Source of the DNA: Blasia pusilla
Taxonomy: Eukaryota
Assembly: GCA_050084515.1 (NCBI GenBank)
Contig: CM114271.1
Location: 11,966,001 to 12,030,000 of the forward strand
Reading direction: 5' to 3'
Length of the DNA: 64,000 nucleotides
Numbering within the stretch: the stretch's first letter is position 1; each line of letters starts with the position of its first letter. The notes under the pieces are model-generated. The model was given only the letters and a program-made list of their open reading frames with translations, was not told where the DNA came from and did not search any database. Of this stretch, positions 1-64,000 are shown piece after piece. A program made the position numbers and the translations under genes.

Positions 1-3000
1 AGTGATTGCAGACCGTAAAGTATGGAATCTCCTACCTCTAGCAAATGGTCAATACAGAGTTTACAACTTGTCCCTGAATTCCTCTGTTTCCCAAGTAGAC
101 GGTCGAGAATTTCCTAGTTCATCGAGCTCTACGTTTGCAACTCCTACCTCAGTAGATCCGACATCGACTCCAACTTCACACACTCGTAACAATGTTGTAC
201 TTCCTGAAGACATTCCGGATGTCGTCAACCTCAGTGGATCTGTCGGACACCAACCGGGCCCTCTGTCCGCCTACTCATTCCTCTTGCGAGTATCAGGCAA
301 TAGTTTGCTATCGTCTCTGGTCTTGAAAATGTTCAAGCACATTCTTGTCGACGAGCTGCTGCCCACGTATGATGGTAATTGCATTTTTGAGTTGCCTCCA
401 CTTGCTGCTCCTGCTCAAAAGAAAGATGGAGAACGCTTGAAGGGTATGGACAGAAAGTCTAATTGTCATCGATGGTGCAGGCTTCAACGAACTAGTGCTT
501 CAATTCCAGATGGTCCTTGGATTGTCTCCCGCCGCCAATGCGTTGGAGCCTTGGAGTGTAGAAGTACAACATGCCCGTATCTAGAGCGCAACGGGCGGGT
601 CAATACGTCGCAATTCCCCCCAAGAATGCAGAAACTGCATATGAGGTCAGTGCCACCATACCGTCGAGAGGCCATCAATGTCCTCATTGTCAAGCATCCC
701 CTTTCTACGTTGGAGCGTGTCCTGCATACATATTTTTCATTGTCCATGACTTGGGCTCCACGTCAGAGTTCACAAGGCTGGAAGTTCATGTTGGCTCCCA
801 CACTCATCCTGTGACCGATGCAATTTAGAGACACATCAAGGAGGATGTGACGAAGAAAGTGGTCGAGGTCCACAAAGACTCTCCGGGTTCAAAGCCCGGA
901 GTGATCAAGCTAAAAAAAACATCACAAATTTGTGAAAAATTTGCTTGGAATCCCTGGACAGGGCGAGATCACGGCTGCTGAGGAGAAACAACTATGGGAA
1001 AATCTCGCATTTATCGCTGATCCTAAATGCTTCCGGAATTGGCTGCGTCAAATACGGGTATTGGATGGAAAGACGGCCGAAATGGATGCCATTGCCAGAA
1101 TCAAGGCCAACTCCATATTTCCATTCATTCAGAGATGGCAGTTCATGGGCCAAGGAGGCAAAGGATCCAAGGCCTATGTCTTCAAAATGTCAACCACAGG
1201 TCCGTCGAGTGGCCTCGATCTTATAGATCGAATGAGGGAAGGGGAAGATCTTTACGACAGCTGGGTAAGCTTTGATATTTGCTACAGAGTGTTGAACGGA
1301 TGGTTGACAATGGGTGCTCACATTTATGACCATGTGGAGAAGGGACTCAAAATTATATTTGTCTGTGAAGTAAAAGCAAAAGACGTTGGTAGTTTGAAGA
1401 TGTGTTGGGTACTCTTTTTGGAGGTGGTGAAGGAAAACAAAAGGCCACCTCTGGAAATTTATGGGTTCATGGCGGACAATGCACAACCTGGGTGGATTGC
1501 TATCAGGGAAGTGTTCTGGGGTGGAGAGGTTCAACCCGAGAGGGAAAGTTCAGATGCTTTCCATTGGCAACAGTCTGTGACCCGATACACCAAATCTTGC
1601 ATCAAGGAGAATAAGAGGACAGAGCATGTCACTCTACTCCAACGCTGCAAGGACAGCAAAACCTTGAAACAGGCCATGGAATGCCAAGAAGAACTTCATG
1701 GGTGGTGGAGGAAGCATGCGATTGAGGGGAAGTACAAAGAGTTGTGCTCTTGGATGAGTTGGTGGACTGTACGTATGAGACAATGGGGAAACTTCATGCG
1801 GCAACTGAGTTGACTATTTTGTCTTGTCAAGCTCACGCTGAGAATTTTTTGAAAAGTTCCAGCTCAAGTTGAGAAGTGTGGGCACTATTGGGATTTCAAA
1901 CCGAAGAAACCAAATAACTTGTTGGATGCGACGGGTCGCCCGAGTGTGCAACCCGTCGGAAACAGACGGGTTGCCCGAGTGTGCAATCCCTGGGAAATGG
2001 ACGGGTTGCATGAGTGTGCAACCAGTCGTAAACCAACGGGTTGCATCAAGAATTTTGGTGCAACCCGTATACAAGTATGCAAGTTGCATGTATAGAAGGC
2101 CTGCAAATAGTTTGACCCGGATGGGTTTCGGATGACTTGCACTTGGATCTTCCAGCCCGGAGTGGCCAAAGGTTCTTGCAACCCGTCGGAATCATACGGG
2201 TTGCAGTAGGTGCTTCTTGGGTGTTGCAACACGTCCGGACCCGACGGGTCGTAGATTTATTCATGGGATGCCTCGGCCTTGCAACCCGTCTGGTTCCAAC
2301 AGGTAGCTTATTTCTTTGACTTCTGAGCTATTTTCGTTCCCTTCTCACACTGCCGTCGTTGCAGGGATTGAACATTCATGAAAATGCCCTCTGCCCCAAC
2401 ACAAGTGGAGCAGAAAGTGTTCATTCCTCTTGGAGGTCATCACAACCATGCCAAAGAATTTCACTTGTGGAGGCATGCTAACAAGACCAGGCAAGAGCAA
2501 TGCTACAGTCTGTAGCATCCCATATCTTCCCCACAAAAGGCATAACAAAAGGAAGGGGGCCTTCGATCTACGAGCTTTATGTCAGGGCGGCTGTGAGATC
2601 TGGTGATGAAAAACTCTATGTGGAAGCCTTCAACCGGTGCGTAGCAGGAACTCCCCTTGAGCAAGACGTACACGTTGGTGGGGATATTCGTGGGCGCGTT
2701 TCAAGATGTCCCATACGGATGGTGGTAGAGCAGTGCGAGCAAGACTCGTGGAGACCAGATAAGTATCTTGACTTCAAGCAGGTCAAGAGGCAGCATCGAG
2801 GAACAAATCCGGTGATTGATTTGGATGAGGAGATCACGCCGCCCAGGTATTCGGGGACCCCAGACGGCTCCCAAATCCCTGATGGAGTAACTTCTCCAAA
2901 ATCAGTGAATGTTTTATTTCAAAAGCCCTCCGTTGCTGGAAGTTCGCAACATCCGATCGCTGGTGTGGTTCAACAATATGGGATTCCGGTCATGGAGGTG

Positions 3001-4302
3001 GATTGCAACCTGAAACGGTGGCATATATCTCGGAGTAATCGTGGATGTGGACCCACGTGCAAGGCAGGATCTGATGGCATTAGGAGAGCATGCAGCACTT
3101 TCCTAAATAAGAACTATACAAGGACTAGACGACCACTGCCTGGGTTTTGGGGACTCAAAACCTTTGATCGTTTCACGAGGACCGGGGATCAATTGAAGTA
3201 CTTCTTTTGCCCAAATGAATCTTGCGCTTTCCAAAAGTCTTATCCGACTGCCATTGGAGCTTCGGGGAATACCCCCACGATTTGGCCCATTGCCGCAGGT
3301 ACGAATTGCACTCAAGACGAAGTGGACAATCTTGCAAGTGCCGGTTTCAGACTTGTAGACGGAGGAAGTTTAGAGCATGTTCACATTACATAGACCTTTG
3401 CATTTCGTATTCAACCCAGGATTAATGTCAACATGTACCTGGAGAAGATGGATGATCTCAATCCACTATTTCTGTTTGAGTCTAGAAATGGGGTGAAGAG
3501 AAACAGAATGTGTAGGCCAACGGTGGAGAGAGCAAAGCGAATTGCATGAGCTCGGGAGGCAAAAATGGAGATCATCGCCACGAAAGATGACCAGAGTGGC
3601 AATGGAATAGAAAGGATGTATTGGGTCAGGAACAACGCTATAAATTCAAGTGTCACAAGGGTGTATGTGGTGCACATCTCTTGCTTTCCCACATGTTCAT
3701 GTGATGACTTTGTCCAAAGAGAGACAAGTGGGAAAAGGTATTTCCCTTGTAAGCACATATACTATGTGTTGCTTGTAGTTTTAAGAGAGTCGAAGGTAGG
3801 AGTAGGAATCCACTAACCAATTCTGTCCCTCAAAGAAGTGCGAAGTATTTTAAGCAAACCACTTTGAGGATGCAAAATGAGGTTTTAGATTGTACTTTCA
3901 TTTTTCCAGAACCTTCACTTTGAGCTTGAACTCTATTCAGCCCAGGGCAAATGATAGATTTTTTCCAGACCTTGGATGGAAAAAGTGATTGGTTCCACAC
4001 TTATGATTCCACTGATTTTTCAGTTTTCTAAATTTGGTGCAATTTGCAACTCGTCGGACTCAGATGGGTTGCCAAAATATGGAAGAAGAAAAAAAAATTG
4101 TCGGAGTGCTTAAGAACTGAGCAAAAAAGTGCAAAAAAAATCACACAAAAAGTTTCCTCTCTTCAACCTAACGGAAACTCTCTTCAAATCATAGGAAACT
4201 CTCTTCAAAAAAAAGTATCTCTTTCGGTTGAAGGTAGTTTCCTCTCTCCTCTCTTCCTCACTCCTCTCTCCTCTCTTCCTCTCCTCTTACCGCACCTCCT
4301 TT
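1..4302 (+). mobile_element. Mutator-like (MULE) DNA transposon, copy 1, degenerate; 5' end lies outside the window
   Basis: N-terminal Cys/His domain (RRQCVGALECRSTTC...CPHC...CPA...HTHP, GCM/WRKY-fold-like, frameshifted). MULE core WVSFD...GFMADNA...DAFHW (932-1813). Third catalytic residue in NTSGAESVH after the intron (exon from 2365). C-terminal SWIM finger CSCDDF...CKH (~3690-3760). Contains stops and frameshifts. Confidence 0.8.
1805..2364 (+). repeat. Transposase intron filled with imperfect palindromic repeats (TGCAACCCGTCGGA-n-GACGGGTTGCA)
   Basis: Roughly 8-10 units, e.g. ttgcaacccgtcggaatcatacgggttgcag (~2176-2206). Acceptor ttgcag ends at 2364; donor is mutated to ctgagt at 1805. 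Confidence 0.75.
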
Positions 4303-7300
4303 GAATCCCTGGCCAAGGCGAGATCACGATTTTATGAGGAGAAACAATTATGGGAAATCTGGCATTTCTTGCTGATTCTGAATGCTTCATGAACTTGTTG
4401 CGTCAAATATGAGTACTTTATGGAAAGACGGCCGAATTGGATGTCATCGCTACGATCGAGGCTAACTCCAAATTTCCATTTATTCAGAGATGGCAGTACA
4501 TAGGCCAGGGAGGCGAGGGATCCAGAGCTTATGTCTTCAAAATGCCTACGACAGGCCGTCTAGTGGCCTCGATCTTATTGATAGAATGAGGAAAGGAGAA
4601 GATCTTAATGGAAGTTGGGTGAGCTTTGATATTTGCTACGGGGTGCTGAATGGATGGTTGACCATGGATGTGCACGTTTACGACCATGTGGAGAAGGGCC
4701 TCAAAACCATTTTTTTTTCGTGAGGTAAAAGCAGAAGACGTTGGAAGTTTGAAGATGTGTTGGTTACTCTTATTGGAGGTGGTGAAGGAAAACAAAAGGC
4801 CACCTCCTGAAATTTATGGGTTCATGGCGGACAATGCACAACCGCGATGGATTGCTATTAGGGAAGTGTTTTGGGATGAATAAGTTCAACCAAAGAGGGA
4901 AAGGTCGGATGCTTTCCATTGGCAACAGTCTGTAACTGGGTACACCAAATCTTACATCAAGGAGAATAAGAGACCAGAGCATGTTGCTCTACTCCAACGC
5001 TGCAAGGACATCAAAACCTTGAAACAAGCAAGCCATGGAGTGCCAAGAAGAACTTCATGGGTGGTGGAGAAAGCATGCGATTGAGGGGAAATACAAAGAG
5101 TTTTGTTCTTGGCTCAGTTGGTGGACGGTACGTATGAGACAATGGGAAAACTTCATGCGGCAGGTGAGTTCAGCATTTTCTCCTTTCCAGTTCACATGAA
5201 GAAACTGTTGAAAAACAATGTGGTTGAAATGCAAGGTTGCAACCCGTCGGAACGATAGGGATTCCAAACCTCAAAATCCAAGAAACCCGTAAAAAATGAT
5301 TGGTTGCCTTAGTGTGCAACCTGTCGGAACCTGACACGTTGCAAGTTGCAAGTAAGAAAGTATATTAAGTCTACAAATCATCGGTTTCTGATGGGTTGCA
5401 AGGTGCATCTGTGTGCAATCCGTTGGATTTCGACAAGTTGCATCAGTCTGCAAGTTGTCAGATCCTGACGGCTTGCAAGTTCCAAGTGTGCAAGTTTACT
5501 CAGTCTACAATCCGTCGGATCTCGACAGGTTGCAAGTTCCAAGTGTGCAAGTTTACTCATTCTGCAACCCGTCAGATTCCAACAGATTGCAAGTTTTTCC
5601 CTATCGACACTTCTTGCAACCTGTCAGAATCCCACGGGTTAAAAGTCTCAAATTTGGTGAAAAAATTCTTCCAACCCGTTTGACTACGACGACTTGCTCA
5701 AAGAAATTATAAAGAAAAATTTCCTCCTATTGGCAACCCAATTGATTCGGTCTGGTTGCAAAAGGACGTTCTTGTGTGATGCAAGTCGTCGGAATCCGAC
5801 GGGTTCCATATGGATTTTCCACAGCGGAATGGCCTCCTACTTGCAACCCGTCCGATTCCGACTGATTGCAGTAGGAGGTTCTTGGGTATTGCAACCCGTC
5901 AGAATACGACAGGTTGCACATAGACATTCTTGGGATGCTTCCTACTTGCAACCCGTTGGGTTTTGACATGTTGCAATTTTTTTTGCTCAGAGAGCTTTTT
6001 CCGTTCCCTTCTCACATTTTTGTCTCTGCAAGGATTGAACATTCATGAAAATGCCCTCTACCTCAATACAAGTGGAGCCAAAAGTGTTCATTCCTCCTAG
6101 AGGTCATCATATGTATGCCAAAAATTTCACTCGTGGAGGCATGCCAAAAAGACCACGCAAGGGAAATGCTACAATTTGCAACATCCCATATCTTCCTCAC
6201 AAAAGGCATAACCAAAGGAAAGGGCCCTTCTATTTATGAGCTCTATGTTAGGGCCAATGTGAGATCTGATGATGAGAAATTGTATGTGAAAGCCTTCAAT
6301 CGGTGTATAGCCGGAACTCCTCTCAAGCAAGATGTCCACATTGGTGGGGACATTCATGGGCATGTTCCAAGACGTCCCATACAAATGGTGATAGAGTAGT
6401 TTAAGTGAGACTCTTGGAGGCCAGATGAGTATCTTGACTTCAGGCAAGTCAAGCGTCGGCATCGAGGAACGAACTCGGTGATTGATTTGGATGATGAAAT
6501 TACCCCGCTTAGGTATTATTCGGAGACACCAGATTTCTCCCAAATTCGAGTAGAAGTAACTTCTCCAAAATCAGTGAATGTCTTATTTCAAAATCCCTCT
6601 ATTGCTGGAATTTCCTAACATCCAGTCTTGGGGGTAGTTCAACAGTATGGGATTTCAGTCATTGAGGTGGATTGCAACCTCAAGAGGTGGCATATATCTT
6701 GAAGCAACCGTGGACATGGATCCACTTGCACGGTAGGATCCGATGGCATTAAGAGTGCATACAACACTTTCTTAAATAAGAATTGTATAAGGATTGGACG
6801 ACCACTGCCAAGCGTGTGGGGACTGAAAACTTTGATCGTTTTACCAAGACCGGGGATCAATTGAAGTACTTCTTCTGCCCAAATGAATCATGTTGTTTCT
6901 GAAAATCTTATCCAACTGCTATTGGAGCTCTAGGGAATACCCCCACGATTTAGCCCATTGCTGCAAGTACCAATTGTACTCACGAGGAAGTGGAAAATCT
7001 CACAAGTGTCGGATTCAAACTCGTAGACGGAGGGAGTTTGGAACATGTTTGCTTTACAGAGACCTTCATATTTTGGATCCAACCTAAGATTGATGTGAAC
7101 ATTTATCTGGAGATGGTGGATGATCGCAATCCATAATTTATGATCAAGTCAAGAAATGGGGTGAAGAGAAACATAATGTGTAGGCCAACAGTGGAAAGAA
7201 CAAATTGAATTGCATCATCTCGGGAGGAAAACATGGAAATCATCGCCACTAAAGACATTCATAGTGGCAATGGAATAGGAAGGATATATTGGGTCAGGAA

Positions 7301-7950
7301 CAACGCAATGAATTCAAGTGTCACAAGGGTGAATGTGGTACACATCTGTTGCTTTCCCACATGTTCTTGTGATGACTTTGTCCAAAGAGAGACAACTGGG
7401 AAAAAGTATTTCCCTTGTAAGCATGTGTACTATGTGTTGCTTGTAGTTTTAAGAGAGTCGGAGGTAGGAGTAGGAATCCACCAACCAATTTTGTCCCTCA
7501 AAGAAGTGCGAAGTATCCTAAAAACCCCACTTTGAGGATGCAACATGAGGTCTTAGATTGTGTTTTGAAGTGCCAGAATGTTCACTATGAGCTTGAACTC
7601 TAATCAGCTAAGGAAAAATGATGAATTTTTTTTGGGCCATGGATTGGAAAAGTGATTTTTTCCACATTTTTTCTTCCAATGATTTTTCAGTTTTTTTTAT
7701 TTTGTGCAAGTTGCAACCCGTCGGATTCAAACGGGTTGCCAGAATGTGGAAGAGGAAAAACCAATCTGTGGGAGTGACTAAGCACAGAGAAAAAAATTGA
7801 AAAAAGGTTCACAAAGAAATCTTTCTCTCTTCAAAGCACATGAAACTCTCTTCAAAAAAAAGTATCTCTTTGGGTTGAAGGTAGTTTCCTCCGTCCTCGC
7901 TCCTCTCTCCTCTCTCCTCTCTCCTCTCTCCTCTTATCACACCTCTAGCC
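4303..7950 (+). mobile_element. MULE copy 2: 5'-truncated, diverged tandem copy of 948-4300
   Basis: gaatccctggccaaggcgagatcacg at 4303 matches 948. Collinear DDE, intron, SWIM (7233-7535) and pyrimidine-rich tail. Many stops and frameshifts. Confidence 0.85.
5164..6030 (+). repeat. Expanded palindromic-repeat intron of MULE copy 2
   Basis: Donor gtgagt at 5164; acceptor mutated to ctgcaa at 6030. About 15 TGCAACCCGTC...GACGGGTTGCA-like units. Confidence 0.75.
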
Positions 7951-9899
7951 TTATATGACATGGTCATGCCAACCGTGGCCATGATCGAGCCTTTGAATAT
8001 GAAATGCCTTTGTTTTTGGCGGTCCCACATATTTTTCCTGTTTTAGGCTAGACACCTTGGCATTTGCAAGGCTTTTCATATGCAATGTAGGCATCAATTT
8101 GCTCCGTTCTAGCCATTTTCCAACGTTTCTTAGTGATCTGTCGTCATCGTGAATGGTGGATGATGTTGCGGAGGTGGAGCAGTTCTAGTGTGCATTTCCT
8201 CGAGTAATCGATCGTCTCCTGCTGTTTATCCGATCTATGTTTATTTGAGCTGGATGAGATTGAGGTGGAACAGTTCTAGAGTGTGTTTCCTTGTATTTTT
8301 GGTCGTCTCCTGCCGTTTAGCCAACTACATCAGCTGGAGTGGATTAACGGTGGCAGAGGTTTGTTTAGCTGCAAGTGGATTGTGCGCCTTGCCGTTTAGC
8401 TGCATTTTTCTGGCTAGTTGCGTTTTGTATGTCTTGAGTATTTCATTGTTTGGATTGTTAACTCATTCTTCACACTAGATCAATTGGCAGTTTAGATTAC
8501 CTTTTTCTTCATTCAAAGTAATTGGCAGAACAAATTACCTCATTGTTCGGATTACCTCTATTTTCAGATTACCTCAATTTTCCAATTATTAACTAATTTT
8601 ATGTGTTGTTCTAATTCTTTATCAACAAAGCAACCATGGAGAAACCTAAGACGGACCAAGCGGGTGGTGAAGTTACTGTAATGGACCAACATTCTAATGC
8701 GAATTCTGACAGTTCAAGAAGCTATTCAACTCGAACAAACTTCCGTCATGAGCGTCCAATTAAACTCTTGGCAAACTATGAGAACTACATAGCATGGAAA
8801 AGAGGAACGTATTTTCTTGATGTGCAAGAAGATGATCATTTTTTGGCATGGAGCACCGAGAATGATGATTACTATCATAAGAATTTATGTATTTCTAATC
8901 TATATAACACTCTCTTATCTACACGCTGTCATACAAGACCTATCTTCATTTGATATCATAGCCTCCGAAGGAGATGATGTTACTTCCATTCTTGATAAGG
9001 AACCTATATCTCAACTTGCCGATATATCCAAAAATATAGAGGAACTCAGGAGGACTCATGATAGGGGACTAATATGTTACTGTATCCTACAAAGGACTTC
9101 CACAATGAGTTCCACATTTGGTGTTGACTGCTTAGAAGACGTCAAAGGTGTGAAAACCAACTTGGAAGACAATGTGCAAAGCGGAAGCTCCAATTATACA
9201 ACTATCGACATGGACTGTCACAATGATGGTTATAGTGGGGATTATTGCACTTTCTCGGAGGAATTCTAGGCCACACGCCACACCTCCGGGATGCTATCGG
9301 GATCTCCCTTGTATAATTAGATAGGGCCATTTACATGCCACCAGGATCTACCTTGTATAACACAAAGATTCACATGCATTAGGAATTGGAAATTTAACTA
9401 ATGCATGCCATAAGAGAAGACAAAATGGTGAGTGGGAAAAGAATCCTTTAATACACCGGAGGATGTAAAATTGGAATGCCTGCGCTTTTATTTTGCTATG
9501 TATGCTACGTGAATTGTTAGAGCGTGACCCAAATGTGAAACAATATATTCGGAGTTCATTCACCAATTTTGGAGAAATGCAAAAAAAATTCAGGTAAGTC
9601 ACTTTGTTGTCAACATAACACTTAGAAGAGTTCGCTATGTTCTTGTGTAAAGACAGGATCTGTTCTTGGGCTTACATGCACCCAATATCAAACATATATA
9701 CAAATAGCAAATCATTGAAGTGTAGAAGACAAAGTACAGATATTTCTCATTGTAAGGACAGCTACATGCCACATTAGGAGACATACTTGGAAGCACATGG
9801 TGTTGACTATTTACAAATACTTGGAAAATTTGTAAATTGTAACCTCGCATTCAAAACACTGCCTTAAAATCAGTCATTATGAATGTCTAAAAGGAATTA

Positions 9900-12800
9900 T
9901 GGGTGCTTACTGTCATATTTTTTGGTTTTTGTGTCGTTGTAATATTGGATTCTTCAGATCATAAATTCTATCGATAGATTTAGTTGTATTGAAATAACCA
10001 CTTGCTTCTCGTTCCAACTGTGCTCGCAAACTAACCCAGTGGCATTTTGGGGCTTTTGGAAACTGGGGCACTATAGCAAGGTCAATATCATATTGATTTT
10101 TTACATTTTTCTTCGCTCTCATCTAGAGATTTTGTTCTTTTTATAGAATTGCTTGAGCTTGCTAACCTCTTACTATACACTTAGAATGGCATCTTTTCAG
10201 CCAAGGGTAACCCCCTTTGCTTGTTTTTCTGAGCACACTAAACAATCAACATACTCACGCATCAAATTCCCACCAGGCAATAGAAGTTCATCGTCATCAC
10301 CACATGTGCTTCTAACCTTAGACAATAACTTGGACACTTGTGCATTTGCAAGACCAATACCTCCATTGTCAATGATAGCTTCATGCTCGGTCTCACCATT
10401 GTTGGAATATTCATGTTCTTTCTGACACCATGTGTTTTTCTTCTTGTCTTCCCCAATAGGTCCGCAATCGCCTTCGCTGTCATTGTCACACAATTTATCT
10501 TTGTCATCTATCTCCAAAATTGACCCAGTGTTCATATGTAACACATCACGATTCAATTCATCAATAAAGCACGCATCCCACCTTGCGTTGTTCCTTGTTT
10601 TGTGCCTAGTAACCTCACAATATGTTCTACATGGTATCCACACATTAGTAAACATTTAACCTGATTTTTACACATATTTTCCTCCGAACTCCAAGGGTAG
10701 TCACATGTACAGTATTTTGATTGGTAATTGTAGACATCATATACAATTCCGGCCGTTATTTGACTTTTCAGTAATGCCATTGTCGATGATGTTATATCGC
10801 AATCGCTATCTAGAATGCATCATCTTTTCAAGACTGATGCACTAACCACTCTCTCCTCATGTTCGTTGCCGTAAAATCTTGCACTTTAGCAAAACTGTAT
10901 CTGGTGGTAAAATGCCTCAACTTTTCGCATTAACTCGTGCACCAACCAATCACAACATTGAGATACCAACTGAGTGTTCATTTCTCTCAGAACCATTTTC
11001 ATATTTCCATGGTAGGCTTCTATTAACGTGTTGGTATCCATGTTGGAATGGTTGAATGTTTGCAATCCTTCCATCCACATGCGTGCCAAGCCACAACCAA
11101 ATGCATAGTCTCACGCTTTTACATTATACCCAATGCAAATGAATTTCAGTACTAAATATATTGAAGGGAAATTCTGAAAACTGCATGCCTCGTACTTGCA
11201 TTATGTTGCCAAGTTATCTTTATGTAATGCACAAATTTTGTTTCTAAAGAGAAGTCAACATACAGAGCTTCCAAAGCTTTTATTGTTGAAGCGAATGTGG
11301 CCGTGCCCACATCCCCATCATGAGCAAGTACTTCATCCGACATTATCTTCGTATACATGATCTTTCCCAACCTTGTGCTATTCTGACATCGTTGTGTCCG
11401 ATCCAAGACCTTTGTTCTTAAATGCTTGTGCCAATCATTTTGGACATGCCACAAGTAGAGGATGATCAGGATTTTTTGGAATACTTGCCTGCTCACGGAC
11501 GAATGTACATTGTGTCGGATCTTGCAAACCATGCACAATCATGAAGTGTAGTAACTCATCTTGTATACTCACCAACAAAAATTTATGAGCTTACTTGCTT
11601 CAGTGCATTTATTTCTGCTATTGAGTAGTCTATCATTATGCAACTTGGCGCCCATGCTACATCCAACTCCACATTGGGTTCATTGCATAATTTTCTATGC
11701 CGACTAACTGCAATGTTCTTCATTGCATCTAACCACTTGGCAATGTCCACCTCTTTGCAAGAATTTGTCAAAACCCAAGCTATTGGGATCCCATTGTGGA
11801 ACTTATCATATACCATGACGGTGTACAACGGAAACTTAACAAAGAATGCAATTGCAAAATTAGACATTGACATTACCAAAACTAAATGATTCAAAAATAA
11901 TTGTCAACAACATTCTGAGTTCAATGGACATCACATTCCCCGCCCTAGATGATCCACAATGAGGTCCTACATAATTTACCTTGTTTTTGTTGGTCCCAAA
12001 TGTTGAGTTCATGCAAATTATGTTCCCATTTCCATGCTCAACTAACATCAAGCACATCCATTCAGACCAGAATCCTAATATGAATGGACACTCTTGCTCT
12101 GGTAAGCTTGTTTAAAAAACAATTCCTAAAGGTATAATTTCATATAATTTGCAACACTCTGATTTTCATTTGAATGTCGAAGCCAAGATTCCATTGCAAT
12201 ATCCCGTCTAAGGCTTTGTACATCTTGGAGATGCACAAAATCGTCTTTATAGAAGTTTGTCAAGGAGTCAATCTTCCAACGCTGCCACACTTCTTCCCCC
12301 AACTCTCTTACAATTTCCATGTTTGTCTTCTCATTGTGTATCATGTCCATTGTCAACATCTTTCTACCACTTGATAGGCGAGGCCGCGTGGAGCATGGCA
12401 AGATGTACCACCCTTACTAAAGATGTCGTCAAATCCATGACACGGCTCACCACGCTTACCCACGTGTCTACATTGAATGTATGATATCTTTGCACAATGT
12501 GGAACCAATATCTCCATGACTATAAAGTGGCACAAACACCCCCCTTTTGATACTCTCCCCTCTAGCCTTCCTATGGTGGCGCGGTCTACTCAACGGCAAG
12601 CTTGTACCTTCTTCATCTCTAAGATACAATTCAAGAAGTGATATTACATTAGGACCTATAAGAAACAGAGGAAAATGAAGAAAGATGGGACAAGGCTCAT
12701 GGAAGTTATCTTACCTGAAGTCAATTGGCTTCCGATGGCCCTTGTAATCCTCTGGTCCATAGTTGCAATGAAATACTCTATAGCAGCCCTCATTACTTGA

Positions 12801-13150
12801 AGGTCTCGTCTTCTACTCTCTTTCCACTTTTGAAGTCTTCTTTCGCGAGGATCCTTCATGTGGAAGGGATATATTCTTCACCCAGAAGTTGGTGCTTGAT
12901 AAGCCATCGCCATGACCTTCCCCTTGCAAGAAATCATCAAGCCTAGCCCACGGTATGTGCGCAATATCATCCCTACCCCACGGTGCGAGGTTGTCATAAT
13001 TCAACAGACCAAAAGGTAAACATTCTTTTACTGGAAGCTTGGACATGGCAAGGATTCTATGAACCACATGAAGTCGGGGTGCGAACGAGGTTGTAACATC
13101 GATAGAGGGCATACCAAGCCCAGCGTTTGTTGTATTTGGAAAGCTCCATT
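9900..13150 (-). mobile_element. Second MULE/SWIM transposase-like element, intron-containing pseudogene
   Basis: Fragments in order: DDIAHIPWARLDDFLQGE; CHFIV...HVGKRGEPCHG; NSTFGTN; FPLYTVMVYD...GIPIAWVL...IMID; LWHV; TNTLIEAYH; SWIM CTC...MCKN. Boundaries approximate. Confidence 0.7.
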
Positions 13151-13806
13151 CATCCTCCTCTACCTTTCATTCACTTGGCCATGTGTCACATCTTAGTAGC
13201 CGATAGGTAGAAATCTATTGTGGTGACGGCATAGAGAGCCAATGGATTGTCTTAAGTGTAACTTCATCCCAAGAAGTCAGATGAGGTTGGCGACAGGTCT
13301 GTTGTGTCAAAACATCGTTTATGGTGATTTCCCTATTTTGGTTTTAGTCCGTCATATGATCCGTTGATCGAGTCCACGGTCATCCGATAACCCATGCATA
13401 AAGGTTACCGTTGGGAGGGCTATTTTTGGGGGAACCTTTTAGCTCCCAAGGATATAAGAGAGGGAGAGATGGCTACCTCAAACCATCTTTCTCATGTTGA
13501 GCCTTAGGAGCATCTCTCTTGAATATGTGTGTGTGTGAGGGTGTATATGAACTAGGATAAGTGTTCATATTTCCTCATGGCGGAGAGTGGATGTGGCTCA
13601 ATATGCCGATGTAGATTCAAGAGTGGAGTTTTAGGCCATGTGTGTCATTTTTACTACTCTGATTTTAGTTGTGGGGCCTTGATATATATACGTGAGTTTG
13701 TTTTTTTTATGGATGGATCGACCTATGTGTTGGGAAGATTAGTGTTGTGTGGTGTGTAGATATGGCCAGCGATGTGGGTTGTGTAGTGATGTGTATGCGC
13801 ACGACA

Positions 13807-14125
13807 ACACTATCTTGAGAGTGTGTGAGATTTTGCCATCTGGTGGGACGCGATGGTGATATTGGAGGGACGCGATGGTATGATTTGGAAGGACCATGTG
13901 CGTAACTATGCGTCATGTCACCTTCCTAACATTGACGGTAGAATTGATGTGAGCTTAGCAGTAGTTCCTACATGCTTGCGATGTTTGTTGTGTGGTTTCC
14001 CCCCATGGTGTAGCCACTATGCTAGTCTGTGATGGATGTTCGAGAGGGTGGGATATAGCATGTCTGATGCCACCTCTCACTAGGATTCCTCGGGGACGAT
14101 GGATGTGCTCTAGATATACATAGAG
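13807..14125 (+). pseudogene. Retroelement integrase-tail + PHD finger fragment
   Basis: Translates to ...MLVCDGCSRGWDIACLMPPLTRIPRGRWMC. Homologous to 52350-52657. Confidence 0.7.
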
Positions 14126-14440
14126 TAGGTAGTGATTGATTCTAACGTGTGTTTGTGACATGGATGACAAGAAGGCGACTAACGATGGGGCTACATGAGC
14201 ACCCGGCCTTTTTGCTCTTAGCGTCTTAGAGATGTATGTCATGGTAGGTAGGGATAGATGACTATTTGGAGTTAGAGGGATCTAACCATCAGCTCGGGGG
14301 GCGATTGGAGCTATTTTGTTGCTTATTATCTTCATTTTTGGATGCCATGAGTTAGCATGGGATTGTGCCTGTTTGTGTGTATGTTCGGTGACAGAAATGT
14401 ATGTTGTGTAGCAATGTGTATGCGCAAGACAGTTATGTTG

Positions 14441-14890
14441 TGTCAGGTCTGTTAGGATAGATCAATAAGATCTAGTAGAGCACCGTCGGAGATATTAGAG
14501 GAAAGCCTTGTAAGGTCGAGGATGACCTGTTGAGGGCACGGATAACTTGAAGTTTCCCCTTTATTTCGGCTCATTTGGACCCATATTAATAAACTTACTA
14601 TTTTTGGTAAGTTGCCAAATTTTTTGTATAGTTGATGTTCCACTCTGGGAAGTGGCCCTTGACCCCCTATAGCAAGTCAAGAGCCAAGGAGGTAACTTAC
14701 GAGCATAGGTTACTGTGGAGAGGGCTTGGGAGAGGGAGAGGGAAGGGGATATATCTCCAACAGGAAGAGCTTGAAAGCTCCTTCTCTCTTTGTTGAACCT
14801 CTTGGCATGAGGCGACGTAGCTATGGTCCTCCTTGCCTTGCGTGTGTAATCCAATCCAAGCCTCTCATTAAAAGAGTGGGTTTGGTTTGA

Positions 14891-14957
<67 letters not shown>

Positions 14958-15109
14958 ACATTTGTGAGACCTTGTTATGAATGAGAACCTCCTGATTTAT
15001 TGGAGATATTTTGGTACTTATTGTCTTGATGATTGGATGCCATGAGTTAGCATGGGATTGTGCGTGTCTGTGTGTATGTTTGGTGACAGCGATATATATG
15101 CGCACGATA
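14441..15109 (+). repeat. LTR-like family unit (A-B) containing (GA)n
   Basis: Starts tgtc...taggatagatc...gatctagtagag and ends tgcgcacgata. Homologous to 49942-50566 and 52967-53450. (GA)n at ~14894-14956. Confidence 0.65.
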
Positions 15110-15519
15110 TGCTCCTTGCCTTGTAAGTAATCCCATCCTCTCACCATAAGAGTGGGTTTGATTTGACAAGAAAGAAAGAAAGAGGGTGCATGAGAGCCAA
15201 GCAATCCTTTAAGTGTTGCCTGAAATTTTTCATCTATTTTATTGGAGATATTTTGGTGATAGCTTGCCTCTGTGATTATATTCAATAGATGATTGACTTA
15301 AGCTAGTTGTCGTCTGTGTTGATTAGTGACAGCGATGTACGTTATGTAACGATGTACGTTGTATAACGATGTTTATGCGTACAACACTCTTTATGATCTC
15401 TCATATAGCTCACGCATATCTCTTGACGTTCTTCAAGTGTTAGACCATAAAATATCGATGACCTCTATTTGCGTTGAATGAAGTTTTCTATTATTAGATT
15501 TTATAATTTAGAGCACGTG

Positions 15520-21029
<5,510 letters not shown>

Positions 21030-21370
21030 CATACGACTTAAATATATTAAGAGATGGCTTGAATATCCGACCGTAAGAGATATGCATCCTCGTGCAACGA
21101 CATCCCACACCCAAGGACAAGATTTGAGCATAAAGGAAATTATCGATTCGGTTGTCCGACCCTGCAAACTGATTTGGGGACACCGTATTGCTTGTTTTGT
21201 GGCTCCTTGTTTGAAGATTAGTTTGAGTGCCCTTCGGGTACAATCTCTATTTCTTAAGAGGTTTAGGTGATGGAATCATGGGGGGGACCATATCTTTGAT
21301 TACTTTGCGAGTTAGAAATGTCTCAACCTTAGTCTTCCTCATCTCCCTAGTTTCTCATGGTGTCTTAGTT

Positions 21371-21480
21371 CCTCAACTCTCTAGTTTCTCATGGTGAATG
21401 ATTCCTCATTAGTTTAATGATCCTATGTGAAGATTTCACATTTGAGGAATCATTCACTATGAGAAACTAGAGAGTTGAGG
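21371..21480. repeat. Near-perfect inverted repeat (38-bp arms, 1 mismatch, 34-nt spacer)
   Basis: cctcaactctctagtttctcatggtgaatgattcctca (21371-21408) versus tgaggaatcattcactatgagaaactagagagttgagg (21443-21480). Confidence 0.9.
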
Positions 21481-22410
21481 ACAAGGGCTTTGAATCTATA
21501 AGCCCTTTTAAAGGGCTCAACTTTGCAAAGTTTTTATAGTTGAAGCCCTTTAAAAACTTTGCAGCTCTATCCAAAGTTTAAACCCTATACTAGGACATTA
21601 ATATTCAGACTTGCTTAGAGATGAAATATGTAGTGGCACCAACCTTTCCGTCGTCAACCTAGAACTCCTTCACAATACACGATCCTTCCTATTAACTCCA
21701 CAAACTGCTCAAGTCCCAACAGTTGAAGTACTAAAAGTTCACCCTACAAAGCAAGGGTCCCTCCTAGGATGTTACGGGCCTCCTTAATTCTAATGGATCT
21801 ACCAAGCCCTCTTGTAAGAGATAACCTTTCGCATACAAACCAACAAAGGATTGATCCAAACTCTCAAATCCATGTCCGACGTCCTGAGTGAAGTATGAAA
21901 GGCAGACGAACCAAGTTCCTGCTTGGGCAAGAATCATGTCATCTTCCCTTGCAGGTTTAAAGAAAAGGCTCTACATGACACCAAACCGCAATGTCTAAGC
22001 TCAATATTCATTCCAGGAACCCTAAATGACGTTTGTTCACATTGATCAAACAGAAAACATCTCTTAGACATAAGTCCCACAGAATGAATATAAACTCAAA
22101 GACACATCCAAATGAATATAAGAGGAAAGATTTCAAGGTGGAGAATGTATTGAGATAGGCCCACACACGAGTAAGCTTCTGTTTCTAAAAATTGATTTGA
22201 TATACAGTTAGGGAGTCATTTCCTAGTCAATAATTCCGGATCTGTACCTTTTGTGAAGTTCAGGTGCACCAAACACCTCAACTATGAGTTTATGTTGGAC
22301 TCAAATTTGCTTTATCAACACATCCTTCTGCAGGAGTACACAGAACTTAAGTTATCATTTTAAATGTGAATGGAACACAGGAGGACATCTGGGCTCTTGC
22401 AAGTCGCATG

Positions 22411-24321
22411 TTACCTCTTGACCTTCTTTATAGGAAGTAGGTAAGTGAGCATTCTTGGCATGGGAAGAGGGGTGAGTGATTTCTTCCTCTTCTTTTTCTT
22501 CTTCTTACTGCCTACATCTCTCTCTGCTCCAACTTCTCCACCATTTGCATGACTGTCACCGTTCCCGTGCTGCACTTGTGAATCATCTCGTGCCCGAGTC
22601 TTTGAGCTATCGCTCTTCTCACTGGTGATGTCCACACCCACAGAATCTTCTTTCTTAGAGTAGTCGGATCTGACCATCTTTAACTTGGTAGGAGCGTCTT
22701 CACCTTTCAAAGCTTTCTTCATCCTTCCCTTCTTGCTCAGGCGGGGCACTGGCCCACGGGGCTTCCATTCTTCTGCAGTATATGGAGCCAACTTCTTTAA
22801 AGAGACAAACTGGTTTAGTTCCTTGTCATCCAGACCAAGAATCTCCTTTGTTTTCAAGCCATACTTATTAGGGTTTACTTGGGTATACTTGAACCTTGTC
22901 GGCAAATCACCAATCACATCTTCATAATCCAGTTTATAGTACTCCTCCAAATGCTTATCAATCATGAGCTTCTCCTCAAACGGAACTTTCACTTTAAGAC
23001 GAAGTTTGGGAGCCTGGGCTAACTTGGCTTTTGCAGCTGCAAACCCTGCTGACTCCTCTGGTTCAATACCCACAAGCTCATCTTCTGCATCAAAATCAGA
23101 TTTCTCCAAGTCATCATCCTCGCCATCAATAAAATCAGGATCCTCAGCCCCATAATACTCTTCCCCAAAAGCCTCTTTCATCTTCTTATCGTATTCTAAA
23201 GGATCAAAATCCTCCTCTAGATCGTCTTCACCTAAGACTTCAGCCCCAGCGCCAACACCTGCTATTTTCCGAATTTTCGAAAGCTTTTCTAGAATTTCAC
23301 TCTTCTTCACGTTCTTTAACCGCTTCAAATCCTCCTGCCTACTTCGCTCCTCCTCCAGCTGACGATCTTTCTTACTCTCCCGCTGCTTCTTTCTTGTCTC
23401 TGGCTTCTTGCGAACTGAATCGTCTATAATCCTTGAGTGACCTTTGACGTAGGTATTGTCCCCTTCTTGAAACCGGAAATTGTAATCCGCCTCATACTTA
23501 TCTTGCTTGTTCAATTCTTCTTCATCTTCACTGATGATCCCAAGATCATCTGGGGATTTTGGAAAGCGCTTACGATCTTCGTCAATCCAGCCCTTGTTAA
23601 GAAGATACTCCTTCAGGAACCTATCACTGTCATTTAGATCGACATCTTTGCCAAAGTACTCTTCCAGCTTTTTCGCTACGCCGGCATCTTTCTGACGTAG
23701 CTCTGCCTCTGCGACAGCTTCTTCAATTTCCTTCTTTTCTCTGTCTAGCTCCTCTTTCGTCCTTTTCTTCACTACAAGAAGTTCATCCCCATCTTCTCCA
23801 TCGGCCTCTCTGACACCTTTCAGAAAAGCCCTTTTCAACTCCTCTTGCTCAGTGAAGTAGTTCTTAGGAGGCTTGGACTTCACCAATTCGTCTTCATCCT
23901 CCTCTGCACTTCCATCCAGCAACTGACGAGCATTTACATCCTTCAAGTACAACGGCTTTTGCTTCTTCGGCTTCACCTCCAATTTCTCCTCCTCGCTGTC
24001 TTCATCATCGTCAGCGTCGTCGAAGAATTTTGTTTCCGCGGAGTAAATGCTGGGGTCACGCTTCTTAATCTTGGCAAGAGTTTCGAAAATCTTCTCTTCT
24101 GTACGAACAGGAAGCAGTCCATCGTCATCCTCCTCTTCAGACGAAGAATCATCTGAATCATTCGCAAGTCCCCTCTTTTCGAGCTCTTGAAGTCGATGCG
24201 AATCTTCTCGCCTCTTGTTGTGCTCCAAGAGTTTGGCGTAAGCTTCGTTCACCCGTAACTGCGGTGCAACCTCGTGGTCTCCTTCATCGTCATCCAAAAG
24301 TGTCCTCCGCCCGGCCGCCAT
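22411..24321 (-). CDS. KRI1: KRI1 homolog (KRR1-interacting protein, 40S ribosome biogenesis), intronless, ~636 aa
   Basis: Intact ORF from the ATG at 24321 (MAAGRR...). Motifs VNEAYAKLLEHNKRRE, FLKEYLLNKGW, YNFRFQE, DDSVRK, YYKLDYEDVIGDLPTRFKY, ELNQFVSLKKLAPY (Kri1 and Kri1_C). Confidence 0.92.
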   Translation of the reverse strand: MAAGRRTLLDDDEGDHEVAPQLRVNEAYAKLLEHNKRREDSHRLQELEKRGLANDSDDSSSEEEDDDGLLPVRTEEKIFETLAKIKKRDPSIYSAETKFFDDADDDEDSEEEKLEVKPKKQKPLYLKDVNARQLLDGSAEEDEDELVKSKPPKNYFTEQEELKRAFLKGVREADGEDGDELLVVKKRTKEELDREKKEIEEAVAEAELRQKDAGVAKKLEEYFGKDVDLNDSDRFLKEYLLNKGWIDEDRKRFPKSPDDLGIISEDEEELNKQDKYEADYNFRFQEGDNTYVKGHSRIIDDSVRKKPETRKKQRESKKDRQLEEERSRQEDLKRLKNVKKSEILEKLSKIRKIAGVGAGAEVLGEDDLEEDFDPLEYDKKMKEAFGEEYYGAEDPDFIDGEDDDLEKSDFDAEDELVGIEPEESAGFAAAKAKLAQAPKLRLKVKVPFEEKLMIDKHLEEYYKLDYEDVIGDLPTRFKYTQVNPNKYGLKTKEILGLDDKELNQFVSLKKLAPYTAEEWKPRGPVPRLSKKGRMKKALKGEDAPTKLKMVRSDYSKKEDSVGVDITSEKSDSSKTRARDDSQVQHGNGDSHANGGEVGAERDVGSKKKKKKRKKSLTPLPMPRMLTYLLPIKKVKR

Positions 24322-24825
24322 ACAGCGATTCAACTTCGAAATCCCGACTGTAATGCAATAAAGATTCACACAGCTCAAAGAAGTCTAGCGGCCACTCATT
24401 GAATCGTGTAGATAGACGGGCAAAAACCGGGATTACTTATCACTAGGCCACCCCACCATCCTACAGGTGCTGCGAAGGAGCGAAGAGATTTAATCACATG
24501 TAGAGAAAGGTAAGGACTCCAGTACCAGAAGAGAAACAACAGACCTTCACCGCCAACGAGAACTCTTCGCGCTGTTGTAGATTGCGACGCAAGTACAAGG
24601 GATCCCACAGCAAGTAGCGAAGAAAGAGACCTTCATGGGCAGTGAGCTTTGAAGTAATCACTCTGATCCACTTGGAGATAACAATGATCGAAGAAACCTG
24701 ACTACACACAATCGGTACGCACTTCCAAACAAAGACGAAAATCAAGAGTGGGAAAGAAGTGACATACGAAGCTTCACTTGGACGGGGTCGGCAGGTGGTC
24801 CAAAAGATCAAAGGATGCGAGAACA

Positions 24826-24837
24826 CCTAACCCTAAA
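24826..24837. promoter_or_regulatory. Telo-box-like motif upstream of KRI1
   Basis: cctaaccctaaa ~500 bp upstream of the ATG. Telo-boxes are common in plant ribosome-biogenesis genes. Confidence 0.3.
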
Positions 24838-25069
24838 GTGCAGGATCTAAGAATTGTTGTGGTCAAAATCTAACTTCTTAGCTCTACATCTCTTGTATTT
24901 TTTCTCCGACTACTCCATCTATACTATTGTGGGAGAACCCGTTCTCATAAGTGCAACCAGCCAGGCTTTTGCCAAATGAGGAGATCGACAAATTGGCTTA
25001 TGATGTCTGTTTTCTCATAGCCGTTGGGTGATGCATTTTAGGGTTTAGGGTTATCCGCCGCTTGAGGCT

Positions 25070-25210
25070 TTTTATGCGAGTTGTCAATTTTTTGCCCTTA
25101 GGACAGTTAAGATCTTCAGGAAAAGGGACGTCCGTAGATTTTATGCGAGTTTTCAAATTTTCGTCCTTATGAGAGTTAAGATCTTCGGGAGAAGGGACGT
25201 CCGTTGATTT
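25070..25210 (+). repeat. Two direct repeats (~68 bp) near the Helitron 5' end
   Basis: ttttatgcgagtt...agttaagatcttc...aagggacgtccgt occurs twice. Confidence 0.7.
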
Positions 25211-25524
25211 AAATGACCGCTCACTTAGTCAAAAGCTTGCGAGAGGGATCAAGACGATATGTTCAGGTTTCAAACATACGAGGAGCATTGTATTTATTGC
25301 TTTACAGAGATTAGAACTCCCCATTGTGCTCTCGACAATCAGGTGACGTCAATCAATTTACTTGCTTTATTTTCACAGACCGTTGAGGCGTGCATTCTGA
25401 GGTTTACTATCATTGGTATGAATAGAATATTACAAGTAATGCAATAGATTCCGAACTCTACCTCTAGCAATACACACGATAACATTCTAATGTTTGTATG
25501 CTTCCTACAATCCATGTAGTGCTA

Positions 25525-25925
25525 CATCGACTTCAGGTTCTGATTCAACTCCTGCTATCTCCTCCCGATTCAGCAGGACCAACTTTGAGCCCAGCTCCGA
25601 CTTCGGTTGCAGCTCTAGCGGCTCCCGAGCACGGTTACTACTCGACTCAGCTCCAACTCTGTCTTTGTCTCCCGCTCCACCTCCAACCGCAGCTCAGGCA
25701 GCTCCCTAGCACGCTCTCTACTCGACTTCAGGTTTTTATTTGATTTGTTGTCTCCTCTCGATTCATCAGCTCCAACTTTGAGCCCAGCTACAACTCCATC
25801 TATCTGCTCGGCTCCGACTTGGTGCGGTATGGCGGCTCGAGCACGGTTACTACTCGACTCAGCTCCAGCTCTGTCTCCCGCTCCACCTCCGACCGCGGCT
25901 CCAACAGCTCCCTAGCACGCGCTCG
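25525..25925 (+). repeat. Two ~200-240-bp direct repeats (ctcc-rich) inside the Helitron
   Basis: cgagcacggttactactcgactcagctcca...agctccctagcacgc occurs twice. Confidence 0.7.
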
Positions 25926-28057
25926 GACCACGGCCGATCACGGGCCGAAGTGCAAAACCAAATCTGACCAACCGAACATGGCAACCCAACAGTCCACAAA
26001 GACACAAGTCAACACAAGGGAAGGGGAAGAGTGTGTCTAAGGCAACTACTTCCAAAAATCATTATGGTATAAAGTCACCTGATGTTGAACCATTGGAAAG
26101 CTCCAAGTGGTCCCCCATATCTGGAGAGGAAGTCATGCGCTTGAATAAGTGGAAAAAGTCTCATTTCCAAGCAGTCCTTGGGGAGAGAGACTCACTCCCG
26201 AACATGCTCCAGGCTTCGAAGGTGGGATAAAGGATTCCCTTCCTGCTAGAGCACACCCTGCGTTGTCAGACAAGGGGTATCATCCTCAACCAATTGAAGG
26301 TTTGGGAAACGACATTTTAAGTGCAGTCCAGGGGACGCCCCCATATCGACTTAGAAGGATCAGTAACGAGAGGGTCAACACGAACGAGAGGGGATCTGCA
26401 AAGAAACGGCAGAGATCTCCGAACCTCAATGTAAAACAACATCACTCGGAGTCTCATAGGACATCCCCTATTCATGTAGATAGACCTACTATATGCGTCT
26501 CAGAACCACGGGAGATGAACAAGTCACCTCAGAGAGCACCAACTGGAAAGAGTGTGGTAGTTAATATACATATATTTGGAGATGACCTTCGTAGCTAGGA
26601 GAGAAAGAGTTTGCGGATGAATCATCTATTGCAAATGACACATGTAATGCTATCTTTGAGAAGCAAGAAATTTATGGAAGTTGTGATATTCCATGTATGA
26701 ATTTGTGTCAGAAGACTCTCCCTCCCTAGCTATCACTACTCAACTCAAGTATTGTTGACTATGACAAATGTCTCGAACGGAGACATTTTCGAAGGGCGGC
26801 CGGATTGGTAGTAGTAAAAACTGGATCCAACAAGGAAACAATGGGGTTGCCTTAGAACTTGCTGCGAGATGGAGGGCCACCAACGGAGGTGGAATGAACA
26901 AGCAGGTTGTCCCGCACCTTATTGCATCCAAGGAGCCGTAGACTTGGTGCATCAGAAATGTAGGACCGAACCCAAACCGCGCGCATGAGAAGAACTGTCT
27001 GCAAGGCGCGGAGATTAAATCAGGATGCAAAGAAAACAACACCAAGCCAAGATCACTAAGATAGCTCGGCCTCTTTCGACAACAAGGACGATGCAGAGCA
27101 GGTGCAAGGAGGCACCAGCAAGCAAATTGTATTCAAACTCGCCAACTAAACAACACTCGAGAATTATGTGCACAAGACCCTAATCAGCCAGTCAAACAAC
27201 AACACTCGAGAACCATCCGGTCAAGCGGCACTTCCGAGTGAGAGCAAACAGTGTCGAGCAAGTGTTTGATGCAGTATTGCACAGCCAAGTGAGAGCGGAG
27301 CCCGTGAGGATTACAACGAGGTTGAACCATCCGAGCAGAAGACCAAAGACAGGAGAACCAGCAATGCTGCACAGCCGAGTGATGCACAACCGAGTGAGAG
27401 CAGAGTCCTTTAGGAGAAGTGTGGAGCCCGTGAGGCTTTGAGCAGAAGACCAAAGATGAAACCTGGAACGCTGCACAACCGTGTGAGAGCGGAGTCCGTG
27501 AGGAGAAGTGCGGAGCCCGTGAGGCTCAGGGCGAGGTTGTGAGGGGCGAGTGGGCGGGAATAAGGAAGTGAGTGTTGCAAGGGAGAGGGTAGTCAGGGGG
27601 AGACGCGTCCCCATAGAATCGGGGAAGGGGGGAAGGGAGCGGGGGCGGCCATGCCTCAGACGCTGGCCGTTTGATTTAAGATCGAACGGTCTAACAATGA
27701 TCGCGCAGGCTTATGATCGCAGTAGGGGGGAAGGGGGTGAGGGGCGGCCGTTCGATTAATAATCTAACGGTCCACAAAAAGTGGACCGTTAGGTGTGGGC
27801 CTTATGCCAGGTTCGATTAATAATCTAGAGGCGGTGCCAACTGCGGGTAGGGTTGGATAAATGTTAGGTTTGGGATAGGTTGAGTAGTAGGTTCGGGATA
27901 GGTTCAGCAGGTTTTTTTCCTGAATTTTTTTTCCGAATTTCCTTTCTCCTTTTTTGCCTCTTCCCACCAAATTTTTTTCATATTTTTTCAATTTTTCTTA
28001 AACATCCCAACTAAAATAACTTTATATTTTTTTCCTTTTAAAAACAATTTTTATTTT

Positions 28058-28400
28058 CTCATTCTCATTCTCTTAAAATTTTTCTTTTAAAATATTCCTC
28101 TAAAATTGGTTTATGTCTAGCTCGCAACTTTTTCATTCTCTTTCTCTTTTCTTTTTTGCTCTTTACGTTATTTCCTTATCCAATCTATTTTTTCCTCAAT
28201 TTTCCCATTTAATTTTCATCATCGTCTTCTCATTCTCATCCTCTTAAAATTTTTCTTTTAAAATCTTCCTCTAAAATTGGTTTATGTCTAGCTCGCAACT
28301 TTTTCATTCTCTTTCTCTCTCTTTTTTTGCTCTTTACATTATTTCCTTATCCAATCTAATTTTTTCCTCATTCTTCCCATTTAATTTTCATCATTGTCTT
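28058..28400 (+). repeat. Two ~170-bp AT-rich direct repeats upstream of RepHel
   Basis: ctctaaaattggtttatgtctagctcgcaactttttcattctc occurs twice (~28099 and ~28269). Confidence 0.8.
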
Positions 28401-31400
28401 TTCATCATCATTTTTTTTTTCCAATTTTGAATAAGTAGTTTTGTGGTGTGTAATGTAGATGGCGAGTGGAGGTGGATTATCATTGAACGTGGAGAGACGG
28501 CCCCTAGGAATTATCACAAATATACCGATTCTACAACAAAATTCAGGGAGACAATTCGAAGAATTGAAGAACACCTCTCCGATGTAAGCACCTTTCTTTA
28601 GGAGAACAATGGAAGCAACGTATTTCCATTTCTGCAATACGCCTTACATCCCATGTTTTGTATGTATATACTAAAATGATACAATCTTGGATTTTTTGCA
28701 TAGACTTCCTATTCCATCAAATCCGACACATTTGCGTGACTTCCAAAAATTGATGCGTGTGAACGCACAACAAAAAAGGCGTGCACGTCGCAAGGAAATA
28801 TTAGCTCAAAAAGCACATGTTGAAGATGAATTCCTTCCCGAAACATCTCCAACGTAAGTTTGCAAAATTGACAATCATTTAACATGTCCACATTTCCACC
28901 CTTCATAATCTTCACTTTTAATTTAAGTTAGTGCATTGCTCTTAACATTTCTGTATTGTTTCAAACTTCCTATTCCATTGAATCCTATGGATGTACGTGA
29001 TTTTCGGAAGGTTCTACGCGGCGAGGCCCAAAAATGAAAACGTGCTATTCGTGCTGATAAAATGGAAGCCTTCAAAAAAGAAAAGAGGTGTTATTATCGA
29101 GAGTATAGAAAAAGAAGGAAAGCGGTTCATGGTCAAGTTGAGACTCTGATGGTAGTTCAAAGTATTCCAACTACTCCAAATGAAGAGCTTATGGCCATTG
29201 GTAGTCAATCCATGAGGTACATATCTAACTTCTTACATCCTTGCTAAAAATCTTTGATTGTTTATTTTTTATTTGTATGTATTATGTAATATATTGATGT
29301 TTTCTCAAGCCTTTTAATGAGGATGGAGGAATGGTAGGAGAAAATCAAGAATTTCATCTTCCATCCACATATTGGATACATGCATCACCAAGACGAGAGT
29401 TACGTGATAGTGCACTCCATGAAGTTGTTGAAAATATATCTACGACAAGGCCAACTACTTATGTGATACCAGAAGTTGAGTTACCTATCACTCTTCCAAT
29501 TCTGTTTCAACATGAAGTTGTTGAGAATTCTTCGACTCTTCCCCGTTCCGAGGATGAAGCAAGGTCAAGAGTGGATCCTTTGTCTTCTACCATTAATGGA
29601 GTTGTGTTATCTCCAGAAAGTGCCACTATACAAAATGCTTCTAGGATTCCTCCGTTGTCTGTTGTTGATAGTGTTGTAAGATTAAATACATTATTGAATC
29701 TTGCAAGAAGATCAAATTTCCAAGAAAATGATATTAGGAAGTTGAGATTACAGAGGAGTTTGAATCGTATCAGCGGTCGTCATACATTGGGTTATATGAC
29801 AGAGATATGCCCATCATGCCATGCTTTACATTGAAAATGTGAAAGGGTGAAAGGCTTAAAGATTAGTGACTCACCATATGGCATGTGTTGTGGCCATGGG
29901 AGAATACATTTACCCCTCTTGAAATCGTTTCCTCCATTCTTGAAATCCTTGATTTCAAGTGTTGGTCCTAGAAGTCTTCATTTTCTTACACATGCTAGAG
30001 CTTACAATTCTACGCTTCAACTTGCCTCTATTGGAGTGCATGTAAATGAACAAATAGGTGGCACGGGATACTTTAGGGTCCAAGGCGGGATTTATCATTC
30101 TATTGGATCCTTACATCCTGATATGGGGGGTCATTCCCAATTTGCTCAACTCTATATCCATGATACCGCAAATGAATTGGAGAATCATGAAAGAGTTATG
30201 TCTAAATCTTCTGATCTTAATATAGATATTTTGAGAGGGCTATAAGACATGTTACATGAATGCAACCCATATGTGAAGATCTTTCGTCATATGGCATATG
30301 AAGCAACTGACCTTAATATGTATATCATCCTCAAGGCAAGTAAGAGAGGTCTCGATGCTAAGCGTTATAATTTACCAATGGCTTTTGAGGTTGCGGCTAT
30401 ATTTCCAGGTGATGGTAGTGAACATGTTGACCGTCGTGATATAATTGTACGACTACTTGGAGGAGGAGTGAAGCATATATCAGACCTCAATCAAGCATAT
30501 ATTCCACTACATTTTGTTCTACTATTTATCTATGGTGAAGGAGGTTGGCATCCTGGAATACCCTACGGGAGGATTGAAGGTCATAGAGAATCCCAACAAT
30601 TGGGCCGGATTATTCATGAGGACGGACACGTGGAACCTTTAGAAGATTGGATGGATGAGGAAAGAGTTGATGGTGATATTTTTGAGGAAAGAAAAACAAA
30701 GAGTGTTACGGTCTTGCAATTTGCATGTTTTCGACTTCAAACGCAGATTTGAGGCAAAGATGACAATCGATTATTGCGGTTTGGTCGACTTACTCAAGAA
30801 TATATGGTTGACCTCTATGTAACTCTAGAGATGCAACGATTATCATGGGTTCGCTTGAATCAAAAGGAGTTAAGGGCTGAATTATATCAAGGTGTAAAGG
30901 ATGCCATGCATCGACATGATGTGGATAGTCGAAGGGTTGGGAGGAGCATTATATTACCTTCTTCTTTTACTAGAGGGTCGCGTCACATGCATCAATTGTA
31001 TCAAGATGCAATGGCAACTATAAGACATTTGGGGAAGCCGGACTACTTTTTGACTATGACATGCAATCCAAAGTGGGAGGAGATTACATCAGCCTTATTA
31101 CTTGGTCAATCGAGTGCGGACCGCCCCAATTTGGTCGTACGGGTTTTTGAGAAGAAAAAGAAAGAGTTATTAAGGCTTATCATCAAGAAACGGATATTGG
31201 GACGAGTTGCAGGATGCATCCATGTGGTGGAATTCCAAAAAAGAGGTTTGTCGCATGTGCACGTTCTTATTATATTAGGATGGGAGGATAAACCACGTAC
31301 CACTCATGATTATGATCGTATTATTTCAGCAGAAATCCGTGAGCAATCTACCCATCTAAGGTTGTATTCTACTGTTGCTAATTGGATAATTCATGGGCCA

Positions 31401-33720
31401 TGTGGACCATTAAATCCAAATGCATCAAGTATGGATAAGGAAACCAAAAAGTGCACCAAAAGCTATCCTAAGGCTTTTGCGACCAACACTACAGAGACGG
31501 AAGATGGCTATCCAATCTATCGTAGGTAAGGATCTTTAATTTTGTCTTAAGACATATGATGCCGTTGTAGTATTGGAAAGCATATTTATGATTTGTTATT
31601 GTGCTTTTATAGATTGGAGAATGGGAGGGCGATAATTAAGAGCCAACATTCACTGGATAATCGTTGGGTTATGCCCTACAATCCTATTTTATGCACCCTC
31701 TTCGATTGTCACATTAATCTTGAAATCACAAGTAGTGTTTCTGCCGTCAAGTACTTATACAAATATGTCTATAAGGGATCTGATGCGGTGTCATTTAAGT
31801 TGTCAAAGGACACGGATACATCCAATGCAATTGACGTTATTGACGAGACAACATCATATCTTGATGCGAGGTATGATTCCGCTACTTCATTGATGTGATG
31901 CATTCCATTGTATTTCTTATCCATCATGTTCATTCTCCTAATTTTAATAATGGAAATTCTTATTTTTCCATATATGTATATCTTCTTCTGAAGCATGTTG
32001 GCGTCTCTTCAAGTTTTCTCTCCATGTTGAACTTCCAAGTATTGTGAGATTAGCAGTTCATCTTCCGGAGCAACAAATAGTCTACTTCAATGATGTTGAC
32101 GCTCCTCAAAATATTTTGCAAATAAATAGAGAGACAACACTAACCCAATGGTTTGCTACCAATCTATCTGATTGTACTGCTCGACAATATCTATATATTG
32201 ATTTCCCTTCATATTATCGTTGGAGTAACAAGAGATGGATTTATAGGATGAAATAATTTAATGATTGTGGCCATCCCATTGGCCGCTTATACCTTACTCA
32301 TCCAGGTAAAAACTTAAAAAAAATTTATATAGATTTACTCTTTTTTATAAACCAGCCTTACCCATTTTCTTTTATATATAGATAGATGAGCTCATTTTTC
32401 TCACTTTGTCATAGGTGAAGGAGAGCGACATTGGTTGAGATTACTCCTCCATCATGTTCGAGGAGCAACTACATATGAATGCTTAAGAACGGTTCATGGG
32501 ATATTATGTCCAACATTCAAGGAGGCTGCTATCCAATTAGGACTTCTTGAGGATGATAGGGAGGTGTTTGCTTGCTTTGAAGAAGCTTCCATAATCCGTA
32601 CATGGTCTTCACTACGCCGTCTCTTTGCAATTATTTTAGCTTATAACACACCTGCTCAACCAGCAATATGATGGAGTCAATTCTTGGTTCCGTTGGTCGA
32701 AGATCTCTTATATGAACGACATCAAGTAAGAATCCAATACTATAACTCCTACAAAAAAAAATATTCCTAATAGTCGTAACATTTTCCATCTCACTTACAT
32801 TGACAGTCCAAGATACTAACCATAATTTTGACCTTTTTTTGAACTCTTCCATTACAGAAAACAGGAATTCATAACCTTGTTGTTGATGATGCTATCATTA
32901 ATACCGCATTATTGGAAGTCCATTATTATTTACAAGATCAAGGAAAGAGACTATTTGACTTCCCATACATGCCCCAAGCTAATTTCGAAAGCCTTCATTC
33001 ACACTCATATTTGGAGGAACAAGAGCTATCATATGACACGGAAGAATTATTTGAGCAAGTGCAATTGGAAGAAGCCTGCCTAAACGAAGGACAATGCATG
33101 ATAGTGGACGGTATACACGATGAGCTTGATCAAATATGTGCGAATGCTCCACCATCTCCAAAAGTTTTTTTTCATCGATGGTCCAGGTGGAACTGGAAAA
33201 ACATTTTTATATAATCTTCTTCTTGCAAGTATAAGGAGTGTTAGAGGTATAGCTTTGGTTGTAGCATCATCTCGCAAAGCTGCCCTATTGTTAAACGGAG
33301 GACGTATTGCTCATTCATGCTTCAAGATCCCCATTAATCTTCATGAAAGCTCTATTTGCAAGTAAGTACCATAAGTTGTCTTAATTAGCTTCAATTTTGT
33401 TAATTACTCAAATTATTTCAGCTTCTAATTTTCTTCCCTTTTTGCTGGTAGTTTATCGGTCGATAGTGATGGAGCGCGCTTAGTCCATGAGGCGATGCTC
33501 ATAAGATGGGACGAGGCACCTATGGCTCATCGTCATGCCTTTGAGGCCGTGAATCAAACTTTAAAGGATATCATGGGAGTTGTTTCGGATGATTTACGAC
33601 AATTACCATTTGGTGGAAAACTTATGGTATTTGGAGGTGATTTTCGTCAAGTGTTGCATGTTTTTCGTCATGGGGATCGACCGCAAATCATCCAAGCCAC
33701 CAAAAAGAGATCATCTCTTT

Positions 33721-36700
33721 TGTCGCGACCCTCATAACCAAACAACACCAAATAGGCGCCAAGCGAAACATCAGAACTCAAAGGAACTCACGCTGCGAGG
33801 TTTGCGCTTTGGAGAGGCGTTTGGATAAGTCCCTTGGAAACGTCTAAGGGACGAAACGCGGAACAGAGTTGTGCGTTTCATGCGTTAGTGTTCGCGACCA
33901 GGAAACCTAGACCAAATGCGAGCCAAGACTTGAGATTAGTTGAGTCTTGGGAGGTTGGTTGCCAAAGAGGTGAGAACCAGCTTGGAACACGACTAGCGTT
34001 TGGGAGAATCTGACTGTGTTTAGGACCATAGCGTTGAGCTCCAAGATGCGTTTGGGACAAGTAAGGGTGCGTTGGAAAGCTGATCTTGAGACGCTTTGGA
34101 CGCACAAAGATCTCAGCAAACGCATAAGTACAGGCTGAGATATTGGCCAAAAATGATTGAAAGAGCAATCGGATTGAGGGCCAATTGGAGAGGCCCGGGT
34201 GTCCTTCCCTAAATGTAGGGGGCCCTCGGAGATCCCTAGAAGTACTAGTAAGGGAGGGCCCTCTCCAAGATGTCTCGGGAAACGAATCCCCACTTTGGGC
34301 GCCAAACGCCGTTTCAAAGGCACGGGATGGAACGGGAGTTTGGCGTTGGAACTCGAAACCCAAACCTGATCCAAGGGAGTGGACTTTGTACGCCACACTT
34401 GGATTCCAACCCGAGATTCACTTCGTGCGAGTCTTGGTGAGGAACTCATTGGATGTCCATTAGACAGTTGGAACCGCTAGGCGTGAAATGCCGTTTCAGG
34501 TTCCTGAACCGACCAGAAAGTCTATCCCAAGTCTTCCGAGATTTGCCCGTGTTGGAAACCGCAAAACTAGGAAGGTTGAGCTTGATGAGAGTCCGAGACG
34601 AGAACTCGGAAAGTAATCCCATTGATTGATCCAAGACCCGACTAACCGAAGTGCATGTTTGGATGCAGATCAGCATTGAGAGCGTGACCTACTGAACGCA
34701 CGCTTCCGCAACAAACAAGATTAACGTTCAAGGAGAGTAGGCGCACGACACGTGATATCAGAGCTTATCCTTGATGAGCGTGAACTTGGGGTCGTTGAAG
34801 ATCTGGACGTTTGGGGAGAAATCAAGGTAGCCGAAAGACCGCGACGTTGAGGAGGAATGCAAGAGGCGAGGAGGAGATCTGAGAAAGCAAAGACTCGCAA
34901 ATGGCGACCAAAAGCGAAGAACCAAGGAAACCGCGAGTCAAAGCAAAAAACCCGAGAGACGAATCAATGACGAACCGAGAGCCAGAGGTGGAATTTGCGA
35001 CTCTCGAAGTGCCGAGTCCCAGACATGAGGATGTTCCAACTGAAAATCTTTTCGCGGGACCTTTGGGTCCGAACTTAAACGATCCGGCCTTTTATATCCT
35101 AATGATGGGATTGATGGAGGTGATGGCGTACCAGATGGCCGAACAGAGCAAGGTGATATCGGAATTCAAGTCAAATGGAGCCTCTAGTTCTGGCAAGAAG
35201 CTTTGTAAGACTAATTTGCCAACGCCATTCACAGGAATGGGGCGTTCTCGGAAAGTGAGCGAGTTTCTAACGGAACTCGAAATTTATTTCGAAGCGCAAA
35301 AGGCAGACGAACAAGACAAAGTGACTGTAGCGGTCACGTTTCTGAAGGATCCCGCTCTCCATTGGTGGACGGCTCACGGTAAAGAACATCTAGGTTGTGG
35401 GAAAACGTTGAGTTGGGAATATTTCAAGGAGTTGATTGGGAACCGATTCACTCCAGAATATCAGGAGTATTGCGATGGCATGGAGGTGGTGAGGTTGCTC
35501 CAGAGTGGATCCCTTGGCGCTTATGTGCAAGAGTTTAGTGCACTCATGAGTGTACTTTCCACGGATGAACATACAAAAAAGGTGATCTTCCTAAGTGGAC
35601 TCAAATCGAGTACCAAAAAGGCCCTCTTTTCTATGCCTCACATCCCAGAGACGTGCGCGGATCTTTTGAGACTAGCAGAGCGGATTGGGGACGATGAAGT
35701 CCAACACCCGAAACCCTTTGAGCCAAAAAGTTTTTCTAAGTTACTGAAAAACAAAGGGACATCCAAGAGGGTTTGGAATGGGGGTGAGCGCGACCACGTA
35801 GGGTCTCTTGCCCCAGCAGCAAAACGAGTGGAACTCAATGCGAAGCCAAAAGGGCCGCCGTTTACGAAGTCAACGAATGCCAAAGTGATTTGCTACAACT
35901 GTGGCAAACCCGGACATATGGCTAAGGAATGTGTTAGGCCCAAGGTTAGTAAACCAAGTATGATTGCGTTTTCCGCTAAGCATTTATCGGAGGGAGATCT
36001 AGATACATCTTTACAAGTCACCAAGAGAACGCCCAATTTGGTTTACCTAGGATCCATGATCGCTAATCGTGATGTGATGTTGCTCCTTGATACAGGTGCT
36101 TCACACTCATTCTTGAGTTCGAGAATCGTGAAAATGTTGGGATTACCAACCACCAAGGCGGATGAACCCATTAGGGTAGGATTCGCGGGAGGCAAGTCCC
36201 ACCAGACTTCAGATCTGGTTTTAGGGCTAGTTGTGAGATGCGGAGTATTTGAGTTGAAGGAGAATTTCACAGTTTGCGACATGGACGATATCAACGGAGT
36301 CTCGGGGAACACATTCTTGGATGCGTATGAGGTGGAACTGAGGCGAAGACCTTTGAGGTTGAGCATCTTGGTTAACGGCAAACGAACGGATGTCAGATTG
36401 GTTCGCGAGGTGCCTAGGAAGACGGAGTTGGTGAACGCCATCACGAGGACGAGTTTGGCCGAGTTAGAGGAAGGATTCCTTTGCTTGATGAGACAAGTAG
36501 AGGATGATGCAAGCGTGAGATCCAGAGATCAGAACTCAGCTTCAAGGGGAATCCCTAAAACACTCAAAAGAGTTGTGAAAGAATTTGGAGATGTGTTGAC
36601 TAAGGAGCTTCCGACTGAGTTGCCACCACATAGGGCGGTTGATCATAAGATTGAGGTGATACCAGGATCTCAACCACCTTCAAAAGCACCATATAGTTTG

Positions 36701-39700
36701 AATCAAGAGGAACTTGCTGAGTTGAAGAAACAGTTGGATGAACTCCTAGAGAGGGGTTACATCCGAACAAGCAAGTCACCTTATGGGGCACCCGTCCTCT
36801 TTGTAAAGAAGAAGGATGGGAAGTTGAGACTCTGTGTTGATTATCGGGCGCTGAATAAAGTGACGGTAAGGAACAACTATCCTCTACCAAGGATGGATGA
36901 CCTCTTTGATCGATTTTCGGGTGCCAAGTATTTCAGCCGAATTGACCTGAAATCAGGATATTATCAGATTCGGATTGCCGAAGCGGATGTAGAGGAGATT
37001 GCGTGTAGAACGAGATACGGTTCGTTCGAGTTTGTGGTGATGCCTTTTGGTCTTTGTAATGCGCCTCCAACGTTTACCACTTTGATGAACTCCATCTTTC
37101 ATAAGGAGACGGATGAGTTTGTGATCATCTATATAGATGACATACTCATCTATTCGAAAACACTAGAGGAGCACGCTCGACATTTGAAGACAGTGTTTGA
37201 GAAACTTAGGGCGAACAAGTTGTATGCGAATGCGGATAAGAGTGAGTTCGGTTTGACAAAGATCAAGTTCTTGGGGCATGTGGTTAGTGCGGATGGAGTG
37301 AGTCTAGACATGGAGAAGGTAAGCGCGATTGTCGAATGGAACCGCCTTCCACGGTGAAGGGGATGAGAAGGTTCATTGGAGCAGTCCAGTTTTACCGGAC
37401 ATACGTGAAGAACTTTTCAGGAATAGTGAAACCTCTCACGGATTGGACCGCAAAGTTTTCCAATACTACATGGACCGAGGAAGTGGATAAAGCGTTCAAT
37501 CGAGTCAAAGAGATCCTCTCGAGGAACGATTCAAAGCGCCGGAGTTTGACCAACCGTTCGAAGTGCACACGGATGCTAGTGATTTTGCGAATGTTGGTGC
37601 AAAAAGGGAGACCTGTAGCATACGAGAGCAAGAAGCTTAGCGACACCAAAAGGAGATGGCCTACTCATGAGAAAGAGTTGTTTGCGGTGGTTCACTGCTT
37701 GAGGAAGTGGCGTCACTATCTGGGACTTCACAGGACTCGAGTATTCACCGATAACATATCGCTCAAGTATTTTGAGACCCAGGATCGCGTACCGCCAAAG
37801 CAACTTCGGTGGCATGATACCTTGGCGTTGATGAATGTGGAGCTAATCCACAAGCCGGGGAAAGACAATGTCATTCCAGATGCGTTAAGTCGCAGGGATG
37901 AGCACATGCCATCGACGACACAAGTGTTGAGAGCAATGTTCCCTAATGAAACAAACCTGGAAAGAAGGATTCGTGAAGGATACGCAAGCGAGGGAGTACC
38001 TTGGGAAGTTAAAGCGGGGCGAGAAGGTGGCCAATCTGAGTTTGAGACACGGCTTGCTGAGGTTTAAGCAGAGCAGGATCTATGTAGGCCAAGGCAAGCT
38101 ACAGACCAAGGTGTTTGTGGAATGTCATGATGGACCTTTGGCGGGACACAAAGGGGAGAAATCCACTCTTGCTGTTTTGACCAAAAGGTTCTTCTGGCCC
38201 AACATGAAGGAAGATGTTGCTCAATATGTGAAAACATGCGTGACCTGTCAAGCGAACCGCGTTTCTTATGCGAAGAAACAATGCTTACTTCATCCTTTTC
38301 CAATCCCGAAGGGACCCTTGCAAAGCATTAGCATGGATTTCATTACGAGTCTTCCGGAATCTGAGGGATACAACGCTATACTTGTGATAGTTGATCGGTT
38401 TAGCAAGTTGGGGAGGTTTGTGCCGACGAGAGAGTCTGCAACGGCCTACACGACTTCCCGACTATTCCTGGATGGTTGGTGGCGAGCGCACGGATTGCCT
38501 AGGAGCATTGTGTCCGATCGAGATCCAAATTTTACCAATGCCTTTTGGAAACATCTATTCATGAGGTTCCGGATCAAACTCAGCTTTAGTATGGCCTTCC
38601 ATCCTCAAACGGATGGGCAAACAAAAAATTAAACTCGGTCGTAAACCAATACTTACGGAATTACGTGAGTGCAGACCAAAGAGATTGGGCCAAGTGGTTA
38701 AGTATGGCTGAGTATTGTTACAACTCGACTAAGCATTCTGCAACCGGAGAATCTCCGTTTCTTCTGGCGTATCAAAGAGAACCAAAAGGGCCTCTTGACT
38801 TAGCTCTTTTGAAGGGCGCTACATCGACACACACTCGTCAAGCAACGGCGGAATGTTTGTTAGTGGAAATGCAGGAACGACAAGAGCGAGCGAGGAAAAG
38901 TCTCGCCAAGGCTCAACTAAGGTACGTGAAGCATGCTAACAAAAGTCGGCGCCAAGTGAGTTTCCAAGTTGGGAAACAAGTGTGGTTGAGTGTAAAGAAT
39001 CTCACTCTTCCGAAGGAATTGTCCGCGAAATTTTCAGCCAAGTATGTTGGACCGTATGTGATCAAGGCAAAGCGGTTTGAGGATGTGTACACATTGGAGC
39101 TGCCAAACGAGTTCAAGATTCACCCGACTTTCCAGGTGTCATTATTGAAGAAGTGTCTTCAAGACAATGTGCGTCCGGAGCGAAGGAGGATGTTGAGACC
39201 ACAACCGGTCATCAGAAATGAGAAACCAGAGTTCGAGGTTGAGACCATTGTGCGTTCCAGACGTAGAGCCACCAAGTACGAGTACTTGGTCAAGTGGAAA
39301 GGCAACCATGTGAAAGAGGCGACTTGGATTGCGGAGGCGGATCTTGAACACGAGCAAGAAGCATTGCGTGACTTCAGATGGATGCAAGAAAGGCACGTGC
39401 GTTAGTACATTGTGAAGCAATGGACATAACTTGTGACCGGAAAGCTTGGGCCGATAACCCGTTGTAACTAGAAATGTTTTGTTGTTGCAATAAAGAAGAC
39501 ATGGATTTGGAGATTCGATGCTTGTATTGTAATTTTGAGTTTGGTTTGTGCAAGGCAATGAGTAGTTCTTCATATGCTTAGGGTGTAAGTTAAGGAGACC
39601 AAACAATGAGTATTTGAGGTGAGAGCTTGTATTCATATAAGGCATCTAGATCAGGACCAAATGTTGAAGTACTAGCATTTGGGCTTGCCCTAACGTCGGC

Positions 39701-41128
39701 GGGGCAGATGAGTCTGTCTTGGGGTTTGTGATGATCTCATTCATGTTGCATGACTGAACTTAGTGATGCGCCTAGGTGGAGTACAAGTGACCCAAAAGTA
39801 GTACGAGTTGGCTAGGTAGACAGGCGGTTGTTTACAAATAGTGAGTGAAGTGTTAGGTTGCAAACTTAGTGAGCTTATTTTGATAGTTAGATTAGTTCAA
39901 CAGAACTAGTCTAGGCTCATCAAAAAGAAGAAGCTAATAAGTCTAAGTGCTGCAAGTGACAACCTAAGACTTAAGCCAAAAGAGGAATTGCGGGTTAGCT
40001 ACCAGAACGCGATTCAGTGTTAAGGGGTCGGCTTCCCAGAACTTAACATTAATAAGGTTTGCGTTGATGAGGACATCAACCTTCTAAGGAGGGGTGAGTG
40101 TCGCGACCCTCGTAACCAAACAACACCAAATAGGCGCCAAGCGAAACATCAAAACTCAAAGGAACTCACGCTGCGAGGTTTGCGCTTTGGAGAGGCGTTT
40201 GGATAAGTCCCTTGGAAACGTCTAAGGGACGAAACGCGGAACAGAGTTGTGCGTTTCATGCGTTATTGTTCGCGACCAGGAAACCTAGACCAAATGCAAG
40301 CCAAGACTTGAGATTAGTTGAGTCTTGGGAGGTTGGTTGCCAAAGAGGTGAGAACCAGTTTGGAACACGACTAGCGTTTGGGAGAATCTGACTGTGTTTA
40401 GGACCATAGCGTTGAGCTCCAAGATGCGTTTGGGACAAGTAAGGGTGCGTTGGAAAGCTGATCTTGAGACGCTTTGGACGCACAAAGATCTCAACAAATG
40501 CATAAGTACACGCTGAGATATTGGCCAAAAACGATTGAAAGAGCAATCGGATTGAGGGCCAATTGGAGAGGCCCGGGTGTCCTTCCCTAAATGTAGGGGG
40601 CCCTCGGAGATCCCTAGAAGTACTAGTAAGGGAGGGCCCTCTCCAAGATGTCTCGGGAAACGAATCCCCACTTTGGGCGCCAAACGGCGTTTCAAAGGCA
40701 TGGGATGGAACGGGAGTTTGGCGTTGGAACTCGAAACCCACACCTGATCCAAGGGAGTGGACTTTGTACGCCACACTTGGATTCCAACCCAAGATTCACT
40801 TCGTGCGAGTCTTGGTGAGGAACTCATTGGATGTCCATCGGACAGTTGGAACCGCTAGGCGCGAAACGCCGTTTCAGGTTCTTGAACCGACCAGAAAGTC
40901 TGTCCCAAGTCTTTCGAGATTTTCCCGTATTGGAAACCGTGAAACTAGGAAGGTTGAGCTTGATGAGAGTCCGAGATGAGAACTCGGAAAGTAATCCCGC
41001 TGATTGATCCAAGACCCGACTAACCGAAGTGCGTGTTTGGATGCAGATCAGCGTTGAGAGCGTGACCTACTGAACGCACGCTTCCGCAACAAACAAGATT
41101 AACGTTCAAGGAGAGTAGGCGCACGACA
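33721..41128 (+). mobile_element. Complete Ty3/Gypsy chromovirus LTR retrotransposon
   Basis: LTRs 33721-34750 and 40099-41128 (1030 bp each, TG...CA). TSD TCTTT on both sides. PBS tgatatcagagc (tRNA-iMet-like) at 34753. PPT aaggaggggtgag at 40086-40098. Confidence 0.96.
34901..39405 (+). pseudogene. Gypsy gag-pol (Gag, Zn knuckle, PR, RT, RNase H, IN, chromodomain) with frameshifts
   Basis: [30 protein letters not shown] and DDE integrase; chromodomain EFEVETIV...YLVKWKG...ATW. Frame breaks near 37340, 37520, 37985 and 38630. Confidence 0.95.
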
Positions 41129-42209
41129 TCTTTGGTCTAATGTAAGGGTCATGAAGTTGAAAACAAACATGAGAGTTCAAATGTTGGATGGTCATTTGCG
41201 TGATGAACAACAAGCTTTTGCTGATTGGCTATTGGAAGTGGGAGAGGGTCATGTACTTTTACACCCTCATTTGGGAGAAGACTTTATACGATTACCATCT
41301 GAAATTGTTACTAAAAGTAACAAAATATGTGATCTTATTGATTTGAGCTATGGAAATTTTCTTAGCCGATTCCATGACATTTATTTCTTAGGAGATACAA
41401 TTATTTTGACTCTGAGAAATAAAGATCTTTACGATGTAAATGCAGACGTTATATCTCGGTTCCCCGGAGAGGTAATCCTTTAGACTTATCTCATTTGTAC
41501 TTCTATCAATATACTTTTCCGGAAGTTTGGATACTAATATTTCCATTTCTCACTAATTCATTACATATTGGGTACAAGAGCATATTTACCTTAGCGTCGA
41601 CTCTATTCCAAATGAGGGAATGAGTCATATCTACCCAACTGAATTCTTGAACACACGCTTGCCTTCTGGACTTCCTCTGCATCGTTTGTGTTTGAAGATT
41701 GGTGCACCAATCATGCTCTTACGAAACATGAATGGGTCACATGGACAAGCAAACGGGACAAGATTGGTGATTCGTGGATTTATGAGACATTGCATCGATG
41801 TTGAAATTATCACTGTGAAAAATATTGGATATCGCATTTTTATTCCACGTATTCCATTGATTGCATCAGATTCTAGTTTGCCATTTGATTTGCGTAGGTT
41901 TCAATTTCCTGTTAGACCGGCTTTTGCTATGACTATTAATAAGTTGCAAGGCCAAACTTTGCAAAAGGCTGGCATTTACTTGCCTACTCTTGTATTTTCT
42001 CATGGTCAATTGTATGTAGCATTATCTAGAGTAGGAAAGAGAAGTTCCATCCACATTACCATTGGAAGAGATGAACATTCAAATAAAAAAGATGACTACA
42101 CACGAAATGTAGTATATAAACAAATATTGAGATGAAATAAATTTGATAAAATGTATCTTCACTCTATACTACCTTATTTCACCCGTGCATCGCACGCGCA
42201 CCTTACTAG

Positions 42210-42454
42210 TAAATTCCTAAAACTCTCCTCTATGCAAATATTGTAGCCTTGCCCGTACTATAAAACCCGCTGGAATATGTTCAATCTGTACTATTAAAAG
42301 AGTCCACGGTTTCAGCAAGACGCATGACGCGTATGCATTTTAGGCCCTTCCCATATTGGCACGTGGCGGGTTTAAAAGGAACTAACAGTTAAGTTAAGTG
42401 GGACGGGGCCGGGGCCTACCGGTTTCATCCGTGCATCGCGCAGGCACCAGCTAG
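42210..42454 (+). mobile_element. Additional Helitron 3' terminus
   Basis: ccgtgcatcgcgcaggcaccagCTAG ending at 42454, followed immediately by TCTATA. Confidence 0.6.
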
Positions 42455-42982
42455 TCTATATAATTATTGCACTTCTCCATGAGAGGGGAATTGGAGAGGA
42501 GAATTAATTATTATATTTGTGTGAAGGACATGTGAATATATTATATAGTAAAAAAAAAACAACTAATGTATGTAGAAGTCGTATCAATAGTGGATTGAAA
42601 TAATATTTAATAATTTGAAATCTTAATTATTATTTAGAGAGGTCATTTAAATTCATGCATCACATAGGTGTACACTAATATTTTCTTATGTTTTAGTGTC
42701 AGGTGTTGATCTAACATTTGTTTTCCCAAAATTACATAGATGAGTAACACGCTAGAAGTTTTACAAAGTTTTTGACTTAACCGTATTAGGACCTTTGGAT
42801 TTGGAAGCTCCTCCTTGCCATTCTCAAGTAGTTAGAGTAAACCATAGTTGTATACTAGGTCTTGTTGTAAATAAAACACAGTTTCAAGGGTCCAAGTTTA
42901 GCTGATACAAAGGTTTAGGTTCCCATGCACATGAGACGCAATCACAAAGGTAGTTCCAAGTACAAGAGCAGGCACAAAGCAA

Positions 42983-43183
42983 TCTCTATTGTTATTGGAG
43001 AGTGCCCCTTCATTTTTCAACTCTTCTCCTTTTGACAACTAGCACTTTTAGCCAAGAGAACTGCTCTCCTTTTGAGCTTATAAAATCATTCAAAATTGAT
43101 TCAAATGGCACTTGATAATTTTGAGAGTTAATTATCAGTTTGGGAGATAATTTAAATGTGTGCATCACACGGGCATACACTAG
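42983..43183 (+). mobile_element. Non-autonomous mini-Helitron
   Basis: 5' tctctattgttattggagagtgccc; 3' tgtgtgcatcacacgggcatacaCTAG. Confidence 0.6.
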
Positions 43184-43429
43184 TCTATACTATTATTGGA
43201 GACATCCATCTCGCGTTTCAAACACTCTTTGCTTCGACACTTGTGACTTTAAACCAATACAAGTTTGCCACCTGTCCCCACATGTTTACTTGAGAGTTTG
43301 TACATGTAATGATGATTATAATTCAAATTTTCAATTTCATATGAAGCTTTCAATTTTTCACAATTGCCATCACACAAGCATTACATCCAATTTTTCCAAT
43401 GTTCATGCATCATATGGGCATCTTACTAG
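43184..43429 (+). mobile_element. Non-autonomous mini-Helitron, head-to-tail with the previous one
   Basis: 5' TCTATACTATTATTGGAGA directly after CTAG; 3' catgcatcatatgggcatcttaCTAG|T. Confidence 0.65.
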
Positions 43430-44813
43430 TATGCCCTCACTCACTAAGTAAGGGCATGTTAGATAGAGATAGAGCATGCGCTTCTATTAAGCCATAGCAC
43501 ACACATGATGGAGTCGGTTTGGTTCACGTCAAGAGAGAGAAAGGGGTTTTTAGAGGGACGTCATTGTCTACAAAGCATTGAAAATTGAGCGGAGTTGCAA
43601 GAGTTTTGAAAGTTGACTACATGGATTCCAAAGGGGTTGAGCTAAAAGAGAACTGTATGGTGGGAAAATAAGATCTTGAGTAGATCATGAGCAAGCAAGC
43701 TTGAGCTAAGACATTGATTGTATACCATGTGGGTTACATTAATGAGGTTAGATTATGATAGTGATTTGCGAAAAACCCCTCAAAACATAAAGACTATCTC
43801 TTTTCCTTTCCTACCTCTTCTTAGACATAATATGTTTTGGCTATAGTAGGGCAGAAATCCCCTTCAAGTTCAAACTTGGACATGCAAAGAGGCCTAGCGG
43901 CTATGCATCTATAACCAAAATTTGGGGTTGTTGAAATCATATCTCTACTTCTAAAACTTTAAAAGAAGACCCAAATAGGATCTTCCTCTAAACCATATAT
44001 TAGGGGGTAGTCTCATGAATACTTGGAAGATTAAATCTAAAATGGATTGCATAAATAGCTAGATTACAACTTCAATTGAGAAGTGGGTGCCTTATACACA
44101 AGAACATGCAAATACATAGGAAAATGTGGTTGAAACCAAGATGTAGGACTATGGAGATTGGTTCTTGGAGCATCCTCCACACCAATGCACTTCTCCTCCT
44201 TAGTTGATGAAGGCACCAAAAAAGGTTTATGTCTATAGGAGCAAATCTCAATACAAATTTCCTTAAAGGGTAGGAGGAGATGTGAACAAAAAAATAGAAA
44301 ATAGATCTAGGATTCTAAAGTTTTCTTGTAAGGGAGGGGGCAACAAAAGAGACCATTGCATGCTAAGGCGAGATGGAAGGGGCATCACAATAGGAGCATG
44401 CCAACTAATCAACCAACATATATACACCGTAAGAAAGCCAACACACCAAGGTCAAGTCAAATCATTAAGATCACAATTAACTTAACCATAATTAACAATA
44501 ACATATAAGAAATGACTAATAAACCAATTGAAGTGAGAGACTTTTAACCATGGTAAACTTCCAACCATAGTTTGTACAAACATTCTGAGAAGGCTAAAAC
44601 TTTGATTTTCTGAGAAAAAGAGAATTTTAGTAGTATCAAGAGAGAAGAAGGGGCGTTTAGAGACGTTGTTACTCACAAACTCTAGAAGTCCTTCCATACA
44701 ACTCGTCAGAATCCGACATATTGCAAGAAATGAAAACCAAAGAGAAAGTTAGAAGAGAGGAGAGTCTCTCTTCCATCGCAACCTATTGGAATATCACATG
44801 TTGCAAATGAATA

Positions 44814-45251
44814 TGTCACATCTCTTATGATAGATCAACGAGTTTTGGTAGAGCACCTTCAAGGAGATTGGAGAAAAGCCTCAAAATATCAAGGATAACC
44901 TCTTGAGGCCTCAGGCAAATTCAGAGAGCAGGTTTCCCCTTCATTTTTGATCATTTGGCATTATATAGAGAAACTTGCTATTTCATGTAACTTTCTATCA
45001 CAAGTATAATTGGCTTTCCACTTTGGAAAGTAGCCTTTGATCCCCTACATTAGGTCAAGAGCCAAGGAGGTCATCTACGACCATAGTTAGCATAGAGGGA
45101 AGAGGATATACCCAAAGAGAGGGAGCTCCGAAGCTCATTCTCTCTTTGTTGAACCTCTTGGCATAAGGCGGGGGAGCTTTGGTCCTTTTTGTCTTATGCA
45201 TAACCCAATCATCTCATTAGGAGAGGGGGTTTGGTTTGACATGAGAGAGAG
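44814..45251 (+). repeat. Truncated copy of the LTR-like family (A part)
   Basis: tgtcacatctcttatgatagatc...gtcaagagccaaggagg...ttctctctttgttgaacctcttggcat...ggtttgaca. Confidence 0.6.
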
Positions 45252-46969
45252 GATTGGAATTTTTGTGCATATTTTGAGTAATCTTGACTCAGAAGGAGAG
45301 AATGAGAGATCAATTGTGTTATTTTTTATGCAAATTTTAGTATAGGGGAGAGGCGTACTAAAACGCTGCTTTATTTTGGATAGGATTTGGGTATGAAGGT
45401 AGAGTTCTCCATTCTTGGGCTCTTGGGCAAATTTTTCCACTCTGGGTTTGTTGGATTCCATTTGAAGAGGTAATAGTTTTTTTAAAAGAAATCGGCACGA
45501 AAGTATTGCCAATTTTTTCATAAGAGTTGAGGCTGCAAGCTGCACGAAAATTGCCACCAATTTCAAATGAAATGTTGGATGAAGGACCTAGTTTAATGAC
45601 ATTGTAGATCGAGAAGTCATGCAGATTGTCAAAGAAATGGTGCGCAATTATGACACCTAAGCACAAAATTGTGGGCAATTTTTGTGGGTTGCCATAGCCA
45701 TCGAGTGAGTGAAATTTCACTCACTCGGTGAAGTAAAATCAGGTCTTGTTAGTGAAAGGTAAGTGGAAAGGCTTTTCTTAGAGGCCTTAAGGTGAAACCA
45801 TATTTTTGGAGGATTTACCGCATGTGTGGGGGACTATGTTGGGACAAAGTTCAAGTTGGGATTGGGTTTGGAGTTTAGATCCAAATTTCCCAAGGATTGT
45901 TGGAGTAAAGTTAGAAAGAAAAATAGGTTGGGGGATGTGCGTTCCACCCAGCCCTCATGGCTATCTTGAAGGCCCTACTAACCACCATATGTCCTTGATC
46001 GTTAGCCTTGCCTTGCTTGGGAAAAATCTTGTTAGCCTTCTGTAATGGCGGACGTTGCTCTTATCGCATTTTAACTTCCACCCCATTTTACCCGGTTGTA
46101 GTTGCAACTTGATAGCCTTGTCCGGTAGGGCCCGTCCAAAACTACGACTTGACTGGTTGATTAATCCATGTCCTTTTTGTCCATTTCATTACGGCCTTTA
46201 CATGTGGGAGTAGTTTATGGACCCTCTTCAAGATTGCTCATTTTTGTCTAATCTCGTTGCACCTATCTAGGTGGCGAATAGGGACATCCTCACCTTCCAA
46301 TAGAGATATGGGCTTCCATCTATCTCGATACGCTCATGTCACGTGTCCTCCTTATTATTGCTACTTATTGCTAGATAGTATGTTTTTACTTTTGGTAGCC
46401 TGAGCACCACTTTGGGTGGCGCTTAGGCTAGCATCGATATAATTTCCTATGTGTTGCAACTTTCATGCTTTATCATTCACTCATGTTGTTCTCGTGGTTG
46501 TAAATGAAGTTGTTGGCTACTATGAAAGTTTTTTTTTCATGTCAAACAAAAACCATTTTTCCTTGTACATCATATGCATCTACATCAACATCTAGATTTC
46601 ACACGGCTACTTGCCTTTTTCCATTTCCATCTCGGATTCATGGAAGCTTGGATTCACGATTCATGATCTGTGTGTATTATCAAATTTGTACCATATATAC
46701 AAGCTTGTTATGTCTCCCTTGATGTCTCCTTGCATGTTCTCTTGAATCCGTCAAGTGAGTCTCTTTCTATGATTCTCACGCTCATTTCACACGTTTGTGT
46801 TTTATGCACTTCACGTGGAATTGTTACTTTTTTCCCCTTCTTCTCTTACTTGCTTGCTCAAGCTTAGCTAACTGATGCGGGTCCAATCAATAAGTGAGGA
46901 AATCTAGTTGTTGCTTTGTACACAAAGTCGTCGCCCTCGCATCTCATCTAATAGTGTTCAATATTTAAC

Positions 46970-47852
46970 CTCCTGCAAGTGTCTCAAGATCCTCATCATC
47001 TCCCAAAAAAACCTGCACCGAGTGTCAGCTAATCTGCTACCTCGTCCAACACTCGATTGGCCCTGACATGGCCAACCAGTAGTGACCAAATCTATGGCCC
47101 CTACCCGCTCTAAGTCCTGCGCCCTGAGCAATGAAATGTCCCTTGGTAGGAAACTCTAGAATCCATGTACGACGGACGCAGACAACAAGTCGAGAAATCG
47201 AAGGTGTTAAGTGTGCTACATGGTGAAGTGATGTGCGCCTCGCAACATCATCAATCTCAACATACAAGTAGTGTTGCACACTCACTCATGCTTGCAAAAC
47301 AACAGCTAATCCAATGTTGATCCCTCCAAAGAGATCCAAGACATGAATACCCTCCTCTGGGATGCGCCACACAATTGGTGTGGTGTCCAAGGGGGTCATA
47401 GTAGAACTCACGGCTACCTCGGGTTCCTCTAACCCGTCACGCTCTGGTGCAAACGCCCCACTCCATACCATTTGCATGTGCTTATATGCCAAGCGTCGGA
47501 GCTCCTTACTCGAGCCCCACAACGGCACCTCTCCTCCACGGAATGATGCGGCTATCATAACAAACCTCTTCCTAGAAGTATCAGGCGCGGGGATGTCCTC
47601 GGCATGGACATGCCCCTCAATCAAATCACTAAGCCATGTGATGGCGTTGCAGAATGTTGCTAATTGTCGCCATCTTTCATGGCCGTTGCTCGATCCCTCC
47701 ACCCTTGAATCGAACGGGAAATGAGCTAAGTCGCCCATCACCTGACTGCCATCATGGTCTGTAGGACACTGACTCGTCCCAATAATCCAGAGAAAATCCC
47801 ATCGGGTATAATATTGCTCCATCAACCAAGACGTCGAAAGACTTGGCATCAA
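46970..47852 (-). pseudogene. Retroelement pol fragment: protease C-terminus followed by C5 DNA methyltransferase motifs I-V
   Basis: Manual translation: FDVLVDGAILYPMGFSLDYW (retropepsin-like end, ~47780-47840); VLDLFGGI (motif I); YVEID (motif II); IDLVTTGWPCQG (motif IV, 47060-47095); RLADTRCRFF. Frameshifted. Confidence 0.8.
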
Positions 47853-49061
47853 TTAACTTTTCAAATTTTTTCAAATTTATTAATATTTATTTTTATCTAT
47901 TAGAATATTAAATAAATTATTAATTGATCAGTATTTTTTTTTTCTATTCCACTCAGATCCCTATCCATTTCTACCCCATGTAATATGGCTCAAACAACAC
48001 AATTCAAACATGTCATATTATCATTATTTTATCATATTATGTCGGTATCTTGTCGTATTATGGATACGGCCCATACGGGGTCGCCAATAGTTATATACAT
48101 TTAGAAAATATGAATTTTTTTTCCAAAATTTGATTTCATAATTTTCAAATTATTTTTAATATTTTAATGATTAAATCATTCCACTTCTTCTACTTTTAAC
48201 TTTAATATATGCCCATTGGGGAAATTTTCAAAATATAATTTTTGGATATTCATTATTTTATAAAATAATGAATAAAAAAATCCTTATATTAAGTATAAGT
48301 TCAAGATGTTCGAATATATGTAAAAAAAATTAAATATAATAAATATAATAATTAAATTTATATCAAAAAAACCTTTCAATTATTGTACCTTGCACGTTAT
48401 CCATTTCATGAACTCACTTCATGGAAAACATTCATGATTGGCTCACATTCACAAATCTCCTAAGTGAAATATTCTGAAATATTATGAAAATTTACTTACA
48501 ACAAATGAGTAGTTTCCCAACAAATATTTGGATTGAGAGGAACCTACTACTTATGTACATTAAAAAAATAAAAATATAAACTTATTCTATCTAATCTAAT
48601 TCCAAATATATGTAACACTGGTGCGGACGTCTCACAAACTCTTCCTCCTCTTCCCCTAGCTCTAGTCACGCGTGTCCCACCTCCACAAGGAATAGTCCTC
48701 TCCAACTCAACATCGGCTTCACCATCATCTTTTTCTTGTGTTGGCTCTGTCGGAAACATCTCACACTCTCTCTCCAAGAATCCAAAAAGTTCCTCCTGCA
48801 TTCGACGAGGGTAATGGTATGTTTGAGGATATCCCACTTCTGTCCTTTGATGAATATCTTGCCATAAGAAAGGTGGCAAGATCAATTGAGTCTCCTCAAA
48901 ATAAGGTCATCCACTAATGGATTTTGATGATGGTTTAGCACAAGTTGTCGAGTTGTGTTGAGGGCGTCTCGGACTTCATGTGGATTCAACCCCCGAGTGA
49001 AGAAGAATTTTTATACCTCTCAATTTTGGACATCTATGGCTTTTCTGTGGATGAGTTCCCC

Positions 49062-50700
49062 TCAATCGTACATGTTAATGAAGCAGACCAGCCACGCTAG
49101 CATTACCCGATCAATCCTCTGTTGACGAAGGATTTTTGCGTGAACCACCCTATCTATGTTCACTTTGGGGTTATAGTTCGATCGGGGGCTACGATGTTCC
49201 AAACTGAAAGTGAAATTGTCTTGCTCTTGGGTTCGCTTGTGATATGTAGGTGGTGCATTGCTATCAAGAGCACAGAAAGATATGCCAAAAAGGTGATAGA
49301 GTCTTCCTGACCAAACTTGTCTACAAGTTGGACACTTGTGAGATTGTAGCATGGCCTTTTGAAGACAATATGGATGCCAATAATAAGCTTTACATGTGTC
49401 TTTCACGCAGCAACCTTCTACAATAATGGGGTTGAAGCAAATCATGCATTAGGGCCAGTTGTTTGGCGTTAGGGCCCCTCCTTCACTTACTACGATTTCC
49501 TTCATCCAATCCGGAAGATCTTGCACTTGTGTGCTCAAATTTAGAGGTGTTCGGGCCAACATCATAGAGGCACAGTTGGTTGGCAGCGTTTGGATCTATG
49601 AGATTGTCCCATGCTACGCGTAGAGTTGGAGGCCACAACTGCTCCATAGGTTGAAATAAGATCATATCAACCTCCTTCACAAGACGAACCTCAAGTAGAG
49701 TTGTCTCGGAAGTGAGTTCTTCCACGTTACCCTTTGCTCTCCATCGCAACAATTCATCCATCTCTTATTTTTGTCTTGCCATGATGTTTTTATATGCTCT
49801 CCTCCACTGCTCTATGTGGTCAACCATTACAACTCTTAGCCTTCTATCGAGGTCATCTTTGGTAATAGATTCGTTCAAAAGCCTCTCCATCTCTCTCTTC
49901 AATCCGTTGTACTCCTCAGATAATTGTTCATACTTCCCCTTTGTCATATCTTTTAGGATAGATTAGTGAGATCTAGTAGAGTGCCTTTGTGAGTAGTGGA
50001 GGACATGCTCAGTAGGTTGAGGATGACCTGCTCAGGCCCCGGGAAACCTGAGAGAGCAGGTTTCCCCTTCGTTTCGGCTCATTTGGAGCCATATTTAGGA
50101 ACTTACTATTTTAGGTAAGTACCATTTTGAGTATATGATCGACTTTTTTTTTTTAAGTGGCCCTTGACCTCCTACATGAGGTCAAGAGCCAAGGAGGTGA
50201 CCATGGAGCATAGGTTACTATGGAGAGAGCTTGGGAGAGGGGAGGGGTATACCTCAAGAAGAGAGAGCTTGAGAGCTCATTCTCTCTTTGTTGAACCTCT
50301 TGGCATGAGGCGGCGGAGGTATGGTCTTGCTTGCCTTGTGTCCGTAATCCAAGCCTCTCATTAGGAGAGTGGGTTTGGTTTGACATTGAGAGATACATAT
50401 GAGAGTGCACACATGTGAGAACTATAGTGTTGTGAGAGAGATTTGATCTTATTTTATTGGAGATATTTTGGTACTTCTTGTCTCGTTGTTTAGATGCTAT
50501 GAGTTAGCATGGGATCATGCGTGTTTGTGTGTGTGTTCGATGACAGCGATGTGTATGCGCACGACACCTTCAAAACGTTGAATTCCGCGGCCAAATCAAA
50601 ATTGCATTGGGAATGTGTTTTTAAACTCTCCAACTGTGATAGACGAGGCATTACCTCTTGACACCAATGTTGGACTCGTCTTGGTTCTCTCCCGCTCTCG
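49062..50700 (-). pseudogene. Coiled-coil + RING-finger coding remnant interrupted by a solo LTR
   Basis: CMIC...C...HPYC...CPTC at 49310-49450. Heptad-like segment continues in frame across the insertion (AEFNVLK-GKYEQL). In-frame stops present. Confidence 0.5.
49942..50566 (+). mobile_element. Solo LTR (625 bp) with 4-bp TSD CCTT
   Basis: TGTC...GCGCACGACA flanked by cctt on both sides. Removing it restores the reading frame of the interrupted ORF. Confidence 0.8.
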
Positions 50701-52099
50701 ATGGCCCAGCCCCACTAGACATTTCCCTCAGATGAAGAAGATAAAAAAGTATTTTAAAAGAACAAGTGAAATAAATATACGGGTTAAGATAAGAAAATAC
50801 CGAAAAGATAATGACGCGAGATGCTATAAACATGGCTCAGAATGTATGGGCACATGAATGATGGAACGACCGTCTCGCTTTAGGGTTGGGCACTCAAATG
50901 GAATATATAGATATGGGCATTTCTAGATATGTTTCGTTGACGACTTCCACATCCCCAATGTGCTAAGGAGAACCAATGAAACAAATCTAAAAATTTGAGT
51001 CTATGAATCGAAAATTTCAAAATCACCAAACAAGTTCAGTAATACGAGAGATACTTGTGTTAGAGTATCGAGTAATACTCATCTAATATGGAATCAATCG
51101 GAGTTTCTTTAGGATGCAACAAGGAGCGAAAATATCCAAGTTGGTCCAAAATAAAATCCAAGTACCCCCAAAAGGCACCCAAGGGATTTTCCCAAAATTC
51201 CTAGTAACCTTGGAAGCCCTTAGTTTTCAAGGCACTGATGAAATTTGGAGCCTGATCCAAAATGTCACCCAAAAAAGGATAAAACATGAGAAAAATAGGG
51301 ATAAGTGGATTAATTAACCCCATATCCCCTTGTTTTATTCATTTTGGGGGCCAATTGCTTGCCCTTGCCTTATGGGTTTTACCCAAAAGGGGGAGGGGAG
51401 GGGAAGGGAGGATAGGGCAAAGTTTGAACTTGGCCCCTGCCAATCAAAGCCCGCCATGTGTCCCCGCGGGGTTCGCAGGAGGCGGGCTCCACGTCAGCTC
51501 TTCCGATTGGCGAGATGACAACAAGCTAGAGCGGGAGCAATGGTGGCTACGGTGGGGGCAAAAGTGAGCACGCTATGGAGCGGTGCCATGTGGCGCCATC
51601 CAATTGGCGGAGATCACGGCGGGCTCACGGGCGGACTCGCAGCCCGCCTACATTGATGCGGGCTTGCGGGGGGACTAGCGGCGGGTTGGCTCGCACTTGG
51701 AGGGGTAGGCTCCTGGGCCCACATACGGGCTATGATGTGGGCCCAACTTATTCGCGACGTGGGCTTGACAAAAAAATAGGTGTCGGGCGTGATGCGCACT
51801 GGCCGATTGAGCAAGGATGGAATGCTCGGGATGCGCGGGGCCAGATGAGGGCTGCGGGCACACCTCAAGGGCACATGGGCCTATAGAGCTCGCATCCAGG
51901 CCCGCACGGACATGTCCATCCTGGAGATGGATATACGTCCGCGGACACAGATTTTGTCCGCGTGGAACCTTGTTAGGACCTCTTGTTGCCGTGGTTGGCG
52001 AAGAAATACAGATTCAACACGCATGCCTGGTTAGCGTCTTTCTCACTGTTTTTGTTGCTTTATGGTCGAGAACCGGATTTACATGTGGTCATTTGTCGA

Positions 52100-52657
52100 G
52101 ATGCTGGTGAGGTGTTGGACCTTGATGATCTTAATACATGGATGCGAGCATATTCTTAGAGGCCTAAGTTGATTTGGAGAGTGATGCCCATGGCGTTTGA
52201 GAACTTGATGATTGCACATCATCGGGATACCTTGAGGTATGCGACTATTCAGGGAGGTGGTTTTCGACCTACTATCCGGAGGTTTCATCAGGGAGACTAT
52301 GTCTACTTGCAGCAAACAGCATACACGACGTTGGATGTGACTACAAGGCGCACTATCTTGAGAGTGCGTGAGGTTTTGCCATCAAGTTTTCTCTTATTGG
52401 AGGGACACGGTGGTATGGTTTGGAAGGACCATGTGCATAACTCTACGCCATGCCACCTTCCTAACATTGACGATACAGTTGATCTGATCTTAACATTAGT
52501 TCCTACAGGCTTGCAATGTATGTTGTGTGGTTTCGCCTATGGTGCAACTACTATGCTAGTTTGTGATGGATGTTCGAGAGGATGGCATATGGTATGTCTG
52601 ACATCACCTCTCATGAAGGTTCCCTGGGGACAATGGATGTGCCCCAAATGTACATAG
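52100..52657 (+). pseudogene. Gypsy-type integrase C-terminal region fused to a PHD finger
   Basis: MPMAFENLMIAHHRDTLRYA...FHQGDYVYL (integrase tail), then CMLC...MLVCDGCSRGWHMVCLTSPLMKVPWGQWMCPKC (C4HC3 PHD). Confidence 0.8.
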
Positions 52658-52966
52658 AGTAGATAGTGATAGATTTCAACTTGCATTTGTGACATGGATG
52701 ACAAGAAGTCGACTTACAATGGGGCCACATGAGCACCCGGCCTTTTTGCTCTTAGCGTCTTAGAGATGTATGTCATGGTAGGTAAGGATAGATGGCTATA
52801 TGGAGTTAGAAGGAGCTAATCACTAGCTAGGGGCTGATTGAAGATATTTTGATGCTTCTCGTCTCGATGTTTGGATGCCACGAGTTAGCATGGGATTGTG
52901 CGTATTTTTATGTATGTTTGGTGACAAGGATGTATGTTGTGTACTGATGTGTATACGCACGACAAT

Positions 52967-53285
52967 TGTTACATGTGTTTGGATAGATCTACGAGATCTA
53001 GTAGAGCGTATTTGGAGATACAAGAGGATAGCCTTAGGAGGTCAAGGATGACCTGTTGAGGCCATGGGTAATCTGAGAGAGTAGGTTTCCCCTTTGTTTC
53101 ACCTTATTTGGAGCCATACATATAAACTTACTATTTTGGGTAAGTTTCCATTTAGAATATAATTGTCTTTATACTTTGGGAAGTAGCCCTAGATCCACTA
53201 CAGCAGGTCAAGAGCCAAGGAGCCAAGAGGTGCAAGAATTGGCTACTGTGGAGAGAGCTTGGGAGAAGGAAGGGGATATACCTCC

Positions 53286-53358
<73 letters not shown>

Positions 53359-53450
53359 TGTTGATGGAGAGATCCACTTGATCGTTCTTGTTTGTGTGTT
53401 TGTTCAGTGATAGTGATGTATGTTGTATAGCGATGTGTGTACACATGACA
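52967..53450 (+). repeat. LTR-like family unit with (GA)n, downstream of the PHD region
   Basis: Homologous to 49942-50566. (GA)n at ~53290-53355. Confidence 0.65.
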
Positions 53451-53454
53451 TACT

Positions 53455-54330
53455 TCTTTAGCAGTTTTCTACATGGTATCACAATGATATGAGAATATCA
53501 ATTGAAATTTGTGATGCTTGAGGAGAGAAGAGAGTCAAGCGAAGGCACAATTCTAGTTTGGGAGAAGGAAATTTATTTCAATCAGAGCTCAGTGGCAGAA
53601 GATTCCAAGTGGAGCAATAACGGTGACAAAACTTTATAGACATTTTTAGGGATTTCCCAATTGATTTAGAAATTTGGGTCCGCATAGATAACAATGACAC
53701 AAAAGGTTAGAACTGATCCTGTTATAGATCTCGTCAAGAGCTTTAACGCATCCAAAATCATTTTGATTCTGACATTATGAGCTTTTGCAATAGCAATTTC
53801 AATGTAGGAAAGTGCAACTAGTGAAGGAAAGTTATGTAGTTTGCTCTCTATAAGCCAATTTTGACTAACTTTCTTACATACAATTGGTCAAATTTGGAAA
53901 ATTTCAGGTCAAATGTTTGTGGAATTGATCTCTATCTCAATTAGAATAGTGGAGAGACTAAAATTATATTTCGTGAGTAAAATGATTCATAACTGATTCC
54001 TCAGCAACAATCATAAGCAAGAAGCTAGATAAGTAAAATTATAACATATGGAAACTTCGCATGAAACAATTTCTCATTGGTCAAGAATTATGGAAGCTTG
54101 TTACAAGCAATAAGGCCAAACTAGAAGAGGACTCAACAAACTTGAATATTTGCGCTTGGAACAAACGCACAAGGTAAGTAATCCACTATAATTCAATAAG
54201 GATCAACTTGCTTAACGTAATGATTGGTCACATGGAAGATGTTGATACTCTAAAGGAGATATGGATACACTGGAAAAGCTCTAGACATCTACAAAGGCCA
54301 AAAATATTCAATTGAAAAAATAATTGAACG
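53455..54330 (+). mobile_element. Ty1/Copia 5' fragment (LTR end, PBS, gag start)
   Basis: tttagcagttttctaca followed by tggtatca (PBS). NYNIWKLRMKQFLIGQELWKLV at ~54036-54105. Confidence 0.7.
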
Positions 54331-54344
54331 AAGTGAGTAAAGGA

Positions 54345-55971
54345 TCGCAAAACATCTATGGGATAGTCGGAAGATTGGTGTGTCGCTAGACAACTCAATG
54401 CAGATTCTGGACCCTTCCGCATACCCAAATTTTGCATGCTAAATTCAAAATAGCTCCTATAACTCCTAAGGAACAAATGTATCTGGCACCGCTCTCCTCC
54501 TATCAACTTAGGGCTCATACTTGGCTCCCAAGTCTCCATTATCACTACGGTAGGACTCTCAAGTATGGGTATCGGTGGTTGCTATGGTGCGACCCTATCT
54601 CAGACAACAAGACTCGACTGCTCCCTAGAGCCAATTGCAAACTCTCATCTCCTCCAGATGTAGTATCGGGCACCACGCTCGATGTTGTGACGATCATCTC
54701 TTGGCGTACTTTCAAAACATCCCAAGAAGTCCAAGGGTGTCTCTCCCGATCATCCCTCATATTTCAATCTCCCCGGGTCTTGCCCCTAGCCATTGCCTCA
54801 ACCGTCTCGGTAGGCATGGGCTCACCAATACAACAGCTGTAACTTGTCGTAACCTTATCTGACCTTGCTCAGCAACTCTTAAGTGATGATCCATATCAAA
54901 TAGTTCAAGTTCATCGCCTGAACCAGAATATGACGTCGTGATGCCTCTGATAATGACGGTACTATCGTCACTCCTCTAGGAAATCCCATCGCCCGCTCTT
55001 GCTCATTAGCATTGGGCTCCACCAACCGTTCTACTTGATCATCCCAAACCAAGTTGGGTCCGGCCTCCTTGTGTGCATAGGAAGCAAGGAAACTCACAAA
55101 AGTAAGAAAGATTGCATATGGCATACCAATCTTGTTGACTATAGTCAATAGCGGTTGATCATCGTGTCTCACTGCCTGTGATCAATGACCCGAATCCATG
55201 ATAACATCTATCAACAAATGGGAGGGGTGCTCCACTCTCGCATAAGCCCTCTACAACATCTCGAAGTAGGACCAAGTTGTTCCACTATAAACACGGGTGA
55301 TGAGCTCCTACACTCGTTGCATCCAAGAACACTGTTGGGCAGATCCAGACATACACCTAATGTGCACTCGTCACTACACGTGACCTCGGATCGCCCAAAA
55401 TTGGTACATTCTCCAAGATGTAAGTTGGAGAACGAGACTATTGCGCATGCAAATATCGCAAGATCCTCATTATAGCCCAAAACAACCTGGATCAAAGGTC
55501 AGCTAATCCGCTACCTCGTCTATCACTCCACTGGCCCTAACATGGCCTACTAGCAATGACCAAATCAATGGTCCTAATCCGCTCTAAGTCTTGCACCCCC
55601 ACCTAAAATGTCCCTCGGTAGGAATATCTAGTACCCCTGTACGGCGGACACAGACAAGAAGTTGAGAAAATAGAGGTGTAACAGTGCCATTTGTTGCTTG
55701 ATTTGTTGAAGTAAAATGCACCTCGCAATCTCATCAATGTCAACAAATACTATTGCACGTGCACTCTCGCCTACAAAGCAACAGTCAAAATGCAACCTAG
55801 TGCTAATCTCTCCAAAGAGATCCAACATTCGAATCATCCTCAAGGATGCGCCACACAATGGGTGTGGTGTCCAAAGGTGTCAAAATAGCACTCCCGGGTA
55901 TCTCGGGTTCCTCCGACTCGTCACACTCTGGTGCAAACGTCTCACTCTACGCTGTCTATATGTGTTTATCG
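54345..55971 (-). pseudogene. Retroelement pol fragment: full C5 DNA methyltransferase domain followed by the start of RT
   Basis: MLDLFGEI (I); FVDID (II); IDLVIASRPC*G (IV); YILENV (VI, 55405-55422); DATSVGAHHPCL*WNNL (VIII); EQERAMGFP...RRHILVQAM (IX/X). Then ICIELSSDTPIFRLSHR, typical of the Gypsy RT N-terminus. Confidence 0.85.
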
Positions 55972-57220
55972 TGTAGAAAACTGCTAAAAAAGCATAATTG
56001 GTGGGATACAACTCTCACACTCATATACCACCATGGAGAATAAAATTTTGCACTAAGAGAATGAGTGGTGGCTAGTTCTCTTATCAATTATATAAGATAT
56101 GTACAAGAAATCCTAACCCCAATCATAACCATAGTCTTGAGTTAGACTAACTATGGTTAACTAACCTTAGTTAAAATAATCGCGCTTAGTTGACTAGTCA
56201 AGATTAAGCTCCCCTACTTCGTGTGTGTATCAAATATAGGGAAGCTTAATCTTGACTAGTCATCTAATCACTAGCAGTTTGAGCGTTCGATGAGCTTGAC
56301 TATAACTTAGTCTTCAATACTCCCCTTAAGCTCATATCAATATTTCTAACACCTAAATTGTTTCTTAATATCTCAAACTTTTCTCTAGACAATACCTTTG
56401 TAACGATATCAACAAGTAATTGTTGCGGCCACACCATCTCACGCTGCATTGGTTGCTCCTCAGTACTCACCCTCTGTCGAAGATAAAACAATTGTAGGTT
56501 GCTTCTTTGAAGCCTAACTTATAGATGCGCTTCGTAAGTAAATGAATGAATAACCATATGTGTAGTGTCTATCAAACATGCTTCCTGCACAATCAACATC
56601 TGTGAATCCCTCTAATGGAAACTCGGAGAAGATTCAAATTGAAGCCCGAATTAAACAGAGAAGTTCACATACTGCAACATCCTTCTCACATCATCAAGGT
56701 AAGGTTTTCAAGATGCTTGCATAAATTGGCTCACTAGGCCAATTGTGTAGCTCAAATTTGGTCTAGTTATAGTCAAATAGATCAAACTTCCAACCATGCG
56801 CCTATACATATCAGAATTTGCAAGCAACTCTCCTTCATCCACTCTTAGCTTTACACTCTGGTCCAACGGTGTAGAGATTGGCTTACAAGCCATCATACCA
56901 TATTTTTAAAGTATGTGAAGAGCTGGTTAAGTCATAAATACCTCCTCATATATATAGATCTTCACTCAAGAAGGCATTCTTGACATCCATGTGATGAAAT
57001 TTCCACTTTTTACTTATTACAACTGCAACCAGTATTCTCATAGTCATAATCTTTGCAATAGGGCTAAATATCTCCTCATAATCGATGCCATATTGTTGGG
57101 CATAACCCTTGGCTGCCAATCTGGCTTTGTATCTGTTCACTATACCATCTTGATTGCGCTTGACTTTGTAAACCTATTTACAACCAATAGCTTCCTTACC
57201 GGAAATAATATCAAACAGCT
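55972..57220 (-). mobile_element. Ty1/Copia 3' fragment (RT remnants, PPT, 3' LTR 55972-56319)
   Basis: RYKARLAAKGYAQQYGIDYEEIFSP; HMDVKNAFL; YRRMVGSLIYLTITRP; DIVTKVL; PPT aaggggag; LTR ends ...ttttctaca. Confidence 0.88.
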
Positions 57221-57726
57221 CCTAGATGCAAGAAGTGTGAATTGCTATTCTAAATTTAAGTGCACAATAATGATATGTTAGGGAATTATTTAAGTGTACT
57301 CTAGGTTCAGCACTAAACTTTACCCTTGACATTGGTCTTATATGAGTAAAATCGTTTACGTAGTACTTTATTCACATATTATTCCATATTGGCTCATTGA
57401 TTCGGCTTATTTCACTGCATGTTTGAAGATTTTGTTCCATTTTTACATATGTGATGTGTTGTTATTACTTGAGCAGCTTTGTCTACATGTTCTTGGGGTG
57501 TTCCTGCTTGAGATATAGCTCAAAATTTGCACATCAACCTTTCTAGCTATTTGTTATAAATATCAGCATTGTTACGCTACATGATCAATCCGTTGTATTA
57601 CGCATGTATATCGAATTATAGTTGTTGTTGAACCATATCCATTTGTTCAGATTTCCTACTTCACATTCACTCACTCAATTATTGTCGTTGCATGTTTGAG
57701 AGTTTTTAGCGACATATTCATGAATG

Positions 57727-57804
57727 TTCTAAATTTTAGATATCTCATAATCATAGATCTATACCTTCTCAATTTTAGATATCTCATAATCATAGATCTA
57801 TACC
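57727..57804 (+). repeat. 39-bp tandem duplication
   Basis: aattttagatatctcataatcatagatctatacc occurs twice. Confidence 0.85.
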
Positions 57805-58717
57805 TATCAAGTTTGCTTATCGCTAAATCACAAATGTCAAATTGTTTCAGCTACCTAAACTATGGGATGTACAAGTTGTATTTCTGGTCCAAAATTGTGA
57901 GTAGTACATAAGGAACATAAGCTCAAATTATGACTACAATTGTTTTTTAAGATTTCAAAATTGATCAATGAAGTTATTCAAGGAATTGCACCGCCCCACA
58001 GATTGAGTTTTGGGACATTATCCCCCTAGCTAATAGTGGACAATTTCGTGTGCTGGACTATTGTCCACTAGTTGGGAGTGAACTAAAAAATTTGAAGTCG
58101 TTTAAGAACCGTGAGAGTAGTTAACCCTAAACATTGAGCTAGTTAGAATTTTACAAAGACACTGCTTATAGAGTTTATTGTGATTGTGATTTGATTGGGT
58201 TGAGTGCTGTTTAATACATTGGGAAGTGCATGAAGCATTACCTAGCTCACGTGTCTGATTTGTTTCTCACAGCATTTGGTGGGAATAACCAGATACTGAA
58301 TCAAATTATTTATCAAGAAAATTTTCCTTTTAAGGATCGGACACCTTTTTGATAGTTACAAGCCGCCCGCTCAATGGTAACTTTTCCTCACATCTACCCA
58401 CGCTACAATGGTGAATTTGCGACTTACTGCAATTAAGGACTTCCACTTGGTTCACCCAATTTTCCACACATCATTTGGACACACTATTGTTTGGGTTTTT
58501 GCCCATCCACATTGTGTCGGCTGACTTGATTTCGACCCGCTCTAACAAGCTGGGGGCCGTATACTTGTTTGGTCTTCACATATTCCAATCATCATCGCCA
58601 TTGGAGAAATGGACTCTCCTTAGCTACGTCACTCCTTGTAGGAAATTTGGTCTTCGGTGACTTTGTAATGTAGAGGGTTGAGGCCCCGGGATACACCTAA
58701 ATGGTAAACATTTGCCA

Positions 58718-59115
58718 CTAGTAAGGTGCCCGTGAGATGCATGCGAAATAAAAAAGTGTTTGAAGAGCTAGTGTATAGGCCGTGAAGGGAAGAGATTAAT
58801 GATGCCGCACAAAAGTTCAATTTTTTTTCTTACTGCTCCTAATATATGAAACATTTTCTTGTTGCCCGATTGCCACGTGTCAAGTAGAGAGGGGTTTACA
58901 AATCAAGAAGGCACTCTCCCATGATACTATAGATAAGGTGTTCGTGTGATGCATGTGAAATAAAAAAGTATTTGAAAAACTAGTACATAGGTCGTGAAGA
59001 GAAAAAATTAATAGGTTGCACATAATTTCAAACTTTTATTATTACGCTTAACATAGCAAGTGAAACATTTTTTTTTTCCCAATTGCGAAAAAAAAAACCT
59101 CTCCTATAATATTTT
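58718..59115 (-). mobile_element. Two tandem mini-Helitrons upstream of HRD1
   Basis: Reverse complement gives gcatctcacgggcaccttaCTAG (end at 58718) and 5' TCTATAGTATCATGGGAGA (start at 58933). A second related copy spans 58934-~59115. Confidence 0.65.
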
Positions 59116-59867
59116 TAATGAATTTAGTCTCTGAAAAGAGGACCTTTTATTTCCCCGTTCTAAACTGTCTTGGTACCCCCTCTCTGCATGCCTTGTTTTT
59201 CACTGGTCGACGGGAAAATCCCACCGCTGCGCACGGCCGGGGCAGCGACGGGAGCGAGTCATTCGGGCGAGCATCGCGTTGCGGAGCAGGAAAGGGGAAC
59301 GGGAGATGAGATGGAAATGGAGGCGGGGAAAGGAAGTAGGAGGAGGACGGCGATGAGGAATTGAGAAAGGGGAATTCGGAGCGAAGTGAGAAGGAAGGCG
59401 AGATCTGGGTGGAGCAGAACATCGTTCGCAGTGGCGCAGTAGATCTGTTCGATGATGTGATGGTCTATGTTTCCATGGGATATGGATGAGGAGGTGGATG
59501 CGCATTAGCAGTAACGCGTTAACTGTGATTGAGATTCTCTCCGGATCGATCGGCGGAGGTTTTCCGCAGAGTTGGCGCAGTAATATATAGTAGAGGAGGA
59601 AGATAGATAGAGAGAGAGAGAGAGGTGCTGGTCAGACTGCGTGTCAACAAATTGGAACGAGGTGGAAGTGGAGAGATAGAAATTAGGACCGGGTGATCAG
59701 TATCGTGTAAGAAAAGGAAAGAGATCTATGGATATAATTGACTGAACGAAGCAGTTGGAAGTAATTGAACGAAAGCAATTGTTCTCAGGGCAGAAGCCGT
59801 CCGGTGAGACAGGCATACAAACAGAAACACAGACTGACAGAGAAGAGGGAAGAAACAGGAATTGAGG

Positions 59868-62138
59868 ATGGTGAAGTTTGGAAGGTATGCGGCAGTGAGT
59901 GCCGTAGGTGCTTCAGCAGTGATATTCCATGCCTTCAAGAGTAGAGAACAATTCTACCCGGCCATGCTGTATCTGGCTACGTCAAAAATTAGCCTGGTGC
60001 TCTTGTTGAATATGGCTCTTGTGGTAATTTGTGCGATCTGGCAATTGATCAAGGGCATTTTCTTGGGGCCTTTAAGAGAGGTTGAAGTGGAACGCTTGAA
60101 TGAGCAGTTGTGGAGAGAAGTCATGGAGATTTTGTTTGCGATGACTGTTTTCCGGGATGAGTTCAATGTATCGTTCGTCACGACTATCATCGTCCTTCTC
60201 TTTATCAAGGCCTTTCACTGGCTAGCACAGACTAGGGTGGAGTATATTGAGACAACGCCCTCCGTTTCGCGGCTCTCTCATGTACGCATCATCAGCTTCA
60301 TGGCGCTTCTGCTCATTCTGGACTGCGTTCTATTCAATCACTCGTTCTCTAATCTCCTCAAGACCAGACAACCATCAGTCTCCCTTTTTTTTGCGTTCGA
60401 GTAAGAATTGACTCACGTTCACGATTCGAATCCTTCGTTGCCAATTGTCTACTCCTGTACATTGGTCTGTGCACTTGCTGAACGTGTCCCTGAATTAGGG
60501 TTGATGAACTTGATTTTAATGGGCTGGTTCATTTCAAGGCTTTCACATTTTCACGTCTTGTAGTTCTCGACAGCTCTAGCTTGGGGCTTCTTATCTCGAC
60601 CAGCATGCTACGTTTGTGCAAAGTTGAATTTTGCGTAAGATTACATTTCATCTATTCGAGATGCTGATTCAAGTCACGTCCTCCAGATTTAACTTCTGAA
60701 ACTGAGAAAAAATATAGATCTGTATATTTTCTCTGGACTCAATTCTCTCAGACATGAACAGATGTCATTTCTAATACTGTGCAGGTATGTCATACTGGCG
60801 ACTTCCACTATGGCAACATTTGTGAAATATTCTCTATATTTGGGCGACCTATTCATGGAAGGGCAATGGGATAACAAGGCTGTTTATGTTTTCTATCTCG
60901 AGCTTGTGCGAGACCTTCTTCATCTTTCTCTTTATCTTTTCTTCTTCCTCGTCATTTTCATGTAAGAATCATCAGCAAGTACACACCCCAGTTTGGACTA
61001 TTTTTTAATACAATGTTCCTTGATTTCCACTTTTTTCTTTTTAACTTGTTTATGGTTATAAAATCATTCCAAGCCTTGTGGTAGCTGAAACCCGTGAATG
61101 GGGTTGTGTCCTTTGCAGAAATTACGGCTTACCACTCCATTTGGTGCGGGAGCTTTATGAGACATTCCGGAATTTTAAAACACGAGTTGCTGATTTCATT
61201 CGATACAGGAACATAACATCAAATATGAATGACCGTTTTCCTGATGCTACTCCTGAAGAGCTCGGGAGGTAATTCCTAAGATTTCATATGGCAACCAAAA
61301 TGTTGAAACGATGCATTTTTAGGATACCTGTATGTCAATGCACAACTGTGGTTTGATGTGAATTTTTATTTCACAACTTATTTCTTGAATAAGGACTTTT
61401 CTGTTTCTGGACCAATACTTAAACTGCAAGCTCAAAACTTCCTGTGTTGTATGTGGAAGGTCAGTACTCAGAATACAGTATTACAATCTAGTGGGAGATG
61501 ATATTCGTATTTTTTGTAGTTTATGGTGCGGTCCTGAAGTTACTGTGGGCAAAGTTGATGGAATTGGAAATTGGAGATGCAGGAGTGATGCAACTTGTAT
61601 AATTTGTCGGGAAGAGATGTCTACAGCAAAGAAGCTTCCCTGTGGCCATCTCTTTCACATACATTGTTTACGCTCATGGCTAGAGCGCCAGCAGACATGT
61701 CCAACTTGCCGATCATCAGTGCTGGCCTCAGAAGTTACAAGCACTGCTGGAGATCCTGCAGCTCCCCATCCACCCCTACAAGTAGAAGAACATGCCCTTC
61801 AAGGTTTACCCGTTCATCTTTTTCATCCTATCTAACAACAGTTGGATTTTTTAAGCCCTGCATTTGGATTGAAGGTTTGCAAAATCACTTTGATTTGTGC
61901 CAGATCTCAGCAGTGTGATCTTATAATAAAAAGGGGTTTTCTTTGACATTTTACTGGTGGCAGGACAAGGTCATGTTGGTCAGACAGTTGTGACTCAGCT
62001 AAATCGACAAATTCCAGGCCATGGCCCGGGTGGTCCTAGTGTACAGCAGGAAAGACTTTACAATGCAGCGACATCAGCTGCTTCTCAATATCAATCTTCC
62101 TTTGTGTATCCAACAATGAGGACTGACATCACCAATTG
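59868..62138 (+). CDS. HRD1: ERAD E3 ubiquitin ligase HRD1, exons 1-5 (59868-60400, 60785-60961, 61119-61268, 61583-61803, 61964-62138); continues beyond the window
   Basis: QFYPAMLYL, FLGPLREVEVERLNE, LPLHLVRELY, MNDRFPDATPEEL, RING-H2 CIICREEM...LPCGHLFHIHCLRSWLERQQTCPTCR. GT-AG introns keep phase. Confidence 0.93.
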
Positions 62139-63154
62139 GTAAGTGATCACTTCACCCAAATCAGGGGTATGGGTGTTAGAAGATTCAGCTGGATACAGAA
62201 CTATTATCAAGAATACTTGGTAATTAGCTGCTACTTTTTGAATAACTCACAAGATTAGAAATGGAAGAAAGACACCATCTGCTTCCCATCTACTCATCTA
62301 CATCTACTGCTATGGAAAAGAATCCCGTCTTTCTGCAGAGATTCAGGTCTAATGATTTGTAGCAAATCAGAAAACTGAATTTGAGTGCCGTGGGTAGGGC
62401 ACAGCCTTCAATTAAGTTATGTGAGGGCCCTTATCAGATAAGGACAACTATTGTGAGAAGTCTAGTGAGGATATGCCTCTATCTAACCTGTACTGGTTAG
62501 TGAAAGTTATTTGGTAGAACCAAGCACTCTCTTCCAGCTAGTTTCGTGTTCTCAATTTTAAAAAGGGGAGGTTGTCACATAATCTGTGTCTAGAGCTTTG
62601 AGATCTGATACGTATTCTATCCTCTCAAGCTATGCATCTGTAATGAACTTCTACCGATTTCTAAACCATGAGTTCGTTCTCGCCTATTTGCTCTTCACTC
62701 CCCCTACCTAAGCACATAGAGGGGAGATTAGTATATTGAGTGAAGCACTGCCCTGGGTAGAGCCCCATGATGGCAAAATAGCAACGAATGAGGGAAAACT
62801 CGACTGATGAGGTCTAAGACATGATCAGTGTCAAGTGGGAGATCATTGAGATCCAGTGGATAACACCAACTGATCACACCAAACTCTTGCCACTATGTCA
62901 GGAAAAAAATGAGGCAGTGTGACAAGGAAAGACTACAAGCAGCTATCTCACACAATCTATCGAGGTTACACCTCACTTGAAAGTAGCATCCATCATAAAC
63001 CAGTTCTCTGAATTGGAAGCAAAATGGGAAAGTTTCCAGGCCACCCAGACGTTGGTCTAGAATACAATGATGCAAGCATCAAGAGAAGAACAAGGCAGAT
63101 GGATGTCCAGCAAGGAATGGAAACTCCTCGAATGAACTGCCCATAAGACAACCA

Positions 63155-63201
63155 TGACTGTACTCATTAAGCAGTGCCTGTCATAGCCTTGCGACCATAG
63201 A
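63155..63201 (-). mobile_element. Ultra-short 5'-truncated LINE copy with 15-bp TSD
   Basis: Matches the 3' end of the LINE at 20510-20549. cccataagacaacca at 63140-63154 and 63202-63216. Confidence 0.8.
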
Positions 63202-63801
63202 CCCATAAGACAACCACCATGCAAATGGAGTTGGCCACTTTGAGGGCTGAGATCCTGCAACTGAAGATGGACTTAGTAGCTTCCCTCAAAGAAGATAACA
63301 CTGAGATGGGGAAGGTAATGCAGGAGTACCCGCCCAGCTGAGACCACTTCCACAAATCCAAGTAGAACCTGGACAGAAGTAGTTGGCAAGCACACTGCTA
63401 CAACACAAATCACGGAGGAAGCAACATAAGTAGCCGAAGAGGTTGCTAAAGGGGAAGCAGATAGAGTCATAGAACTCCAGGACAGGAAGACAAGAGAGCT
63501 CAATCTAGTCATCATGGGACTAAATTTCTCCAAAGAGGAGGATTGCAATCAGGTGCTACAAGAGAAAGTCTTCACAACTCTGGGGGTCACACCAACAATC
63601 ACCCACAAAGGGATCAGCCGGGGGAAAGGAACAAGTGATCGACCAGCTCCATTGTTGGTATAATTTGGTCCCTCTCAACGGGATTGAGCAATGGAGACAA
63701 TATTGACTATCCTCCTAAGTAAAGCAGCTCTGAAAGGCTCAACAATCCGCATCTTTCCAGACTTGACGACCAAGCAAAGAGTGGAGCTCCCCATTGAAAG
63801 A

Positions 63802-63867
63802 TTCTACTCATTAAGTAGTGCCTGTCGTAGCCTTGCGACCATAGACCCCGCGCCCTGGTTGGATGGT
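63802..63867 (-). mobile_element. Ultra-short 5'-truncated LINE copy with ~16-bp TSD
   Basis: Matches ~20486-20549. Flanks gctccccattgaaaga and gctcccaattgaaaga. Confidence 0.8.
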
Positions 63868-64000
63868 GCTCCCAATTGAAAGAGAGAGGTGTGTGCTGCG
63901 GGCAGCAAACACCTTTGGAGTGGGCTCCGCGGAGGGAAGGCCACAACACCTGTACCTAGGGATCGCAACAATGTAGCAATGAGCAGCAATGAGTGAAAAC

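Follow-up and report, generated by a model that had tools for sequence, protein, structure and literature searches.

Decayed fragments in the liverwort Blasia pusilla point to a Ty3/gypsy-type retrotransposon family with a DNMT3-like methyltransferase domain in its polyprotein

In a 64,000-nucleotide stretch of Blasia pusilla DNA (contig CM114271.1, positions 11,966,001 to 12,030,000; hereafter the window), two minus-strand segments, 46970-47877 (copy 1) and 54357-55994 (copy 2), are very probably dead fragments of one liverwort Ty3/gypsy-type retrotransposon family, whose polyprotein runs Gag, aspartic protease (PR), DNMT3-like C5 cytosine methyltransferase (DNMT), reverse transcriptase (RT), RNase H (RH), integrase (INT) and PHD finger. 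The first is an internal fragment truncated on both sides and the second is more decayed. The domain order, the family membership and the affinity to DNMT3 are shown here, as are the multiplicity of the family's copies and the fact that both of the copies described have decayed. The window as a whole is eukaryotic and crowded with transposon debris; an Rfam search of it gave no matches and a tRNA scan found no genes.

In copy 1, read on the minus strand from 47877 to 46970, the C-terminal end of a retroviral-type protease is followed by a conserved linker and then by a C5 cytosine methyltransferase of which the N-terminal half is left (motif I, YLYVEIDD and GWPCQG); the translation of this copy is spelled across three successive minus-strand frames. 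The first segment (47707-47877, frame 3) translates as ...SFDVLVDGAILYPMGFSLDYWDESVSYRP*WQSGDGRLSSFPVRF and, by translation, tblastn and alignment, holds the retropepsin C-terminal end and the post-protease block SYRP*WQSGDGR. The second (from 47690 to about 47204, frame 1) translates as ...LIEGHVHAEDIP...PLDTTPIVWRIPEEGIHVLDLFGGINIGLAVVLQA*VSVQHYLYVEIDDVARR... and carries the linker, with LIEGHVHAEDIP and PLDTTPIVW, followed by DNMT motif I (IHVLDLFGGINIGLAVVLQA) and motif II (YLYVEIDD). The third (46970-47203, frame 2) translates as ...GF*SFLPRDISLLRAQDLERVGAIDLVTTGWPCQGQSS...FFWEMMRILRHLQ and includes PRDISLL, the catalytic motif IV GWPCQG at 47060-47077 and FFWEMMRILRHLQ. Three in-frame stops (TGA at 47752-47754, TGA at 47283-47285 and TAG at 47156-47158) and two frameshifts interrupt this reading; one frameshift lies between 47707 and 47690, and the other, at about 47204-47211, coincides with 11 nt that are missing from copy 1 and present in copy 2. 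The homology to relatives stops at about 47877 upstream and at about 46970 downstream, the latter after motif V and before methyltransferase motif VI. Since the DNA upstream of about 47877 is AT-rich and non-coding, the protease active site D[TS]GA is gone from copy 1. Against the relative P0226, copy 1 seemed to reach as far as 46874, but this proved spurious on inspection. Copy 1 is a pseudogene, as is copy 2; both are dead and do nothing today.

Both DNMT copies are internal fragments, and no terminal repeats in minus orientation were found adjoining either of them. A search for the element's RT, RNase H and integrase beside both copies gave a short RT-leader piece of copy 2 only. Two sets of matches in the window were set aside: the RVT_1 and integrase matches at 36600-38800 belong to an unrelated chromovirus and not to the DNMT-bearing family, and the RT match near copy 2 (RVT_2, 56949-57173) is an unrelated Ty1/copia fragment that lies upstream of the DNMT and is not the element's RT.

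Relatives were sought with an exhaustive phmmer search of 1.84 billion representative proteins, for which the query (P0001) was the read-through of 47037-47849. It gave 76 matches at E<=1e-3, with 15 at E<=1e-10, mostly short fragments. P0018 contains LLDSGAQ, YDVLVGSTVLYPMGFILDYW, SFRPGWQSGDGR and DNMT motif I in that order, that is, a protease and the N-terminus of a DNMT; P0019 (1775 aa) has Gag with a CCHC knuckle, then a protease, then a complete DNMT; and P0075 (1649 aa) is arranged as RT-RNaseH-DNMT-integrase-PHD. Aligned with 11 relatives, the three frames of copy 1 are collinear with their protease end, their linker and motifs I-V of their DNMT. With the PR-DNMT part of P0019 as query, a word-indexed search returned 23 proteins of 976-3107 aa. 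An Atlas search with the same part had a best score of 0.82 and is taken as a lead only.

Pfam analysis of ten long relatives, seven of them from the word-indexed search, distinguishes two architectures, and a motif scan gives the same orders. Type A, which is Gag(CCHC)-PR-DNMT-RT-RNaseH-INT(-PHD), is found in P0084, P0086 and P0088 (2352-2374 aa). In P0084 (2352 aa) the protease lies at 764-860, the DNMT begins at 1018, and RT, RNaseH and INT follow at 1497-1656, 1719-1848 and 1967-2135; P0086 (2358 aa) has the same order with a PHD finger at 2300-2344, and P0088 (2374 aa) also has the type A order. The motifs in type A relatives run from D[TS]GA through YDVLLG, motif I, GW[PE]CQ and ENV to YxDD. 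Type B, which is RT-RNaseH-DNMT-INT-PHD, is found in P0089, P0090 and P0075. Type B relatives (these three and P0071) share with the window's family a gypsy-type RT, RNase H, integrase and C-terminal PHD finger, and their DNMT is ~35% identical to that of the window; however, it is placed between RNase H and integrase and not between protease and RT, and its catalytic motif is often GWEC(Q/T/S), whereas the window's family has GWPCQ. A DNMT in one polyprotein with a protease, an RVT_1-type RT, RNase H and integrase occurs in P0084, P0086, P0088 and the Marchantia protein P0222. The window itself keeps only the PR-end/DNMT part (copy 1) and the DNMT/RT-leader part (copy 2). The preliminary description of this DNA had proposed PR-DNMT-RT within one polyprotein, and this is borne out by the order in P0084, P0086 and P0088, by DNMT-RT-RH in P0222, P0242 and P0252, and by the RT leader of copy 2.

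The same description had read a segment upstream of the methyltransferase, FDVLV...DYW, as the C-terminal motif of a retroviral-type protease. This motif, FDVLVDGAILYPMGFSLDYW, is encoded at 47779-47838 on the minus strand, in a different frame from the 188-aa open reading frame (ORF) that leads into motif I. More than 30 relatives match 47877-47707 in tblastn with 52-68% identity across 41-60 aa; P0018, for example, is 53% identical over 58 aa (E 1.4e-15). The E-values of the protease piece alone against relatives range from 1e-8 to 1e-17, and judged by these alignments the match is far beyond chance. FDVLVDGAI of copy 1 aligns with YDVLLGMAF of P0084 (residues 851-860), and it is at this site that the Pfam matches of P0084 end, Asp_protease_2 at 858 and gag-asp_proteas at 860. 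In the relatives, the Pfam aspartic-protease match closes with this motif, which makes up its final ~10 residues and lies ~75 aa behind D[TS]GA. Because it aligns exactly where the Pfam protease matches of P0084 end, the protease reading of copy 1 is right, and the protease similarity of the upstream segment in longer relatives is confirmed by a Pfam protease to whose end the segment aligns. Copy 1 keeps the C-terminal hydrophobic-hydrophobic-Gly strand of retropepsin, and the catalytic D[TS]G(A) motif of retropepsin is absent from the window. The 57-aa protease fragment alone, in which ~10 domain residues remain, gave no Pfam family at E<=0.01, so that the profile check proposed earlier finds nothing in the window fragment; with the active site absent as well, the protease call rests on the alignment to relatives. 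The methyltransferase had also been placed immediately after the protease. The order is correct, but a linker of ~170 residues separates the protease motif from DNMT motif I.

The methyltransferase assignment of copy 1 is supported by a 65-aa ORF at 46958-47155 on the minus strand, which contains GWPCQG and matches Pfam PF00145 (DNA_methylase) with E 5.1e-8 and 33.1 bits, the curated cut-off being 22. Pfam found no families in the 188-aa ORF leading into motif I or in the motif II ORF. Motif I (FxGxG) and catalytic motif IV (PC) are both present in copy 1, as DLFGGINIG and GWPCQG, and motif IV is broken in copy 2 (PC*GQ). The catalytic motif had been described as intact, and this holds for the motif but not for the gene, which has the three stops and two frameshifts given above. 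Neither copy has motifs VI (ENV) to X together with an open frame; copy 2 keeps ENV, ERAMGFP and motif X, yet has 7 stops in 160 codons. By its similarity to solved structures, the methyltransferase METHYLTRANSFERASE is DNMT3-like: all 29 of the 29 matches in the PDB are DNMT3A, 3B or 3C (best E 1.8e-10), in a comparison whose query was the relative P0021 and not the broken copies of the window. The cellular DNMT3A/3B, which are the best solved-structure matches, share motifs I, IV, VI, IX and X with the element's DNMT. Unlike them, the element's domain is without PWWP or ADD domain and is embedded in a retroelement polyprotein, and its motif IV is PCQ, whereas cellular DNMT3A/3B have PCN. A motif scan of the retrieved relatives gave PCQ in 34, ECQ in 8 and other variants in 6.

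Copy 2 is longer than copy 1, since it reaches motif X and then an RT leader. Its DNMT part occupies 54882-55994; the stretch from 55969 to 55448 is homologous to the DNA of copy 1, and motif VI (YILENVP), motif VIII, ERAMGFPRG and motif X follow. This DNMT is also matched in tblastn by P0019, P0021, P0084 and Marchantia proteins. After a gap between the DNMT end at 54882 and 54530, the RT-leader segment (54357-54530, minus strand) is 40% identical to residues 696-748 of Marchantia P0222 (tblastn E 1.7e-6), which are the stretch directly before the RT domain of that protein. Weak collinear matches to the same segment are given by P0084 (aa 1432-1457) and P0086 (aa 1381-1406), with E of about 0.1. 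The family sequence of copy 2 ends near 54350.

The earlier observation that 46970-47852 is homologous to ~55450-55965, and clearly diverged from it, is supported by blastn, in which 46974-47463 matches 55448-55947 with 75.8% identity over 508 nt (E 1e-97) and copy 2 is the sole other match of 46001-49000 within the window. In a global alignment 400 of 535 aligned positions are identical, with 27 gap columns. Copy 2 is the more decayed, with its 7 stops counted in copy 1's frames and including that of PC*GQ, and with several indels. It had been suggested that dN/dS between the copies could reveal past selection on the DNMT. The value is 0.67 (bootstrap 0.43-1.03; Nei-Gojobori, 153 codons, two dead copies), and off-frame controls gave 0.63 and 0.81. 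As the in-frame value is no lower than these controls, the two copies give no evidence of selection on the DNMT, and the divergence between the two relics looks like neutral decay.

One feature is common to both copies: a TAG stands at the same codon (GF*SF at 47156-47158 and GY*IF at 55625-55627), where the relatives have Q. It would fit an origin of both copies from a master that had already lost its function and depended on working relatives to copy it in trans, that is, a non-autonomous sublineage and not two once-functional insertions that decayed separately. We consider such a master rather unlikely, since the change from CAG to TAG is a single C to T at a CHG site, where methylation favours mutation, and could have arisen twice, and no other stop or indel is common to the two copies, which are 25% diverged. 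That the copies lie 8.5 kb apart on the same strand could also result from a local segmental duplication within this 9-kb region in place of separate insertions, but this is very improbable: the DNA similarity is limited to 46974-47485 and 55448-55969 with unrelated flanks on both sides, no shared insertion junctions were found, and tens of other diverged copies appear in public runs.

The multiplicity of the family was assessed in five public DNA runs, from one organism and two studies, which contain parts of the window; four of them were compared as contigs, placed on 44000-58000 at >=80% likeness. Contig pieces on less repeated parts are near-identical to the window, for example one of 356 nt at 44537-44892 with no differences, which suggests that the runs come from the same or a very close species. 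The summed contig depth was 1346-3775 over the bins of copy 1 (46802-47735), 465-1645 over those of copy 2 (54741-56141) and 0-1.5 in the flank bins 45868-46801 and 57543-58000 (0-0.8 in 45868-46801 alone); as the runs were placed as contigs, this depth is not a copy number. Distinct contigs that differ from the window were counted at single sites of copy 1 in each of the four runs, with 54, 62, 32 and 36 at 47082, 36, 43, 29 and 27 at 47564, and 31, 24, 18 and 23 at 47719, in the protease-linker part. These 18-62 distinct diverged contigs per site indicate a multi-copy, diverged family, as the preliminary description had supposed. It is hardly credible that the locus is instead a host DNMT3 pseudogene, or a host gene fragment taken up by a DNA transposon, with a protease likeness by chance: the DNMT is indeed DNMT3-like and has no flanking terminal repeats, but the protease end, the RPGWQSGDGR block and the linker stand in conserved order with relatives that have Pfam protease, RT, RNase H and integrase, the protease piece reaches its E-values by itself, and the family is multi-copy.

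Apart from the two retrotransposon fragments on the minus strand, other pieces of the same family are found in the window. The segment 51977-52654 on the plus strand encodes an integrase C-terminus and a PHD finger (Pfam PHD, 2e-8) and is matched in tblastn by P0086 (aa 2120-2345, 42%) and by Marchantia P0228 (aa 383-608, 64%), the latter match spanning 226 aa. It is a separate decayed insertion of the same family, on the strand opposite to the DNMT copies. A second integrase-end/PHD fragment at 13847-14114, also on the plus strand, is matched in tblastn by P0086, P0090 and P0228, and 13808-14769 is 79.5% identical to 52351-53296. Repeat comparison within the window, together with contigs that skip the unit, delimits a 629-bp repeat unit at 49938-50566 (plus strand), which recurs at 14441-15107, 44814-45248 and 52966-53304 and, inverted, at 20575-21029. 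It probably represents the terminal repeat of the family. Downstream of both PHD fragments, at 52837-52933 and 14304-14400, stands a copy of the unit's final ~100 bp (50456-50552), and directly after each of these tails a further unit follows (52966-53304 and 14441-15107, respectively). The layout after the PHD fragments is thus end-start-end, like split direct repeats. In some contigs precisely 49938-50566 is skipped, with 4 letters shared, which is what an empty site or a solo unit would give.

When the PR-DNMT part of P0042, itself a 'hypothetical protein' of Marchantia polymorpha (AXG93_2318s1200), served as query, 35 proteins were returned, with 19 rows from Marchantia polymorpha, 2 from Calypogeia fissa and 2 from Sphagnum (S. 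troendelagicum and S. jensenii). Other Marchantia polymorpha members include MARPO_0091s0058 (P0222) and Mp_7g09570 (P0228). Pfam analysis of ten of the 35 proteins finds the DNMT ahead of RT and RNaseH, in that order, in P0222 (at 460, 833 and 974), P0242 (308, 534 and 757) and P0252 (92, 321 and 444) of Marchantia, and Gag ahead of the DNMT in P0224; among the Marchantia proteins are gene models labelled 'partial', which may skip defects. The copies in the window have 50-68% protein identity to the Marchantia polymorpha, Calypogeia fissa and Sphagnum proteins, which belong to the same family in other species and have the order PR-DNMT-RT-RH. Based on the DNMT-RT-RH order in Marchantia and on the 64% match of P0228 to the integrase-PHD piece of the window, the liverwort family is of type A and ends in a PHD finger. 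The database labels of these bryophyte proteins are generic ('hypothetical protein', 'unnamed protein product', or single-domain names such as reverse transcriptase and DNA cytosine-5 methyltransferase), and none of them says retrotransposon. The window also contains an intact KRI1 gene at 22414-24384 on the minus strand. Its best matches are liverwort KRI1 sequences, with identities of 66% to Marchantia polymorpha, 62% to Riccia fluitans, 61% to Calypogeia fissa and 58% to R. sorocarpa, ahead of 38-55% to KRI1 of lycophytes, ferns and seed plants; the gene marks the host as a liverwort other than these species. An Atlas search with KRI1 did not separate lineages, as clusters of Streptophyta and of Chordata both scored 0.97.

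In a working element of this family, the Pol polyprotein would be translated with the methyltransferase inside it, and the protease of the element would presumably release the enzyme. The methyltransferase would then transfer methyl groups from S-adenosylmethionine to cytosines of DNA, and its target would most plausibly be the element's own new cDNA or the surroundings of the insertion. The PHD finger fused to the integrase would read histone tails, probably guiding the choice of insertion site; in chromoviruses, chromodomains have this role. Plants fight transposons chiefly by cytosine methylation, so that a transposon with its own de novo methyltransferase is a paradox.

Transposons with their own de novo methyltransferase are in print only for dinoflagellates and one charophyte alga (PMC5890265), and a published statement holds that land-plant transposons do not encode DNA methylases. 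In the literature covered, which leaves subscription journals aside, nothing on DNMT-bearing retrotransposons of liverworts, mosses or other land plants was found beyond de Mendoza et al. (2018) and the papers citing it, nor was a discussion of the named Marchantia, Calypogeia and Sphagnum proteins. Among the related papers, PMC12344493 cites de Mendoza et al. (2018) on the subject and a bioRxiv text (10.64898/2026.05.21.726589) mentions 'streptophytes (Gypsy-DNMT3)'. Such elements are rare; they are known from a freshwater alga and seem undescribed in land plants, and the domain order of the bryophyte family may be a new variant. We tentatively suggest, as a possibility a little short of an even chance, that bryophytes (this liverwort, Marchantia polymorpha, Calypogeia and Sphagnum mosses) are host to a gypsy-type lineage of many copies in which a DNMT3-like domain stands between protease and RT, an apparently undescribed arrangement unlike the RT-RNaseH-DNMT-INT order of related elements. 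If this is true, the methyltransferase was either relocated inside the polyprotein of a single PHD-bearing lineage or acquired on two occasions, and the published statement on land-plant transposons would be contradicted.

The locus 46970-47877 is in itself an ordinary dead transposon relic, and its value is as a pointer to the family. Together with the named relatives, the window shows that the family made its way into land plants and has multiplied in at least the liverworts and Sphagnum. The bryophyte sequences are already public under their generic labels, and one carrier of the family is Marchantia polymorpha, a species with routine tests of expression, methylome and gene knock-out; if Marchantia has working copies, the role of a retrotransposon's own DNMT is testable in a genetic model.

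Two known systems can be compared with this family, both from de Mendoza et al. (2018; PMC5890265). In Symbiodinium, DIRS elements (SymbioDIRS-Dnmt3) also have a Dnmt3-like domain in the Pol polyprotein, as here, and two coexisting domain orders are reported for them. For SymbioDIRS-Dnmt3 de novo CG methylation was shown in yeast (PMC5890265). Unlike the family described here, these are DIRS elements with a tyrosine recombinase in a dinoflagellate host, and their authors inferred an independent acquisition (PMC5890265). Of the known systems, KnitGypsy-Dnmt3 from the charophyte Klebsormidium nitens stands closest; in it a Dnmt3-related, intron-less DNMT domain lies inside the Pol of a gypsy-type element in a streptophyte host (PMC5890265). 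The K. nitens Dnmt3 domain gave no methylation in yeast, a result called inconclusive by the authors (PMC5890265), and enzyme activity of a gypsy-borne DNMT3 is putative. Among K. nitens copies Ka/Ks is < 0.2 (PMC5890265), whereas the two dead copies of the window give no such signal. According to the Fig. 4c legend, the K. nitens element has 'the structure of repeats ... of a DIRS retrotransposon' (PMC5890265); in the window, the end of the 629-bp unit recurs before a further unit past the integrase-PHD pieces. The running text of PMC5890265 mentions neither 'protease' nor 'PHD', and the K. nitens domain order is given in Fig. 4c alone; the PR-DNMT-RT order is ascribed here to the bryophyte relatives and the window, and no likeness of order is claimed. 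The hosts differ as well: KnitGypsy-Dnmt3 resides in a charophyte alga (PMC5890265), whereas the family described here resides in a liverwort, a land plant.

It was found that both DNMT copies, which are dead fragments of a Ty3/gypsy-type retrotransposon family, carry a TAG stop at one equivalent codon (47156-47158 and 55625-55627), and in the alignment with the relatives the residue at this codon is glutamine. Either both copies descend from one defective ancestor that already had the stop, or a CAG to TAG change took place in parallel in each of them.

Directly upstream of DNMT copy 2 there is a Ty1/copia fragment on the minus strand (56300-57173), which is kin to neither DNMT copy; it contains an RVT_2 domain at 56949-57173 (E 2.3e-20), followed downstream by decayed RT/RNaseH frames, and it may have truncated the 5' part of copy 2. 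A further stretch on the minus strand (48547-49962) is moderately repeated, with a summed contig depth, which is not a copy number, of 63-237. One of its ORFs is coiled-coil-like and another (49062-49448) holds a RING-H2-like finger that falls under the Pfam cut-off (zf-RING_2, E 1.9e-4). No match to the Gag of the DNMT family was found in this stretch.

The 629-bp repeat unit (49938-50566), probably the terminal repeat of the DNMT family, has by a wide margin the highest summed depth of the region to which contigs were aligned, 21,000-37,000 at 50071-50537, again not to be read as a copy number. Past the PHD fragments of the family the unit appears in an end-start-end order, as a split direct repeat (52837-53304 and 14304-15338). 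The contigs also contain junctions from unit end to unit start with 1-2 additional letters, and these could be tandem units or circle junctions.

Elsewhere in the window, a Helitron on the plus strand (30753-42132; Helitron_like_N at 30753-31526, PIF1 helicase pieces at 33429-33734, 41103-41480 and 41557-42132) is interrupted by a nested, nearly intact chromovirus-type LTR retrotransposon (33721-41128). The latter encodes Gag-PR-RT in one 824-aa ORF (34883-37354), followed by RNaseH, integrase and a chromodomain, and its LTRs (33721-34750 and 40099-41128) are 97% identical. An additional RVT_1-type reverse-transcriptase ORF (18660-19259, plus strand; E 2.1e-26) is located within a GC-richer block (16000-20000). 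A tandem duplication of ~3.3 kb (944-4298 and 4299-7945, 81-82% identity) includes ~300-aa ORFs (914-1810 and 2482-3390) for which the Pfam search gave no match. Two host genes are apparently intact: KRI1 (22414-24384, minus strand), as one 657-aa ORF, and an HRD1/synoviolin-like E3 ligase interrupted by intron-like gaps (59838-61832, plus strand; TPR_SYVN1_N at 59838-60401, RING at 61389-61832).

Many relatives, P0084, P0086, P0088, P0075 and P0071 among them, have glutamate in place of the near-universal proline of the catalytic 'PC' motif, in forms such as GWECQ, GWECT and GWECS; in the motif scan of the relatives, PCQ was counted 34 times, ECQ eight times and ECT, ECS or ECV three times.

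What the first reader, a model, noticed from the sequence alone, without database searches (positions are those of the whole stretch)
52100..53450. Integrase tail fused to a PHD finger: candidate 3' end of the DNMT element
Seen: an integrase C-terminal-like segment ends in a complete C4HC3 PHD finger, followed by the LTR-like family. The same arrangement recurs at 13807-15109. Known: PHD fingers read histone H3 tails, and plant chromoviruses normally carry a chromodomain at this position. Inference: PHD-guided target choice. If it is the same family as the DNMT pieces, the element would pair a chromatin reader with a DNA methylation writer. The DNMT and PHD pieces are not contiguous here and lie on opposite strands.
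Basis: partly seen in the sequence, partly recalled or inferred. Interest (0 to 1): 0.7.

Follow-up and report, generated by a model that had tools for sequence, protein, structure and literature searches.

The report
Retrotransposon pairing histone reader with methyltransferase
This is the dead tail end of a very abundant jumping gene of a moss-like plant that carries both its own DNA-methylating enzyme and a histone-reading finger on its integrase; a similar element is known from an alga, but here it fills about a sixth of the genome and seems to make the methylating enzyme in bulk together with its capsid.

Summary
Confirmed. Window 51977-52654 (+) is the broken C-terminal part of a Ty3/Gypsy integrase ending in a complete C4HC3 PHD finger. 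The PHD and DNMT pieces of this window are separate insertions of one family: elsewhere in the genome 17 of 20 PHD copies have the DNMT region upstream on the same strand, and 14 of 20 DNMT copies have the PHD downstream. Layout: gag-protease-DNMT3, a conserved in-frame TAG in a readthrough-type context, then RT-RNaseH-integrase-PHD. The "LTR" is a split direct repeat (A...B-A-B) with TG..CA ends and 4-bp target duplications. The family covers about 16% (8-26%) of the 390-Mb genome, PHD and DNMT are under purifying selection, and relatives occur in Marchantia, Calypogeia, Sphagnum, Klebsormidium and chlorophytes. It is a bryophyte relative of KnitGypsy-Dnmt3 (de Mendoza 2018); PHD-bearing Gypsy elements are known in Chlamydomonas. 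The finger lacks the H3K4me3 cage and keeps the H3 A1/R2 pocket but not the K4 acids, so tethering to H3 tails is likely and K4 selectivity uncertain. Not found in my searches: the leaky stop that puts the DNMT at capsid level, and the scale in a land plant.

The parts
51977..52654 (+). C-terminal part of a Ty3/Gypsy integrase (end of core, helical linker, small beta domain) running into the PHD finger; 5'-truncated, one premature stop at 52157-52159
   Evidence: 74% over 226 aa to the natural RNaseH-IN-PHD frame of L095; model of that region matches retroviral and Ty3 integrases
52517..52651 (+). C4HC3 PHD finger, last domain of ORF2, followed by the stop codon
   Evidence: Pfam PHD 2e-8; best solved matches CHD4, KDM5B/KDM5A PHD1, ATXR5; stop right after the finger in 19 of 20 copies
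52658..52837 (+). 3' untranslated stretch ending in a conserved purine-rich block just before B1
   Evidence: block found in 16 of 20 own copies and 33 of 60 metagenome relatives
52838..52964 (+). Repeat B1 (about 127 bp; carries the element's right-end sequence, ending CA)
52965..52966 (+). 2-nt spacer of the internal right-end/left-end junction
52967..53306 (+). Repeat A2 (left-end sequence, starting TG), truncated at a GA microsatellite
   Evidence: 75% to A of another copy
53380..53450 (+). Distal part of repeat B2, right end of this insertion
13808..15107 (+). Second 3' remnant of the family: integrase tail, broken PHD (13968-14123), B1 (14305-14431), A2 (from 14441), B2 (from 15000)
46970..47856 (-). 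Remnant of another insertion: protease end, linker, DNMT3 motifs I-IV
54355..55976 (-). Remnant of another insertion: whole decayed DNMT3 domain, ORF1/ORF2 boundary, start of RT
49942..50567 (+). Solo A-B unit of the family with a perfect 4-bp target duplication
44814..45251 (+). Older isolated A repeat
   Evidence: 73%
20593..21029 (-). Older isolated A repeat
   Evidence: 69%
15520..15646 (-). Isolated B repeat
   Evidence: 78%

Best explanation
The stretch is the 3' remnant of a high-copy, roughly 10-kb Ty3/Gypsy-type retrotransposon built as A1 - gag - protease - DNMT3 - (leaky TAG) - RT - RNase H - integrase - PHD - B1 - A2 - B2 (shown). Most ribosomes stop after the DNMT, so the methyltransferase is made at capsid level, and a minority read through to make RT and integrase-PHD (inferred from the conserved stop context). 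Inside the particle the DNMT methylates the new cDNA (inferred). The internal B1/A2 junction, which is right end + 2 nt + left end, is the template that restores both ends of a linear cDNA with the two extra bases that integrase trims (inferred); the DDE integrase inserts it with a 4-bp duplication (duplication shown). The PHD tethers the integration complex to the free N-terminus of histone H3, disfavouring H3K4me3 chromatin at active promoters, as a chromodomain does for chromoviruses (inferred). Identity and anatomy about 0.95; readthrough about 0.75; PHD as H3 tether for integration about 0.65; real K4 selectivity about 0.4; DNMT acting on the element's own cDNA about 0.5.
For: Co-occurrence 17 of 20, 14 of 20 and 27 of 31. 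Natural uninterrupted frames: RNaseH-IN-PHD 786 aa and protease-DNMT 626 aa; a metagenome relative has only two stops over 2,276 codons, one between DNMT and RT and one after the PHD. Stop site: 523 exact matches in the genome, 97 of the 100 listed TAG, 2 TAA, 1 TGG (counted by eye), followed by CAA CCA; two relatives at 48-49% DNMT identity keep CAA TCA and CAG TTA, most others CAA CCC; CAR YYA after UAG is the TMV readthrough signal (PMC2754532, PMC5397192, passages). Annotated Marchantia and unnamed proteins of 1,150-1,440 aa hold gag-protease-DNMT mostly without RT. DNMT best matches DNMT3A/B/C, catalytic Cys in 60 of 65 aligned relatives. dN/dS against 14 relatives: PHD 0.16, DNMT 0.12, RT 0.12, IN core 0.06. 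PHD: full ligand pattern in 211 of 240 relatives; Asp after the third Cys in 197 of 211; Gly, never Trp, two before the His in 193 of 211; KDM5A A1-pocket residues kept in 13-14 of 14 nearest relatives (roles from 10.1101/715474, passages). 4-bp duplication 37 of 48 positions against 28% in mismatched pairs. A...B-A-B also in relatives L212, L214, L259. Stranded RNA reads cover the whole element in three runs.
Against: The acids that contact H3K4 and R8 in KDM5A PHD1 (D292, E305) and D315 are absent in this branch: acid before the first Cys in 2 of 14 nearest relatives against 128 of 197 distant ones. Insertion flanks are not enriched for the family itself (13% in 43 flanks against 16% genome-wide) and the lower CpG ratio of flanks (median 0.47 against 0.59, p=0.005) could come from spreading or selection after insertion. 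The K. nitens element's DNMT showed no activity in yeast, called inconclusive by the authors (PMC5890265 section 10). An in-frame stop between gag and pol need not be read through: Tca2 uses another route (PMC2194720, passages), and a Met lies 14 codons after the stop. Most relatives have CAA CCC, five of six positions of the signal. Only 4 of 10 complete-ended copies have a perfect duplication although A1/A2 are 91-99% alike. dS is 1.5-2.2, near saturation, and poorly aligned codons were filtered out. One close relative (Closterium, P0263) has no PHD annotated, so the finger is dispensable in some branch. The RNA runs are not shown to come from this genome's organism.
Confidence: 0.62

Rival explanations
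1. The PHD does not choose insertion sites; it is a general chromatin or protein anchor (nuclear retention, intasome assembly, or holding the complex on the new insertion while it is methylated).
For: K4-contacting acids missing in this branch; no excess of nesting into the family's own copies; copies are spread over all large contigs.
Against: A1/R2 pocket residues conserved across the clade; position identical to that of the chromodomain in the window's chromovirus (weak alignment E 0.017); the PHD-bearing Gypsy-7a of Chlamydomonas inserts intergenically 2.6 times more than expected (PMC9940879, passages).
Confidence: 0.22
2. ORF2 (RT-RNaseH-IN-PHD) is made separately, by reinitiation or a shorter RNA, so DNMT and integrase-PHD never form one polyprotein.
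For: Met shortly after the stop; many relatives are catalogued as 1,000-1,170-aa RT-IN-PHD proteins; Tca2 precedent; RNA depth is higher over ORF2 than ORF1, though 3' bias explains this as well.
Against: ORF2 is in the same frame as ORF1 in intact copies and the six bases after the stop vary only within or next to CAR YYA; no strong internal start was listed (table 6).
Confidence: 0.2
3. The DNMT acts on host or inserted DNA in trans (self-limiting silencing, or a by-product that has shaped the host methylome) rather than on cDNA in the particle.
For: Made at gag level and the family is transcribed; de Mendoza et al. list host benefit among the options (section 11).
Against: Fusion to gag and protease should confine it to particles (general retroelement knowledge); a self-silencing element would not easily reach 16% of a genome.
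Confidence: 0.25
4. Replication goes through a circle that integrase opens at the palindromic right-end/left-end junction, as IS3-family elements do (recalled), instead of through a linear cDNA.
For: Junction is CA + 2 nt + TG inside a short palindrome, 607 exact copies, control 0; copies ending at B1 and head-to-tail dimers exist; DIRS and PAT models use a circle junction (PMC7192593, passages).
Against: A circle with two equal junctions should also give permuted A-B-A-internal-B copies; 0 of 30 5' ends and 0 of 30 junction loci showed that form.
Confidence: 0.2
5. PHD and DNMT pieces belong to different families and lie together by chance or nesting.
For: In this window they are on opposite strands and not contiguous.
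Against: single proteins with DNMT, integrase and PHD in databases.
Confidence: 0.01

Closest known systems
KnitGypsy-Dnmt3 of Klebsormidium nitens / 'Gypsy-DNMT3' of streptophytes (de Mendoza et al. 2018, PMC5890265; passages, sections 10-11, supplement text searched; figure 4c not visible)
   Same: Gypsy domain set, intronless unpermuted Dnmt3-type domain under purifying selection, repeats arranged as in DIRS elements (A-coding-B-A-B). K. nitens proteins with the same integrase tail and PHD exist (P0017, P0027).
   Different: The paper's text never mentions a PHD (0 occurrences) and places the DNMT in the Pol ORF; here it ends the gag-protease ORF before a conserved stop. Few copies in K. 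nitens, about 16% of the genome here. Host is a land plant. No K. nitens DNMT protein came up in my two DNMT searches, so direct kinship of the DNMTs is untested.
Gypsy-7a_cRei (PMC9940879, passages) and REM1 (seen only as a citation; content recalled) of Chlamydomonas reinhardtii
   Same: Gypsy element with a PHD finger in Gag-Pol, proposed to steer insertions; chlorophyte relatives share the integrase tail-PHD at 40-49%.
   Different: No DNMT or split repeats are named in the passages I saw; chlorophyte-type relatives carry the DNMT between RNase H and integrase, not before RT.
Chromoviruses (example in this window, 34883-39405)
   Same: Histone-reading domain at the integrase C-terminus after a small beta domain.
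   Different: Chromodomain instead of PHD, ordinary LTRs, very distant integrase, no DNMT.
PAT-like and Ngaro tyrosine-recombinase retrotransposons (PMC7192593, passages)
   Same: Split direct repeats A1...B1-A2-B2; PAT elements carry a methylase.
   Different: This element has a DDE integrase and 4-bp duplications, no tyrosine recombinase; its methylase is cytosine-specific DNMT3.
EpiLTRs of Cymbomonas and Euglena (bioRxiv 10.64898/2026.05.21.726589, passages)
   Same: Reader and DNA-methylation writer in one LTR element.
   Different: Chromodomain, DAM and a DNMT4-related domain; the preprint calls them distinct from streptophyte Gypsy-DNMT3.

Membership tests
Gypsy-DNMT3 (KnitGypsy-Dnmt3 kind) | Ty3/Gypsy order protease-RT-RNaseH-DDE integrase | tested here: met
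Gypsy-DNMT3 (KnitGypsy-Dnmt3 kind) | Intronless, unpermuted Dnmt3-type domain with catalytic motifs | tested here: met
   DNMT3A/B/C best solved matches; motifs I, IV, VI, VIII, IX, X kept
Gypsy-DNMT3 (KnitGypsy-Dnmt3 kind) | DIRS-like repeats A...B-A-B | tested here: met
Gypsy-DNMT3 (KnitGypsy-Dnmt3 kind) | Purifying selection on the DNMT | tested here: met
   dN/dS 0.12 against 14 relatives, 0.39 among 18 decayed own copies
Gypsy-DNMT3 (KnitGypsy-Dnmt3 kind) | DNMT inside the Pol ORF | tested here: inconclusive
   Same frame as RT but cut off by a conserved stop; the K. nitens figure could not be seen
Gypsy-DNMT3 (KnitGypsy-Dnmt3 kind) | Groups with the K. nitens elements in a tree | tested here: inconclusive
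   Quick integrase tree: with Calypogeia and Sphagnum (95), inside a group holding one K. nitens protein (81); two other K. nitens proteins fall outside
Gypsy-DNMT3 (KnitGypsy-Dnmt3 kind) | DNA methyltransferase activity | not testable with these tools
   not shown for the K. nitens domain either
Chromovirus | Chromodomain at the integrase C-terminus | tested here: not met
   PHD only
Chromovirus | Two ordinary full LTRs | tested here: not met
   5' end has A only in 12 of 12 copies whose A1 end was printed
PAT/Ngaro (DIRS order) | Split direct repeats | tested here: met
PAT/Ngaro (DIRS order) | Tyrosine recombinase instead of DDE integrase | tested here: not met
   No such Pfam hit in the sense ORFs; antisense frames at most 241 aa in 7 of 8 stretches, the eighth a neighbouring LINE-like RT
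PHD fingers reading unmethylated H3K4 (KDM5 PHD1, BHC80, AIRE kind) | C4HC3 ligands and no aromatic cage | tested here: met
   criterion from 10.1101/715474; the cage Trp position is recalled
PHD fingers reading unmethylated H3K4 (KDM5 PHD1, BHC80, AIRE kind) | H3 A1 pocket and R2-binding Asp | tested here: met
   P331, G333, W335, D312 equivalents in 13-14 of 14 nearest relatives
PHD fingers reading unmethylated H3K4 (KDM5 PHD1, BHC80, AIRE kind) | Acidic residues at the K4 pocket | tested here: not met
   D292 equivalent acid 2 of 14, E305 equivalent 0 of 14 in the near branch; common in distant relatives
PHD fingers reading unmethylated H3K4 (KDM5 PHD1, BHC80, AIRE kind) | Measured binding to H3 peptides | not testable with these tools
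   needs a peptide or nucleosome assay

The most novel reading that the evidence does not exclude
Probability: 0.25. Interest if true: 0.8.

Novelty: new variant of a known kind. Interest (0 to 1): 0.55.

Why it matters
Retrotransposon-borne DNMT3 was described from an alga with few copies and a 2019 review held such methylases absent from land plants 'such as tracheophytes' (PMC6338049, passages). Here the kind is the bulk repeat of a land-plant genome and has annotated but unrecognised members in Marchantia polymorpha, a tractable model with epigenome data, so three open questions become testable on natural copies: what an element's own methyltransferase does, whether a PHD finger steers integration, and how split direct repeats feed a DDE integrase. 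It also warns that counts of DNMT3 and PHD genes in bryophyte annotations include transposon ORFs.

Tried and rejected
Complex prediction of the PHD (L097 copy) with H3 residues 1-30 from this genome: no verdict, score 0.30 against a mark of 0.34, alignment not used; not counted either way. Run search: no holder on record as RNA was listed; the three raw RNA runs came in by species label. Permuted-element search by one long pattern failed and was replaced by two short patterns and locus reading. First look for the ORF1 end by a motif found nothing. No tRNA gene in the window; no tRNA-type primer site seen by eye after A1. The careful tree did not finish; only the quick tree is reported. Profile comparison with the window chromovirus tail was weak (probability 2.7%). 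Two of 12 copies in the duplication test (L034, L044) had their right end picked wrongly by the script; without them 33 of 40 positions match. Earlier scan notes: nothing for this genome or by sequence. Literature searches that found no paper describing this family in bryophytes, its PHD with DNMT3, or the leaky stop; the library lacks most subscription papers, Repbase and theses, and figure 4c and supplementary figures of PMC5890265 and the supplements of the 2026 preprint were not seen and may show the PHD or further species. Rejected: chromovirus, DIRS/PAT membership, host PHD gene fragment (about 13,000 first-look candidates, 150 of 150 scored at 74-79%).

Full report
Observation. The ORF at 52160-52654 (+) ends in a Pfam PHD finger (E 2e-8) with all eight C4HC3 ligands. 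The same frame runs back to 51977 across one premature stop at 52157-52159 and is 74% identical over 226 aa to the last 226 residues of a natural, uninterrupted 786-aa frame in another copy (L095) that holds RNase H, the integrase zinc domain, the integrase core and the PHD. A model of that region matches foamy-virus, RSV and Ty3 integrases. The second copy at 13808-15107 is real but its finger is broken. The window is C1:11966001-12030000 of a 390-Mb genome. Nearest named relatives are liverwort and peat-moss proteins, so the host is a bryophyte, probably a liverwort (inference).

One family. The PHD query gave 12,999 first-look candidates and 150 of 150 scored matches at 74-79% besides itself; the DNMT-side query gave 13,049; these are not copy numbers. 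For the 20 best PHD loci other than the window I fetched 8 kb upstream: 17 of 20 have the DNMT N-terminal region on the same strand, 15 of 20 also the motif IV region, most about 4.3 kb upstream with RT, RNase H and integrase between; L037 and L046 are truncated and L050 gave no DNMT hit. Conversely 14 of the 20 best DNMT loci have the PHD 3-5.5 kb downstream. In the window the DNMT pieces (46970-47856 and 54355-55976, minus strand) and the two PHD pieces are four separate, decayed insertions; a solo A-B unit and three lone repeats belong to the family too. Forty evenly spaced 5-kb samples from contigs C1-C9 are covered 16% on average (bootstrap 8-26%; 14 of 40 have hits). Exact 26-nt and 19-nt patterns give 1,286 5' junctions and 607 internal junctions, controls 0, lower bounds. 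A1 and A2 of single copies are 91-99% alike in the 10 copies that have both.

Coding layout. Natural frames of different copies overlap to cover gag with zinc knuckles, a linker, the protease and the DNMT without a shared break. The DNMT hits Pfam DNA_methylase, matches DNMT3A/B/C best among solved structures with unpermuted motif order, and keeps the catalytic Cys in 60 of 65 aligned relatives and 41 of about 53 decayed own loci. After it comes a stop shared by the copies: in the 100 listed of 523 exact matches, 97 TAG, 2 TAA, 1 TGG (by eye), in frame with RT and followed by CAA CCA. A metagenome relative (L254) has only that stop and the terminal one over 2,276 codons; L254 and L203, at 48-49% DNMT identity, have CAG TTA and CAA TCA after it, and most other relatives CAA CCC. 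CAR YYA after UAG is the established plant readthrough signal (PMC2754532 and PMC5397192, passages). Database proteins split at the same place: gag-protease-DNMT of 1,150-1,440 aa and RT-IN-PHD of about 1,000-1,170 aa. I infer readthrough, which would put the DNMT at capsid level; reinitiation is the rival (PMC2194720, passages).

Ends. The element starts with repeat A (about 515 bp, TG...) and ends B-A-B (B about 127 bp...CA). Of 30 junction loci almost all read PHD-UTR-B-A-B; none of them and none of 30 5' ends showed a permuted A-B-A-internal form; two were head-to-tail dimers. Four of the 20 PHD loci end at B1. The B1/A2 junction is right end, two bases, left end; by eye about 86 of the 100 listed spacers are purine then pyrimidine. 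A 4-bp target duplication is seen (37 of 48 positions against 28%; 3, 5 and 6 bp at background; perfect in 4 of 10 complete-ended copies), perfect also at the window's solo unit and in relative L214. The same repeat plan holds in relatives L212, L214 and L259, with a conserved purine-rich block before B1 in 33 of 60 relatives. So the ends are organised as in PAT/Ngaro elements (PMC7192593, passages) but insertion is of the DDE type.

The finger. Best solved matches are CHD4, KDM5B and KDM5A PHD1, ATXR5, DPF3 and PHF21A, readers of unmethylated H3K4 by established knowledge; no ING or BPTF finger is among the 60 shown. Of 240 relatives 211 have the full ligand pattern. Mapped on KDM5A PHD1 (10.1101/715474, passages), the A1 pocket and the R2-binding Asp are kept, the aromatic cage is absent, but the acids near K4 are missing in the nearest 14 relatives while common in distant ones. 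dN/dS against 14 metagenome relatives is 0.16 for the PHD, 0.12 for DNMT and RT, 0.06 for the integrase core, with dS near saturation and a filter on poorly aligned codons; among decayed own copies 0.39-0.45. Flanks of 43 insertions show no excess of the family (13% against 16%) and a lower CpG ratio (0.47 against 0.59, p=0.005), which does not separate targeting from later spreading or selection.

Expression. Three stranded RNA-seq runs of one study gave 5,868, 6,249 and 6,239 reads among 10-12 million over the whole of L095, more than nine in ten in one direction (sense if the usual library chemistry holds), rising towards the 3' end and falling near the end of A2; most reads are 90-95% alike. 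The runs share a species label with DNA holders but are not shown to be this genome's organism, and reads may come from many copies or from readthrough of host genes.

Comparison. De Mendoza et al. 2018 (PMC5890265; passages, sections 10 and 11, supplement text) describe KnitGypsy-Dnmt3 with Gypsy domains, Dnmt3 and DIRS-like repeats; their text has no PHD and their yeast test of that DNMT was negative and inconclusive. Craig et al. (PMC9940879, passages) report a PHD in the Gag-Pol of the active Gypsy-7a_cRei with an intergenic bias; PMC6673714 (passages) calls PHD and chromodomains widespread in retrotransposons; 10.1101/2021.11.30.470311 (passages) lists PHD-transposon fusions; a 2026 preprint (passages) describes chromodomain plus methyltransferase EpiLTRs and mentions streptophyte Gypsy-DNMT3. 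Relatives with the same integrase tail-PHD are named from Marchantia, Calypogeia, Klebsormidium, Volvox, Tetrabaena and Haematococcus; 327 representatives at E 1e-30 or better. Among 20 long relatives scanned, 9 have a DNA_methylase hit, 8 between RNase H and integrase and 1 before RT, so the DNMT has changed place within the clade. A quick tree groups this family with Calypogeia and Sphagnum and far from the window's chromovirus. Two earlier scan notes from other genomes reach the same family call; they are leads, not support.

Verdict. Reader plus writer in a Gypsy element is a known kind in parts; what I did not find in print is its presence and scale in bryophytes, the readthrough stop that places DNMT3 in the gag ORF, and the anatomy of the junction. 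New variant of a known kind; interest 0.55.

Noticed in passing
window 33721-41128 inside 29298-42135: A chromovirus-type Ty3 element (gag, protease, RT, RNase H, integrase, SH3, chromodomain; LTRs 97% alike) sits inside a Helitron whose PIF1 helicase it splits.
   Followed up: partly
window 22411-24384 (-) and 59838-61835 (+): Host genes among the repeats: a single-ORF Kri1 gene (657 aa) and exons of a synoviolin/HRD1-like RING ligase.
   Followed up: no
window 944-7945: Partial tandem duplication at 81-82% of a MULE-like region; further MULE-like piece at 11583-11903 (-), LINE RT at 18660-19262 (+), RING fragment at 49062-49448 (-).
   Followed up: no
window about 52420-52460; L095, L097: An almost invariant His/Cys/Cys/His cluster ends the integrase beta domain just before the PHD in all aligned relatives; it may be an extra zinc site making an extended finger.
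   Followed up: no
L095 integrase core: The second Asp and the Glu of the DDE triad are 34 residues apart by my count, one fewer than in the window's chromovirus.
   Followed up: no
window about 52812-52837; L207-L260: The block before B1 is conserved between families whose A and B repeats have diverged; its purine run could prime plus-strand synthesis, and its 5' half looked to me complementary to a tRNA D-arm (recalled, untested).
   Followed up: partly
G000 junctions listed: The 2-nt spacer varies much more than the flanking CpG-bearing bases, mostly within purine-pyrimidine, and target duplications have more mismatches than A1/A2 divergence predicts; either a replication feature or assembly error.
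   Followed up: partly
L137, L156: Miniature copies: A, a few bases of internal sequence, then B; possible non-autonomous derivatives.
   Followed up: no
L050:9019-9510 (oriented); L250: More divergent PHD-bearing subfamilies (58% to the window ORF) nest next to the main family.
   Followed up: no
P0291: A close relative of this DNMT is filed in NCBI as a cyanobacterial-lineage MAG protein, probably plant DNA in a metagenome bin.
   Followed up: no

Follow-up and report, generated by a model that had tools for sequence, protein, structure and literature searches.

A stretch of DNA that reads as a cytosine-5 DNA methyltransferase (DNMT) lies directly upstream of what looks like the beginning of a reverse transcriptase (RT) in the liverwort Blasia pusilla, and the question raised by this locus is whether the methyltransferase was part of a retrotransposon or is a stray piece of the host genome. 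We analysed the whole 64,000-nucleotide stretch (GenBank assembly GCA_050084515.1, contig CM114271.1, positions 11,966,001 to 12,030,000), called the window below, and all window positions are counted from its first letter. At a probability of about 0.9, we read the minus-strand segment 55969->54355 as the dead and truncated remnant of a Ty3/gypsy-type retrotransposon that encoded a predicted Dnmt3-type cytosine-5 DNA methyltransferase within its polyprotein. The setting is that of a land plant, a liverwort of the Marchantiopsida by a neighbouring exon of the host gene HRD1: its identity is 96% with Marchantia polymorpha and 95% and 94% with two Riccia species, against 87% with Calypogeia. The segment, copy 1, runs from a linker through the DNMT and the tail of a first open reading frame (ORF1) to an in-frame TAG and the start of pol with the RT; its upstream limit was set by homology with a second copy (copy 2, below) and its downstream limit by tblastx against related loci. 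P and L numbers denote related proteins and loci.

54355..55969, minus strand: copy 1, decayed fragment of a Gypsy-DNMT3 element (tblastn with P0075, P0080, P0015 and P0029; tblastx with L040)
54858..55828, minus strand: Dnmt3-type C5-methyltransferase domain of copy 1, in frames -1, -2 and -3
54710..54817, minus strand: ORF1 tail past the DNMT ('...HPWTSWD...'), matching P0075 1218-1245 and P0015 223-258
54582..54584, minus strand: in-frame TAG between ORF1 and ORF2, followed by CAA CCA
54355..54575, minus strand: pol N-terminus and first residues of the RT region ('ETWEP...YFEFSMQNLG...IELSSDTPIFR'), with one frame change

The preliminary description had recognized intronless C5-methyltransferase motifs in canonical order on this strand, and frame-aware tblastn and motif alignment bear it out: motifs I, II, IV, VI, VIII, IX and X are aligned in canonical, non-permuted order, and no intron interrupts the domain. 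Protein P0075 of Marchantia polymorpha matches copy 1 in five collinear pieces on 55901->54710 (tblastn, 39-59% identity, summed E 2e-63), and P0015 of Calypogeia fissa matches it at about 50% identity (E 6e-50). A frame-aware HMMER search of 1.84 billion proteins gave 53 matches with E<=1e-3, every one of them within the DNMT portion of the frame. Searches with unjoined frames gave less: one of three single minus frames matched the Pfam family PF00145 (E 0.0023), at 17.9 bits and below the cut-off of 22, phmmer against the PDB with the three raw minus frames found no DNMT match, and when proteins were searched by words from the C-terminal ORF of copy 1, none of 95 candidates scored. The RT-like N-terminus, also claimed at the outset, is real. 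By tblastx, 54575->54355 matches L007, L004, L006, L040 and others at 50-57% amino acid identity (E 5e-17), and the matched segment runs into RT in these related elements; against proteins the same stretch gave a weaker match (E 0.08) to residues 1381-1406 of P0095.

Copy 1 is truncated at both ends and has four frame changes and ten in-frame stops (55947->54355). Its DNMT domain is in three pieces and contains nine in-frame stops. In motif IV a stop stands between PC and G, motif VI still has its ENV, and motif VIII no longer has its R-x-R. The stop right behind PC and the loss of R-x-R mean that the gene is broken despite the preserved motif order, and copy 1, judged from its reading frame, is an inert relic today, dead as first described. 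Next to its breaks are two Copia-type pieces that are foreign to the DNMT element:

54037..54177, plus strand: Copia-type gag start (DUF4219, Pfam E 2e-8), beside the 3' break of copy 1
56946..57173, minus strand: Copia-type RT (RVT_2, Pfam E 2.3e-20), beyond the 5' break of copy 1

Positions 55972-55988 and 53457-53473 share a word of 17 nt (E 0.002 within the window), which hints at the end of a Copia LTR where copy 1 breaks off on its 5' side.

The second copy lies on the same strand and retains a different part of the element:

46970..47856, minus strand: copy 2, protease (PR) C-terminus (47856-47707), linker and N-terminal half of the DNMT (tblastn)

Copy 2 has two frame changes and three stops and breaks off inside the DNMT, keeping motifs I, II and IV with an intact GWPCQG. 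It matches P0075 (tblastn, E 2e-66) and residues 1095-1415 of P0029 (E 1e-38). The proposed check against PF00145 was passed by copy 2 alone, with 27 bits (E 3.9e-6), but not by the single frames of copy 1, and it was passed by nine of ten relatives tested. No more element parts were found downstream of copy 2 in 44000-46960. An RNase H-like word, 'IIHTDHES', is present within the same interval.

Positions 46974-47463 of copy 2 are 75.8% identical to copy 1 over 508 bp. In 581 aligned bases, the two copies differ by 89 transitions vs 68 transversions. The CpG observed/expected ratio of the two copies is 0.67-0.70 vs 0.65 for the whole window, and the pattern of base changes has nothing distinctive. 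A tree built from 56 DNMT domains, all of them family members, joins the two copies as sisters (SH-aLRT 88) and places them in a clade with six gag-PR-DNMT proteins of Marchantia polymorpha (SH-aLRT 99).

Further pieces of the family are scattered over the window, where repeat A is found at six places and the order B-A-B after a PHD finger at two:

51977..52654, plus strand: integrase C-terminus and PHD finger of the same lineage, in orientation opposite to copy 1
52837..53450, plus strand: terminal repeats behind this PHD finger (B 52837-52933, A 52966-53304, a (GA)n run, B' 53380-53450)
13847..15097, plus strand: second PHD-end fragment (13847-14111), then B 14304-14400, A 14441-14929 and B 14999-15097
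44814..45251, plus strand: solitary repeat A, 70-73% identical to other A copies
49942..50564, plus strand: repeat A, then B (50456-50552), without coding part
20550..21031, minus strand: solitary repeat A, inverted

The integrase/PHD piece 51977..52654 is 61% identical to L040 over 226 amino acid residues and 42% identical to residues 2120-2345 of P0095 (Pfam PHD, E 2e-8); the two B copies of the 13847..15097 fragment are 89% identical over 91 nt. These integrase/PHD and B-A-B fragments are insertions separate from copy 1, lying on the other strand. Within the window, the Gypsy-DNMT3 family is represented by fragments: neither a complete element nor a gag nor an RT core is present.

It may be asked whether copies 1 and 2 arose simply by the local duplication, long ago, of a stretch of about 8.3-8.5 kb, in which case they would not be independent evidence of a multi-copy family. 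Their sister position fits this, and so does the spacing of the two DNMTs (8474-8484 bp), which is close to that of the A repeats at 44814 and 52967 (8153 bp, same order and orientation). However, only 508 bp are common to the two copies, the flanks are unrelated on both sides and each copy retains a different part of the element; with repeat A at six places in the window, a single matching spacing may be due to chance. We consider a duplication unlikely, and the status as a family rests on relatives elsewhere anyway.

Uninterrupted relatives, found on metagenome contigs, start with repeat A and gag (CCHC), continue with protease, DNMT, an in-frame stop, RT, RNase H (RH), integrase (IN) and a PHD finger, and end in repeats B-A-B. 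P0095 has the Pfam order PR, DNMT, RVT_1, RNase H, integrase, PHD; in L001, ORF1 (1006-5085) and ORF2 (5098-8229) are in one frame; and DNMT is followed by RT in 14 of 25 loci of at least 7 kb. Among the relatives of at least 600 aa, the DNMT comes after PR and/or before RT in 29 of 54, between RNase H and integrase or directly before integrase in 20, and alone in five. RT precedes integrase, which is the order of Ty3/gypsy-type elements, and the best PDB matches of the integrase part are PFV integrase (6e-30) and Ty3 Gag-Pol (7q5b, 1.7e-27). For the PHD finger they are CHD4, KDM5, PHF12, PHF21A, AIRE and UHRF1. Family members in Marchantia polymorpha (Mp_4g09160-type loci) are annotated but unnamed, and Calypogeia fissa also has a named relative.

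The element had been taken for a member of an LTR family. It is a Ty3/gypsy-type retrotransposon, but its terminal repeats are split direct repeats, i.e., A-coding-B-A-B, and not plain LTRs. In L006, L040 and L049 the element lies between two A repeats that are 90-94% identical. In two of these loci B flanks the 3' A on either side, its copies being 95% identical in L040 and 93% in L049, and B is absent beside the 5' A. The candidate TG..CA ends of the repeats read TGTCATGACC...TTTTCA, but the homology extends a few bases further, and a matching flanking target-site duplication was seen in neither L040 nor L049. A search of the window with the start word TGTCATGACC gave no meaningful match.

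One PR-DNMT-RT-RH-IN reading frame had also been expected. The order holds in uninterrupted relatives, but a conserved in-frame stop separates gag-PR-DNMT from RT. This stop, followed by Q-P or Q-L, is found in copy 1 and in 30 of 59 related loci (23 TAG, 7 TAA), which are many near-copies from few samples and not 30 independent witnesses. The codons behind it are CAA CCC, CAA CCA or CAG TTA. ORF1-type proteins end 101-207 residues past motif IX (nine of nine checked), and in P0095 and P0099 the two reading frames are fused without a stop. In plant viruses (tobamoviruses), CAR-YYA after UAG is a leaky-stop context, and gammaretroviruses express pol by stop-codon read-through. The family resembles both in its single in-frame UAG/UAA between an upstream and a downstream reading frame; the family stop, however, sits after PR-DNMT, unlike the gammaretroviral one after gag, and read-through in the family is putative. 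Gag-PR-DNMT would be the main translation product, and RT-RH-IN-PHD would arise when ribosomes now and then read through UAG, whose following codons in copy 1, CAA CCA, fit CAR-YYA. As part of the main product the DNMT would therefore travel with Gag, and it may then act on the new DNA copy of the element or on the chromatin of the insertion site. By placing the DNMT on the abundant Gag side, the conserved stop narrows the possible mechanisms. The PHD finger of the integrase may steer insertion by reading histone H3 tails. Chromoviruses, which are also Gypsy elements, likewise have a chromatin-reader module fused to the integrase end, but their reader is a chromodomain and that of the family is a PHD finger whose binding is predicted.

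By its closest solved relatives the family DNMT is assigned to the Dnmt3 class. A family profile matches DNMT3A best in the PDB (2.9e-24), followed by DNMT3B/3C (about 2e-21) and DRM (4e-14), with no DNMT1-type or bacterial enzyme among the 60 matches listed; for Marchantia P0080, 25 of 25 PDB matches are DNMT3A/B/C. The family shares its catalytic fold class and its set of motifs with host DNMT3/DRM, DNMT3A being the best solved relative. The family domain differs from these host enzymes in that it is without PWWP, ADD and UBA, has GWPCQG as motif IV and is embedded in gag-PR, and, unlike DRM, it is not rearranged.

A precedent in Klebsormidium had been pointed out from the start, and it fits. 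The main text of de Mendoza et al. (2018; PMC5890265) describes KnitGypsy-Dnmt3 of Klebsormidium nitens, and the later name for this kind is 'streptophyte Gypsy-DNMT3' (PMC12344493; bioRxiv 10.64898/2026.05.21.726589). As described there, KnitGypsy-Dnmt3 shares with our family an intronless, non-rearranged Dnmt3-type domain in a Gypsy-type polyprotein, a streptophyte host and a DIRS-like repeat order A-coding-B-A-B (PMC5890265, legend to Fig. 4c). Its host is an alga, whereas that of the window is a liverwort, a land plant, and the two are likened by their build and not by Klebsormidium sequence; no named Klebsormidium protein is among the matches of our family protein searches. The word 'PHD' is absent from the main text of PMC5890265, figures and supplements aside. 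SymbioDIRS-Dnmt3 and SymbioLINE-Dnmt of Symbiodinium are also retrotransposons carrying a C5-DNMT, with two domain orders within one family, and SymbioDIRS-Dnmt3 shares the Dnmt3 class with the liverwort family (PMC5890265, main text). These dinoflagellate elements, however, have tyrosine-recombinase (DIRS) or LINE backbones, and the liverwort family has a Ty3/gypsy-type DDE integrase. By domain build and repeat order, the element as predicted here is a land-plant case of the already published streptophyte Gypsy-DNMT3 kind. For copies in liverworts or Marchantia, the literature searched yielded the 2018 paper and later works citing it and nothing else; Marchantia or Mesostigma sequences may already figure in the supplementary trees of PMC5890265 and PMC12344493.

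A different doubt concerns the living members of the family, in which the DNMT might not be a working methyltransferase but a binding or targeting module, or be carried without benefit. In the yeast experiments reported in the main text of PMC5890265, no methylation was obtained with the Gypsy-Dnmt3 domain of Klebsormidium, an outcome that the authors call inconclusive, and in Marchantia P0080 H replaces the first R in motif VIII, as does D the G in motif X. On the other hand, the same text reports purifying selection on the Klebsormidium copies and methylation of CG in yeast by the SymbioDIRS Dnmt3 domain, and among the 54 relatives, across two domain arrangements, the catalytic Cys and the E of ENV are kept in 54 of 54 each and the two arginines of R-x-R in 52 and 54. 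It does not seem probable to us that the domain has no catalytic role.

Far less credible is the reading of the DNMT-like stretch as a processed pseudogene or fragment of a host DNMT3 gene that came among transposon debris by accident. The stretch is intronless, dead and of the same Dnmt3 class as the host gene, all of which such a pseudogene would be. Against this, the protease end directly precedes copy 2 and the pol N-terminus directly follows copy 1, both copies are collinear with single-frame gag-PR-DNMT-RT-RH-IN-PHD relatives, and both fall within the gag-PR-DNMT protein clade in the tree of family members. The preliminary placement of the DNMT in a retrotransposon, upstream of RT, stands on this collinearity. 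Equally far-fetched is the idea that DNMT and RT start adjoin through the nesting of separate elements and were never in one. The neighbourhood does mix Copia and Gypsy pieces in both orientations, but the order, the spacing and the in-frame stop between DNMT tail and pol N-terminus match related loci.

Taking copy 1 as a relic of a DNMT-bearing Gypsy element, we can tentatively sketch a wider history, to which we give somewhat less than an even chance. One old Gypsy-type lineage with split direct repeats may have persisted from early streptophyte algae (Mesostigma, Klebsormidium) to liverworts (Marchantiopsida and Jungermanniopsida), carrying an 'epigenetic kit' of Dnmt3 on Gag-PR and a PHD reader on the integrase, making Pol by read-through of the conserved UAG, its DNMT having moved once between two positions in the polyprotein.

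Retrotransposons that bear the silencing enzyme of their hosts are rare, and the streptophyte case, as far as the main text of PMC5890265 goes, rests on one alga in which activity was not demonstrable. Elements of the Gypsy-DNMT3 build did enter land plants, namely the liverwort of the window, Marchantia polymorpha and Calypogeia fissa; the liverwort host and the annotated Marchantia members agree with a land-plant setting. Some liverwort annotations as 'DNA (cytosine-5)-methyltransferase' or 'hypothetical protein' are transposon genes and not host methylation machinery. Liverworts are a tractable host for asking what the methyltransferase does and, if the lineage sketched above is true, the copies with all catalytic motifs in the transformable model Marchantia polymorpha would make the function of a transposon-borne DNMT directly testable.

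The preliminary description placed C5 methyltransferase motifs on the minus strand at 54345-55971, and they are indeed seen in three minus-strand frames of 54200-56050: one carries motifs I and II (55828-55607), another motifs IV and VIII with ENV (55602-55270), and the remaining one ERAMGFP...RRHILVQAMNLN (55262-54858). The Pfam domain PF00145 agreed only in part, i.e., one of the three single frames matched it (E 0.0023, 17.9 bits), under the 22-bit cut-off. A PDB phmmer search with the single frames of this fragment (copy 1, 55969->54355) gave no methyltransferase match, and a word-based protein search with its C-terminal ORF gave no match. The signal, weak frame by frame, became decisive with relatives for comparison. 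HMMER against 1.84 billion proteins gave 53 matches at E<=1e-3 (nine at <=1e-10), all to the DNMT part of the frame; in a frame-aware tblastn search, Marchantia polymorpha Mp_4g09160 (P0075) aligned as five collinear pieces over 55901->54710 (39-59% identity, summed E 2e-63), and a Calypogeia fissa protein (P0015) matched at ~50% identity (E 6e-50). The DNMT signal in copy 1 is real and far above chance. The five pieces lie in frames -3, -1, -2, -3 and -1; with these four frame changes, ten in-frame stops, a motif IV reading PC-stop-G and the loss of the motif VIII R-x-R, copy 1 is an inert relic, dead as had been proposed.

By its closest solved relatives, the enzyme is of Dnmt3 type. All 25 PDB matches of a Marchantia relative (P0080) are DNMT3A, 3B or 3C, and a family profile matched DNMT3A (2.9e-24), 3B/3C (~2e-21) and plant DRM (4e-14). 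The motifs stand in non-rearranged order. All 54 relatives retain the catalytic Cys and the E of ENV, and the two motif VIII arginines are present in 52/54 and 54/54.

A reverse transcriptase (RT)-like N-terminus had also been reported downstream of the DNMT. Against proteins the match was weak (E 0.08); against the DNA of related elements, 54575->54355 (ETWEPSMSPKLIGGERCQIHLFLRSYRSYFEFSMQNLG...IELSSDTPIFRLSHR) aligned with 50-57% amino acid identity (E 5e-17), which upholds the claim. The matching segment sits between DNMT and RT in metagenome loci L004, L006, L007, L040 and others, and continues into the RT match. Homology of copy 1 ends at ~54355, and Copia pieces (both Pfam matches) lie past its two ends:

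54037-54177, plus strand: Copia-type gag start (DUF4219), past the 3' break of copy 1
56946-57173, minus strand: Copia RT (RVT_2), past the opposite end

A 17-nt word is common to 53457-53490 and 55972-55988 in inverted orientation, followed at 53479 by TGGTATCA, which we take to be the start of a tRNA-Met-type primer-binding site. The two sites may be Copia LTR ends that flank copy 1 on either side. A near-perfect 82-bp palindrome (56186-56267, arms 93.5% matched) lies in the interval from copy 1 to the Copia RT fragment.

The second fragment (copy 2, 47856->46970, minus strand) has cleaner motifs I (LDLFGGINIGL), II (VEIDD) and IV (GWPCQG), and passes PF00145 alone (27 bits, E 3.9e-6, cut-off 22). 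Upstream it retains a linker and the C-terminus of a protease of retroviral type (47856-47707, 64% identity with Mp_4g09160), it ends within the DNMT at 46970, and the whole stretch is collinear with residues 1095-1415 of a related protein (P0029, E 1e-38). In the window self-comparison, 46974-47463 and 55448-55947, in the same orientation, share 75.8% identity along 508 bp. A quick maximum-likelihood tree without outgroup, built from 56 DNMT domains (54 relatives and the two window copies, X at breaks), makes the two copies sisters (SH-aLRT 88) and groups them with six Marchantia proteins (SH-aLRT 99). The two copies may be separate insertions or, less probably, an old local duplication; the DNMT copies are spaced 8474-8484 bp apart, compared with 8153 bp for one pair of the A repeats described below, while their flanks are unrelated and the two retain different element parts.

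The family includes six Marchantia polymorpha members (Mp_4g09160, Mp_8g17980, MARPO_0063s0090, MARPO_0204s0011, MARPO_0020s0163 and MARPO_0024s0079), one Calypogeia fissa protein and Mesostigma viride proteins. Across 54 relatives of at least 600 aa, the DNMT follows the protease (PR) and/or precedes RT in 29, 23 of them gag-PR-DNMT frames terminating after the DNMT; it lies between RNase H (RH) and integrase (IN), or directly before integrase, in 20, and is the sole domain shown in five. Pfam coordinates confirmed both orders and a C-terminal PHD finger. A metagenome contig scan yielded 59 loci, and the 25 of at least 7 kb show DNMT then RT (14), RT-RH-DNMT-IN (six) or too little to tell (five). 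L001 is uninterrupted, its ORF1 (1006-5085, gag-PR-DNMT) and ORF2 (5098-8229, RT-RH-IN-PHD) sharing one frame. In the outgroup-free tree described above, the RH-DNMT-IN type clusters together (SH-aLRT 83). This RT-RH-DNMT-IN-PHD arrangement occurs in L027-L030, L032 and L034, whose matched parts have no stops, and in proteins P0098 and P0100-P0116. L032 also carries a 3.5-kb direct repeat (1-3498/6557-10057, 99.9% identity) including RT-RH, which reflects either two elements in tandem or an artefact of assembly.

In 30 of the 59 loci (23 TAG, seven TAA), one in-frame stop lies after the DNMT tail and before the pol N-terminus; many of these loci are near-copies and thus few independent witnesses, although the stop is common to three subclades. 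The next codons are CAA CCC (27 loci), CAG TTA (two) or CAA CCT (one). The stop of L001 is at 5083-5085, and the window retains it as TAG CAA CCA, with TAG at 54584-54582 (minus). ORF1-type proteins end 101-207 residues past motif IX in 9/9 checked. The leaky stops of tobamoviruses stand in the context UAG CAR-YYA. Because the family's stop with CAA CCC, CAA CCA or CAG TTA resembles this plant-virus context, we suggest that read-through may produce pol, the stop being sited after PR-DNMT and not after gag.

Terminal repeat A (307-344 bp) stands at both ends of the element in L006, L040 and L049, with 90-94% identity. A segment B (~105-111 nt) precedes the 3' A, and a further B immediately follows that A in L040 (95%; 10245-10349 and 10692-10797) and L049 (93%); no B was found adjacent to the 5' A in these two loci. 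The same A-coding-B-A-B order is given for Klebsormidium Gypsy-Dnmt3 in the Fig. 4c legend of de Mendoza et al. (PMC5890265). Such split repeats are typical of tyrosine-recombinase (DIRS-like) elements, whereas here they are on an element with a DDE integrase. Further pieces of the lineage lie in the window:

51977-52654, plus strand: integrase C-terminus and PHD finger (Pfam PHD), with 61% identity to the L040 element across 226 residues
52837-52933, 52966-53304 and 53380-53450, plus strand: B, A and B', after that PHD end
13847-14111: second PHD end, then B-A-B at 14304-15097
44814-45251: solitary A
49942-50564: A with B
20550-21031: solitary A, inverted

Since PHD/B-A-B ends and A copies recur, the genome formerly held many elements of this lineage. 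The nearest relatives of these ends carry a DNMT, and the ends themselves may stem from DNMT-bearing copies. Please note a long (GA)n microsatellite (53288-53357) within repeat A of the terminal-repeat block at 52.9 kb, and, between two A repeats, an open frame (49062-49448, minus) whose translation matches the RING-type zinc finger zf-RING_2 (E 1.9e-4, under cut-off), adjoining coiled-coil-like frames (49483-49962).

Other features of the window include a young-looking Gypsy element (33721-41128, plus strand; LTR pair 33721-34750/40099-41128, 97% identical; RT 36629-37893, integrase 38144-38800), which has no DNMT or PHD match and is 25-35% identical to the DNMT lineage. Adjacent segments 944-4298 and 4299-7945 (~3.4-3.6 kb each, 81-82% identical) are either a tandem duplication or tandem elements. 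There is also a host gene:

59868-62142, plus strand: HRD1/synoviolin-type ERAD E3 ubiquitin ligase, with introns (first exon 59868-60401)

Identity in its first exon reaches 96% with Marchantia polymorpha, 95% and 94% with two Riccia species and 87% with Calypogeia, against <=80% with other plants, which places the window in a Marchantiopsida liverwort that is not M. polymorpha.

In a possible life cycle, Gag-PR-DNMT would be the bulk product and RT-RH-IN-PHD would arise by read-through; the putative DNMT, protease-released or Gag-attached, might act on new element DNA or on insertion-site chromatin, and the PHD finger, whose nearest solved relatives are CHD4, KDM5, PHF12, PHF21A, AIRE and UHRF1, could guide the integrase. 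According to PMC5890265, a Symbiodinium DIRS domain methylated CG in yeast and the Klebsormidium domain gave no methylation there, a result its authors called inconclusive. The same paper already describes this kind of element, later cited as streptophyte Gypsy-DNMT3 (PMC12344493 and a 2026 preprint). Our literature search, which covered article texts, met no mention of copies from liverworts or Marchantia; the Marchantia and Mesostigma sequences may already stand in published supplementary trees, because proteins of the family from both are present in EukProt. What we describe here is the published Gypsy-DNMT3 kind of element in a new host group.
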